A stretch of DNA of 64,000 bases from Podospora anserina (Eukaryota): contig CM030337.1 in assembly GCA_017654855.1 (NCBI GenBank), forward strand, positions 434,001-498,000, in the 5' to 3' direction. The notes beneath the pieces were generated by a model. The model saw nothing but the letters and a program-made list of their open reading frames with translations, was not told the DNA's origin and ran no database searches. Both the position numbers and the translations under genes were made by a program. Positions within the stretch are counted from its first letter, which is position 1, and each line of letters opens with the position of its first letter. Positions 1 through 64,000 of the stretch are shown piece after piece.

Positions 1-116
1 ACCGTCTCGTTGAGGGGGAGGCGGGCGTCGCCGTGGGAGTAGAGGAGCTGGGCGAGCTCGTTGTGGCCAAAGTTCATCTTGCCGACATTTTTGCCGGCGC
101 GGGCGCGGGGTTCCAT
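1..116 (-). CDS. TAF13: TFIID subunit 13 (5' part; runs off the window start)
   Basis: Minus strand from ATG at 116 reads MEPRARAGKNVGKMNFGHNELAQLLYSHGDARLPLNETV, resembling the N-terminal histone-fold region of fungal TAF13. Not in the ORF track. Confidence 0.8.
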   Translation of the reverse strand, partial: MEPRARAGKNVGKMNFGHNELAQLLYSHGDARLPLNET

Positions 117-711
117 TTTGGGGTTGTTGGAAGGGGAGTTGGCCGCGGCTTGCGAGAATGGGTGGGTGGGTGGTGATTATTGGGAAGGTTAGAATGAGTT
201 GTAGTTCGCGTTTGTGTTGTGAGCTTGTGACGTTGTTGATGGATGGATTTCGAACGCGCGATTGTCTTTTGGTTCAGAATCTTTGTCGACAATCATTGAC
301 AAGTTTATCCTCTTCGGGCGGTCGATATCAGCGATGGAGTAATCTGAACAGCTTCGTCAAAAGTTACAGCTGTTGATGATGATGGAAGAAGGAAGCATCG
401 TCCATCAAGGTCCCCGCAAAAAGTCGTCGTGTGGAGCTCCCAAACGAACGGTTCCAGAACTTCCAGCCGCACATCCCTGCCAGGGGCTCCACCTTCGCCC
501 TGTTTAAAAGTGGGTCTAGACAGGTGGCCTGAGCTTGTCAGGACACGACACGGGGGTCACTTTGGCTTCAATTCAGAGGTGATGACATCTTTATTTCTGG
601 CAGGCAACTCACAGCGTACTTCACACATACCATCTCGCAACACCAAATCACCCCAATACTGTATCAAACCATAAAAATCTGAAGACAATCGATAAGAATA
701 AAACCGACAAA

Positions 712-1101
712 ATGGTATATTTCATTCCATGTCTTGTTGCGACATAAGAGTAAAAGCTAATGATGGTGAACAGTCCGCCCTTTTCAACCTCCAGTCACTC
801 CTCCTTGTAATCCTCCTCCTAATCTGGTACTTTCACCCCTCACTTTCACCGTCCTATAGGATGCTCATACTAACTCACGACAAAGCACATGCGCCCACGT
901 CCACCAAATCTTCCCCGCCATCCTCGACAGAAACAAGACCGGCCTTATGGGTGTCTTTTGGAAGTCAGCCAGGATCGGTGAGAGACTGAGCCCGTACATG
1001 AGTTTGTGGTGTCTCTTCATGGCTGTGAGTCAAAATCGTGCTCTTTTACAGTTATGGCGTGTGCTAATGAGGAACAGGGCTCCATCTTCCTCAGCTCTTA
1101 A
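712..1101 (+). CDS. KSH1: Kish/TMEM167-family small Golgi membrane protein, 4 exons (712-714, 774-826, 886-1024, 1078-1101)
   Basis: Three GT-AG introns with CTAAY branch sites. Spliced product [72 protein letters not shown] has the Kish signature [14 protein letters not shown]. Confidence 0.92.
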
Positions 1102-4100
1102 ACTAGCTTTGATGGGAGGAAAACAGATTGGTGGTTTAGGTATATAATAATTGCCTTTGGTTTGGCGATTTCACGGCGTTGGGTTTTGGTTTCTTCTTAC
1201 ACAACACTTACACCAAGCAGTAATGAGACAGTGGTGGATATGCGGTGGGGAGACCGGTTGTTTGCCTTGCGCAGGCATGATGATGAGGACAAGATCATCA
1301 AAAGAGAAAACTAATTTAACATTTCTCAACAACCAATTCCCAGACTCTTTCACGTTTATGCCGGCTCTAGGATATTTGTTTCTTGTTTCTTCACGATAGT
1401 TGTGGGTTGGCTTCCTTCAACGGTATGCGTCTTAGGTGGCCTTCTGGAACTGGACAGGACATAACGACAATGTCAGATAGGAAAATGAGATGGGCCTCAC
1501 CAACACCGGCCATCTACACTCATATGATAGAAATGGAGGGGAGTGTACATAAGCGAGGCCTCTCCACCATCTTCCCCAGACCAACGATCGCCAATCCGTT
1601 TTGCTGGCCTTTCCGAGCTTCTCAAAGCAAAAAGCCACATATGTTGTTTGTTTCCTGTGCAGGGACAAAAATTATCTTGTTAGACAGAGCGGTCAATGCC
1701 CGTCGGCCGCTTGGCCACCTTCTCGGGCTCCATCCGGAGAATTCTCCCACAAAGTGGCGGCCAGGAATATGGCCCGTTGAGATTCTCGAAGGAAACACGG
1801 GTAGGAGACCGAGTTTGCGGCCATGGGGTTTGGGGATTTTTTCCAGATGAAAACTTGAAATCGGCCTGATGATTGGGTCGAGGGACGAGTCCGAAGTTGT
1901 GACTTGGGCCGTGGTGATGTGACGGGTGGTCGGGATAGTAGGTCCACGGGTTGATAGTGAACAGTCTTGCGAGAACTCGGTACCAGGTTGGGAGGTGTGC
2001 TCGGTTCGAAGTATCATGGCAAACATTGGGGGCTGAAGACTGGGAATTGAGCAAACTGCATAAAATTGTTTCTGAACTGCAAAATTCAGGACTCATTTCT
2101 GCATGTGATTGAGCTCGTGGTGCTGGTGGTTAGCATCTCCTACCACCATCTATCTGGCTTGGGTGGCCTCGACATTTGGCCTCAGCCTTGGAAAATCTCA
2201 TCACATCCAGGCCTCTACACCATCATTTTGATATGACCTTTCTCTTCACCCAAAGATCCTCGCAGCGTCTTCACCCCTCTCTCCGTCCCGTCCTGCCTAC
2301 CAGCAGCAACGCAATGCAGCTTGCGTAGTAGTTTGCTCCTCACCAGTAAGTCACCACCCTTTCACCTAGCAGATGTCATCATTCAACCCGCAACCCTCGA
2401 TCATGTAGTCCGCGCACAAACAGTCGCTACCAACACAGCGGTAGCCCGTGAACATAGGAACCCCCCCCTCACCCCCAGAGCCATGTCGTAGCCACCCTGC
2501 AAGTACCCATCTCGATCACTTTTACCAGAGTAAGGGAACTTTGAGCTCGATATCAACTTCCTCATGCGAGCACCCATCTTGATCACCCCCTCCTTCCCCG
2601 CTCTGGTAAGGTACCTAGTCAGCTTTGATAAACCCCCGGGGCTATTCAGAGATATCGACTGCTAAACTGCCGTCTCCCGAAAGATAGATACAACCAACTA
2701 CCTTGGCTGCAAGCTCAACTCTGAGCAGACGCAACGGCTATATGCATCGCAGGAACAAGGAAAAGCAACACGTCCCACTCAGAAACGCCCCAGGCAATGC
2801 CAAAACAAGTTACCTACCTATCCCGCGTCAAGAATTTGTCTGGTTCTCTAAACGAGAATACCTGTAGTTGTCGCCCCAGCATTCAGGTCTACCAAAGGTG
2901 AAGAGACGTAAGTAGTGGTGTTGTCTCGTTTCAACTTCCACACCCCATGTATTACACTAGGTAATCCTTTTCCACATACGGTTCACAGTTCGGTTGCATA
3001 ACTACCTTCCCTAACATGAAACCTTGTAGTTCTGCGCGGATGATCTCCCGGCGCGTCTGACCTTGGTCTGACATGGGAACAACGAAAAGAAAGAAAAAAC
3101 GTGTCGGTGCCGTTGCGGTGTCCACCGACCCCCCCGACTCCGCCCCCGGCGGCATGTCCGGATTGCGGGGCCGGGGATAGTCATGCGGGGTCCATAAATT
3201 CGAGGGCAGAAAAAGCAATGAGAATGGTAAGGTCATGAATATTTGTGCCTCTCCATGGTTATCATATATTTGTGCATGGTTGAACTGTTCCGCAGCCGTG
3301 CACTGATCCCAATGAGGCGGTTTGAGAAAGAGAACCCCAGATGCAAAGATTAGGGCTAAAAGGGTCCGAGGTGTGTGTGTGCGGATGGGTGGGGGGTGAG
3401 TGGTGGTGGATCGGCCCGGGGGTGGGGAGAAGGGGGGTGAGTTTTGACCCTCGCCGAACACTTCACCTCACATGGACAGGTTGAACCCAACAAGCTCGCC
3501 TCAAACTTGACCAAAAAAAAACATGGTAAAAGCCTGAAGCAAAAATCTGTGCGTAAGCAGAAAACAAGTGTTTCCAGTAAAAGCTGAATGAATGGCATAA
3601 CAGTTGCCGGCTTGGCTTTGTGTGAAGTTGTATTGCAATGTCTTGTGTTGGATTCGAGGTCTGGTTTCCTTTGGTATCAGAATTGGTATGTACTTTTTTT
3701 TCTCTCCAATTCTTGTCTCTAGAACATCCAAGTTCCACCGGATGGGTAGGTGATTGGACTTGTCTAGACGTTTGGCCCCAACCCCGCTCGATCATTTCTG
3801 TGATCAGACACACCCACGGTGGTGTCTTAGGTAGACAGAAGGCATATCTTCGATGGCGGGGGGTGTAATTGATCGAACAAATCCAGAAGCAGATCTACCT
3901 CGGGCCGCATTGTTGGGCTTATTATCACTTGTAGTAAAAAGCCATCCGGTCCTATCAAATCTTTCAGCCGCCTCGAAAAAAAAAAGCGTTAGCTATCATT
4001 GCTATTCGGATGGCTATGACTCGTGGTCGATCTCCAACAACGTCTGGCCAGAAGAGAGTTGACACCAAGACAACAACGTCTTGTTTGATCAAATTCCTGT

Positions 4101-7100
4101 TTTGCCTTGCTTCAGGCTCCATCTTTCTGACAACGCACTTCGCATCGTCGCATCCGCAGGAAAGCCCTTGGGGTGTGTGACTGGTAACAAGAATGTCCAC
4201 CGACGGTCAGGAAAGACGCAACTTTACACATTAGGGCAAAAAGGTCTGGCTCCAAAAAGGCAGCCCGCATCAAAGTGTGGTGGCACCAGAGAGCTAGGTG
4301 CAGCAAGCATCAAGTATAGTGATTTGTTCTTGTTGTTGCTTTTTAGTGTCTGTGTAGTGACAATGTCGCTGGCCGGTGATGAACGACCGAGCGTTGCCGC
4401 CACTCACCACTGGTCGAGCCTGGGCCTCAGCTTATCGCGTCAGAGGCCGTCTGTTTAGTTTCATGCCGAGCTGCGCTGGAGTTGCATCGCGAGCTGAGTT
4501 GTTGCGCAGCGTGCTTTTTTGGTGAGAAAGCAGATCGTGGATCGTTGCCGGTGGTGGCCAAAAAAGGTTGCATTCTCTTCTTATCACCAGACAATCCCGT
4601 GACCCGTGTCCGCGCGTGGACGACGATGGCGGTGGTGGGCCTTGGCCATCTGGCTACTGACGATCGCAGCTGGCGCCGTTCTGATGAGGTTCTGCATGGC
4701 CAAATGGGTAATTTGAACATGCAGGTAGGCCCCCCCTGGAGAACAACCCCGGACTCCCAATCTCTCCATCCATAACCCAAGACCGGTCCGCCGAATGATG
4801 AAATCGGCAGAACCGGCCTCGTCAAGGCTTGGGAAGATTTGCCAAACTGCGGGTTCGCCATGAGGCCGTGGTTCTGGGATATTTAGGGGGATCCGCCCAC
4901 ATCTGGCAATCTCGAAGCCCGAAGCTGGGCTATCCCGGCGCTGTGGTATCGAGACCAGGGGAAGGGGCGTGTGCAATGTGAGAATTTGACCTTCATCATC
5001 AGACCACGACCGACCGACCACCAGATGACCAGCCCTCCAGTCTCTGGAAGAGGCCACAAGCGAGGCAACAGTAACAACCTACTTATCGGGGCCCATCGCG
5101 GACAAGAAAGAGAGACAGATCATCATGTCCATCGAATGGCAGCCAGGAGGTGTAAGGAGGATGGTGAAAGGGGTCTTCTTCTTGGTGGATGTCGTTTCTT
5201 CTTCACCTTCAGAGGTCCCCGAAGGTGTGCCCCAAAGCGGTTCGAGATTTCAGCTCTGCGGCTGATATCGATTGCTGGATAATATCGAGTGCTCTGTAGG
5301 TCTGGTCTGGTCTAAGCAGTGGAAAAGATTCATTTGAGCTGACAGCTGCTAATGCAAGAAGCAGCCAAACTAATGCAGCAAAGGGGAATTCCAAGCGGGC
5401 ATTGTCCGTCCCATTCGCGGAAATACACACATCGCACCAAGAAAAGAAAGCACTGCCAGGTTTGATCTGATGTCGAAGATGCTGGGGCCCTTTGAGTTGA
5501 AGTGTGGCTGGAAAGCAGCGCGGGATGATCCAGTCGGGCGGGTCGCTTGGTGGTGGTTATTGGGGATGCGACACCATGCTCGATGGAGAAGGCGGTGTCT
5601 CAGATGCCCTGACCTGTGTGTGCTGACCCATCAGCAGGGAGTCAGCACATCAACATCTGCTTTTGGAATTCATCGTGGAACTGCCCTGCTTTTGTAAATG
5701 GATATGGAGGGAAAGCATCACGTGTGATCCTCGGAAACCGCGTGTGGTACGGTCCGGTCCCATTTCTAGTCTCTTCCTTTCTTTTTCTCGGGGGTATCCA
5801 AAGATGAGTCAGTCTGGTTGTCTGGCTGCATATCGAGATGCTTTCGCCGCCCACCTCCTGCAGAACGAAAGCAAGCAAGACGCAGGAGGATGCAGATGGC
5901 AGAAATTTTCTTGCCTGTCCATGTTGACGCCCCCAAAAGGCTTCCAAGCTTCTGCGAGATCTGATGGCTCGTCTTTCCAGAACCACAGCATGTCTCGCCC
6001 TTTTATTATGTCGTTGTCCACGGGCATACCGAACGGCACATGCAATACGAGATTGACCAAAAAGAACGGGCATCGTCCAAGCCAAGGGATGGTCATCGTA
6101 GGTTGAATCGCTCGAAAGGCCAAAAAAAAAAAAAAAAGACTGTCGATCTCTCTTTGATCGAGCCATAACCCCTTGGCTCCGGGGATGGAATGCTTCGTAA
6201 TGGAAAATCCAGATCATTCCATGTTCCGGTCTTATTATTCAATGGTTAAAAGTATGACTGCAGCGTTCCATGGTTATTTCCGCACGGTATAAGAAAAAAA
6301 GTAAAGATATCAGCGCCAGGCCCGGCGTACCAACCTCACCCGGCAGCGAGGCTGGTGTCATGTTCGTCTGTGCTGGGCCGTCCACAGTTGGCGCCAGGCT
6401 TATGTTACCACCACCCACAAGAGCTGCAAGTTGGCCATCTAGTGGACCGCTTCGCTCCGAAAAAGCCTCCGATTGTCGTGGACGATGCTAATCCCATAGC
6501 TTGGCTCCTTGTAGTATGGGATGGGCGAGCAGGGTCGTGGCGGGAGCTATGATGATAGATAGAGCGCCCAAAGGGCTGGCGCCATGTTTATGAAGCTGCA
6601 TTGATTCTGGGGAGGATTAATTCGAGACCGGCGCCAATTGCGGCCCGCCCAAGGGCTGTGTGTGAGAGAGTGTGTGTGCTGCCCTGTGTGATGTGTGACG
6701 GGTGATGGGCAGCGGATGGCAGGATTGATGATGGCCGACGGCCCCTTTTGTTCCAAAAATGCTTGGAGGATGGGGCACTGACCTTACATACCTACCATAC
6801 CGTCCAAGGTGACAGGTTGATAACACCGGAACATGCGATTTCGGTGCCCGTGACTTCAACCTCTGGTCAGCACAGAGGGTACGGCAGAATGTCCCATCCT
6901 TGGTTCGTAATCCACCGGCGATAATGATAATCACTTACAAGAAAACACGGGCCAACGGCGGGGTTGAAGGTCAATGGACGTAGGGCAGAACCCAAGAAGA
7001 TGGAAGGAATGAATCGTGAGGCTCGGCCCAGTGACCGTTGGAAAGAAGCAGAACCAAACCTTGGAGATGTTCCAGAAAACCGACTTCAACGAGCGGGAGG

Positions 7101-8750
7101 TTGTGAAATGGGTTCCGTAGGTTCCGTTTTTGCTTGCCTCGTTATCGCCGGCCCCATCGTTGCAGATCTCGACGACCACGCCTTAAAAAAAATTCAGATC
7201 CGGCTCCCGAGGTTGGAGGCTGGTGGTAACCTTGAGGCTGGCATGTCGCTCATTGCTGGGCCTGACGACACATGTTCCGACTGTGACTGACTCTTCATGA
7301 TGAAGCATCGCAGGTCGCAAGCCATCGAGGGCGGTGCCTGCTGCCGATGCCCACTGCTGCCCGCTGCTGCCCATGGGAAATACCATCCGCCTCCTCCTCG
7401 GCCGGGAAGGCACAGACCAGAGAGTCAACGCCAAGGAACCAGGGGGGGCGTGTGATTATCACACCAAAATGTGCTTTGAATGCCAGGATGCAGCTAGCAC
7501 GCCTGGATACTCCGTTGCGGCACCCTCTGTTTTGGGACAGTGGGAGTGGGCGGTATGGTGTGTGGGCTCAAGTTCCTCCATTTCTCGTCTTTCCGCAATC
7601 CATCCATCCACTCGCTCGCTCCATGCTCCATCTTCGTGTCACTCTTTCACTCACTGTTTCTCCCTCTCCCTTATTTTTTTGTGATCTTTTCTTTTTTTTT
7701 GCCATCCCTCCAACAAAAAGGACGCGCTGTCACACTCACTTTGGCTCGCTTTCTCTCGCTTTTCCCTCTCTCGTGTACTAATCTCATTAATATCACGGCC
7801 GCTGCTCCCACGGCCCCATCTCACTCACCCGTTTGTTTCCTCTCTCGCTCCTTCTTCTCATTATATTTATTACTTCTTCCGTCGTCTTCCCCCCTCCACT
7901 TGTCTGCCTCTTCCGGCCGCTCGCCATTCACCCCACCAGCTACACCACTGGCACATATAGACAGACATTTCATTGTCGTGGTGCATGCTGTTGCAGCACT
8001 GAGAATCCCCGAAACTGATACAACTCCGACACCGCCCAGCAAAGCAGTCTGACCCAACACCAACAACCGCCACCGCCTCACACTCACCTCCTCCTGTGTG
8101 GCCCACTGGCTGTGCTGTGCTGTGCTGCGACACCACGACATAGTAAATTCATAGAGCGCAAGCTTGCGTGTGGAATTAGAACCGAGTGCAAGGAATATAG
8201 AGAAAGGAAGAGAGAACAACCCCTGGATCACGACGAGGTCGAATCGGCTTCTCCCATCGCTGTCCAGGAAGACCACTTGAGAAACTAGGAAACTTGCAGG
8301 TTAGCCGACACTTTTCCCTTCCCCCTTTTGGTTCCGCTTCACCTTCGTACAATCAAGGACTTGGACCTGTACACAACCGTATCCCGCTGCTACAGTGCTC
8401 CGTCGAGGGTCCTCTCCTGTTCCGACCAACAGCGCGGCCGTGGCTACATTGCTTCATGCACGCTCCCGATCTCACGAGACCTCGTCTTCCATGGAGACTG
8501 TGTTGCCCACTGCTTTGTTTGCCTGCTCTCCACGCTCCCTGCACCTTTTCCCCATTTCTTTTCCCACTTGATTGCGTCGACGCCGTTGGATTCATGCTGA
8601 CCCGCTCCCAAGTTAATAGATATATAAAAGCTGCGGCCTCTGCCCCACGTTGTCATTGCTCCTAGAAACGGGGCTTGATCTGATCGGAATTTTACGACAA
8701 ATTCACCCAGCCCACAGATACATAAGGTCGTGGCTGTCAACAGTTGGAAA

Positions 8751-10805
8751 ATGGGCGAACAACGTGCCGGAGGAGGACTCGAAAGCCACATGCCTACCCA
8801 TAGGAGAAACGATTCGGCCACGGGCGAGGAGCCCATGCCAGACGCCCCCTCGGAAACCCGTGCGCCGCCAGCAGAGCCTGAAGTCCAGCCATCACTGAGG
8901 GAAGTCCCTCCTGCTCAGGATCTGCCCCGTGGGACACAGGATATCAACGCCAATGGGTCACTTGCCACACCAGTAGTCGGTCGTCCTTCGCCTGGACTGT
9001 CTAGAAACCCGTCCTCCTGCTCAACCAACTCCAACGAGAAGGTCAATGCCGAATATCTAACCGAAGGCCCCAACCGGAGACCGCCACCCACCCGTCGCTC
9101 CTCACCACAACCCGCGCGCCCGCTCGAGCCACCAGTAACCAAGAGCACGTTAAGCGAACTCGATGTCACCAAGATAATACACAATCCCAAGCTCAGGCAT
9201 GATATCAACTATGATCCCGAGCTCCATTTCCGCCCCAACTTGGACGGTGAAAAAGGGAGGAGAAAACAGGAGAAGGCCAATCAGTTTTGGAATGCGCTGC
9301 TGGACCAGCTGATTCTGTTTGTGATGGACCGGGAAACCTTCATGAGCAGGTATGCTGATGGGAAATGGTGCCTCCCGGCACTCCTCACTGCGGTTCGGGA
9401 CATCATCGAGACATTGGTACCGCAGCGGGAGCGGGAACTCCTGAACGAAGGGCTGAATGTGGATCTCCTGATGCAGCAGTTCAACCGTGGCGTTGCCGAT
9501 CTCGAGGCCCTAGCATCGTGGCTATCGGCTGTTTTGAAGCTGCACTGTGCTCCGATGCGCGACGAATGGGTGGATGAGATGTACCAGGAGCTCAGCAACG
9601 GGAACCGCAACAACGATCCAGCCGAGCTTGTAAAGGGTATGAGGAGTTTGCTGAGTGTCTTGGAGGCCATGAAGTTGGATGTTGCCAACCACCAGATACG
9701 ATGCCTGCGTCCGGTGTTGATCGAGGACACTGTGCACTTTGAGCAGCGCTTCTTTATGAAGAAGATCCAGTCCAGAAAGCTCAGCGTATTACCGGCCAGG
9801 GAATGGTACAAGGCTGCTCAGAGCAACGCCGAACGGATATATCAGCACTCGCCCATGCCTCATGCGCAAGCCTTTGGCAACATGTCCGTCTTTTTCGATG
9901 CTCTTTCCCGACTCGTCCTTCCTACCACCCGGTCAGAGACCACGCCTTGCACATTTGTCTTTGATGAAGACCGCCTTCTCAAGCTACGCTCCGACATGTA
10001 CGACAGCATCTGCTTGGAGATTTGCATGCGCAAGTTCGAGGACTTGGACCGTCTTTCCAAGATCACTCATCTGTCCACCAGGGTACCATCATATGTCCGC
10101 GAGGAAGGGGCTCTGAGCAATCGGTCATCGGGCGAGTTCGTCTTTGTGTCTTCTCGGCCTTCGAGTTTTGTCTTTAGCGACCGGGGATCTACCTTCTCGT
10201 CGCCTCGCAACTCGGGCGAGTTGTGCGCTCAACCAAGCATGGACTTTGCCGGGTCCCGGACCAAGGCTCTTGACCTGTACAACTCGCTTCTTGCGCTTCT
10301 TCACACGGCACCCCCCGCCAACACCTCCAGAGAGAAGTGGAGAGGTCTTGCCGACTCGGTTGCCCTCCAGATCTTGCGCTACGTCAATGCGCCACCATCC
10401 CTTCCCGGATTCGAGGACCAGATCCGGAATGCCGTGACAAATATCGAGGAGGAACTCTTCCAGGAGGTTGAAGCGCAGTTCCAGCAACGATTGCTCGCCG
10501 AGCTGGCCAAGCGGGTCAACGAGTTCAAGCACATGTCTGCTGTCTCGCTCTTCTCTGTCGCCACTGGCGGTCGCATCATGGGAGCCAACCGTCCCAGCGA
10601 ATCATTGCGCGATCGCAACAATGGCTTGTTTGGCGAGAGGGCCCCCCGCGATCCCCGCGAGGAAGCTGGCATCGACGACATGGCCGTCCGCCTGGCGCAT
10701 CTTGGTGTTCTTCATTGGAGGGTTTGGGCCCTGCTGGCGTACGAAGACTCGATTGAGGAAGAGATGATTGATGCCGCTGCTGTCCCAGTTTTTGAGGCAA
10801 CGTGA
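8751..10805 (+). CDS. SOK1: SOK1 / T-complex 11 domain protein (cAMP-PKA signalling)
   Basis: Single long ORF with PPVTKSTLSELDVTKIIHNPKLRHDINYDPELHFRPNLDG, LKLHCAPMRD and LEAMKLDVANHQIR motifs of the Tcp11/Sok1 family. First true ATG is at 8751 (the track starts at GTG 8730). Confidence 0.9.
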   Translation: MGEQRAGGGLESHMPTHRRNDSATGEEPMPDAPSETRAPPAEPEVQPSLREVPPAQDLPRGTQDINANGSLATPVVGRPSPGLSRNPSSCSTNSNEKVNAEYLTEGPNRRPPPTRRSSPQPARPLEPPVTKSTLSELDVTKIIHNPKLRHDINYDPELHFRPNLDGEKGRRKQEKANQFWNALLDQLILFVMDRETFMSRYADGKWCLPALLTAVRDIIETLVPQRERELLNEGLNVDLLMQQFNRGVADLEALASWLSAVLKLHCAPMRDEWVDEMYQELSNGNRNNDPAELVKGMRSLLSVLEAMKLDVANHQIRCLRPVLIEDTVHFEQRFFMKKIQSRKLSVLPAREWYKAAQSNAERIYQHSPMPHAQAFGNMSVFFDALSRLVLPTTRSETTPCTFVFDEDRLLKLRSDMYDSICLEICMRKFEDLDRLSKITHLSTRVPSYVREEGALSNRSSGEFVFVSSRPSSFVFSDRGSTFSSPRNSGELCAQPSMDFAGSRTKALDLYNSLLALLHTAPPANTSREKWRGLADSVALQILRYVNAPPSLPGFEDQIRNAVTNIEEELFQEVEAQFQQRLLAELAKRVNEFKHMSAVSLFSVATGGRIMGANRPSESLRDRNNGLFGERAPRDPREEAGIDDMAVRLAHLGVLHWRVWALLAYEDSIEEEMIDAAAVPVFEAT

Positions 10806-10910
10806 GAAGCCGCCTAAAGATTTCCCGAGTGGTTCTTGTTCGACAAACTCTACTATTACATTTTTTAATGGATTGCCCACAACAAATCCTGCTCCATCGT
10901 TTTCGACACC

Positions 10911-10941
<31 letters not shown>

Positions 10942-11437
10942 GGGTTTTCCATTTACATCTCATCACTCTCTCCCTCGCTCTGTTGTTTTTTCTTCTGTTG
11001 TTTCTCTTGTGGAAAAAAATCGGTATACCCCCTCTATCTTATCGAAGTTTAATTTGCATTTCTTTTCTCAAGGTTTTATTTTTCTTCTGCGCATGTCTGC
11101 TTGACATTGTCGTGGAGACCGAGAGTTAAAGATACCGGCGTTTTCTCTATATATATCTATTTTTTTTTTTTTACATACACAGCATTGGAGTTTTTTGTTG
11201 TTGTTTGTTTTTGACTTTTATGTTTTTTTGCTTTGTTGTCTTGGATTTTGGCAGTCTGTTACAAGTTGAGGGGAATGTGGTTGGTGGTTGGTGACAAAAG
11301 CAAAGAGTTCTTTTTTGTTGATCCCCATCACTCTTTCGAGACTGTTGTTGGTGTGTGTGGTAGTGGGTTGGGAGGATATGTTTTGTGTTTTTTTGGGGGG
11401 GAGGTGGGAGGGGCAAGGGAATGGGAAGCAAAGATAC

Positions 11438-11486
11438 CGTTGTTGTTGTTGTTGTTGTTGTTGTTGTGGTTGTTATTGTCGTTGTT
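11438..11486. repeat. (GTT)n microsatellite in a low-complexity region downstream of SOK1
   Basis: About 9 perfect GTT units followed by degenerate units; a poly-T run of about 25 nt lies at 10911-10935. Confidence 0.85.
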
Positions 11487-13552
11487 CTGCTTGTTTGTGT
11501 TGCGTTGCGTGTGTTGCACGTGTGGGTGTGTGTGTTACTCTGGAGTTGGGAGGAAGGAAAGAAGAAAAAGGGGAGGTGTTTGGGAGGGATAGCATATCGC
11601 CGATTGCAGGTCATTTCGCATAGCAGAGAGCATAGCCCAAGGGGATAAAGAGAAAGAAGGAAAAATAAAGAAAGAGAAATTAGACGTTGTTTACCACTCA
11701 CTGGGATTTTTGTACACTTGGGTGCCAGCGAGACACAGATCTTTGACATGACACTGAGATTAACGGGTTTGACTTTCACAGAGACCGATCACACAAACAC
11801 AGACACAGTTGATTGCACCGCAACCACCAAGGTTAGCAGCAACCCCAACCCAAATGGCGAGCAAGCAAGCAAGCACAGAGGTAAGACAGCTAGCAGCAAG
11901 CAGTCTTTTTCCCAATCTGGACCGCCGAACAACTTTTCACCATCTTTGCATATGAGTTCAAGACCACGCCACTCCTTTTAGAAGAGACAACCCCCCGGAT
12001 ATGACAGTTTGGTTGCTTGGTAAACCTGGGGGGTGAAACACAGACAAATGTCACTGTCAGAAGGGGCGGTGAGGCGTCAGTGAGGAGAAGAAGAATGGAA
12101 GGCTTCTAGAAAGCAGGGGAGGAAGAGATTGTAATGATGCGCGTGGAGACTTTTTGTTTCGAGAATGGGGTGGCGGAAACTCACTCCGCCATGTTTTGGG
12201 GATGGTGGTCAAGTGGGTTGGGTTAGGTGTATGGGGGAGTGAAGATTGTGAAACAAAGGGGGTGGTGAGGTAACAAGTCGTCGGTGCTCGGTGGTGGTGG
12301 TGGTGGTGGTGGCCGGGTCTGTGGGTTTTGGGTGGTGGTGTCATTGCGGTTATGAAGTACAATGTGCACTTTCAGATGAGATGTCTAGGTTTTCATAAGA
12401 AACAAAATTATTTGTCGTTTGATTCATGCGAAACTGCAGATACTATCGGATGGATGGTGGATTGGGGAATTAGGAGACGAGCTGTCTGCGGGAGAAGGTT
12501 TCTGGAAGGGTACCGAAACCAACCAACCCCTGGATCTTACCAATTGGGATACCTTGAAAAAAACCGCATATTGATCGGGCATCGACCAAGGTGCGGGTGA
12601 TATCCTGCGTTCAATGTGAGATATTTACAATCATTCAATGATCAGAGGTTTCCCCCCCATCAACAGCCTCGTTTTCAGCTTTCCCTCAAGGGAGGGGTGG
12701 CCCTAACAGTTCCCCAACACCCAAAAACGCCCATTGCCTGTTCCTGCCTTTCCGCCTTCTCCCTTTGGATCATGACTCCTGATTTGGATCGATACCTACG
12801 CCCGGTTTCTATATCTCCCTCAACCAACAAACGCGGAGGTGGCTTTCACACAGTCCGCAGCCCGGTGCGTGTGTGCGGGAGAAGTAGGTTTGGATGCAGG
12901 TCCCGTCACACAACCGATCATCGGCATCGGGGCTGTCGGTATCGAAGAATTCGTGGGGGAGCCGATCATTACAGCATCATAAAATGTATTAATGGTGGTG
13001 CGCCGGACACGGGAGGAACGGGATCCTACACACCACCAAAAACGCCCCGAACATCGTGATTTGAAATAGTTCATCCTCGATCGTCGCCTTGGTCACCTCT
13101 TCTGTCTGGCGAGGCTGGCTAGGCTCGAGGATCTCATTGGCCAATCCCCGCGAGGAGGGAATATCTCTCATATCTTCAAGGCCAATGTACCTTAGACGTC
13201 TTACGCCCACAACACCCATCGGTGTTGTCATGACCACCTGAATCTCGGTGATGATCGCGAAGAAGTGAGGCGGGCCGGGCAACCAACTAACTCATCAGCA
13301 TATTGCTCGTGACCACGCCCAACGCCCAAGAGAAGAGAGATGAATCCGCCCTCGGCGGTCCAAGACTTCAATTTCTGGTCAAACACAAGAAAAGCAATGC
13401 ACAACTCAAACAGGCTAACAAAAAAACTCGTTGTAGTATGCACATCAGCGCCCGCCTGCCTAATACAGTTACAATCCGTCCGTCCATCTCATCCATCATC
13501 AACCCTAACTATACAGAGAGAAAGAGTCCCAAAACAAAAGGAAAAAAACACT

Positions 13553-16322
13553 CTAACCCAGATATTCCTTCAACTCCTCATTCTCTTCTAGCAACGTCCC
13601 AAAACTGAAGGGCGCAAACGGCCAACCACCAAACTCGGCAAACTTGCTGAAAGACTCGACCCACGCAAGACGCAACGAGTGCAACATGGCCGACACACCC
13701 TCCATGATAATCAAGATGATACAGCTGAGGCAGAAGAAGGCTGCAAAGATCACCACAAGGAAGATGGCGCCGCCAATGCCCTTGCCGTTCTTCAGTGCGG
13801 GCCCCATGGTCATGCTCCACAACACAGCCGACAGCTGTTGATGAGCAAGAGACAAGGCCCAGAGACGAAGGTAGGAAGCCGTGTGGGAAACGCAGTTGAG
13901 GCAGAATTCTGTAAAACGGGCCTGTTAGCATAGCGAACAAGGATCACATATGGCAAGGAAACATACCAATAGTGTGTATGACCTGGTGAATCATCACCTC
14001 ACCAAACTCAAACTCCTCGTGCTCCTCATCTTCGTGGTCGACACCCTGCGCGATCATACCAACGCCCTCGTCACTTTCTCCACTGGGACGACCGTTTGCT
14101 CCATGGCCCTCATCATCCTCGTCCAGAGCACTAACTCTTGATCGTTCGCCGATCCCGCGATAACCCTTGGCCCGGGCGCGGTTGTGCTCCCAGCGCAGAT
14201 AAAAGGGCTTGAGGAACAAGAGAATCGGCACCTGAAGGACGGCGAAGAACAACAAGAACTTTTGAACAGCCGCTTGACCGCTGTACAGAGGAATGTCGAT
14301 GAAACCGGGCTGGAGGAACATGTAGATGAGCATGTTGAGCAATCCAGGGGGCTGCTGTCCAATGGCGAACCAGTTCACGCTCCACTTGTAGATGATGCAA
14401 ACCACCAGGTACCCAAAAATGGCCTGGAAGAAGATCATGCCAGGTACAAAGTTGCCCCAGATATCAATGGGTTTCTTGAAGTGCCTGGCGTTGATGTACG
14501 AAAAGCAGAGAGAGTACGTCATGTGAGCCCAGCCAAGAATGATACTCATCTTCATCTTGTAACTGTTGCTGAAGAGGAGGTCGTTCTCAGTGCCATGCCA
14601 TCTCCAGTCAAGACCAAAGGGGTAGCGGTAGTTGGGGTCCTTCAGCTTGCCGACAAGTGTATCACCCTCAGTCCAGCCTTCAGGAACATCCCACTCCCAC
14701 TGACTGCTAAACAGTGTCATGGACTTGGAGAAGACATCATTGTAGATGAGGCCGGTGTAGACCGAAAAGACAGCCATGACAAGAGCGATGTAGCGTCCGT
14801 AATAGACCATGGCGAAGAGCTCGAAGGTGACCTTCTTGAGCGGCTTCTCCCAGTAGATCATGGCCAGCGAAGCGCAGAGCATGATGATGGCGTGACCGAA
14901 ATCACCAAACATGACGGCGAACAGGAAGGGGAAGGTAACAATAACGGGAATGGCAGGGTTGACTTCTTGGTAGGTGGCGGTACCATAGGCGTTGACGATG
15001 GTTTGGAATGCTTCGGTAAACTTGTTGGTCTTGAGATAAGTAGGAGGCTTCCTGTTGGTGCGAATCTCGTTGATGATGGTTGGCACTGACAGACCAGCGC
15101 GATTTGTCACATCCTGGAGGGTCGACCTGATCAGAGGTAGATCGTGCTTGGGGCACCAGCCCTCGGCGATGAGAGTGCGGCGAGCACCATCGTAGGAGAA
15201 GAGGTTGAGCGTGTTGTAGACAGCCTTTTCTTTGCCGATCAGTACCACCCAAGCAGAAAGGGCGCGAGAAATCTGAGTGAGCTCTGCCTCAAGAGTCTGC
15301 TGGGTGTTGCGGAGAACGTTCTGGACATCGTTAAGTCTAGCATTGACCTCATGCACCTGGTCCCGACGCAAGTCACTGTTCTCATCAACATTGTATACCT
15401 CAGCGCCCATTGACTCTGAGATCTTGCGAATCTTGGCGAGGATCTCCTTGCCGTGAGCAAAGATGACAAAAACATTCTTGGCGACGGGCTCGTTGGTGGA
15501 AGGGTCGATGAGAGGCTCGGGGATCTCGGCCTGGTTCATGTAAAGGTTACCACGGAGAGTTCTCCAGAGAATACGCTCAAAGGCGGCAACACGGTCTCTG
15601 GCAATGACACCAGCTACAAAGCCAATGTTCATGACGGAGAAGGACCGCTCCACATCGGCAGCGCCGTTGTTGTGTTCGATATCCTGCAGGAGCGGGGCGT
15701 CGTCGTTGTCGATCGAGGCGCGAATCTCTTCTACGCTGCCGTGGGCACGGTCAAAGAAGCCGCCAGCCTCACGCAGGACCCAGCGCCACTCGGTGAGCTC
15801 GACCTCGCGCTTCTTCAGTGTCTCGTAACTTTCGTTCAGGGACGAAACACGCTGCTCGAGGCCCTGGCATCGTTCGGCCAGCTCATCAATCTCGGTGGTG
15901 GTCGGAGGGGCGAGGGTCTCAACATCCAGGTCGAGTTTGCGGAGAGGGATGCCGGCCTTGTCCATCTGAGAATGGAAGTAGCCTGTTTAACTGCGGTCAG
16001 CGAGGTGTCGGATGTTTGAGGCGGTGCAGGCGGAAAACATACGAAGCTGACGTTCAACATTGTCGAGGCGTCTGATATCTTTGGTATAAGCTCTCTGGAA
16101 AGCACTTAGGTCGCCGTTGAGCTGGTTGGCAGTCTGGTGTTAGTTGAAAGCTCCCGAAAAGGCGGCTGGCCGGATGGTGGTGGTGGAGCTTACGTCGCGG
16201 AACTGGACGAGGCCAAGTTCGCCCAGGGCGTTGACAACTTCACGGCCTATTTCGTTGGAAATGTAGAGCTGGACCATGCTCATGTCCGCTGAACGGAAGG
16301 GGGTGTCCTTTGTCGGCGCCAT
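13553..16322 (-). CDS. VPH1: V-type ATPase V0 subunit a, 4 exons (16322-16194, 16121-16043, 15982-13967, 13908-13553)
   Basis: Starts MAPTKDTPFRSADMSMVQLY; contains PPTYLKTNKFT, TFPFLFAVMFGD, NSYKMKMSIILG, EVMIHQVIHTIEFCL and LHSLRLAWVE. Canonical GT-AG introns keep the frame. Confidence 0.96.
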
Positions 16323-17988
16323 CGCGACGTGTGAGCCGATTTGCGATTGCCGGCGACAAGATGGATGGTGATGTGCTTGTACAGCGAGGTGCTGGGAATT
16401 GGAGTTGCAGGTTGGAGGAGCTGATGATGGTGCTGCTGCAACCAACAACCAGAGACGTTGGAGCTGGCCCGGCCGCCGCGTGTCGGCAAAGCTTCGGCAG
16501 GCAGCGCCGCTCCTGTAACAGCCACCGCCAAGCCTTCCTGGATGCACCCCTGGAGTGTGACGTCAACTTACACGGCTCCTTCTTTTTGGTTTTGCAAATG
16601 TAGTGTTTAGGGGCAATGAGGAAAGAGACATAAAGATGATAGGTCCTAAGGAAGGCAGTATAGATGTCCGTATCAGAAGTGGCAGAGCAACTAGATACTG
16701 ACAGCAGGTTCTCATCCCAAATCGAAATAGATATTATACCCAACCCCAACCCCGAACCATGTCAACGCGATCAAGGAGCATGGTCCAAATTGAGCTCGAT
16801 ATAAATAACGTGCATGATAAGCGAGCGCCGCAGATAAGCGAGCGCCGCAGATAAGCGAGCGCCGCACTTTTCGACGCGACCTAACCCTCCACCTTTAACA
16901 TTCCATTTCTGAACCAAAAACCATGTCTTCTACCTCTAACGAAACTAAAGTAATTTTGGCCGCTAAAGTTATAAAAAATAATAAAAACCTAAATAAACGA
17001 GCCTCAGTAAAGATCTATAAAGTTAACGATAAAATTATTTGCCGTCGACTTACCGGTATACCTGTACGACGCGATACTCTAATTAATTTGCGTAAACTTA
17101 TAAATTTAAAAGAAAAAACGATTATTTAATATATAATTAAGCTATTTATATATATATTTTATTCCCGGCTTTTATATATAAAAAATATAATTAATTAATT
17201 ACTATATAAATATAATACGCCTCTTATTAACGTATAATAGGCTTATAACTTTATTAAACGTTAATTAAAACTTCGGATACGTTTTATATATAAATATAAT
17301 TATTAAAGAACTAAATATAAGGATTTAAAAATTATTAGTAAGTAATTTACTTTCGTACGGAATATTAAAATTAAATATAATATTATAAATAATAATATTT
17401 ATAATTTTGTTAATGTGTGGGTACTACTAAGTGCCTTACTTACTGCCCTACAGATTGATATTACAGTGGGCAGTACTGCTATAAGCAGTAATAGAACTTC
17501 CCGGCTTAGATCCCTTTAGAATGTTTTTTATAAGGGACCCTTGAAGGCTTACAGGGCTACTGTGGCCTAAGGCTTAGTCAACAGGATACTAGAACCTTTT
17601 AAAGTGGCTACAGGCTTACGTAGTAAGTCGCCATAATAGCATAATTTACAGGGCACTTCTGCTGCCGAAGGTTCTATGGATTTCCGTGAGTCTACACTAG
17701 ACCCACCTAAGCCCACCAAATACCCTAAAGTGGTATAGGGGCTTCCAGGGCCTACAGGACCCACAGTAGGCTTACGAAGGCCTATATATAGACCTTTCCT
17801 CTCTCCTGTAGAATAGTTTTCTTTCTTTCCAAAAGGGCAAAAGCTTAAGGCTAAGGCCAAAGGCCAAGGCTAAGGGTAATAAAGGCAATTCTTATTCCTT
17901 ATACCTCACTATATTACAGTGCTTTACCTTCCTTCGGCACTGCCGTCGTATCCTCCCGCTTCCGCTTGCGCACTGCTGTATTTTACAG

Positions 17989-18482
17989 TGTCACAGTTAA
18001 CCCAACGGCAGGTCGCGCCACATGTGGGGCGCAGGTCGCCCCTAGCCAATCATTCAGGAAGTCAGGGAACAAGCCGATCAGGGCTAGGCAAAAGTGCTAT
18101 GGCGCCAAGGCTCACGAGCAGTCTGCAGGATGCAAGATGCTAGGGATGATCAGAGGTATAGCACGACGAGCATAATGCAGATGCAATGTGCTAGGAGTAA
18201 TTAGAGGTATAGCACGACGAGCACAATATAGGATATAATGTGCTAGGAGTGATTGGGCCTATAGTAGGGCAAGTACCTTACGGCCCTAAGGTCTATATAT
18301 ACGGAGGAACTAGCTAATATAGATAGATAGTTCCGTAGTATATAATTTAAATTTATATTTACGGTAATTAATATTTATATTAAAATATTTTATTATATAT
18401 TATTTAGTTATACCGAACTAATTATTAAAAATTACTTTTAATTAGTATCCCTTTTAAAGGTTCTATATAGAGATTCGTTATA
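17989..18482 (+). repeat. 5' LTR of the 7.3-kb Gypsy element
   Basis: Begins TGTCACAG; aligns with 24834-25327, differing mainly by C>T/G>A transitions. Confidence 0.92.
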
Positions 18483-21400
18483 CGTTATATACTTACTTTA
18501 ACTCTATTACGGATAAGTTAAAAGCGTTTTTTCATTATTATAGCTTAACCCGAAAACGTTTAAATAGGAAGCGTCCCGCCTAACCTAATTATCGAGGGAC
18601 TTTTTACGGCAGACGTTAGGTTTAGGGTTATTACGACTTAATAGTTTATTAATTATATTAAAGAACTTAAAGCCGAAGCCTAGTAAACTAGGGAACAGGT
18701 TTTTATTCTCTCGGCAGCTAGGCCCACGTACGTAATTAAGTTCCCGGTACCGGAGTACTATAGAAGCGGAAAGGTAGAGTTTAAAGGTTTCTTAATCTAG
18801 TTTAAAACCTACTTTCGTTATTACCCGGAATAGTTTAATACGGAGGAGTCGAAGGTAATATATATAATTACCCGGCTTAAAAATAAAATTTTTATTTAAT
18901 TTAAATTTATTTTTAATAATTATTATAAAATAATAATAAAAGATTAAAAAAAAATTATTATTTAGTATTTTCGGAGCTACCGAGCTTTTAAAATAAAGTT
19001 TAAGGAAATATTTAAAGAATATAATAAAGGTAGGCGTACGTAAAAGAGGCTTACGAACTTACGGTAAATACGTTTAATAACGGAATACGTTATTTAGTTT
19101 AAAATTAATAATTTATGTAACGAGATTAACGATAAGGGGTTAATATAAACTTTTTATAATAGTTTTAAGGAAGAAGTAAAGGATAAGTTATATAGGGAGG
19201 AGAGGCTTAATACTATTAATAAGTATATCGCTATAACTATACGGATCGACGATAAATAATTTTAGTATTGTACGGAGAAAAGAAATTATAATAATTAAAG
19301 TTATTATAGAAATTATTATTTTAACGATAAACGTAAATAGTAATATCCGATTATTAATTACTCCGGTATTATATATTCGGGATTTATAAATATTAATATT
19401 ATATAATAATAAAAGCTGTAAAGTTAAAGCTAAGGTAGAGATAATTATAAATATTTTAATTATAATAAAATAAAATACTTTAAAAAGGATTACCGGGTAT
19501 TTAAATAATTTAAATAGAAGAAAGAAGTCGCTATAATAATTATTATATTAAGGGAACCGAGGGTTGTAAAGGTTATAGTTATCGGGTACTAGTAAAGTAA
19601 AGTAATAAGTTTCGAAAAAAACTTTAATTAGTACGCCGAATAAAAGGAAGTAGAGTTTTAGGGACTATAGAAAATAATAAAAAAATTAAAGGTAAAGTAT
19701 AAAGAAAAAAACTTTTAAATATTAATATTTTAAAATCGATTAATATAAATTATTATAGAAATCGTTATAGAGGTTACTAAAAATAATAACGTTATATAGT
19801 AGGAAAAACTTATTAAATAAATAATATTAAAAAAGTAGTACGGTAAGTATAAGATTACTATTTTATAAGAAATATTATTATTTATAAAGTTTATATATAA
19901 AAGTTAGAAAAAATATTAGAAAAGTAAGAAAGTTATTAATATTAAAATCGCGAAGTTATTAAAAAATATATTTATATTTATATAGTATATATTTTATAAA
20001 GGAAATATAATATAATTTTATTTTAAATATTTAGAGTATCGGAAAGTACTTTAGTTTTAATATATTATATACGAATATATAAAATATTATTAAAATAAGT
20101 TACTATACGATTATTAGCCGTTTATATTAAAGTATATAAAATATTATATCGAATACGTAAATAGTTAAAATATAAACGATAATATATATTTTTAGAAAAA
20201 AATAATATTAAATTAATATTTAAATCTAAATTATATATTATATTTATAAAAGAAAGATAAACGATATTATTAAATAAAGGTATTTAAATAAACGATTAAA
20301 TAAAAAAACTATTATTAAATATATATACGGGAGAATATTAGGTACGTAAGAGACGGAAAATAGGAGGAAGTTAGGTAAGTATAATTAAAAAACTTTATAT
20401 TATTAAATAACCCGGAATAAGAGGACGCTTTTAAATAATATAATCGTTTAAAAAATAATTTACGGCCCTTTACGGGGGCCGATAACCTTTAACGAACTAC
20501 GAATAGTATTTTCGGAAGTATTAATATAAAGTAAAGGTATAGGATAACGACCCGGTACTCGTTAGCGAGGTTATTACTATATAGGGAAAAAATAAAAAAA
20601 ATAAACGTTTTTAAATTATAATATATTAAAAAAATATTTAAGTAATAATATTAATAAATAAAGGTATAAAGACAAACTTAATTTCGTTATAGTTTATATA
20701 TTAAATTAAAATACTATAGAAAAAAAAAAAAAATTATTATATAAGGATTATTTCCGACGTAAAAGGTTTATAAAGAAATATTATTTTTAAATATTATAGT
20801 CGAAGGAAAAATAATTTTAATTATATTTAATATTATAAATATAAAACCCTCGAAGGATATAATCCTAAAATAATTATAATATAAAAATTATAATTTAAAT
20901 ATCGATTAGAAGGATAGTAGTTACTTACGATTAAAAGAATTTTAAAAGTATTTAATTAACGATAAGAGATTAGGTATACGTATAGAGTAGAGTATAGGAT
21001 AAGCACCCTCTACAGTACTACCGTAAGGAGCTTAAAAAATAATAGTATACTCTATTAATATAGGTAGTAAGATCGAAGAAGTAGGGTTAATAACGTTAGT
21101 AAAGATATTAGAGGTTAATAAATATATTTATTATAATTATATAAAAAAAAATGAAAAAAAAGCGGTACTAATAGAATATCGAGGATACTTAGCCTTTACG
21201 GTTAAGTATTTAGAGGGACTTCTAGAGCGAGGACCGTAGGACTACGAAATTAAATTAAAAGAAAGAGCTAAGTTACGGCTATTTAAGGTTTATTATATTA
21301 ACGATAAATAAAGTAAGGAGCTACGGAAGTATTTAGACGAGAATTTAAAAAGAGGATATATTAAGGAATTTATATCGCTAGTAGGATACCCTATATTCTT

Positions 21401-24109
21401 CGTACCGAAAAAGGACAGTAATTTGCGACTATATATGGACTACCGCTAAATAAATAGAAAATAGCGTTTCGCACACTCTATAGTTATTTCGAATATCTCG
21501 TAATACTATTTGGGCTAATTAATACGCCCGTAACGTTTTAATTTCTCGTTAACTATATAATCCGGAAGTACTTCGATAAGATAGTAATATATTATTTTAA
21601 TAATATTCTTATTTATTTACGCACTTTAAAAGAGTATAAGCGATATATACGAAAGATACTCGACGCGCTATACGGAGCCGGACTTTTAATTAATAAAGAG
21701 AAAAGCAAGTTTTATATATAAAAGATAATATATTTAGGATATTTAATATCGTTAAGTAAGGTTCGTATAGAATTTAAGAAAATTACGGTAGTTAAAAATT
21801 AGTTTACGTTATAATTATAAATATACGTTAAAGAATTTTTAAGGTTTATAAATTTTTATTAGATATTTATTTATAAGTATATAGGTATTGCGCGGCTATT
21901 TAATTATTTAATTAAAAAGGATATAGAGTTCCGGTAAGGGCAAAAAAAAAAGTAAGCTTTTTAGGAACTAAAAGAAATTATTTTAAAGGACTTAGTATTT
22001 AAATTATTAAACCTTAGTCGATTATTTAAAGTCGAGGTAGATATATTAAATTATATAATTAGTAGATAATTAAAGTAGTAAAATAACGATAGTAAATTAT
22101 ATCCGGTAACTTTTTTTTTAAAGAAGCTCGAAGGGGTACGTTAAAACTATTTAATTTATAATAAAAAGCTATTCGCTATTATCGAAGCGTTTAAAGAATA
22201 AAGGTTATACTTTAATAATATTAAATATAAAATATAGGTTTATATAGATTATAAAAATCTATAATACTTTATTATTACGAAAGTCTTTAACGTATAATAA
22301 ATATAATAATTAAAGTTTCTCTCGGAATTTAATTTTTAAATTAATTATAAGAAGGGTTCGGAGAACGTTAAGGTAAACGTACTTAACTAGCGGGCTAACC
22401 ACTATAAAAATATACTTAGGGAATTACTATTATTATTTAAGGAGGCGCTAAATAGTATTTTTAAATATTTATTATAATTATAAATAAAGTATTACGTAAT
22501 ATATTATAAAAAAGTTATTTTTAATAAATATTAAAAGAAATTAAATAATAATATTATAAAATAATATTAGTAAGAAGAATTAAAACTATAAAGTATTTAA
22601 AAAGATAGTTAAGGAAAACTATAGTATAAGAATCGAACGTATATAATACTAAGTAATAAAACGATATTAATAATAGAAATTTATAGATCGAAGTTTAAAA
22701 GATATATAGGTATCGTAAAGATTATAGAAAAGATTAAATAGTACTTTAACTAACTAAAGATTAAAAACGACGTTAAGGAAACTATTTAATTATATTATAC
22801 GTATAAAAAAATAAAGATTATAAAATATAAGCTTTATAGATTTCTAGAGTTACTATTAATAATAAAATAATTATAAAATTTAATTATAATAAACTTTATT
22901 ATTAAATTACTAAAGTTTAAAAATACGGTAACCGGCGTTAAATATAATAGTATATTAACGGTAATCGATAGGTTTATTAAATAAATATATTTTTTACTTT
23001 ATAAAGAAATTTAGTCGGTAAAATAATTAACGGATATAGTATTACGGTATATTATATTAATATATATATAATTAAAAAAGTTTATTACGAACCGTAATAT
23101 TAAATTTATATTAAAGTTTTAAAGAATATTAATAACGAAGCTAAGGGTAATAAGTAAAATATTTTTAGCCTATTACCCTTAAACGGACGGTTAGACGGAA
23201 CGGTTTAATTAAATTATAAAATAATATTTACGGAATTATATTAATTTCGAATAAAACGATTAGGTTAAACTATTATTTATAGTATAATTAATATATAATA
23301 TATTATTAATTAAAACGATTAAAACTATACCGTTCTTTATAAATTTTAAATATAAAATAAATTTACGGTAAGGACTTAATATTAAAGTATTTAGGGTTAA
23401 GGTTAAAATAAATAAGCTATATATATTCTATAATAAGTTTAAATAAAAACTAAAGTTTATAAGGGAAAGGATACGGAAATATTATAATACTAAAAGGCTC
23501 GAGGGACCTCGCTTTAAAGAGGGGAATATAGTATTCTTTTTTATACGTAATTTATATATTAAAAAACCTAATAAAAAGCTAAACTATAGGAAAGTAGGCC
23601 TATTTAAAGTTAAAAGGAAAATTTTAAAAATAATATTTAAATTAAAGCTATTTAATATAATATATTTACGATTATATACCTTTTATATTTTACTTTTAAA
23701 ATTTATATTACCGGTAAATAAAGTTAATATATAAATAATAGTGGAGGACGAAAAAAAAAAATATAATATAAAAAAAATATTAGATTTATAGTTTAATAAA
23801 GGTTAATTAAAATATTTAATTAATTAATTAGGATATCCAGTTATAAATAATTTATAGGAACTATAAATATACTTTAATTATCTAAATAAATAAAAAGAAT
23901 TTTATTAATAATATTTAAACCGATTAAAATTTAAATAAAAGAAACGAGTTTTTAGATTACCGTTAAATAATAATAATATAGAGACTGGAGAACCTTAATA
24001 AAAATCGAATTTACGTTTTTAATATAATAATCGACGTACTATATATTATATTATAAAGTTAAAAGGTATAAAGGAAATTAAATATAAATAGTATTACGTA
24101 TTTTAATTA

Positions 24110-24700
24110 CTTTAAGAAATAGAAAGTATATTAGCGGCGGTATTTTAAAAGGTTAGGAAGGAAGGACCGGCTACGCCCGGGTCTAAAGAAAAGTTAAGCG
24201 GCTAGTCGAAGCCTAAAAAAGGATTTAGGAAAGAAAGATCGGAAAGAATAATAAAAATGTCCGCCGCCGGCGGGCTATATAGGGTAGTAGGCCGCGTAGA
24301 AAACTCTCTCTCTTCCTCCTTAAAGAACCGAGATTCGCGACGGAAGGTAGTAAGGGCTCGAGCCTTAAAGATACGCGATTACACTTCGAAACGAAAAAAC
24401 TTATTTAAAGTAATTTATTTTTCGGTATTTAAACGTTTTTTCTCTTTAATTAAAGAATAAATTATAAAGATAATTAAAAAAGGGAAAGGAAAGTTAAAAA
24501 AAAAATTTATAATTTACGCTATAAACGTTATAATAAAAACGATTTAAATTAATATACGGGAAGTACCGGTTATATTAAAGGGAAGTTATGTATTAAAGGT
24601 TATTTTCTTTATAATAAATATATTCGGGTATAATAAAATTAAATTTCTTAAAAAAATATATTTAATTACGGCGACGGTTAATATTTATACGAATCGATTT
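24110..24700 (-). pseudogene. RIPed antisense accessory ORF of the 7.3-kb element: Zn2Cys6-like cluster, probable intron, coiled-coil-like segment (limits approximate)
   Basis: TAT/TAC codons (RIPed TGT/TGC) at spacing x2, x6, x8, x2, x6-7 over 24622-24530; GTAAAT donor-like site at 24517; downstream frame reads KARALTTFRRESRFFKEEEREF. Confidence 0.6.
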
Positions 24701-24833
24701 TTTTATATAATTAAATATAACGGCTAAAATAAAAGAGGAAAGGAATTTATAATAGAAATATAAAAAAAAGGGGGATCGATAATTATTTTAGGAATATAAT
24801 TACCGGAACGTCGACCTAAAAAGAAGGGTATTA

Positions 24834-25327
24834 TATTATAATTAATTTAACGGTAAGTCGCGCTATATATAGGGTGTAGGTCGCCCCTAACTAATTATTT
24901 AGGAAGTTAGGGAATAAGCCGATTAGGGCTAAGTAAAAGTATTACAGCGTTAAAGCTTATAAGTAGTTTATAGGATATAAAATACTAAGGATAATTAAAG
25001 GTATAGTACGACGAGTATAATGCAGATATAATGTGCTAGGAGTAATCAGAGGTATAGCACGACGAGTATAATGCAGGATATAATGTACTAGGAGTGATCG
25101 GGCCTATAGCAAGGTAAGTACCTTACGGCTCTAAGGTCTATATATACGGAGGAACTAGCTAGTGTAAATAGATAGTTCCGTAATATATAATTTAAGTTTA
25201 TATTCACGGTAGTTAGTATTTATATTAAAATATTTTATTATACACTATTTAGCTGCACCGAACTAATTATTAGAAGTTACCTTTAACCAGTATCCCTTTT
25301 AAAGGTTTTATATAGAGGTTCGTTATA
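24834..25327 (+). repeat. 3' LTR of the 7.3-kb Gypsy element
   Basis: Starts TATTATAATTAATTTAACGG, the RIPed form of TGTCACAGTTAACCCAACGG; same length as the 5' LTR. Confidence 0.92.
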
Positions 25328-25793
25328 TACAGTAACCCTATATAGGTTCTATATTATAGGCCTATCAGGGCTTACCAACTAACAAATTTTAATAAAATTA
25401 GGTTTATAATAAATATTATTATTATTATTATAGTTATTATAATTTTTAATAACCGTAATAAAATTAAATAAATTTAATTTAATAATTATAAATAAATTAC
25501 GGTTATTTAAAGCGTAAATACTTTAAATTAAATTATTTTATTATTTATTATTTTAATTAAATAATATTATTCTATTAATTAATATTAAAAGTATAGCTTT
25601 CCGGCTACTTAATATATTATAATAATTAATAATAATTAAACTATTAATAAAAAAATATAAATTAAATTCGATATTTCGATTTTTATATAGTATTTTATAT
25701 AAAAGGTAAATATCGGTTATTAATTTTTAATAATTATAAAAATTATTATTCCGAAAAATTTAAAATTTATTATTAAAAATATAATATTATTAT

Positions 25794-26156
25794 TAGTTTG
25801 GGGTGCGGCTACAGGCCTAAGAGTATGAGTAAGGAAGCGGGGCTCTTAGAGGACTCAGGGGTTCAGGGGTCATGTATATAAGCGGTCTGCTTCGGATATT
25901 CTATTTTAAATAGGACATCGACTTTTATTCTTTTCTTCGTATTTTATGCCTTACACGCGTGCAGGCAATTCTGGCCCTCTAATTAGGCTAATCCGGTGCT
26001 TATTATATAGCTTACGAGCCTATAGTGTTTTTTCTTTGTCCTACGTAAAGTGCGGCCTGCGAGCGAGTTACTGTTATGTAGATATGTTTATTCTGAGACC
26101 TGTTGAGGGTATATTTATAGTATTATAGTTATTTTATATATTTTCTTACTATTTTA
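25794..26156 (+). repeat. 5' LTR of the 11.6-kb element
   Basis: Direct repeat of 37065-37427; starts tagtttgggg (RIPed TGG...), has a TATA-like tatataag. Confidence 0.92.
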
Positions 26157-29100
26157 AATGGAGGTTATGCCCGGGTTAAGTAAAGTTTAGGGTCTAAACT
26201 AGATTTATAAGCCCTAGGTATTAAAGGAAGTGCGAAGCTACGAACGATAATAAATACCGATAACTTTATTAAACTTCGCGAGGTTTAACGGAAACGATTT
26301 TTCTCCGTTTAATCGGATAAAACTTTTTTATTATCGATTAAACTTTAAACTTTTTACTCGCGAGTAAAGAATTAAATATATAGTCCGGATAGGACCGGAA
26401 AATAAATTAAAAGTATTAATTAAAATTAATTCGTTAATAAACTTTATTTCTATATTAATTATTAAAATCTTTTTTTATTTTTAATTAGGAGGAATTTTTT
26501 TAGTATATTATTTAACGATAATAAATAATCGTAGGGATTTCTGGGTTAATTTAATTTAGAATATCGGGAATTTAAAAGTAAAAAAACGAAAATACTTTCC
26601 CTTTAATTTAAATAAATATAATTTATATTTATATATTAAAGTTATAAAGGATAATTATTTTTATATTTTTAATAATATATATAAAAAAAAAATAATATTA
26701 TTAATATAAACGTAATAGTAATTATTAAGTATTAATATATTTAATAATATTTTATTTATCGTTTTAATTAATTTTCCCGGTAATAATTAAGGGTATTAAG
26801 CTTCTACGGCTCGTTCCGTAATAAAAATAATTATTCTAGTGGCTAAGTCCCCGGAATTATTATTATTCGTTCTTTCCCCGGCTACGAACCGCGCTTACTT
26901 TAAAAATATTAAAACCCTTCGCCCCCTTTTTAATTAAAGTAGCCCGATTATAAAGCTTAACGCTCTTAATATATTAGGTAGACCTTATACTTACTTAAAT
27001 TCTATTATTTAGAATTATATTACGCCTCCTATTCGGTATACCGGATATCCCACTTTTTTTCCTAAATTCGTATATTAATTTTAGTAATCCGGATATTTAT
27101 ATTCTATAGGAGTTTACCCTAACTATCGTTACTTTTAGGGGTCCCCTACGTTTAATTATTTAACCCCCTATTTTATAATATTTATATATTTTCCTTAATA
27201 TAAATTCTTTAATCTAAAAAAAATTAATTTTAAAAGTAATTTTAAAAAAAAATATTTTATAAAATATTTAAAGTATTTTAAAAATATTTATAAAAAATAT
27301 TATATTATAGAATTTACTTTTTATATTTATAAATTTAAATTTTAATATAATTTCGATATAGGAAAATAGATTAACGAATATATAAATTTATTTATATTTA
27401 CTAATATTTAATTTATTTTAATTATTTACTTTAAACGTTTTTTTAAAATTTATAATTTTTAATAAAATAAAAATATTTATAAAGAATTAAATAATTTTTA
27501 TATTAAAATTATTTTTAAAAATATAAGTAAATTAAAAAAAATTATTTTTAATTATTTTAAATTATTTTCTCGAGTACCGACCAGGGAAAAAAAGGTAGTA
27601 AGAGCTAAGGTTATTAATTACTTTTAAATAAAATTTTTCGAATTAATAAAAATAATTTTTATTAACCGAGGAGGATCCGAATATTATTTAAAATTTATAA
27701 ATTTTATTATTTAAAGCGATTAAATTAATAATATAATCGAAAATAAGTATAATATAGGAGGAAGAATTTATAAAGAAAATAAATTAATTATTATACTTTC
27801 CCTTACTACTTTTAATTAAACGGCCGAGGTATTTAATTAGTATATAGCGGTTAACGCTATAATAAATAAAAAGATAGTATTATAATATTTAAAGGTAAAT
27901 ATTTATAATAGTTTTTTTATACCGGGAAATAATAAATTTAGGATAATAAAGACCTACGTTTAATATTTAAAAGATTAAGTATTTTACTTTTTAAATTTTA
28001 ATATTAACTTTAATAAAAAAATAGATTTATTTTTTAATACTTTTTTTATTATTAATATTAAAATTTAATTCGGAAAATTAAAGGGATAGTACCGCGATAG
28101 TCCTTCCTTATTAAAAAAGTATTTTTAGTATAGTAAAATTAATTATTATATTAAGTCGACGGAATATCCGTAGAAAAAGTATAATAAAGCGTAAAAATTA
28201 TACTATATTAAAGGAGGTAAAGTATATATCGGTAAAAAAAAGTAGCCGGAAAGTAAAAAAATATAATTTAATTAAAAGGATATAAGGAAAGCGTAACGTA
28301 AAAGGAAGGTTAATAATTTAATTTATATTATAATTTCGTTAAAATTAAAATTAAATAAGGTTTATAAAGTTTATATAAAATAGGTTAAGTATTAAGAAAT
28401 TTATAAGGGTAAAAGATATAAGTCCGAAGTTTTTTTAATTAAAGAAAGGGAATAAATAATTATTTAAATAATTAGGGTTATAAATATTAAATTAAATAAA
28501 CTTTATAAATATTTTAAATTTTATATATTATTTAATAAAAATTTAATTAATAATTATATTATTAAAAATACTTTATAATATTATTTAGTAGAGAAATAAT
28601 TATTTAAAAATATTTTAAAGCGCTTTAATAATATTTTAATAATCGTTTATAATTAAAAGGTGGAAATAGGGGTAGGCGCGTAAAGAGTAAAAAAAATAAA
28701 GATCGAGGATTTACCGAAAGAGAATATAAATAATTTAGTTTTAATTAAAAATCTAAAAATAATATTTACCCCCGCGTAAAAAAAATTAAAAGTAATTAAA
28801 GAGGGAGTTTTATTTAATTAAGGAAATAAAGTCCGGAGTAATTTAAAGTTATTTAATAATAAAGTAAAGGACTTTAAGGATTATATTACCGAAAAAATTA
28901 AAAAATATATTTATAATTAAATTAAATTTATATTAAAAAAATATTATAAAATTTTATTTATATTTATTTATTAATTAATAAATTATATAAAGAATATAGT
29001 TAAGGATATTAAAGTAATTAAGTAGTATAGATTTTTTAAAAGTATTCCGGATAGAAAAAGAGAAGTTTTATAAAAGGGGGAGGCTTTATTATTAATGGTT

Positions 29101-32100
29101 TAAACGAATTTTTAAATAATTAAATATAATAAAACTTTTCTGTTTAATTAAAAAAAAATTATTTTTACTTTATATAGGATTACGGCGGATAATAAGTATA
29201 GTATAGTCGAGGAAGGTATTTAAAAAAAGATTATTAAAAGTAAAGTTTAACCGGGTAATAATTTAAAAGAGCGATTACGGACTTTACTATTTACGTTTAT
29301 TAACCGGCTTTCCGGTAATAAACGAACTTTTTTAAAAGCCGTTACTCGAATCTATAACGTTCTATCGCTATATTATAACTTCGTTTTACTAATTTTAAAG
29401 AAGGTATTAATAATATTAAATATAGGTTCGGAGTATAATTTAATTAGTAAGGTTATAATTAAAAAGTTTTATTTATTAATAATATTAATAAACCTATAGT
29501 TTAAAAACTTTTATAGAAATCCGGTTATATTTATAAGTAAGATTTAAATTTTAATAATATTAATTAGGGTTTTAATTTTATATTATTTTTTTATTATTAA
29601 TAATACTAAAGTTTTAAGTTTTTATAATTTATTATTAAATATTTTATTTTTTACGGATATAAATTTTATTTTTAATTTTATAAAGGGCTATATAATTAAC
29701 GCGAATATATTATATAAAGGAAAATTAATTAAAGTTTATATAGTAAAAAAAAAGGTAATTAATAAAATAAAAGCGGAATATAATAGTAAGGATCGAAGTA
29801 ATATTTTTTTTATTAATTAACCTTTATAGGTATTTAAGGGATTAATTAATAAAAGAATATTTATTTTTAAATAAATAACGGAGGAGTTAAAAAAAAGGAA
29901 TAAAGTAATTAAAGAATTAAATAAAGGAGTTAAACGTTTTTTATTTAATTTTATTTTAAAAAAATTAAATTTATTATTATTAAATTATTATTTAACGTTT
30001 AATATTATTTTTTATAAAAATAAAAAAAAGGGGGATATTAAAAGTAAAGGAGGAAAAAATATTAATAATTAGAAGGAAAGAAAGAAGGGAAGTATAAAGG
30101 ACTATTAAAAAGAAAAGTCTTTATTTTAGTTTAAAAAAATAAAAATTATAATAAAAACTTTAATTTTAAACGAAATTTTAAAAAAAGAACGACCGTTATT
30201 ACCGACCTTTATAATAGATTTATATTTAATACTATCGTTATTATTATTAAAAATATTATTATTATTTAATTAAAGGATTAGTAAGATAATTTTATTTAAG
30301 CCCGATATAATATTTTTATATTTAAAAATATTTAATTAGTTTTTTATTTAATTAAATTAATATAATTTTTTTATTATATAATTATATAAATATTATTTAT
30401 TTCTATCCTTTTTTAAAAAAAAAATAATATAAAAATTAATTTAATTATTATTTTTAAATAAACTTAACTAACGTTTATAAATATTATTATTATTACTATA
30501 ATATATAAAAAGGTAAATAAGAAGGTAAAGCCGGTTAATAATATTAGGTTAAATAGTAATACTTTTAAAAAAAATCCGAACTAAAAAGTAAGGAGATAGG
30601 CGGTAATTAAGGAATCCCTATAATATAGTTTAGAATTTAATAATATTATAGTTCTTAAGTTTTTTAAAATAATTAAAAGGTTATATTTTACTTTAAAATA
30701 TTTAACCGATTTAATTAAATAAACTATCGATATTTTAATAAATTAGGAGGTTAAAATATTTATAATAATTTTATTCGTAAAGGAGGCTATATTAATATAA
30801 GACTTTACTAAATATAAATAGATTTTTAAAAATTTTTTCCTTATTTAATATATTAGGATTATCCCTTATAAAATATAGTAAAATAAATTTATTCCGATCC
30901 CGAAATTATTTATAAAAAAAATTATTAATTTCTTTAAAGAATAAATTAAAAAAAATATTATTAAAGAAGCGTATAGTCCTTACCGTAATAATTAATTCCT
31001 AATAAAAAAAAATAATAATTTCCGTTTAATTAACGATATTTAAAAATATAATAAAATTATATAATAAAATACCTTTATTTTATTAAATATTAAGGAATTT
31101 AATAAAGATTTTATAAAATACTTTATTATTTTTTTACTTAACTTTTTTTTTAAATATAATTAAATTAAATTAGCTTTAATAAATTAAAATTTTACTATTT
31201 TTATAATATTTATTAGTTTATTTAAGATATATATTTTACTTTAAGGAGCTATTAACTTAATAGTTTAGTTTTAAAGAATTATAATTAAAGTTTTTTAAAA
31301 TTTTATTTTATAAGTATATTGGTTATATTTAAACGATATTATAGTGAAAGGGCTAAAGTAAAATTATAATAGTAAAAAAGAAAGGTTAGGAATTAAGAAA
31401 TAGATTCTAAAATACTTAAAGAATATTAATATAGTTTTACTTAACTATAAACTTATAAAAACTATAATTATAATTATAAAATCCTTTTAATATAAACGGA
31501 AAGTTATTATCCTTAGCTATTCCTATATACCGGACGGGCGCCTCCTTAATTAAATAAAGATAGTAAAGATAAAGGAATAGCAAATTTACTATAGTTTTAA
31601 AGATATTTATATTTTTTTAGGGATTACCGGTTACTATCGGCTATAGGTATTTCTCTTTAATCTAATTATAATTCCGCTATATTTTTTAATAAAAAAAGAT
31701 ATAAAATAAAAATAAATAGAAGTTTAATAGGGTATAATAAAGTAATTTACTTTTTTAATTATAAAAGTATTATATTTAATTTCTTTAACGTTTAATAACG
31801 ATTATTTTGGTAAAATCTTTATTATTTTTAATATAAGTTTAATAGAGTAAAGAACGGTAATTAAATAAGTAAAATCTAATAAAAAACGGTATCCTTATTA
31901 GTTTAAAAATAGTATTTAGAGCCCGGTTAAATAAAAGTATAATACTATTAAAAAGGAGTTAAAAGGATTATTATATACTTTAAGGAGATTTAAAAGGTAT
32001 TTTTTCGGGGTATACTTTATAGTAGAAACGGACACTTAAATAGTAGTTTATTAAGTTTAGGGGGCGGTTAGTAATATTCCCGGTACTTTAATAATAAAAT

Positions 32101-35100
32101 AATTAAAATAAATTAGATTTTTCGACTTTATAATTATTTATATTTTTAAGAGTAAAAACTTTATAATAAATATATTATCAAGAAAACTATTTAGCCCCTT
32201 TAATTTAAAGGAAAAAAAATTAAAGTTAGATATTAATAATAAAGTTAACGTAAAGATCTAAAAGAACGATATTTAGGAAGTAAATATTTAATAAATAAAT
32301 ATTAAAAAGAAAAAAAAAGAAGTTATTAAGTAAAGCCCCTACTTAAATAGACTATAGTTTTTTTACTCCTATACTATCGCCGAGTTTTTTACGATTAGTA
32401 CGGAGTTAAGGGCTAAAACGAGGTTTAACGTTTAAATTATTAAGAATAACGCCCTAAAAATAATTTTCGAAAACGGAGTTTTATTTTTTAAATTAAATAA
32501 AGGAGGCTTTCCCCCTAAAAGAATTATTAATCTTTTAATTAAGCGGGAAAGAGTTTTTAATATATATTATAACGAAATAAGCTATAAAGGACGGAAAGTT
32601 ATTTATACCCGAATAATAAAAAACTATTATTAGAAAGGTATATATATTAACGTCGAAGTTTAAATTAAAATATATAAATAATATTAATAATAAAGCCCGA
32701 AACGTTAAAAGGATTAATATTTATATATTAAGTTTTTAATTATTTTATTTATAAAATAATATTTAAACGTTTAGTTTTTATTAATAGTTTCGGGAAAAAA
32801 AACTTACTTTTTAAAAGTAAAGAATAATTTAATTAAATATTTAAAAATAAAAGTTTTAAACTTAAGTAAGGCTTTTAAGATTAAAAATTTTATTTTATAC
32901 GATATTATCCTTAAATAGGGTTACCTTTTAATCGTAGTAATAAATAGCGGATTAGAATTTAAGAAGGAAGCTATTAAAATTTTAAAGAGGTTAGGAATTC
33001 TTTAAATAATAGTTTTACTTTATAACGTAAAAGTAAATAAAATAACGGAGTTTAATTATATTTTAATTATATTAATATTAATAAAAATAATAAATAAAAC
33101 GGGGAAAAAATAAAAATAGTAACTCCTTTATATATTATTTATTAATAGGATTATAATATAAAATATTTATAAGTATAATACTTTTTATTTAATATATAGG
33201 TTTAATTTTATTACGTTAATCGAAAAGGATATACCGTTATAGAAAGTCGTTTAATAGGAAAAAATTAGTTTTAATAGATTAAGGAGATACTAAAAAGAGA
33301 AAGCGATTATAGATTTAATAGAGGTAAGGGTAAGATTATTAAAATCCTAGGAGATAAATCTAACTTTAGTAATTAAAAGGGTTAGTATAGTAAAATAGAA
33401 AGCCGCGGTAAAAAAGAATAAAAAAAGGATTTATAATATTAAGCTTAAAAATAGTATAATTAAAAGGAGGGACTTAATATTAATATATAAAATAAATAGA
33501 AAGTTAAATATAAATATAGTAAGGAAGTTATAATACTATTAGGACGGTCCTTTTAAAGTAAGGAAGGTTAAATTAAATAATACTTATTACTTTTTAAAGA
33601 TACTAAATAAAATACTATTACGAATTTCTTATATATTAAATAGGGTAAAAAAAATTTTTAAATTAAAAGATATATATATAAATAAAAAGGATATAAATAT
33701 ATAGTTAGGACTAAAGAAAGTTAAGTAAGTACTTAGGAATAGAGTAAAGGAAAGTATAAATATAGTAAAAAATAAGGATAAAGAAAAAAAGATAGTAGAA
33801 AAAATATTAAGGAAAATAATAATTAGGGGGAAGATTTAAATAAAACGGAAAAATATTAAAGTATAGAAAAGATTTAAAAAGGGTAAAAGTATAGAGGTAA
33901 TTTTAAAGAAAAGTAAATTAAAAGACTTTTTAGGTAATTAGGGGAAAACGATAATAAAAGTATTATAATTATTATTTTTCTTTAAAAGGGTATTAAAGTT
34001 TGTATTATAAGAATAGAGCTATAAAAGCTATTTATTTTTAAAGGAAAGAAAAATATTAAAGGAAGTAATTAATTAAAGTAAAGATTATTATATTAAATTT
34101 TTAATTTTTTTTTTTTTTTTTATTATTTTTTTTTCTAATTTTTTTTTTATACCCTTTCCTTTAATCTAAAAAAATAAAAGATTATTTTTTTTCTTTTTTC
34201 TTTTCTTTCTTTTTATTTATTTACTATTTTTTAAACTTTTTATATTTAGTTTATTATTTTTCTTACTTTTAATCCTAATTAACTTCCTTATTATTAAAAA
34301 TTAAGTTTACGGTATTACAATTTAACTTCGATAACCTATTACTATTAAAATCCTTAAAATAAGGGCTATCTTTATTAATATTAAATTATAAGTAATAAAT
34401 ACTTTTATATTAATAATTCCTATATTTCTAATCGAAGTCCTCTTTTCCTATATAACCGAAGTATAATTATATTACTTTAATTTTAATCTTATCGGGGAAT
34501 ATTATAAAAGACCGGCGATAATTTTAATTATATTTATTATATAAATTAATATAATTAAATCTAATATATTAATATTAAGCTAAATCTAATTAGGGGGGCG
34601 GTATTTATAATAATTTAATAGCTTAAATAAATAAATTTTTAAAGTAATAAACTTATTTAACGATTTCGAAAAGTTAGTGCCCGAAGAATTATTTATTAAA
34701 CTATTTAATAAAAATCCGTTTAACGGAACCGGTCAATAATATTTTAAAAATATAATTAATAATAGTTTTATTCGTATTAATATCCTTAAAAAGTAATTAT
34801 TATTTTTTTTTATTTTCTTTTTTCGTTAGATTAAGGAAGAATTATTTAAGGTAGAGGGGAGTAGTTACGTATTTAGGATTTAGAAGGGAAATTTTAAAGT
34901 ATAATAAAGTTAAAAACTTTTTCGATTTAATTAAAAAGTTTTTTAACGAAAAAGGTTATAGATATTTAAATAGTAAAGTCGTTAATCGCTTAATTGGATA
35001 AAGTAATAAGTTTTTTTAAAAAAAAAGTTATTAGGAAAAAACGGTTAATAAATATTAAAAAAAATAAGGAGTAAACGGGAATAAAAAGAATTAGTATAAA

Positions 35101-37064
35101 TATTTATAATTAAAGGATAGGACGGTACGATTAATTTTATAAACTTCTATAAGAAAGAAACTTATTAAAGTACTTTTTCCTTTTTAAACGGCTTACGTAA
35201 CTATCTAATAATCTTACTTTATAAGCTAAATAAATAATAGAAAATAAAGATTTATTAAAAAAATTTTTCCTTCTTTAATTCTTTATTTTAAAAAAATTTT
35301 TTACTTCCCTTTCGATAACCCTTTAATTATAGATTATACTATATATTATTCCCTCTTAATTTTTATAAAATAATATTATTAATACTTTTTATAAAATCTA
35401 TTTATAATATATTATAGAAAGAATTTATTACTATTAAGAAATTCGGTTCTCTTAATAATTTCGTTAAAAAGATTATTCGGAAAGCGTACCTTTAAAGTAT
35501 TAATAGGGTCTATAGCTCTAGTCCCCCGCGCGGTATCTTCCTTCCTTAAAGTAATAATATTTTTTAACCTATTCGTTTTAGCCTTAACTTAATTACCGAC
35601 TTAAAAAATTATATTATAGGAAGGCGGCCCGATTAAATTAATATTACTTTTATAAAATAATTTTCGATTAATATTATTAAATATTTTTTTTAATTTAAAA
35701 ATAATAACCCCCCTTAATCGGATTTATATTTATAATATTTATATAACTTCCTTTACTTACACTATATATAATCTTTAAAATTAATTAAAAACTAAATAAT
35801 AATTTATTAACTCGGTCCTTACTTACGTTTTTCGGTATTTTTTTTAAGGAATCTTTAAACGTTATATATAAATCTTTAGAGAGCCTTTAAACCCTATTAT
35901 AATAAAGTCATTAATATATTTTTTTTTATTTAATAATAATTATAATACTTTTAATTAATAATATTAAGTCTTTCTTATTTATATTAATAACGGAAGTTAT
36001 TAGGTAGTAAGTATTTACGATATTACTATTAGTATTTTAGTTTATATAGATTTATTAAAGGATTAAAAGGGGTATTAAATTAATATTATTTTTTATTTAA
36101 TATTTTATATTCGTTATACTTTTTATTATAATTTTAACGTAAAAGTAAGGAGGCTAGCTTACGGTAAATAGGGCGGAGCGTAAAAATATAATTTTTAGGT
36201 TTTAAAGTATTATTATATTTATTTTTAGGGAGGTATTTCGTACGGTAAAGAGGAGGATTTAATAGTAGTAAAGGCTTAGAGAGGAAATTATTATTATAGA
36301 AATTATAAGACTATAAGCGTTACGGGGAAAAAAATAATAAAGTTATAAATAGTTTATATAAAAAGGTTTTTAAGTTATAAACTTAATTAAAAGGTATATA
36401 ATAAAAAATAAAGGAGGAAGGGTTTGGAGGATTTAATAAATACGGAAGGATTTAATTTATTAAATACCCTTTCGTTTTCTTTTAAATCTCTATTAATTTC
36501 CCGGTTTATTTTCCTCCTTAATTCTTTATTAACTTTAATTATTATTATTAAAGGAAATAAATATATTATAGGTCTTCCTTTTAATTATAAAAGGTTTAAA
36601 TTAAATAATATATTAAATAACTTTTAACGATTAAATAGAGTAATAACTCCCTTTAAGTTCCGTACTTTTATAATAATAAACTCGCCGTTCCTTTTTAGGT
36701 TTATAATTACCCGTTCCTTTATTTATAATTACTTAAAATCGTTAATAATATATTTTTCGCTTAATTATATACTTAGTTTTATAAAATAGGAGTAAGCTCC
36801 TAAAATTCTTTAAAGACGAAGGGAGGAAGTCGTTAAGTTACTAATTATAATAACTCGATAGGGACAAAAGTATATTTTAAAATCCGAAAAGTAAAGATAC
36901 TTTTCTCTCTAATTAAAGAAAAATAGATAAAGGGATAGCAGGATTATATCGTTTTCCCTTTTTTCTACTAAACGATATTTTTTTTTTTTTTAGTTTATAA
37001 GGGATTTTTTTCTTATATACGTATTTACCCACTGGTTTATAGTAGTTAAATGCGAAGGGAGGTT

Positions 37065-37427
37065 TAGTTTGGGGTGCGGCTATAGGCCTAAAAGTATAAA
37101 TAAGGAAGCGGGGCTCTCAGAGGACTTAGGGGTTTAAGGGTCATGTATATAAGTGGTTTACTTCGGACATTCTATTTTAGACAGGACATCGACTTTTATT
37201 CTTTTCTTCGTATTTTGTGCCTTACACGCGTGCAGGTAATTCTGGCCCTCTGATCAGGCCAATCCGGTGCTTATTATGTGGCCTGCGAGCCCATAGTGTC
37301 TTTTCTTTGTCCTACGTGAAGTGCGGCCTGCGAGCGAGTCACTGTTACGCAGGTGTGTTTATTCTGAGACCTGTTGAGGGTATATTTGTGGTGTTGTGGT
37401 TGTTTTGTGTGTTTTCTCACCATTTCA
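37065..37427 (+). repeat. 3' LTR of the 11.6-kb element
   Basis: Ends ...catttCA; 363 bp, same as the 5' LTR. Confidence 0.92.
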
Positions 37428-38440
37428 TTATATTATATATACCTCTATACTCTTCCTATATACTTTAATTATTAAATATTAATTATTTTATATTATTAAA
37501 AAGGGCGTATAGCTATTAAATTAAATAATTAATGTAAATAAATATTATATATATTAGTAAATTAAAGTTTTTTTATATATTTAAAAAACGTTTTTTATTT
37601 CGATTATAGAAAAAAATATTTAGAAAGGTTTTATTAACATTAGCTTTATACCGTATAATTTAGAAAGGATAATATTTAAATTAAATATATATATTCGGAC
37701 TTTAATACCTTTAGCTTTAAATTTAATTATAGTATTACCTTAAGTCTTTTAAACGCTATATAACCTTCGAGAGATTATTTTATAGTTAACGCTTATTAAA
37801 ACTCGAATTTCTAACTATTAAAATAGTTCTCTAACCTTAATATTAGCCGCTATAAACTAATTTACTAAAGGAGTAATAAATATAATACACGAAGTAACTT
37901 TTCTCCGTACAGAGGTCTCTTCGCTACGCAAGGCCAATAAGGAGCTTAATAAGAGACGGAGAGCCAAAAAAACACGTATGCGGCTTGGAGGGTCACTTAC
38001 TATATAAGAGGCACAGGATCTACTAGATTAAAAGGCTGTGGGTGAGCAGGTAGCCCAAGAAATACGATAAAGTGGTGGTGGTGCAGGGGGGTCTCGTACG
38101 AAGATTCGGTGCTGTGGCGTGTGCGGTAAGCCTGGCCATAATGCACGTACATGCCAGGAGGCTGCAGAATCATCTGATTCATCTATTTCTAGTTCAGTTA
38201 TCGTTGTTTCCTAGTGTTGTGGTTGTGTAATTGAGGATAGCTGTGGTAGGGTGGTAGAAAGTGCGGCGCTCGCTTATCTGCGGCGCTCGCTTATCATGCA
38301 CGTTATAACCAAAATTATTCGTATTTCTAACATGACGATATCTCCTCTATCATCCTTAACGCCGCGCATTCCGCCCTAGCCTCGCAAAAATATAAAACAA
38401 AAAGAATATGCCTAAAAACGCAGTGTACTCCTCTCAAGTC

Positions 38441-40375
38441 TCAACTCCTCCGTCTTCTTGGGTCCAACGCCTCATCCCTTCTCATGTCCCTCATCTCCTT
38501 CGTACCCAGGCTCCCCAGGCCGCCCTCGCTTCTCCTCTCCCAGCCTCCCAATCTGATAACTTGACAAGTCGCGTTGTCGCCGTCACTCGACACCTCCGTC
38601 GCATACTCAATCACATGCCTAGCACCATCTTCCGGAGTCTTGGCCTCTTTAATCACATCCACAATTTCCTGATCCGACAAGCTTCCGCTCACACCGTCAG
38701 ACATGAGCACCAAAAACGAGTACTCTGCCGGCCCAATCTCCACCCTGGTGATATCTGGCTCAGCAGAAACACCGATCCTTTTGCTCTGCATGTCCCCAAA
38801 TGATCTGCTATTGGCCAGCCCGCCGATTCTCTCCTCTCCAAAAGAATCGGTAATCATACTGCTGGCATATCGACTCATCCGTCTCGTCTCAACTGGCGAT
38901 GATGGCCGATGATCGGTGGTCAAAGCCAGAGGTTTGCCGGTCTTGGTCTCGCACAGCAAGACACGCGTGTCTCCCACATGGGCTACAACCAGCGTTGAGT
39001 GCGCATTGGGATGCCAGAAAGGAGCCGGAGTAGGAGTCGAGATGAGAGCTACCGAAGCGGTAGAGCCTCCCTTGAAGCGCTCCCGCCCGCCGATGCTATG
39101 GCCCGATGGGGGAAGGTGCGGGACGCCCAGGATCTCGTCCTTGTTAAGAGGCAGGTCTTCTACAATCACGTCTTCTGGATCTGGCTTGCGCGCTTGCGCC
39201 GTGACGAAATCGAGGTCAGCCCTGAGAAAGGCATAGGTCAGAACGGATTCGAGGGTTGCGGGCACATTGCTAGGAGTTGTTGATGACATAGGTTCTTCGG
39301 AAAAGGAGGAGGTGGACGAGACGGTGGAAGCCGTGAAGTAGCTCGGATGAAATCGGCGAAAGTAGCCTCCAATGGTGCGCCGGTACTCATTGAGAAGCTC
39401 TTGCTCCAACTTCACGGTCTTGCTGAGACCTGCTGGAAGCTCAGAACCGCCCCCAGCATTGTGTTCCCTCGGTTCTTCTTGGTTGCGCGAGACATCTGGT
39501 TCTGATAAGGAATACCCTGGGTCTGACAGGGAGTACCTGCGATCCTTATCACCCTTCAAGCTGCTTTCCAGCTCAAATTCCGCCGCCGCCTCCTCTATAT
39601 ACCCATGCAATTCGTCTCGCAGAAACTCGCTACACTCGGACCCTCCGTGCCCGTCAAATACGCCAAAGTAGAATATTTGAGGATCCCCCAGGGCGCTGTA
39701 AGCATTGATGCTTTCGCCTGTGGGTCTTGGCTGGCGCACCACACTGGTTGGTACACGCCTTGAGAAAGCTGGCAAAGTTATTGTCCCAGCTTGGTTGGTA
39801 TCCTCGTTGTATGGCCGCTGTCCGCGCGAGACAGATGTACCAAAGTGGTGCTTGGCGCTTCGGAGAGGGATACGGACTACCGTCAAGTCGCGACCGGGCA
39901 TATTTGGTGGGTTCAAGGCTGGTGATGACCCAGGTTCTGGCGTGTGTGGTGTTGAGGCAGATCGAGGAAGCTTGTGGCCGGGGCCGACAGAGGATCGCGA
40001 GTCTGGATGAAGCGAGGACGAGGGAAGGTGAGTTATGAAGTAGTTGTGAAAGCCCCGTCGTAGAACTGGGTTGGCGGCGACAGTGCTCTGGGTTCGCCAG
40101 CTGCCGCAAGGCTGTGTCGCATCGCGGTGTGCCAGGATGGTAGCTCGAGTTGGTGTTCGGAGGTGACGGTTGGCGCCTGCGAGTCGCAAGGCGCGAGTGT
40201 GCGAGACGGTAAGGTTCCGCATCTGAGCTCGTCCGTGGTGATGAAAAAAGGTTGCGATGTAGCTCATGAAGGCGTCGAGGAGGGTAGGAGTGGGTGGTGG
40301 GAGTCGGGACGAAGCTGTCCGGACACTCCTCACCGTAAGCTGTCCCAGAGCCCGACGACAAGGCAATGGGAGCAT
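38441..40375 (-). CDS. PTC6: PP2C-family protein phosphatase, Ptc6/Aup1-like, probably mitochondrial
   Basis: PP2C motifs RPYNED, YFGVFDGHGG, GGSTAS, VAHVGDTR, GLANSRSFGD, LMSDGV and DNAT; Arg-rich N-terminus. First ATG at 40375. The orthologue assignment is less certain than the family. Confidence 0.85.
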   Translation of the reverse strand: MLPLPCRRALGQLTVRSVRTASSRLPPPTPTLLDAFMSYIATFFHHHGRAQMRNLTVSHTRALRLAGANRHLRTPTRATILAHRDATQPCGSWRTQSTVAANPVLRRGFHNYFITHLPSSSLHPDSRSSVGPGHKLPRSASTPHTPEPGSSPALNPPNMPGRDLTVVRIPLRSAKHHFGTSVSRGQRPYNEDTNQAGTITLPAFSRRVPTSVVRQPRPTGESINAYSALGDPQIFYFGVFDGHGGSECSEFLRDELHGYIEEAAAEFELESSLKGDKDRRYSLSDPGYSLSEPDVSRNQEEPREHNAGGGSELPAGLSKTVKLEQELLNEYRRTIGGYFRRFHPSYFTASTVSSTSSFSEEPMSSTTPSNVPATLESVLTYAFLRADLDFVTAQARKPDPEDVIVEDLPLNKDEILGVPHLPPSGHSIGGRERFKGGSTASVALISTPTPAPFWHPNAHSTLVVAHVGDTRVLLCETKTGKPLALTTDHRPSSPVETRRMSRYASSMITDSFGEERIGGLANSRSFGDMQSKRIGVSAEPDITRVEIGPAEYSFLVLMSDGVSGSLSDQEIVDVIKEAKTPEDGARHVIEYATEVSSDGDNATCQVIRLGGWERRSEGGLGSLGTKEMRDMRRDEALDPRRRRS

Positions 40376-41647
40376 CGCCAAGCAGACAGAGCCAATTGCA
40401 GTCTTATAAAAGACCAGCTAATGCAAGTTCCCGGCCAGCAAATAGGTAGAGACTCGATATCGTGCAAAATGCGGCCATGGAACCGGAGAAGAGGTGGCTG
40501 ACGTAGTGCGAGGGCGAGGTGCAGGCCGAGCAGGCACTTGATGAGTTCGGGGAATATGTTGGGGCCAAGAGGCGTGCTCTTCGTGCGCTGCGGCAATTGG
40601 CTGTCTTTGGTTGACTTGTAGGGACTTGGCGTTCAGGGTTTGCTTTCCACAGTCTGGGGCTGGCTCGGCTGATGTTTTCCACCGGGAATCGAGATCGGAT
40701 AACGGAGAGTCTGTGATAGATGTCTGGTGATAGATAAAAAGGGACGGAAAGATGCTTGGATATTGCTGTTGCAGGGAATAAACATGCACTTTTGACAGAA
40801 ACGCAGGGGAGCGGCATGCTCTCTGGGGCCCCAGGGGTCCGCTGGTGGGGGCTTTGTCAACGTCATTTTAGCGGGTGCTCTTGGCACCTTTGATCTCACT
40901 CTCAACCCTCGCTCTCAATGACAGATGAACCGTGATGTTCTTTTTCTCGATATGGTAGTCTTACACTCGACCTAAAGCGATAGACACTGGCATTTGTTGG
41001 TCTCAACCAGCATTACTTTTATAGGTAATTCTCAAACAACCCGTATTCCATGACGGACCACTTCGGCCTAACCCTCATCTGGAGCCACTTGTCAGGCTGA
41101 AGATTTTCGAGCTACGGATATGGATCGCGATATTCGGCCCTTGTGGACTGCCGTTACAAATAGCGGATTCTGAAAACGCAACATCGTGGTTAGCAAGCAC
41201 ATCGTGGACAAAATAAGTGGTACTGCAAGTCGGTAAAACGTATAATCATCATCGAGCTTCGCCTTTTAAAAAGAAAAACAGGCGTCAAAAGATAATTGTC
41301 ACGCCTCAGAAGATAGCTAAAAGGCCTAAAAAATAACCAAGAGGCCTATTAACGATCTTCTAAGGCCTGTCAGTTATCTATTAAAGCCCCTTAAATATCT
41401 TTTAAAGCCCATTAAATATTTTTGAGGCCTGGTTCAGTGTTTTCCAGTGCCAGTTATTTGATCTACGACGTGGTTGGTTATCAGATCAGATCGCCCCTAA
41501 CGCCATCCACCGGCCAACCGCCCTATAAGAATTTTTTTTCGGAGCCGGCCAGGGGCAAACCCGGAAAAGCCTCCTCAAACATTCACCACGGGAGCCTAAT
41601 CCCGTCCCGGCCCTGAGTCTGATCTTTTCTCAGCCCCGGTCCCGGTC

Positions 41648-43135
41648 ATGGACGGCTCCGCTCCGGAACAAGTCAACCCGGCCGGCCCGCCTCCGGGAAA
41701 ATATCTTGGCGATCTGGCTGTGGTCGACATAGCTCCTGAGGGTGACCTTGTCCTTCGTGTAACCTTCAACACGTCGAAAGAAACACTCACGGCAGCCAAA
41801 AAGTCAAAGGAGCCACCAACGGCTCTCAAGCCCACAGTGAAGCAAGGCTACAGGGTGCAAACATCTGTTCTAAAAGCCAATTCAGGGTACTTCAACCGTT
41901 TGCTTGGGGACACACGGTTTGTGGAAGCCAAGGCAGTTGAAAATGCCCTCCAAAAGCTGTCCCTATCAAACGTAAAACCCTCCGAAGCAGACCTTTCCGA
42001 GCTGCCAATCGTCGAAATCAATGAAGATGACGAAGCCTCCCGTACCGCCAACCTCAGCTTGGCCTTCGGTGACCTGATGAGGATCCTTCATCGAGTCCCC
42101 ATCACCACCAAGCCCCTCGCCGTCCGCTACCTGGCCATCATTGCCGTCCTAGCAGATCGCTTCGACTGCACCCCCTTAGTATCCAAATGGCTAGCCGCAA
42201 TCAAGTTCAAATTCCCCCCCATCACCACCCAAAACCAAAACCGAACCGGCCCAGCCCTCTCCAAGTCCTTCGAAGAGCTCCTCCGCCAAAAGATCCTCGT
42301 CTCCTGGCTTCTCGACCGCCCATTAGTCTTCCAACCCTCCACCCGCGAGCTAGTCATGTACGGCTCAAGACGATGGTGCACCCTCTTCGACGAAGAAGAC
42401 GAAAAGTCCGAACACGTCTACACAGCAGCATGGTGGGATCTCCCCTCCGGTCTCGAACAAGAACTCCAGCTCCGCCGGGACTGCATCCTCAACACCGTCT
42501 CCTCCGTCCCATCACACTTCCTCTCCCTCTACATCTCCCCCTCCCAGTCTCGCCCCCAGTGCAAGCTAGGCTACACCTCCTCTCCCAGCTGCGACTCTTT
42601 CCAATTAGGGGTAGCTATCAAATTTCTCACCAACCGCAACCTCCTCTCCTTTGTCGATTTTGCCCCAAAGTCGTACGATAAATTCCATGCTTCTGGCCCG
42701 CCGAATGACTACATCATGTCTGACGTCTTGCACATAATCAAGACTCTTAAGCAATGCCCGGCGTATCAAATCGATAACAACCACAGGCATTGCGATCTGA
42801 GGGGTAGGATGGGCAGGATATTGGAGTTTGTCGAGGCCAGGCTGGGAGGTGGCGGGGTGGGTATCAATCGGGTAGAGTGGGCGAAGGATAGAGTGGAAGC
42901 TTCCTGGGAAAGGAGGCACGGGGCGGAAGATGGGGAGGAAAGGGTCTTGAAATATACCAGCTCGATGAGCTCTGATCAGAGGCTAAGATACGGGGGTGCA
43001 TTTGCGGCAGAGAAGTTAGCAAGAGAGGTATTCACAGCCGATGAGTGGGATTGGACAGCCGGAGAAAATGAAGGGGAGACAGAAGGAATCAGCTTCGGAA
43101 AATGGAAGCTTGGGGAGAAGTCTTTTCCCAAATGA
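41648..43135 (+). CDS. Fungal BTB/POZ-like domain protein of unknown function (495 aa)
   Basis: Intronless ORF with IAPEGDLVL...YRV...LKANSGYFNRLL, LAIIAVLADRFDC and C-terminal CDSFQLG, typical of fungal BTB-like proteins. Confidence 0.72.
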   Translation: MDGSAPEQVNPAGPPPGKYLGDLAVVDIAPEGDLVLRVTFNTSKETLTAAKKSKEPPTALKPTVKQGYRVQTSVLKANSGYFNRLLGDTRFVEAKAVENALQKLSLSNVKPSEADLSELPIVEINEDDEASRTANLSLAFGDLMRILHRVPITTKPLAVRYLAIIAVLADRFDCTPLVSKWLAAIKFKFPPITTQNQNRTGPALSKSFEELLRQKILVSWLLDRPLVFQPSTRELVMYGSRRWCTLFDEEDEKSEHVYTAAWWDLPSGLEQELQLRRDCILNTVSSVPSHFLSLYISPSQSRPQCKLGYTSSPSCDSFQLGVAIKFLTNRNLLSFVDFAPKSYDKFHASGPPNDYIMSDVLHIIKTLKQCPAYQIDNNHRHCDLRGRMGRILEFVEARLGGGGVGINRVEWAKDRVEASWERRHGAEDGEERVLKYTSSMSSDQRLRYGGAFAAEKLAREVFTADEWDWTAGENEGETEGISFGKWKLGEKSFPK

Positions 43136-43202
43136 TGTCTTGAGAGCTGCGGGCAAACTCCCTGGTTTACTCACGGTATTACTTTACACTTATTCGCGTT
43201 AT

Positions 43203-43347
43203 TTCTGGCTTGTGCACGATACCTCTGGCTTGCTTGTGATATACTTCTGGCTTGCCTGTGATATATTTCTGGCTTGCTTGTGGTATACTTTTGGCTTGCT
43301 TGTGATGGTTTTGGCTTGCTCACGATAAATTCCTGGCTTGCTCACGC
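43203..43347. repeat. Degenerate minisatellite, 20-22-bp unit (ctggcttgcttgtgatatactt-like), about 7 copies
   Basis: TGGCTT cores at 43206, 43226, 43248, 43270, 43292, 43312 and 43334. Confidence 0.8.
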
Positions 43348-43581
43348 CTTGTGGCTCGGTTCACACGCGCTGCTGTGGCTTATATGAGAGTCGAAAATGC
43401 CATTCATAAACAAAGAACACGCCTTATTGATATCATCCCTTTGAATGTGTTTCAAATTGAGTAAACTACCATACAGCGGCAGTACCTCTGATACAAATGT
43501 CGGCCATTACCCTAGCCTCCATCAACTCTCTCAGTGAGGCCCAGACAACCATCAAAGCCTTCAGAAATCTCCAGCGAAGCC

Positions 43582-44811
43582 TCAAACCATCCTTGAAATA
43601 TTGTCTTCAATCTTCACATACGGAGCCGCACTTCCCTCAACGCAGAGGATGTCACTGCCAGGCCCAATGGCTATCTTGATGCTCTCCTCCCTGCGTCCAA
43701 TGTGCTCCTCTGTCGGTGTTGGCTTCTTGGAGAAAGGCCAGTGTCCCTTTACCTCCTTGTACCTCAGGATCATGAAGATGGTAATGACTACAATCCAGTA
43801 GACATTGTATGATATGACCGAGCCGTACGTCGCCGAGTTATTCCAGCCTAGAACAGCGTTGAGGAATCCCCAACCTGATCCACCGTTCACAAAGGGGCTG
43901 CAACACTGCGATGATTATTAGCGCCTTTCACCTTGAGATCGGAGGAGAGAACCTACATCGACGTGCCAAACGGATTTGTCAATATCATAAGTTCCCGGAC
44001 CTGAGCCCAGCTCGGCAATATCACCACCGCCCACCATGTCTTGCCAAATTTCCTGTTCAAAGGCCCAGACAGCCCTTGAGAAGAGACCGGCTGCGACCAG
44101 GTAGAGAAAACAAGTCGAGATGACGAGGAACAGCTTCATTTTGGTATGTGAACCACCCCTATTGTTCGCCATGTGAGAAACCTGCGCCTTCTTTCATCCG
44201 ATCCTGTCAAAGACTTACTTGTACATGGCCAAGCCAACTCCTGTACCAACCATCAGTCCAACAATCACAGCAATCGGCACCGACGTAACAGGTGCAGAGA
44301 AGCTAACTCCCGCAATGAAAACCACCGCCTCAATCCCCTCCCTGAGCACGGTAACAAAGGGCAGCATGAACATGCTATACTTTTCCAACCACATCATGAC
44401 AGTGCCTCTCTTGGTTCGTCTTTGCCTTGCCTGCTCGCCTAGCGACTGCTCGATCTTGGCTTTCCACTTGTCTTGCATCTTGCCGATTCTCAATAAGGCG
44501 AAACCGACGGCAGTGATGATGAGAGAGGCGATGAGAGAGAAGGCGCCTTCATAAGTAAGCTCACGGGCACCCCATTGGTCGACACCGAGGGAGTAAAACA
44601 CTCCGATGAGGGCGCCAGAGATGATGAGAGTGATGACCAGGCCGGCCGAGGTGCCAAGCCAGACTTGACGGACGAGCTGCCTGTAGATTGCGCGATGGGA
44701 TCGGTAGAGGGTTTTCTTGATGAAGGCCAGGAGAATCGAGACGATGATGGCTGTCTCGAGGGCCTCCCGGAAAGTGACGAGGAAGATGGGTATCGAGAAG
44801 AGAGAGACCAT
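43582..44811 (-). CDS. FTR1: High-affinity iron permease, 3 exons (44811-44219, 44158-43957, 43905-43582)
   Basis: Two RExxE motifs (FREALE, LREGIE); [21 protein letters not shown] and [18 protein letters not shown]; introns keep the frame. Confidence 0.95.
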
Positions 44812-44908
44812 CTTTGCGACTCTTTGCTTCGAAGCCGAAGTGTCTGAGGTACACTGAGGGCCAACAAGTATGCCAAGATAGTTGGAGAGAAGGTCGGTCT
44901 CGGTGGGC

Positions 44909-44932
44909 TATCAGATCGAGATTGTCTGATAA
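44909..44932. promoter_or_regulatory. Inverted pair of GATA sites, putative SRE/SreA iron-repressor sites
   Basis: TATCAGA-N9-TCTGATAA about 100 bp upstream of the FTR1 ATG; resembles the ATCWGATAA consensus. Confidence 0.55.
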
Positions 44933-45823
44933 CACAATAATGGAAAGGAATGGGGGGAACAGACAAAGACGAGAAAGTGGGTGTGGTGAGTTGGGCCATA
45001 ATATCAGACCATCTGGACAACAAGGCAGTCACGCTATCGAAGGCGGTGGCACAAACGCGGGGTATGAAGACGCGTTGATAAGTCGTTCTTTCCTGTGTTT
45101 GATCTCAGGGGACTCGGTGTACTCGGGGAAAACTGCCACGTGAGACTCCTCCGAGGCCATCAAGGTTCTCAAGTCGACTTTTGAGCACATCAACACACGG
45201 CTGCCTGACCTGGGGTACTCGTGTGAAAAAGTACAGACATGATATATCATGAGCCAGTTGATCACGGTCCAACCACCGGTGTACATAGACACGAGACAAA
45301 AAGGGGGATTTTGCCAAGGGGCCAAGGAAGCCAAGCACAGTTAAGCTTTGTGGACTGTCGATCTCGAAGGGGTGATTGACAAGGGGCTACTTATGTAGCC
45401 TCATTCTGAAGGGTCAATATACAAAGACACTTATGCAGACAGCTAAAGCATTGGAAATCTTCCTGATGGTGATTTAAATCCCTCGCCTTCTGAGACACCG
45501 ATTATGATGCTTGTCCCACCCTACCCATGTGGTGACTTGGACAGCAGTCGCAGGTTGCGAACCGACCACTCGTTCCTGCCTCAACACCGTCATAAACATG
45601 GGTGCCCGACTCTCTGATGGCGGGGTCGGGTATCAAGTGCTTTACTCCGACCGTCCAGCTTCTATCGGATAGCTATCGGGTATCGGATACTGGGCTACGT
45701 CTTTTCTGATCCATCAACAACCTCCCGCGCGTTCCCGGCTTCCATGTGTGGCCTTCTTCGATATCTCCCTAATCCTTTCTCTGACCTCAAAGAACTCTCC
45801 ACTGTTGAAAACAAGAACCCAAT

Positions 45824-48187
45824 ATGAATCGCGGCATCTCTGGATCTCCAAACTCTTTGCTTTGGATATTCCTGCTTTTGTTTGGTTTTTGTCTTTCTGG
45901 CCATGCGCAGCAACCTGATGCCGCTCACGATATCGACAGCGGTGTCGACGACTCTGCTCTTTGGCACACGTACAGCGACAAGACCCACGTCTACAAGTTC
46001 AATGTCTCTTGGGTGGTGGCCAGCCCTGACGACCCTGATGCCGATGAGAATTCGACCAAGCCAGTCATTGGCATCAATGGTAAATGGCCTTTGCCTCTGA
46101 TGGAAGCCACAGTTGGGGACCGCGTCATTGTCCATCTTCTCAACCTGCTGGAGACTGAGCCTACGTCTCTTCACTTTCACGGTCTATATCTACGGAATGA
46201 GACACACATGGACGGTCCGGTTCATGTGTCTCAGTGCACGATCCCACCTGGCTCAAGCTTCACATACAACTTCACTGTTAACGAGCCCGGTATCTACTGG
46301 TATCACTCACATGTTCATGGGCAGTATCCAGATGGCTTGCGAGGGCCCCTTATCATTCACGACCCGGATGACCCTTTTGCGGACAAGTACAGCGAGACTC
46401 GGCTTCTTACCGTCTCAGACTGGTACCTAGACAAGATGCCAGACCTTATCGCCCGGTTCATGAGCAAGGCCAACCCAACAGGAGCAGAGCCCGTACCGGA
46501 TTTGGGTTTATTCAACGACGAGATCGATGCAAGCATCATGGTCAGTCCTAAGACGACATACCGTTTTGATGTGATCAACATGGGCGCTTTTGCCAGTGTC
46601 TACCTCTGGTTCGAGGGGCACAACATGACTATCATCATGATTGATGGTATTTATACCCACCCGGTGGAAGCAAACATGATATACGTAACTCCTGGTCAAC
46701 GTTGCAGCTTCCTCATCACCACCAAGGCAGACGGCTCGGCAAACTTTCCATTCGTTGGCAGCATGGATCTGGTAAGTTTCCCGTTTCTATTCATGTCCTT
46801 TCTTAGCTGACCAGTCAGAATCTATTTGACAGTCCACCAAAGTCTTTCAACCCCAATATAACCGGGTGGCTGATCTACGACGAAGACAGCAACTGGCCAG
46901 ATGCGGCCAAGCTGGACGGTTCTTTCAATCCTGTTGATGACTTTGATTTGACACCGTTAGATGATCAGCCTCTCTTTGGTGAACCAAATCAAGTTGTGCA
47001 GTTGGATGTGATGATGGACAATCTTGGTGACGGAGCCAACTAGTAGGTGCTATGCGTTTCTAACACTTCCAGTTTCATATTCTGACCATTGTCCAGTGCA
47101 TTCTTCAATAACATAACATATGTTCCTCCCAAGGTTCCCACCCTTTACACCGTCATGAGTTCTCAAGATCTAGCAACCAACCCGGTGGTTTACGGCACCT
47201 ACACTCATAGCACTGTTCTCCAAAAGGATGACATTGTGGAGATCGTGCTGAACAACCTCGATCCGGGAATCCACCCATTCCACCTCCACGGCCACGATTT
47301 TCAGGTCGTCTGGCGCTCTGAAGACGATGCAGGAACATTTCAAGATTCAGGCATCACATTATCGGACTTCGCGCGTGTGCCCATGAGAAGGGATACTGTT
47401 TTCGTACACCCTAATGGGAACTTGGTTCTACGCTTCAAAGCCGACAACCCAGGTTTTTTTTTCTCTCTTTGCCCTCGTTCATTGTATGGTTTCTAACAAT
47501 CGAGAATAGGTGTATGGCTTTTCCATTGCCACATAGAGTGGCATGTGCAATCTGGACTCATGGCAACCTTTGTTGAAGCGCCTCTCGAAATTCAACAGTC
47601 CCTCACCATTCCTCCCGATCATCTTGACGTCTGCAAGAAGATGGGAGTGCCCACAGGAGGAAATGCCGCCGGAAATTCTGAGGATTTTTTGAACCTAGAT
47701 GGGGAGAATGCACCGCCCAATCGGTTGCCTGACGGGTACGTTACTTCAGCAGAGTGGCCTTCATCTGATACAGAGTCTGAGGATGAGTCGAATGGCTATT
47801 TCATGTTGGAATAGTAAGAGACAGACACCGATGATGATGGTGATGATCTGATGTGGGAGGGAGGATAACTGCGCTTTCTGGGATGACCATGATGATAACA
47901 TTTCTTGGCTACAAAATAGGTTTACCGGTCCAGGCATCGCTGCCCTGGTCTTTAGCTGCCTGACAGGTATACTGGGCGTGATGACGATCGCGTGGTATGG
48001 CTTTGCCGAGGAGGTTAATGACGGAGAGGACAAGAAGGTCCGCATTGAGGGTCAACAAGACGGAGCTGGGGATGTCAAGCTGAGGGACATGCCGTCCGGT
48101 TCGACATTGGTGAATGATCGGCGTGTGCATAAGCTGCGTAGAAACGAGACTCGTGCCAAGCTCAGGGGAGACGGATTACGAGTTTGA
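45824..48187 (+). CDS. FET3: Multicopper ferroxidase, 5 exons (45824-46771, 46819-47042, 47097-47452, 47510-47735, 47920-48187)
   Basis: Signal peptide; [33 protein letters not shown] (Leu at the axial position), [10 protein letters not shown]-terminal [25 protein letters not shown]; divergent from FTR1. Confidence 0.95.
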
Positions 48188-49095
48188 TGGGGCCATCCAT
48201 ATGATATTTGATGGCACACGAGTGAATTCGGGACTTGAATTGTATCATAAGGGCTGTTTTTTATGCCATGTTGCCTCATAGTCCGATAGCTTGCTTCCAT
48301 TTGGTTTGGGGATGCCAGAAGATTGGACTTTTCCAGAGGTTATTCGGCAGTTCTGAGTAGCTATCAATCGGAGGGATTATACCAAGAAGGCATGTTCGCC
48401 GAATCTTTTTTGTGAAACTTTAGTGGTTCATGAATAGGCTGAGAGTTGACTATGATTGTACTTGCTTTCACAAGATACTCAATCACCCTCTTTTCTAGGC
48501 CAGCTATATTTTAACGAGACTCAGCTGCTTCCACTCCCACACCAGTACTGTTATTGCCCCTCATCAACCCACGTTTTACATCTTCACATGAACATAATAG
48601 TCAGTTTAGAAAGCCTCTGGTGGCAGGGCTTGTCACGATAAGCTTGAAGACAAGGGAGTCGTCGGTTGAAAGACGGCAGAAATGGCAACACTGGTGACAA
48701 CTCTGGACGCAGTACCAGTAGCTAATGATAACAGCAATAACTACATTGAAAATTACGTCTCGAATTTACTGAATATCCTGTTCAAACCCATCTTTACCTA
48801 TATCTACCGGACAAGAAGCTTTTGGTACAAATCTCGGCGCAAGAATCACACAGGCCTGTTTGTGGATATCTTGGAAGCTTGCCGATCACTATTGTCAAGG
48901 TTGATAGTATAAGCAAGCAGGAAGAAAACTTGATCATAAATCATCATCATCCCGTAAACAAGAGAGCCTTCGTGTATGCCGCCAATTCCATCCAACGGTC
49001 TGTTGCTTCAGGTAATTGCATATTTCTCCCGCCCAATCTCATGCCAACTTGAACAACCTACCGCACCAGGCAAGTCCCCGTCAACGTGAACACCA

Positions 49096-52000
49096 TCAGG
49101 TAAACCAACCTGGAAGTGTTCGCTTCTCGATTATGTTGACAAGCTCCTGCAGATCTTTCGTCACGATTTTTTCATTCCCTAGAATCTGCCCAAGGTAGTC
49201 TGGATTGTCTGCATCCTCCAAAGGGTTTTCAATGTTGAAGACGTTTTTCATCCGTTCACGGAACTGAGTCCGTTTTTTCCGGTCTTCCCCCGTGAGTGCT
49301 GCCTCGCCCCCGTTGTTCTTGATCTGCTGTTCATACATGGCGAGGTGGAGCCAGAGGCTGGTCTGATGGAGGATCTTCTTGATCTTTGCAAGTTGCTGTT
49401 GGGCTGTAGACAGTGGGAAGAAATTAAAGTTAGTACGTAGGTTGGATGACCAGGAAATGGACCACATGTGGATCTGGTCCACCACCACCACACCAGCCAC
49501 ACAACCTTGTTGAGATTACCCCTGAATGATCACACTGGCCACAACAAGACTAATATTGGGTCAATTTCTATGGGAGTTATACCAAAATGTAGCTCAATCA
49601 CTGTCAGAGTCAGACATTGCATCTGCTTCTCGCTTGCGCCTGGTTTAAACCCGATGACGTGCGCTGCGCCGCACAGGCTGGGCTGGCTCTAGCTGCTCCA
49701 CATCCTCCTTGGCTACCACTTCTTCCTCCACCACCCTCCCTTCAATGCGGGCCTCTTCCAGTTCACAGAGCCTCATAAACTTGGAATTCGAGTCTTTTCT
49801 ATTCAACTTACGCCTTTTTCTTACCTCCTGGGCCTTCTGGGCGTTCTATTAATACCTTGCCGCATCAGCTTTGTGGATGGATGCCTCAGATCTTAGTGTG
49901 AGTATAGTACTGGTGAGAGTCCTTGCCGCAAGCCGTTTTCCGGCCGGCGTATGGTTCTTGAGTAGGTCCCTGACCTTCTTGGCCACCTGGGAATCCCCCA
50001 CGGTATGGAAAGTAGGTGTTTTTAAAAAGAGATCTAACGGCACCACAGGGACTATCACTTAGCTTAAAAAGAGCGGTTTACGCCTACGCATGGGCCATAA
50101 TCCTATCCTACGCTAGCCGCCGGTAATATTTTCTTTCCTAAAGCCCTACTTACGGGTAAAATTATATAGCCGGACTAAATCGACTTTGCTATTAGGCGTA
50201 TAATTAATAAGGGCGTCGTTTATAATTATAAACCTCTTATATACCTTCTTTATACTAAAAAAGTAATTAATATTAAAGGGTTAAAGGACGTAAAAGTAAT
50301 AGGGGGGTAGAAAAAGAAGGTAAATATTACTTCTATAGTACCGAATTATAAAGTCGTTAATAATATATAAATTATAATTATTATAAATAAGAAAATAGGA
50401 TTTTAATAAATCTTTAAGTTTAATTTTTAATATAAAAACCTTTTTAAGCTAATTAATAGTAAAGTTATTACTAATTTAACTATTCTTTAATATAATTATA
50501 TACTAGTCCTTATTTAATTAATCCTTAAACTATTATTTTTAAAGGTCTTTACTTTTAAAATTAATTTCGGGGAAAAAAACTCTCCCGTCTTATAAAATAT
50601 ACTTAAGTATAGTAATCCAGATCCTTCTTCCATTCTATTTAATATATATAAATTTCTTATCTTACTTCGAAAATTTAATAATTAAACCGTTTTTTCCCTA
50701 ACTTTCCATTATACCTACTTTATCGTAGTTATACCTATATCTAAATTTAATCTAATTAACGGTAAAATATAAATTAAAAAACTTATTAATATTTTCCGAG
50801 GTAATTTCGTTAACTCTAACGTAATTAATTTTCTTTTTAACCTTTATTTTAATATCGGAATAACGGCTAATAAAATATAATACTTAGTACTTACTAAGGG
50901 GGTTAAAATTACTTTATTTAATTAGTAAATTAACTACTAAAGCTTTTATATTAATATAAGTAAGAGCGTAGTTAAGGCTTTCCTAATAAAGGATCTATTA
51001 AATAATAAAATCTTTTTAGCCGTAAGAAAGTCGCTATTGGTTTTCATGGGTAAGGTTCCTTAATAAGGTACTATTAATATAATGCTTTAGGGTGGAACGT
51101 GGAATCCCGTGCTTATTGGACGCTTTTCGCTAGCTTATACCAGCGGCAATGTCTTTCTGGGCATTTTTAATATCCTCCTCGGTATATTTGGCCATTGTTG
51201 GGTATCTGGAGCAAAAAAAAGTAAAAGAAAAGCTTCATTTTTGGTCTCTGTGGGTGGAATATAAAGTGTGTGTTGATATCGGGGGGCTTTCGGAGGTCCA
51301 GGGTTATGGAGGGTTTAATGTGGGTAGATGGCTTGGGTAGTTCAAACTTACCTGGGCCACATCCATATGTGGTCCACTTCCTTGTCATCCAACCTATCGC
51401 ACACGAAGTACGAGGCAATATGAGTGGTAGCAGACAGGAATGGGAAGCTCAGGGCATTTCTGACTTGCCTTGTTTTGCCTTGTTTCCGTCGTCATTTCGA
51501 TGCCACGCCTTACACGAAGAGACTTCCACACCTGCACTACCTACTACCACCCTAGCAACACTCGTAGTCACTTTGACTGTGGTTGTTGCGGTTGCCCACC
51601 ACACAGTGTGACCAACAAGGTACCAGCCACCAGCCCCTGTGACGGTTCCCACAACCACAGCTGTGGCAATCCACGACCACTTGGACCATCGCTTCGAATT
51701 TCTCTCCACTGTTGCAAGTGTGTACAAGTTTTCCACCTCTTTCAGTGAGTTTCCGAGGGTATCGATTGCGGTTTGAAGTTTTACTATCCGGCTCGCTGCC
51801 TCTTTCTTTGTTCTTACTAGACAGTCAGGTCCGTTCCTGCAAAGATTCTGGCAAAAAGAAAAAAAAAAAAAAAAAAAAACCGACGGCCATATCAGGTAGG
51901 TAGGTAATTACCTTCGTCTTCCCTGCATCGCACTTGTCGAAAGGCTTGATTCACCTCATATTGCATTTTCTCCAGCTTCTGGGCTGATTCGTTGATCCTT

Positions 52001-52928
52001 TTATGCAGTTCGGTGCAACTGAGCTGTTTAGGCTCGATCTATTTAAAACTTTCAGTATAAAAGCACCAGAAAGAAACTATTCACGGGAAAACCAGAAAGT
52101 CCATTGGAACTTAGGGGATTACATACACATTGCTGTAGCACCCAGACCACCGAGAGGGCTGTAAATGCAGCTGCTTGAAGATAGTTGCTGGCCGTTCCTA
52201 TCGACGCTATTATGCTCTGAACATTTTGCATTCCACTGGCCCATTTCAATACGATGCTAGGGCCTAAAGACGAAACATCTATGCTCATGATGACCTTTTT
52301 GCTAATACGCGAATACACGTGGTAAGTTTGTCTTGATTCCAAAAAGAAAAAGTGGGATACAAAGGGTGAATCTTACAATCCATAAGCTCACTCATCGCGA
52401 TTCTCTGTCTGCAGGTTCTGGCATTGAAGGTCTGTCGGCAACACCTTTGCCGAGTTCTCTGCCTTGTGAGTTAAGAACTGACGGAGAAAGATCTGAAAGT
52501 TGTTTCCCTCAATGCCCTCTATTGATTTTCCCGGAGGAAGGTCATGTATGAACTGGACATTGTGCTTCTCCCGCAGTCTTAGTAAGACAAAGCATCGCCT
52601 GAGCTGAAGAGACTGTCGCATAGTCGTTGGATATCATCTTCGACACTTTGGTCGGGGCCGCGGGGGCTCTTGCGTTCCAAGACAATCTAGGAGCATGTCA
52701 GTCCTCAAACGTGAAGTCTCATGCTGTGGCGGAATACGAATGGCCACTCACTTGTGTAGAGCAGTGACTATTATTGGATTGCGGATAGTTCAGATCTGCT
52801 TTCCACAAATCATGGTCAGCTACTGAGGCTGCGCGGAATACAGATGCTAATCCTCGGTTGACTGTATCCTCGGTGGCATCGACATTCGAATGCAGAACCA
52901 GAAGGTACAGTTTTGTCGTCTCTGACAT
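49096..52928 (-). pseudogene. Unannotated six-exon gene remnant (52928-52752, 52686-52392, 52301-52127, 52038-51912, 51847-51469, 49403-49096) with two apparent frameshifts and a transposon in the last intron
   Basis: Five introns can be joined in compatible phase (four GT-AG, one GC-AG with a TACTAAC branch site) if frameshifts are allowed near 52582 and 51827. No family recognised. Confidence 0.62.
49440..51394 (-). mobile_element. Second Fot1/pogo-like DNA transposon, 1955 bp, RIP-inactivated, different family from the first
   Basis: About 41-bp imperfect TIRs ggttggatgaccaggaaatggaccacatgtggat... / ...atccatatgtggtccacttccttgtcatccaacc, flanked by TA (49438-39, 51395-96). Transposase ATG at 51195 reads MAKYTEEDIKNAQKDIAAGIS*RKASNKHGIPRSTL (HTH); de-RIPed NYDEAG ~50720, DGHDSH ~50375 and LPPHCSHVLQPLD ~50290. 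Confidence 0.9.
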
Positions 52929-53479
52929 CTTGGGGATCGGAGTCCTGCTGCCCCCGAGAACCAAGTGTGATGGAAAGTGCCGTCAATAACAACCATTGAT
53001 GATACGTTGGCATTATTTGTATCGAGGAAAAGCAAGAATGGAAAAGGCCGGAGGACACTGGAGTTTGAGTCGTAGTAGCCTGAAGAAGGTTTGCAAACGA
53101 ACTTGGAGGGCATTGTGCAGAAGGGGGCGGGCCACCGCTGCTGCAACCCGTTCATGACCAATTCTATTCATTGGGATATGCCTGTATGTCTGATAAGGAT
53201 CAATATTTATGCATTCAACAAGTCTCATGCCATGTCTTTTGATGAAGATTGGACGTCACCCCTGTCAAGAATGCTTCTTTTCTCGTGTGACGTGCGGGAT
53301 ATGACTGCCCAGTCGTTGAACAAGCTGGTTGAGCCCAACAAGCTGAAACAACCAGCTTTCTAAGGTTCCCCTCGTTTGCTGCTCAGTTACCAACCACATT
53401 TCGAACTTAAATGACCTTCACATACCCAACATGTTCACCGATCGCTTTCTGGCATAGGCGGACTGCACCCAGCGATCAA

Positions 53480-54512
53480 ATGGCAAACAATTCACTCATT
53501 CAAAGTGCGAATCCCGCACACAGCCATGACCATGAATACCTCTCAGGACGGCCGAGCGATGAGGATCTTGAGATTGAGATCAATGCCTTCCGTCGCAACA
53601 CCATCGACTTCCTCGCCAGTTATCTTGCCACAAGAGAGGCAATTGCTCACAATCATGCGCCAGGAGGTCATATGAACGGCAGCAACGGCAGTACAGACAT
53701 AAGTACACGACACCGAGTTCCCTCTCCCATCCAACGGGCCAAACTAACTGACCCTTCCAACTCCCACAGCCAAAGCACTACCCACCCCAAACAAGTTCAT
53801 CACCCTCATCGCCACCCACGACCAACTCCAAATGCAGCTCGTCCCCCTGCGCAACATCCTCCACCAAACCCTCCACAAAGCCTGGATCCGACTCCTACGA
53901 TCAAACTTCTACTTAGTTTCCAGGTATTCACCCCATCCTTTCTCCTCTCCCCACCAGCATCTCTCCTAATCCCCAATCCTACAACATCAAAAACAGCTAA
54001 CCCTCTCACCCAGCCTCCTCCTCAAACTCACCACCCCCCTCCTCACAACTAACACACCTCTCTCCATCCTCCTCTCCATCCTCCTCGCTGCATCATCAGC
54101 CGACACACTAGCCTACCGAACACTCCTCTACCTCCTCCTCTCATCCAAAACAAATGACACATCCCAGATCAAAGCCCGCCTAGACGAAGAAAGCTCCTTC
54201 TTCAAACAACCCGACACCAACAACCCTGACTTCTCAGCCTTTACCCAAACCTGGCTCCCCACGGCGGACGACCTCGTCAAACTAGGCGCCAAATGCCACT
54301 CCTGGATCCCACAAGATGACGATGAGAGGCAGCAACTCATGACCGGTTCCCACGGACACAACCCAACCACTACTTCCGAGAGTGACCGGGGCTGAGCAAG
54401 GGCAGAATGGTACGCCGGGCGCCTGGGCGGAAGCAGCGAAGGGTGGTTCTGGGAGAACAAGGTCGACGAACTAACCGGCAGAGTGTACACATTTTTCACT
54501 GTTAGGGACTGA
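53480..54512 (+). other. Putative three-exon orphan gene or pseudogene (about 53480-53702, 53770-53922, 54014-54512) with in-frame TGA at 54393-95
   Basis: Two phase-compatible introns with CTAAC branch sites; the frame stays protein-like past the TGA (ARAEWYAGRLGGSSEGWFWENKVDELTGRVYTFFTVRD*). An alternative start at 53411 is possible. Confidence 0.5.
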
Positions 54513-54944
54513 TTAATACAGTAATATTCCGTAACACATGTGGTGGTGTTGACTTAGTCTCCCCCAAAGACCCCTGAACCCCTGAGCATAAGCACCGCAT
54601 AAACCATCCCCACACCAACTCAGCATCCCGATTTCACAACCAAATCCAAACAAAATAATGTCAAAAGAAGAAATATTAACCTTATGTAAATAAAATAAAA
54701 AGTTATGTACAACCCAAACAAAAAAGAAACTGTGTCAAGAACTTTCGGCAAAAAGAAAAAAAACCAAGAAAAGGAAGAAAAAAACCGAAAGCTCCCCCCT
54801 TCCCCCCCCCCCCAACAAAGTGAGATACAACGTGCACGTATACCGTATTTAACGGGATACCAAGAGAACATGCTGACAGCCCTCCCTTCTAGTGATGGTC
54901 CCTTTTGCACACACTCCCTGTTGTACCATGACCACATATCACCC

Positions 54945-55003
54945 CCAACCAACCAACCCACCAACCAACCAACCCACCAACCAACCAACCCACCAACCAA
55001 CCA
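54945..55003. repeat. (CCAA)n imperfect microsatellite
   Basis: Run ccaaccaaccaacccaccaaccaacc... downstream of PIS1. Confidence 0.8.
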
Positions 55004-55258
55004 CACCAGCCCAAACGCCGCCCTGAAGGGAAAACTTCCAATCCCAATATGCAAACAATGCAAACCGACAACTAAACTGATCCGAACAGTCCGCTCTCAC
55101 ACCAACCATGCCATGCTCCCCTCCGGCCATGTTCCAACCAACCATTAACGTACAACAGCATCTTTCTGGCTTGTGGTGGGCAGACGGTTCCTCCAACCCC
55201 AACAGCCATATCTTACAGCACCACTCCCACAGATTCTCGTAGAAGCCGGGAATATGCC

Positions 55259-56391
55259 TTACTCCTGCCTCCTCTTGGCAATCCTTCTAGCCTCCCTCCT
55301 GGCCTCAATGTCGCCCTCAGCGAGCCACCTGCTCGCCTTGACCAGCTGGATCACGTTCACGACCTGCTTGAAGGCCATGACGGGGAAGCTCACACCAGTG
55401 ATAACCCAGGGCCAGAAGCTGTCCATCTTGTTCGCCCTCGCCATCTCGAGCGCACCGGCGCTGTAAGGGTTGGCGAAGATCATGCTGAGAATGCTGGAGT
55501 TGACCTGGGCGCCCTGGTGAATGGCGGCGGCGGTCGAGGGAGGAACGGTGTCAAGAAGAGAGGGCGAGAGGAGCGGGGAGCTGAAGGAGAGGAGGTACAA
55601 GCCGACGAAGAAAGCCTCGTTCAGGAAGCAGGCGATGAAGAGCACGTTCTGGTTAAGGAGGATAAAATGTTAGTGACGCAGTTCGTCGTAAAAGTAAGCT
55701 GGAAAGGCAAGTACCTTGTTGGTGTAGTAGAGGTTCAGGAGGAAGGAACGGGACTTGTCGACGTTCTTGTGGGAGGTGTTGCTGCCGCCAAGGGCAAGGG
55801 TGGCGTACATGTGCATGTCTGAAGTCGAAAGTTAGCATTGCGCTCCTAATCTAGCACCGGGGAGAAGCATAGCTCACAGTGGCTGGCAAGATCAAGAGAG
55901 ATCAGGAGCTGGAAGAGGATGGCCCACCGGGGAAAGGCAGAAGCGAGGAAAGTCAGAAGGCAGGAAGTGGTGCACCGATCCGTAACTGCATGAGCATGTT
56001 AGCATCTTGTCGCACGTTTTGTAACTATAGAGAGTAAGTGCTTACCCATATCAAGCACGGCGCCGAAGCGCGTACTTTGATTGTACGCTCTGGCGGCAAT
56101 TCCATCTAATGCGTCGAGCAGACAACTGATGGAGTATAGCAGTGTGCAGGTTCTAGGATGAATGGGCATGTAGTAGAGCGACGCAACAGCGAGGATGATT
56201 CTGGCGTATCCGATCAGGTTGGGATAGAAAAGGAAAATGTTCTCGGCGGGCTCGTCATCGTCGAGGTCATCGAGGATATCTCGTGGAGCGTTCTTCTGTT
56301 CCATGACAGGGGCAGCATTGCCGTTGACGGTGGTGGCATTCTTTTCTTGTTGCGCGGCCGCGGCCTGTCTCCTCGTTGTAACACCTGCCAT
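55259..56391 (-). CDS. PIS1: CDP-diacylglycerol-inositol 3-phosphatidyltransferase (PI synthase), 4 exons
   Basis: ENIFLFYPNLIGYARI; CDP-alcohol motif DALDGIAARAYNQSTRFGAVLDMVTDRC across intron 1; LDLASHYMHMY; KQVVNVIQL. ATG at 56391. Confidence 0.95.
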
Positions 56392-59300
56392 CTTTCTTGT
56401 CTGATAGTCTATCGTCGATGAGAGAAGAGTCGTGCGAATATCATGCGGCGAGTTGAGGGCGATGCCGGCTCTTCCGAATTGCGCGAAAAGGGGTAATCGT
56501 GGGGCTCTCGATATGAGGGTTCCAGTTGGGTCTGAAGCAAGGCGCGGTCGATTTGTTATCGCGGGTTGCCAATGCGGCTCTGGGGGGATTGGCTTCTCCA
56601 GAGGGTTGATTACAAAAATATAGGGTATGAATGAGCGTAAGAAAAACCTGTGGTGTTTTCTTTTGGAAAGGAGACCAGCTTCGAGCAAAGACCGAGATTG
56701 AGGTCGCCGGGGTTTCGGGCAGTTGATGACGGAGTTTTGGCAGATAACACCAGATGCAGCCAGGGAGTGGATTCATTCGATTGCTTCTGCCATGAAATCG
56801 CTTGGCCCAAATTTTGGGACCCAGAATGCCAAGATGCGATAAGAGGGTCGATAAGAGCTTCCATCTGCCCCACATGTCCAACGCCAAGCCGGCTGTCGTA
56901 ATTGTTAAGCCATCCTGACCATCAAAGTCATGACAATTCAAAGACACACCGGTCCCCAGGGTTCGGGTCTGAGCTGACTGAATCTGAGACCGACACCTCT
57001 TAGCATCCGCCAGCCCGGTCACTTGTCCCTCGCAGCCGTTCGCCAACGTCAAAGGTAGATCTGCCGCTTCTAAACGACCGGATTGCCCGGCACCGTTCTT
57101 ATGTACAACCCGTCATCCTCCGAGTCCGAGATGGGGACGGTGGAAAGCATGGAACTAGCAACGTCCGCGTGGAGAGACTACTCCGCGTAGAAGTGATTAT
57201 ATCCGTAAGAAGTCATGAACTTTACTGAGGCTTTTTCAAAATCCTCTCGAAGCGAATTTATCAGGCGGCGATCAAGCTGATGGGAGTGTGGGCTGTGGAC
57301 GTCTCATTCGGCTGATAGGGTCTGTGCTTGCATTGTCGAATACCCTTGTCGGGCGCCGCATCTAGGCTGAATAGGGATGGATGGTCGACAAGGTTGCAGA
57401 AGTGGGAAGCGGTGGAAGGGGAAAGGCGAAGAAGGATAGCGCCGTCGACGAGGGGCAGCCGGATGTTACTCCGGGCACTTCCAGACAAATCAGAGCTGCG
57501 GCCGGACACGCAGTCCGGAGAGGGTTGACGGGAGTTTCCAGCTTCCTGTCTATCTATCTTGCGTTCTGCAGCGAGACGGGAAGCAATCCCAGCTAGGTAG
57601 GTCGACAGCTAGGCTGGCGAGTTGAAACTGTTGCGGATCTTCCTCTGTGCTTCCGCCCCCATCACATTGCAGCTTCATTGCGACTTTCCAGGTTGCTACG
57701 AGCTGACTTGGCTGTCCGGGCTCCTGTTGGAACTGCCAACACAGCAACCAAGTACCAACCTACATACAGGACACAGCTACACACCGACGTCGGCAGCATA
57801 ACCGCCGGTCAAGGCCAGCTGTGGCTTATGGCTTCCTGGTTCCCGTGCTGCGATCTGCTGCCCGTCAGCGATGTCCTCCTCTCGTTCAGAGCTGGGGCGA
57901 ACTGATATACCAAAGCTCACTACGAATAGGCACGGCCCGACGGCGGACGGACGAGGGGTCCGGACAGTCGGGAATCTCGCCAATCAGTCGTCGCACAATG
58001 TCTCAATACGGTGCCAAAAAAGAAAGCTTCGAACGCGTGTGTGACCTGTCGTTGGTCGTGAGACACGGTGAAAAGAGACAGGATAGACATTCAGGTGCAG
58101 CAAAACATCCCGACCGACATATATCTACATGCCTATCTGATTCCCCCATATCATGTCTCAATGGTGATCAGCAGGGCTGACAGCGCTGGAGGGAGGGAGG
58201 GAGCTGAACATTCATACCTCGTAGCTAATACGAGGTATCAAGACAGCCTACGAGTTGTCTGGTCTGGCGTGGAGACGCACTTGCGGGAGTTGAATTCTTT
58301 GACGGCGGCTTTCGAGGCTTGATTGGGAGAAAGTCTGTGCGTTCCTGACCCACGGCACATCGAGACGAGAGTTGAGCCAACAAGGGCCAGCAAGGGGTCC
58401 TTGCGCCGGGCCAGGGTCTTCCCAGCCCCAAAATGGACGGTTGACCTTTTGCGGAGGCACTGGGGGGAGGGGGCACAATTTCACACCACATGCATCACCA
58501 GATTCATCACATTACCGTAGGCAAATGGTACTCTCAGGAGGACAGGACGTCTTTTACATTGCATCCGCCGGGTGCCGGATACCCCCCCAACCTATTCGCT
58601 TCCGCCTTAGTGCCAAGCGGCAAGCAGTGCACCCAGACCTGAGATGACAGTCAGCAGCTGTGTAGGTACTGTTGTATGTACCACCTATTATAAGAAGCAC
58701 CCACCACACCTTGTTTTTTCCCACTCCTCGAAAATCTCGAATCTGGACCCCAAAGAGCCGATCCCCTATTCCATCTCAGCTCAGCTGGCCGGGACTCATC
58801 CAACACTTCCCCGCCTCCCGTACTTCCTGGTTTCTCCGGCCACTTGAGAGTGCTACCTCACCTTGCCGACCTTGACCTTGCCCCTGCGGGGTTGTCAAAC
58901 TTCGCATCCACCGTCCTGGGCCCGCAAACCGCTAGTCTCTAGGGGACTTGCCAGTCTCGAAGCCCCCTCCTCGCCTGACGAGCTCGTGCCTGTCCTCTGC
59001 ATCGTTCGATAAAACCCAACGCCCCCCAGCTTCGTGTTGACTGTACCTGGTCATCCTTGACATATCCCCTTCTCGACCCCCGAGAGACTGGTCTTATAGA
59101 CACGCAGCTCCCCCCTCTGCCAGTCGCCACGAACCGACCAACGGCTTTTCTTCACCAGCTGAACTATCAACGCCACAATACCCAACAACACACGACCGCT
59201 TCTTCTTGTCGTGGCGCCGTCCCTTAGTCGCCGATAGCACCACTACCGCAGTACCGCCTAAAACCGCACGCCGCCTAGATCTTCGTGTGGGGTAGGACAG

Positions 59301-59399
59301 GTTTTTATTCTATCAATCCCGCCTGCCGAAATACCACTTTCCCTAGACACGCCCACAACACAAACTCACCCCCAAAGACGACCATCGCACATCGCAACC

Positions 59400-60482
59400 A
59401 TGTCAGACCGTCATCCCACTCTGCTCCAGCCCTACTCTGAGCGGGCCAAGACGGCCACTCACCCACTCTCCCGGTACCTCTTTCGGTTGATGGACCTCAA
59501 GGCCTCCAACCTCTGTCTCAGCGCCGATGTCACAACGGCTCGGGAACTCCTCGCGCTTGCCGATAGGGTCGGCCCGTCCATCGTCGTTCTCAAGACTCAC
59601 TACGATTTGATCTCGGGATGGGACTACAACCCGCAGACCGGCACTGGCGTCAAGCTCGCCGCCCTCGCCAGAAAACACGGCTTCCTCATCTTTGAGGACA
59701 GAAAATTCGTCGACATTGGAAAGACAGTCCAGATGCAGTACACAGCCGGCACTGCCCGCATAATAGAATGGGCACACATTACCAACGCCAACATCGACGC
59801 TGGCAAGGACATGGTCCGCGCCATGGCGGAAGCGGCGGCCAACTGGAAGGCACGCATTCACTACGAGGTCAAGACGTCCGTCTCTGTTGGCACACCAGTT
59901 GCTGGCCAGTTTGATGATGGGGAAGAGCAAAACAATGGCGGGAGCGACAGGGACTCTGACGGGCGAAAAGGAAGTATCGTCTCCATCACCACCGTCACTC
60001 AGTCCTTTGAGCCTGCTGACTCACCGAGATTGGCCAAGACCAACGAGCATGGCGATGAGCTCGTCTTCCCCGGCATCGAAGAACCGCCAATGGACCGCGG
60101 ACTGCTCTTGTTGGCGCAAATGTCGTCCAAGGGCTGCCTGATGACCAAGGACTACACCCAGGCCTGTGTCGAGGCCGCTCGCGAGCACAAGGACTTCGTC
60201 ATGGGTTATGTAGCGCAAGAAGCCCTCAACTCTGCTCCAGATGACAACTTTATTCACATGACTCCTGGCTGCAAGCTACCACCACCGGGCGAGGAGGAGA
60301 ACGGACATGTCGAGGGCGACGGCTTGGGCCAGCAGTACAACACCCCGGCCAAGCTCATCACCCTCCTCGGCACTGACATCGTCATTGTGGGACGTGGCAT
60401 CATCCAGGCCGCGGACCCCCCGACAGAGGCTGAGCGCTACAGGAGGAAAGCGTGGAAGGCGTACCTGGCTCGTCTGAGTTAA
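59400..60482 (+). CDS. URA3: Orotidine-5'-phosphate decarboxylase (pyr-4/pyrG/URA3)
   Basis: [14 protein letters not shown], catalytic [31 protein letters not shown] and IVGRGI; intronless with the long central insert typical of Sordariomycetes. Confidence 0.97.
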
Positions 60483-61457
60483 ATGAGCTGAACATGAACT
60501 TTGCGCTGGGGAAATGGATGGGAAAGGCTATACATGGCTTGAAAAGTGGCATATATGTGGTGATGGGAACATCCGGATTTTGATTTGCTGCCTGGGACAG
60601 GGTACAGCAGGTTTCTGCGAGTAAGAGAGAGGGCGGGTTAGGGTCGGGATGGAATGGATGGATACATAGGAAGGCGATTGATGGAGGGGCGTTTGGCGAC
60701 ATTTAGATTTGGCATGAGTGAGCGTGTTAAAGCATGATCTATGAAGTGTGCGCAAACTACAACGACGGTCTGGATTCATGTATGTATTAGTCGGGTCCCC
60801 GGAACAATACATACCGGATGACTTGCATGCGGATTCGTCCGCCAGTCGCCTGCTGATTCACACAGCATACTTTTGTCCATCAACGCGCCAATCGGAGGGA
60901 TTCGTGTATCTGGTTTGTCTGACAGGCCACCGACGGCCCTTGCCTGAAGACAGACGCTGAACCAGGGCCCGGAGTTAGCGGTCCTACCGGCAAGGCGGGC
61001 GAGCAGTCTTAGGTGAGCCTTGGCGAATGACATCGGACGGATCTGATTGTCCCCCCCACTTTTGGGACCTTCTTGTTCATTGATTGATGGAGGGGGACCG
61101 GCGTCATGTCATTCCTTTGACGGTTACCTACCTGCATCGCAATCCAATCCAACCGCCAACAACCATAGCGATCGACGGTCATCGAGTTCTCGACCACGTT
61201 ATGCGCCTAGCCCGTGTGCTGAACCCCTGGAATTTTAATTGACGTTTTACCACAATCTGAGCTCATCTCTCTTTGCGTTGCGACGAGCGAGTCCGTCTTG
61301 GGGCCCGGCGAACTAGTCCGAGTCAATACTCCACTTCCCCGGACCTGAGTCCGCGCGCTCCAGTGCTTGGGACCTCGTTGCGCACCGCTACCGTTCCCCG
61401 TTTCCCGCCCCGTTTCCGGTGGATCCCATTCGGCAGCGCACTCTCCGAGTCGATCTG

Positions 61458-64000
61458 ATGTCCACTTTGAGTCCCGGCGATGCGGGAGCATGGCCTGCTG
61501 CCGCCAACGGTGCCTCGTCCGAGTACCCTGATGCCGGACTGAACAATGACACCGCCGCCGCCGAAGACAATGCGCCGGCCCGGCCACCGCCGAGGAAACG
61601 GAGGAGGATCGTGATCTCTTGTACCGAATGTCATAGGCGCAAGCAAAAGGTTTGTCTCAGTTCTGATGTCGCTGTTGGACAAAGGCTAATGAGTGAATGG
61701 ACAGTGTGACCGACAGCTCCCTTGCACGAACTGCATCTCACGAAACAAACATAGCGCATGCCACTACGAAACCGGTGCGCCGACAGCAAGACAACAGCAG
61801 AGACGCCAACAGCTAATTGTCCCTACGAGTGGCACCGCCGATGGCGCAGACGGTGGTGGAGGGGCCTCCAACTCGGGTTCAGGCTCCGGCTCAACAACCA
61901 CAGCCACCTCCCCTGACATGGGCAAATCCCCCATCACGTCCTCTTCATCAACGACAACCCACCACACCGGCAGCGATCTCTCCGAGCACATCGCCACCAA
62001 CGGAGGTAAACCCGTCACCAAAGTCGCGTCCGAAACCTTTGGCTACTCCGGCGCCGGCACGCTCGGTTTCCTCCGTAAAATCGAAGAGTCCACCACTGGC
62101 GACGAAAACCTGCCTCCCCCCCCCGGGCAACATACCTCGATTGACCAAACTACACCCTCCATCTCAGACGGGTTGACAAGAGAGAAGTACAAATCCTTGA
62201 TCCGGCAACTCCCTGCGAGGGTCCACATCGAGAAGCTAGTCGACATTTACTTTCGGGAGTTCAACTGGCAGTATTACGCCCTCGACAGGACTTTGTTCGA
62301 CAGCTTGCTCGCGCAATGGTACACCCTCCCCTTTTCCATCCTCAGTCAAGGCGGGCCGTCCCAAATCCCGCTATCACTGAGGCCGTTTCCGGGGTTGCTG
62401 TTCAATATTATTGCTATTGCTCTCTTGACCCTTTCGTCAGATGACAGGGAGTTCGAGGGGCTGTTGTATGCAGGGTTGAATATGACTTTTGAGGATTTGG
62501 CGAATGATTACTCTGACTCTGGGCTGCAAGTTTTGCAAGTGCTGGGCAAGAGATCAATGACGCTCACGACAGTCTTGGCTGGGTTTGCCAGGGCGAGTTT
62601 CCTCAAATATGTCGGCTTGGTGACGGAAAGCTGGCATGCGATTGGGAGTGCGATTAGAGATGCGCAGGAGATTGGGCTGCACAGGGATAGTTTGGATCCG
62701 AGGCCTCCTTCTGGGGCGACGTTGCAGGAGGTGTTGGAGGTGCAGTGGGAGGTGCAGAGACGGAGAAAGATATGGATGACGCTTGTGGTTTGGGATGTGC
62801 ACATGGCTGGCGTGCTGGGTCGGCCGACGACGATCAACCTGACGGCCGTGCCGCCGAGCTTGCCGGTTGATGTGAAGGGGGACTCGCCGGGTGCCAGCCC
62901 TTCGGGGGAGTTGATGCCGATTGTGGAGCGGGGGGAGAATGAGCCGCCTACGCCGTTGACGAGGGCGGTGTGGGCGTATCATCTTATGGCGCCGATGAGG
63001 GAGATTCTGGAGCTGGAGAAGGAAGGGCCGTGCCCGAGGGATTTTGCGAGGGTGGATAAGCTTCATGAGGAAGTTGTTTCGATTGAGAAGAAGACGCCGC
63101 CTTTTTTCAGGTTGGAGAATCCGGACACGAGGTTTGATGATAGGGAGGATTGTTACTGGTTGCCGTTGGCGAGGGTTATTTTGCCGCAGCTGTCGTCTTT
63201 TGAGCTAATGGCGTTGCACAGGCCGTATATTTTTACCAGGCCAAAGAGTCGGACGGAGGCGCTCAAGGCGAGTTTGGGGATGTTGAATGCGCAGAGGTTG
63301 CACTTCATGGCGCTGAGGCCGGCTTTGTACAAGACGTAGGTCACCCCTTATTACCCCGACTCCTGTTGCCATTTCTAACCCAACCCAGATTCGCCCTCTT
63401 CTTTGGCACCTTTGACGCCATCGTCCTCATGGCAGCAATTTACATTCTCTTCCCCCGTGAACACCCAGAGCTCGTCCAGTCCGCCCTTCAACACTTCCAG
63501 TGGGCAGTCGAGCGCTTCGAGGCAATGTCTGAGCGCAACGCTCTCGCCAAAGCAGCCCTGGGTGTCCTCCACGCTGTCCGTCTTCGCCTCCGACGCTCTC
63601 TCGATTCCGTCGCCAACAAGTCACAATCGGCCTCATCCGGCACCAGCCCTTCAACCACCACAACAGTCACCTCCAAAGCCAACCCTTTGTCCCAGTCCTC
63701 TTCCTCCACCGGCACCAACGCCGCTGCTTCCAGTGGCGGCGGCCACCACTGGGAAACCCACACCCCGCGCCGCGCCTCCCGTTCCTCATCTTCCACTGGC
63801 GCCGGTAGCGCCATCTCCCCCAACCCTCTTCAGGTCCCCCTCGGGCCCTTGGATTTCTCCCAACCGGGAAGCAGCACCTCTGTCACACCAACAACAGACC
63901 GCAACTTTTACTCTGGTGGGCAAGTAGACTGGACGCTGCCAAGTGACTTTAACTGGGCTTCCCTTCAACCTATATACCCCACACATGATTTGATCTTTAA
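61458..64000 (+). CDS. Zn(II)2Cys6 transcription factor with fungal TF middle-homology domain (3' end outside the window)
   Basis: RKRRRIVISCTECHRRKQK|CDRQLPCTNC...C across intron 61650-61704; AIRDAQEIGLHRD...RRKIW; second intron 63336-63388. Confidence 0.92.

What the first reader, a model, noticed from the sequence alone, without database searches (positions are those of the whole stretch)
24110..24700. Gypsy retrotransposon appears to carry an antisense Zn2Cys6-like/coiled-coil accessory gene
Seen: about 0.9 kb separates the integrase/chromodomain end from the 3' LTR. The minus strand from 24631 reads ATA CCC GAA TAT ATT TAT TAT AAA GAA AAT AAC CTT TAA TAC ATA ACT TCC CTT TAA TAT AAC CGG TAC TTC CCG TAT ATT AAT TTA AAT CGT TTT TAT TAT AAC GTT TAT AGC then GTAAAT. 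Established: RIP turns TGY (Cys) into TAY, and GAL4-type clusters are C-x2-C-x6-C-x5..12-C-x2-C-x6..8-C. Restoring Cys gives C-x2-C-x6-C-x8-C-x2-C-x6/7-C. A donor-like site and a charged helical segment (KARALTTFRRESRFFKEEERE) follow. Inference: the element encoded its own DNA-binding regulator or anti-silencing factor, transcribed opposite to gag-pol. Antisense orientation would let its intron survive retrotransposition.
Basis: partly seen in the sequence, partly recalled or inferred. Interest (0 to 1): 0.8.

Follow-up and report, generated by a model that had tools for sequence, protein, structure and literature searches.

The report
Retrotransposon's own antisense zinc-cluster gene, RIP-killed
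The stretch is the mutated remnant of a small gene that a family of fungal jumping genes carries on the opposite strand, apparently coding for a Gal4-like DNA-binding regulator of its own, a kind of accessory gene not described so far for fungal retrotransposons.

Summary
The element is a 7,339-bp RIP-degraded Ty3/gypsy chromovirus: LTRs 17989-18482 and 24834-25327, TSD TACAG, pol on the + strand. By its published description it is probably "crapaud" of the Podospora group.

On its own the six-Tyr pattern is at chance level: 1 seen, 0.27-0.49 expected. Every standard search on the window's translation was blank.

Related elements fetched from metagenome contigs changed the verdict. In 48 of 59 loci with enough downstream DNA, the minus strand between pol and the 3' LTR carries a conserved 185-227 aa gene:
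- a basic N-terminus;
- C-x2-C-x6-C-x8/9-C-x2-C-x6/7-C;
- a long coiled-coil helix and an acidic/aromatic tail;
- in one subgroup, a canonical phase-1 intron.

Pairwise dN/dS is 0.08-0.25 (shifted-frame controls 1.1-1.6). RIPed copies show TGY→TAY at exactly these codons. The downstream "helical" frame also matches the relatives' C-terminal half.

Predicted folds resemble Zn2Cys6 domains (Pho7, Ppr1, Gal4), but Pfam Zn_clus stays below threshold.

DNA binding, LTR targets and expression remain inferred. No un-RIPed copy of this family was available.

The parts
17984..17988 (.). Target-site duplication TACAG (5' side)
   Evidence: Same 5 bases at 25328-25332, directly outside both LTRs.
17989..18482 (+). 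5' LTR (494 bp; starts TGTCACAG; its first ~200 bp are far less RIPed than the 3' LTR)
   Evidence: LTR pair 84.2% identical over 486 nt; alignment and borders.
18600..23990 (+). RIP-degraded gag-pol (RT ~21509-21742, RNase H ~21941-22225, integrase, SH3_Tf2-1 ~23522-23695, chromodomain to ~23930)
   Evidence: Pfam RT_RNaseH_2 1.3e-13, RT_RNaseH 7.7e-12, RVT_1 3.1e-07, SH3_Tf2-1 0.0078 with stops read as X. 5,436 HMMER hits to the IN-CD part, all ending by nt 24040. Borders are approximate.
24518..24718 (-). Relic of exon 1 of the antisense gene. Putative start ATA (from ATG) at 24718-24716, then a basic N-terminus (IFNYIKKS..., compare MSGRIEKKS in L016). Six former Cys codons, now TAY, at 24622, 24613, 24592, 24565, 24556, 24535. 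In-frame TAA at 24595 and 24577.
   Evidence: Sequence. Same spacing as intact relatives. Ungapped RIP-aware profile z 5.42, rank 1 of ~38,500 positions. Start-to-LTR gap 115 nt against 89-141 nt in 12 of 13 relatives. The start codon is inferred.
24456..24517 (-). Probable short intron (donor-like GTAAAT at 24517-24512); the 3' border is not fixed
   Evidence: Exon 1 and exon 2 similarity lie in different frames. Relatives of subgroup A have a 50-56 nt phase-1 intron GT..CTRAC..YAG 9 codons after the last Cys. No acceptor could be named in the RIPed copy; inference.
24106..24455 (-). Relic of exon 2: coiled-coil and C-terminal part (…SLIKEKKRL…KARALTTFRRESRFFKEEEREFSTR…PSFL…), with 4-5 RIP stops
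   Evidence: RIP-aware local alignment against 300 query shuffles: L004 z 7.0, L028 z 6.5, L011 exon 2 z 6.1, L072 z 4.5, L016 exon 2 z 3.8, 0 of 300 shuffles reaching the observed score. Block-wide: rank 1 of 954 windows with L004, rank 4-5 with L028. The ends are approximate.
24257..24460 (+). 67-aa plus-strand ORF, the only ORF of 25 aa or more with a start codon in the spacer; judged an artefact
   Evidence: Its ATG is ACG in most other copies of the family (24258 T>C in 4-5 of about 5-7 contigs per run). No homologue: the + frame continuing from pol has no match beyond nt 24040.
24818..24828 (+). Polypurine tract AAAAAGAAGGG
   Evidence: Lies 5 nt before the 3' LTR start. Relatives have GAGGAGGGGCA before TGTCAC.
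24834..25327 (+). 3' LTR. U3 holds a 51-52 bp tandem repeat (24972-25111). The 3' half from ~25134 is shared with many more copies than the 5' half.
   Evidence: Depth and loose ends at 25134.
25328..25332 (.). Target-site duplication TACAG (3' side)

Best explanation
Window 24718-24106, minus strand, is the RIP-destroyed remnant of an accessory gene that belongs to the retrotransposon itself. It lies between pol and the 3' LTR and is read opposite to gag-pol.

In intact relatives the gene encodes a 185-227 aa protein with four parts:
- a basic N-terminus;
- a six-cysteine cluster with Gal4-type spacing;
- a roughly 75-residue helix, a likely dimerising coiled coil;
- a disordered acidic/aromatic tail.

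Shown: the gene exists, is conserved, is under purifying selection, and in one subgroup carries a spliceosomal-type intron that only an antisense transcript could remove.

Inferred mechanism: transcription starts in or next to the U3 part of the 3' LTR, about 90-140 nt upstream of the start codon. The protein binds zinc and dimerises. It recognises the subgroup-specific heptamer arrays in U3 and regulates, most likely activates, the LTR promoter and its own promoter. That would be a self-encoded, Tat/Tax/HBZ-like or Gal4-like regulator.

In this window the copy is dead: ATG became ATA, all six Cys codons became TAY, and there are several TAA stops.
For: (1) An HMM of 7 intact antisense proteins hits the minus strand within 2 kb downstream of the IN-CD match in 48 of 59 loci that have at least 1000 nt there. 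The 11 misses have GC 0.35-0.45.

(2) At least 8 diverged subgroups keep the six Cys. In alignment A3 (11 proteins) four are invariant and two are kept in 10 of 11. In A4 (13 proteins) all six are invariant.

(3) dN/dS is 0.076-0.249 in 6 intact pairs and 0.011-0.133 over the first 80 codons. The 8 shifted-frame controls (4 pairs, 2 frames) give 1.10-1.61.

(4) There is a phase-1 intron of 50, 51 or 56 nt with GT..CTRAC..YAG at the same codon in L016, L011 and L064/65. The unspliced frame is closed in three of these four loci (sequence).

(5) RIP grading: over 66 loci the six positions read TGT 126, TGC 100, TAT 121, TAC 49. Nearly all loci with GC of 0.5 or more read all-C (L066, L069/70 and L051, at GC 0.43-0.47, do too); the four heavily RIPed group-J loci (GC 0.42 or less) read all-Y.

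That is the best of about 38,500 positions in six frames of 17989-37400; the next best is 4.37.

(7) The exon-2 frame matches relatives at z 3.8-7.0, with 0 of 300 shuffles reaching the observed score. It is rank 1 of 954 windows with L004.

(8) The gap from start codon to LTR is 115 nt, against 89-141 nt in relatives.

(9) Heavily RIPed relatives L067/68, L073 and L076 show the same all-Y pattern in the same place; L073 reads YITTLGTNRY against YITSL*YNRY in the window.

(10) Fold. AF2 of the L072 cluster segment has pLDDT 75. The listed Foldseek ranks 1-23 are all Zn2Cys6 domains: Pho7 E 0.076 with probability 0.98, Ppr1 rmsd 1.5 Å over 34 columns, Lac9 TM 0.65. The full L004 model has a helix at 78-153 with pLDDT 88-98. 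In the PDB profile search, 7 of 9 hits at E up to 10 are Gal4, Lac9, Leu3 or Cep3.

(11) U3 of relatives holds subgroup-specific heptamers in both orientations: GGATCAC 8-9 times, ACGATCC 8 times, ACGTTCC 5 times, CCATCCC 7 times.
Against: - No un-RIPed copy of this very family was seen, so Cys at the six codons is inferred for it. In the RIPed pol of the same element, TAY codons align to a majority Cys in only 1 of 28 cases (Tyr 10, His 8).
- The Y pattern alone is at chance level.
- Standard searches on the window's translations were blank: Pfam in six frames, the word-indexed homologue search on the antisense GC island, PDB, and plain hmmsearch with the relatives' HMM.
- Pairwise RIP-aware tests of exon 1 were not significant (z below 1). 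The RIP-compatible fraction in global alignments (0.40-0.52) did not exceed shuffles (0.46-0.47).
- With L028 the exon-2 window ranks only 4-5 of 954 by z, and z has heavy tails.
- A codon model trained on RIPed pol scores all minus frames of the spacer like antisense of pol (-0.26 to -0.36 bits per codon). That model mostly measures strand composition.
- No RNA evidence was available.
Confidence: 0.8

Rival explanations
1. Chance. The spacer of this element is only an untranslated 3' region (PPT plus filler), and the TAY pattern and the 'helix' are pareidolia in AT-rich RIPed DNA. The antisense gene of the relatives would then be absent from this family.
For: Pattern count is at expectation. 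There are four extra Tyr codons and two stops in the motif. All standard searches were blank. TAY rarely stems from Cys in pol. The published diagram of crapaud shows only GAG and POL, and the word 'antisense' occurs 0 times in that paper (passages read).
Against: The best profile score of about 38,500 positions falls on exactly this register. An independent match of the adjoining downstream segment lies on the same strand. The distance to the LTR is conserved. The same all-Y pattern is present in four other heavily RIPed relatives. From the local-shuffle mean, roughly 0.004 chance patterns are expected in a 300-nt stretch of one strand (0.49 x 900/111,000; my arithmetic).
Confidence: 0.08
2. 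The gene is real, but the six-Cys module is not a DNA-binding Zn2Cys6 cluster. It would be a zinc (or disulphide) module used for something else, for example binding the element's RNA, Gag or integrase, or a host silencing factor, with the coiled coil as an oligomerisation or scaffold part.
Against: The spacing is that of Gal4-type clusters. The listed top 23 fold matches are exclusively Zn2Cys6 DNA-binding domains. The profile aligns all six Cys with Gal4, Lac9 and Leu3. The cluster-linker-coiled-coil order is that of Gal4, Put3 and Ppr1 (recalled). Heptamer arrays lie next to the gene.
Confidence: 0.15
3. The protein is a DNA-binding regulator but acts as a repressor or copy-number brake, or as an anti-silencing or targeting factor, rather than as an activator of the LTR.
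For: Nothing here tells the sign of regulation. Antisense transcription through the 3' end of pol (128-nt overlap in L016) could itself interfere with sense RNA.
Against: The acidic/aromatic, disordered C-terminal tail (DFVPLWD, VVDWNAVFD) looks like an activation region. This is a resemblance only, from memory.
Confidence: 0.3
4. The antisense ORF is a host gene that merely lies next to some insertions, or a one-off transduced host fragment.
For: None found.
Against: It lies between pol and the PPT/LTR in 48 of 59 loci of many subgroups. It lies inside a circularly collapsed whole-element contig (L016: first 99 nt equal last 99 nt). Its 3' end overlaps the pol reading frame.
Confidence: 0.02

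Closest known systems
Antisense additional ORFs (aORFs) between pol and the 3' LTR of plant Ty3/gypsy elements (Retand, Grande, RIRE2; TRP28 domain) - PMC11963269, passages read
   Same: Same place and orientation in the element. Conserved across copies and species. Predicted DNA-binding or nuclear protein with a suspected regulatory role.
   Different: The plant elements are non-chromovirus Tat/Retand lineages with pol-3'LTR regions of 2.9-6.6 kb and TRP28 or other domains. Here the spacer is 0.8-1.1 kb, the host is an ascomycete, and the protein is a 185-227 aa six-Cys cluster plus coiled coil, unrelated to TRP28. The word 'intron' occurs 0 times in that paper; here a spliceosomal-type intron is present in one subgroup.
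Gal4/Ppr1/Put3/Hap1/Pho7-type fungal Zn2Cys6 transcription factors (Pfam PF00172)
   Same: Cys spacing; two short helices, each after a C-x2-C; cluster followed by linker and coiled coil; best fold matches.
   Different: It is below the Pfam gathering score. The C3-C4 loop is 8-9 residues, against 6 in Gal4. The protein is very small and has no fungal-specific middle homology domain. It is encoded by a mobile element, not by a host locus.
HTLV-1 HBZ and other retroviral antisense regulatory genes (as cited in PMC11963269; otherwise recalled)
   Same: Antisense gene at the 3' end, transcribed from the 3' LTR side, encoding a dimerising nuclear regulator.
   Different: HBZ is a bZIP protein of a vertebrate retrovirus. 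There is no sequence or fold relation.
crapaud, the most abundant LTR retrotransposon of the Podospora anserina species complex (Westerberg et al. 2024, PMC10787394; outline, sections 8 and 12 and passages read)
   Same: About 7.3 kb. GAG plus POL with RT, RNase H, IN and chromodomain. The LTR 5' half (U3) is variable and the 3' half conserved, as seen in the depth profile and loose ends. Heavy RIP (GC down to 14%).
   Different: The paper's diagram shows two ORFs only and does not mention an antisense gene. The assignment of this copy to crapaud rests on description and host (pyrG 99% identical to a Cercophora samala protein cluster), not on a sequence comparison with the published library, which I could not reach.

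Membership tests
Zn2Cys6 binuclear cluster domain (Pfam PF00172 Zn_clus) | Six Cys spaced C-x2-C-x6-C-x5..12-C-x2-C-x6..8-C | tested here: met
   Met in intact relatives: all six invariant in 13 sequences of A4. In the window the six positions are TAY, so it is met only under the RIP reading.
Zn2Cys6 binuclear cluster domain (Pfam PF00172 Zn_clus) | Score above the curated Pfam gathering threshold (21 bits) | tested here: not met
   L016 exon 1 scores 10.6 bits, E 0.66. 5 of 11 full-length relatives match at E of 1 or less, best E 0.037. The window has no match in six frames.
Zn2Cys6 binuclear cluster domain (Pfam PF00172 Zn_clus) | Fold: two helix-strand halves around the cluster, like solved Gal4/Ppr1/Pho7 domains | tested here: inconclusive
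Zn2Cys6 binuclear cluster domain (Pfam PF00172 Zn_clus) | Binds two zinc ions and a DNA site (typically CGG-type half-sites as a dimer; recalled) | not testable with these tools
   Needs protein chemistry. The homodimer prediction gave no verdict.
Antisense accessory ORF (aORF) of LTR retrotransposons | Lies inside the element between pol and the 3' LTR, on the opposite strand | tested here: met
   L016: Pol stop at 4111, antisense ORFs at 4672-3984, PPT and LTR start 119 nt beyond the ATG. Window: 24718-24106, between pol end (about 23990) and LTR (24834).
Antisense accessory ORF (aORF) of LTR retrotransposons | Present in most copies and in diverged lineages, not a one-off transduction | tested here: met
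   48 of 59 loci, at least 8 subgroups. dN/dS 0.08-0.25.
Antisense accessory ORF (aORF) of LTR retrotransposons | Transcribed (and, where an intron is present, spliced) from its own promoter | not tested
   No RNA holder was listed. Reads were laid on DNA contigs.
Ty3/gypsy chromovirus (Metaviridae), 'crapaud'-like | LTRs with TG..CA ends, 5-bp TSD, PPT, order RT-RNase H-IN-chromodomain | tested here: met
   The LTR ends read TG..TA, with TA explicable as RIPed CA.
Ty3/gypsy chromovirus (Metaviridae), 'crapaud'-like | Sequence identity to the published crapaud reference | not testable with these tools
The assignment rests on size, LTR behaviour, abundance and host.

The most novel reading that the evidence does not exclude
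A whole clade of ascomycete chromoviruses, including the dominant retrotransposon of the model fungus Podospora, encodes its own miniature Gal4-type transcription factor on the antisense strand. The factor reads subfamily-specific heptamer arrays in U3. Factor and binding sites would then co-evolve as a private regulatory pair. That would explain why the LTRs of such families split into subfamilies precisely in U3. It would also let hundreds of solo LTRs wire neighbouring host genes to an element-encoded regulator.
Probability: 0.3. Interest if true: 0.9.

Novelty: new variant of a known kind. Interest (0 to 1): 0.8.

Why it matters
Accessory antisense genes of LTR retrotransposons are known from plants and from deltaretroviruses. 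I found none described for fungi. Eight full-text searches returned no title or abstract bearing on one. A fungal LTR survey and the crapaud paper do not mention one.

A self-encoded zinc-cluster regulator would change how fungal chromoviruses are annotated. The ESM Atlas neighbours of one relative protein (scores 0.93-0.95) are 'hypothetical protein' clusters of Ascomycota with no common Pfam family.

It would also give a concrete hypothesis for the unexplained U3 diversification of crapaud subfamilies. And it offers a compact, testable pair of transcription factor and cis-element.

Finally, the case shows that RIP-aware reading can recover genes from DNA at about 20% GC.

Tried and rejected
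- Other copies in the window: none apart from the LTR pair.
- Read laying on four DNA runs (contigs, 80% likeness). The family is multi-copy, with about 4-16 contigs per site in the spacer. Only 40 of 886 difference rows were shown. At 24519, 24526/7 and 24625/6 other copies are more RIPed than the window, and no T>C row was shown at the six codons. This cannot tell Cys from Tyr, because RIP is saturated there.
- RNA: no RNA holder was listed.
- The word-indexed homologue search on RIPed pol gave only distant hits of 20-26% identity.
- The + frame continuing from pol into the spacer has no homologue beyond nt 24040, so there is no sense-strand extension of Pol.
- Rfam found nothing in 17800-25500. 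The RNA fold of the GC-rich island 24130-24400 has z +1.0.
- A degenerate DNA pattern of the island found 0 matches in metagenome contigs.
- Purine/pyrimidine-recoded BLAST was swamped by composition noise. A first RIP-aware score (maximum over ancestors) and a log-odds scan with a global background were biased by permissiveness and by GC-richer LTRs. They were replaced by shuffle-based tests.
- L067/68 as a 'less RIPed copy': it aligns over the whole spacer (z about 6) but has 145 transversions in 919 columns and is all-Y as well, so it does not de-RIP the six codons.
- Homodimer prediction (complex prediction, residues 30-160 of L004, 2 copies): no answer, score 0.02.
- The plus-strand 67-aa ORF was rejected as an artefact.
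- My simple intron search found a clean model in only 4 of 11 loci tried. The rest carry RIP stops or other motifs.
- Supplements of the crapaud paper, which may show the internal structure and the 1.1-kb deletion, were not seen.

Full report
**Setting.** Window 17-38 kb is an AT-rich block with GC of 0.15-0.35, set between gene-rich DNA. A flanking orotidine-5'-phosphate decarboxylase ORF (59400-60479) is 99% identical to a protein cluster named from Cercophora samala. Its next relatives are other Sordariales. The host is therefore a member or close relative of the Podospora anserina group. This is an inference.

**The element.** It has LTRs at 17989-18482 and 24834-25327, 84.2% identical over 486 nt. 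A 5-bp target duplication TACAG flanks it, and a polypurine tract lies at 24818-24828. The total length is 7,339 bp. With stops read as X, the + strand still gives RVT_1, two RNase H families and SH3_Tf2-1. It also gives 5,436 HMMER hits to integrase and chromodomain. Its size, domain order, extreme RIP and LTR behaviour fit the published description of "crapaud" (PMC10787394; outline, sections 8 and 12 and passages read). The LTR's 3' half is shared by many more copies than its 5' half (depth and loose ends at 25134). I could not compare it with the published sequence.

**The observation.** The quoted minus-strand codons, the GTAAAT and the KARALTTFRRESRFFKEEERE segment are all there. Pol homology ends between nt 23912 and 24040. 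Of 157 domains in the best 150 hits, 125 reach the chromodomain and none lies significantly in the spacer. Homologous Pol proteins end a median of 34 residues after the aligned chromodomain. The 0.8-0.9 kb interval is therefore real.

**First pass: everything pointed to chance.**
- The Tyr pattern occurs once in six frames of 18.5 kb, against 0.27-0.49 expected.
- It holds two TAA codons and four unused Tyr codons.
- In the RIPed pol of the same element, only 1 of 28 TAY codons aligns to a majority Cys in homologues.
- Pfam was blank in all six frames. So were a homologue search on the antisense GC-rich island, PDB and Rfam.
- The only ORF of 25 aa or more with a start codon lies on the + strand. 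Its ATG is ACG in most other copies.
- A codon model trained on RIPed pol scored the minus frames like antisense of pol.
- Laying contigs of four DNA runs showed a multi-copy family whose differences are nearly all transitions. It showed no C at the six codons among the rows displayed: 40 of 886.

**Turn.** No un-RIPed copy of this family could be reached. I therefore took the integrase-chromodomain fragments closest to the window. Their RIP-compatible fraction with the window's codons is 0.73-0.82, against 0.60-0.69 for the others. I used their alignment (A2) to fetch related elements from metagenome contigs. This gave 80 loci. They form a family of fungal chromoviruses with intact copies (L011, L016: no stop in 737-796 aligned Pol residues, GC 0.56-0.58) and RIPed copies (up to 47 stops).

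L016 is a circularly collapsed whole element: its first 99 nt equal its last 99 nt. Between its Pol stop (4111) and its LTR, the minus strand reads ...MPCSFCHSKGLRCKMIERSSRCGECVRRGRSCDGSG....

**The gene in relatives.**
- *Distribution.* An HMM of seven intact antisense proteins hits the minus strand within 2 kb downstream of the integrase-chromodomain match in 48 of the 59 loci that have at least 1000 nt there. The 11 misses are the most RIPed loci, with GC 0.35-0.45.
- *Diversity.* At least eight diverged subgroups exist.
- *Architecture.* The proteins are 185-227 aa. They have a basic N-terminus, then six Cys, which are invariant in 13 sequences. A long helix follows with a conserved RLRKQK-like motif, and then an acidic/aromatic tail. 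The 3' end overlaps the last 128 nt of pol on the other strand in L016.
- *Selection.* Pairwise dN/dS between intact copies is 0.076-0.249, and 0.011-0.133 over the first 80 codons. The same alignments read in shifted frames give 1.10-1.61.
- *Intron.* In subgroup A a short intron sits nine codons after the last Cys. It reads GT..CTRAC..YAG, is phase 1, and is 50, 51 or 56 nt long in L016, L011 and L064/65. The unspliced frame is closed in three of these four loci, and the spliced frame is open in all four. My simple search gave a clean model in 4 of 11 loci tried. Subgroups B, C and E have no intron.
- *Distance to the LTR.* The start codon lies 89-141 nt from the LTR's first base in 12 of 13 loci measured.
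- *RIP grading.* Over 66 loci with a C/Y pattern, the six positions read TGT 126, TGC 100, TAT 121, TAC 49. They are all-Cys in nearly all GC-rich copies and all-Tyr in the four heavily RIPed group-J loci. A few of these 66 may be spurious matches in another frame.

**Back to the window.**
- *Profile test.* I built an ungapped profile of ten intact clusters, scored with a RIP mutation model and judged against 300 column permutations at every position. It gives z 5.42 at the register whose first Cys codon is 24622. This is the highest of about 38,500 positions in six frames of 17989-37400; the next is 4.37.
Examples are KEEEREFSTR against REEAEALATRE, and PSFL against PSFL. The z values are 7.0, 6.5, 6.1, 4.5 and 3.8, with 0 of 300 shuffles as good. 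Block-wide it is rank 1 of 954 windows with L004 but only rank 4-5 with L028, and the tails are heavy.
- *Start codon.* Upstream, ATA at 24718 followed by F-N-Y-I-K-K-S is codon by codon derivable by RIP from M-S-G-R-I-(E)-K-K-S of L016. It lies 115 nt from the LTR.
- *RIPed relatives.* Four other heavily RIPed relatives show the same all-Tyr pattern at the same place, with similar loops.

Tests that did not help must be told as well. Pairwise RIP-aware alignment of exon 1 was not significant. The RIP-compatible fraction did not exceed shuffles. Plain hmmsearch on the window found nothing.

**What the protein is.** Sequence alone does not reach the Zn_clus threshold: the best E is 0.037, and L016 scores 10.6 bits against a cut-off of 21. 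A profile of the cluster finds Gal4, Lac9, Leu3 and Cep3 as 7 of 9 PDB hits, all at E of 0.14 or more.

I therefore say that it works like a Gal4-type cluster followed by a coiled coil. I leave family membership open.

**Mechanism (inferred).** The start codon sits about 120 nt inside the 3' LTR border, so the promoter must lie in or at U3. In relatives U3 carries arrays of a subgroup-specific heptamer in both orientations: GGATCAC 8-9 times in subgroup A, ACGATCC 8 times in L004, ACGTTCC 5 times in L028, and CCATCCC 7 times in L078. The window's U3 has a 51-52 bp tandem repeat.

The most economical reading is an element-encoded dimeric regulator that binds these arrays and drives, or restrains, both the LTR promoter and its own promoter. 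The copy in the window is a fossil.

**Novelty.** Plant Retand, Grande and RIRE2 elements have antisense ORFs in the same place (PMC11963269, passages read). Eight full-text searches gave no title or abstract on a fungal counterpart or on a transposon-encoded zinc cluster. I judged these from listings only. A survey of fungal LTR elements has 0 occurrences of 'antisense' or 'zinc'. The crapaud paper has 0 occurrences of 'antisense'. Subscription journals, repeat-database notes and supplements were not searched.

Noticed in passing
window 17984-17988 / 25328-25332 and flanks: The element sits inside another repeat. In all four DNA runs, contigs that match from 25328 onward are preceded by the sequence that lies just before the 5' LTR (…GCGCACTGCTGTATTT). 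This is an 'empty site' form, present alongside the filled one (table 7).
   Followed up: partly
window 25793-26092 and 37064-37363: A second direct-repeat pair (300 nt, 90% identical, 11.3 kb apart) in the same RIPed block is probably the LTRs of another, perhaps nested, element. It is unrelated to the first at the DNA level.
   Followed up: no
L016 4750-5100; L011, L064, L004, L028, L078, L029 at the same place: U3 of related elements holds arrays of a subgroup-specific heptamer in both orientations: GGATCAC 8-9 times, ACGATCC 8 times, ACGTTCC 5 times, CCATCCC 7 times, TGCTCAA/GTGCTCA 4 times each. They lie about 200-400 nt upstream of the antisense start codon and are candidate binding sites.
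   Followed up: partly
L016, L011, L049, L004, L028, L029: between the antisense ATG and the PPT: A strongly conserved non-coding stretch (…GTTGGCGGTATTTGAAAC… in five of the six; L029 reads a variant) lies in the ~120 nt between the antisense start codon and the polypurine tract. It could be the antisense 5' UTR or promoter, or a cis element of the sense RNA.
   Followed up: no
window 17989-18200 versus 24834-25050: The first ~200 bp of the 5' LTR keep GC of about 0.5, while the same part of the 3' LTR is heavily RIPed. RIP intensity drops at the edge of the AT-rich block.
   Followed up: no
window 24972-25111 (and 18114-18276): A 51-52 bp tandem repeat, 2.1-2.5 copies, lies in U3 of this element. 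Its units contain TGATC-type cores that recall the GTGATCC repeats of subgroup A. This was seen by eye only.
   Followed up: no
window 28131-28638 (-), 29510-30017 (+), 33051-33558 (-): Other RIPed windows reach z 5.9-6.4 with the C-terminal halves of the relatives' proteins, though with low raw scores. They may be noise from extreme AT content or relics in the neighbouring element.
   Followed up: no
window 50001-51000: An isolated AT-rich kilobase (GC 0.255) lies between normal genes. It may be a RIPed solo LTR or fragment.
   Followed up: no
window 23940-24031: Copies of the family differ by indels just after the pol end. One contig in each of four runs replaces 90 nt by 27 other letters (tables 5 and 5c). 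The antisense gene's 3' end may therefore vary between copies.
   Followed up: no
window ~11441 (+): A run of TGC-type codons gives a poly-Cys low-complexity translation. It was the only plain C-pattern match in the whole window.
   Followed up: no
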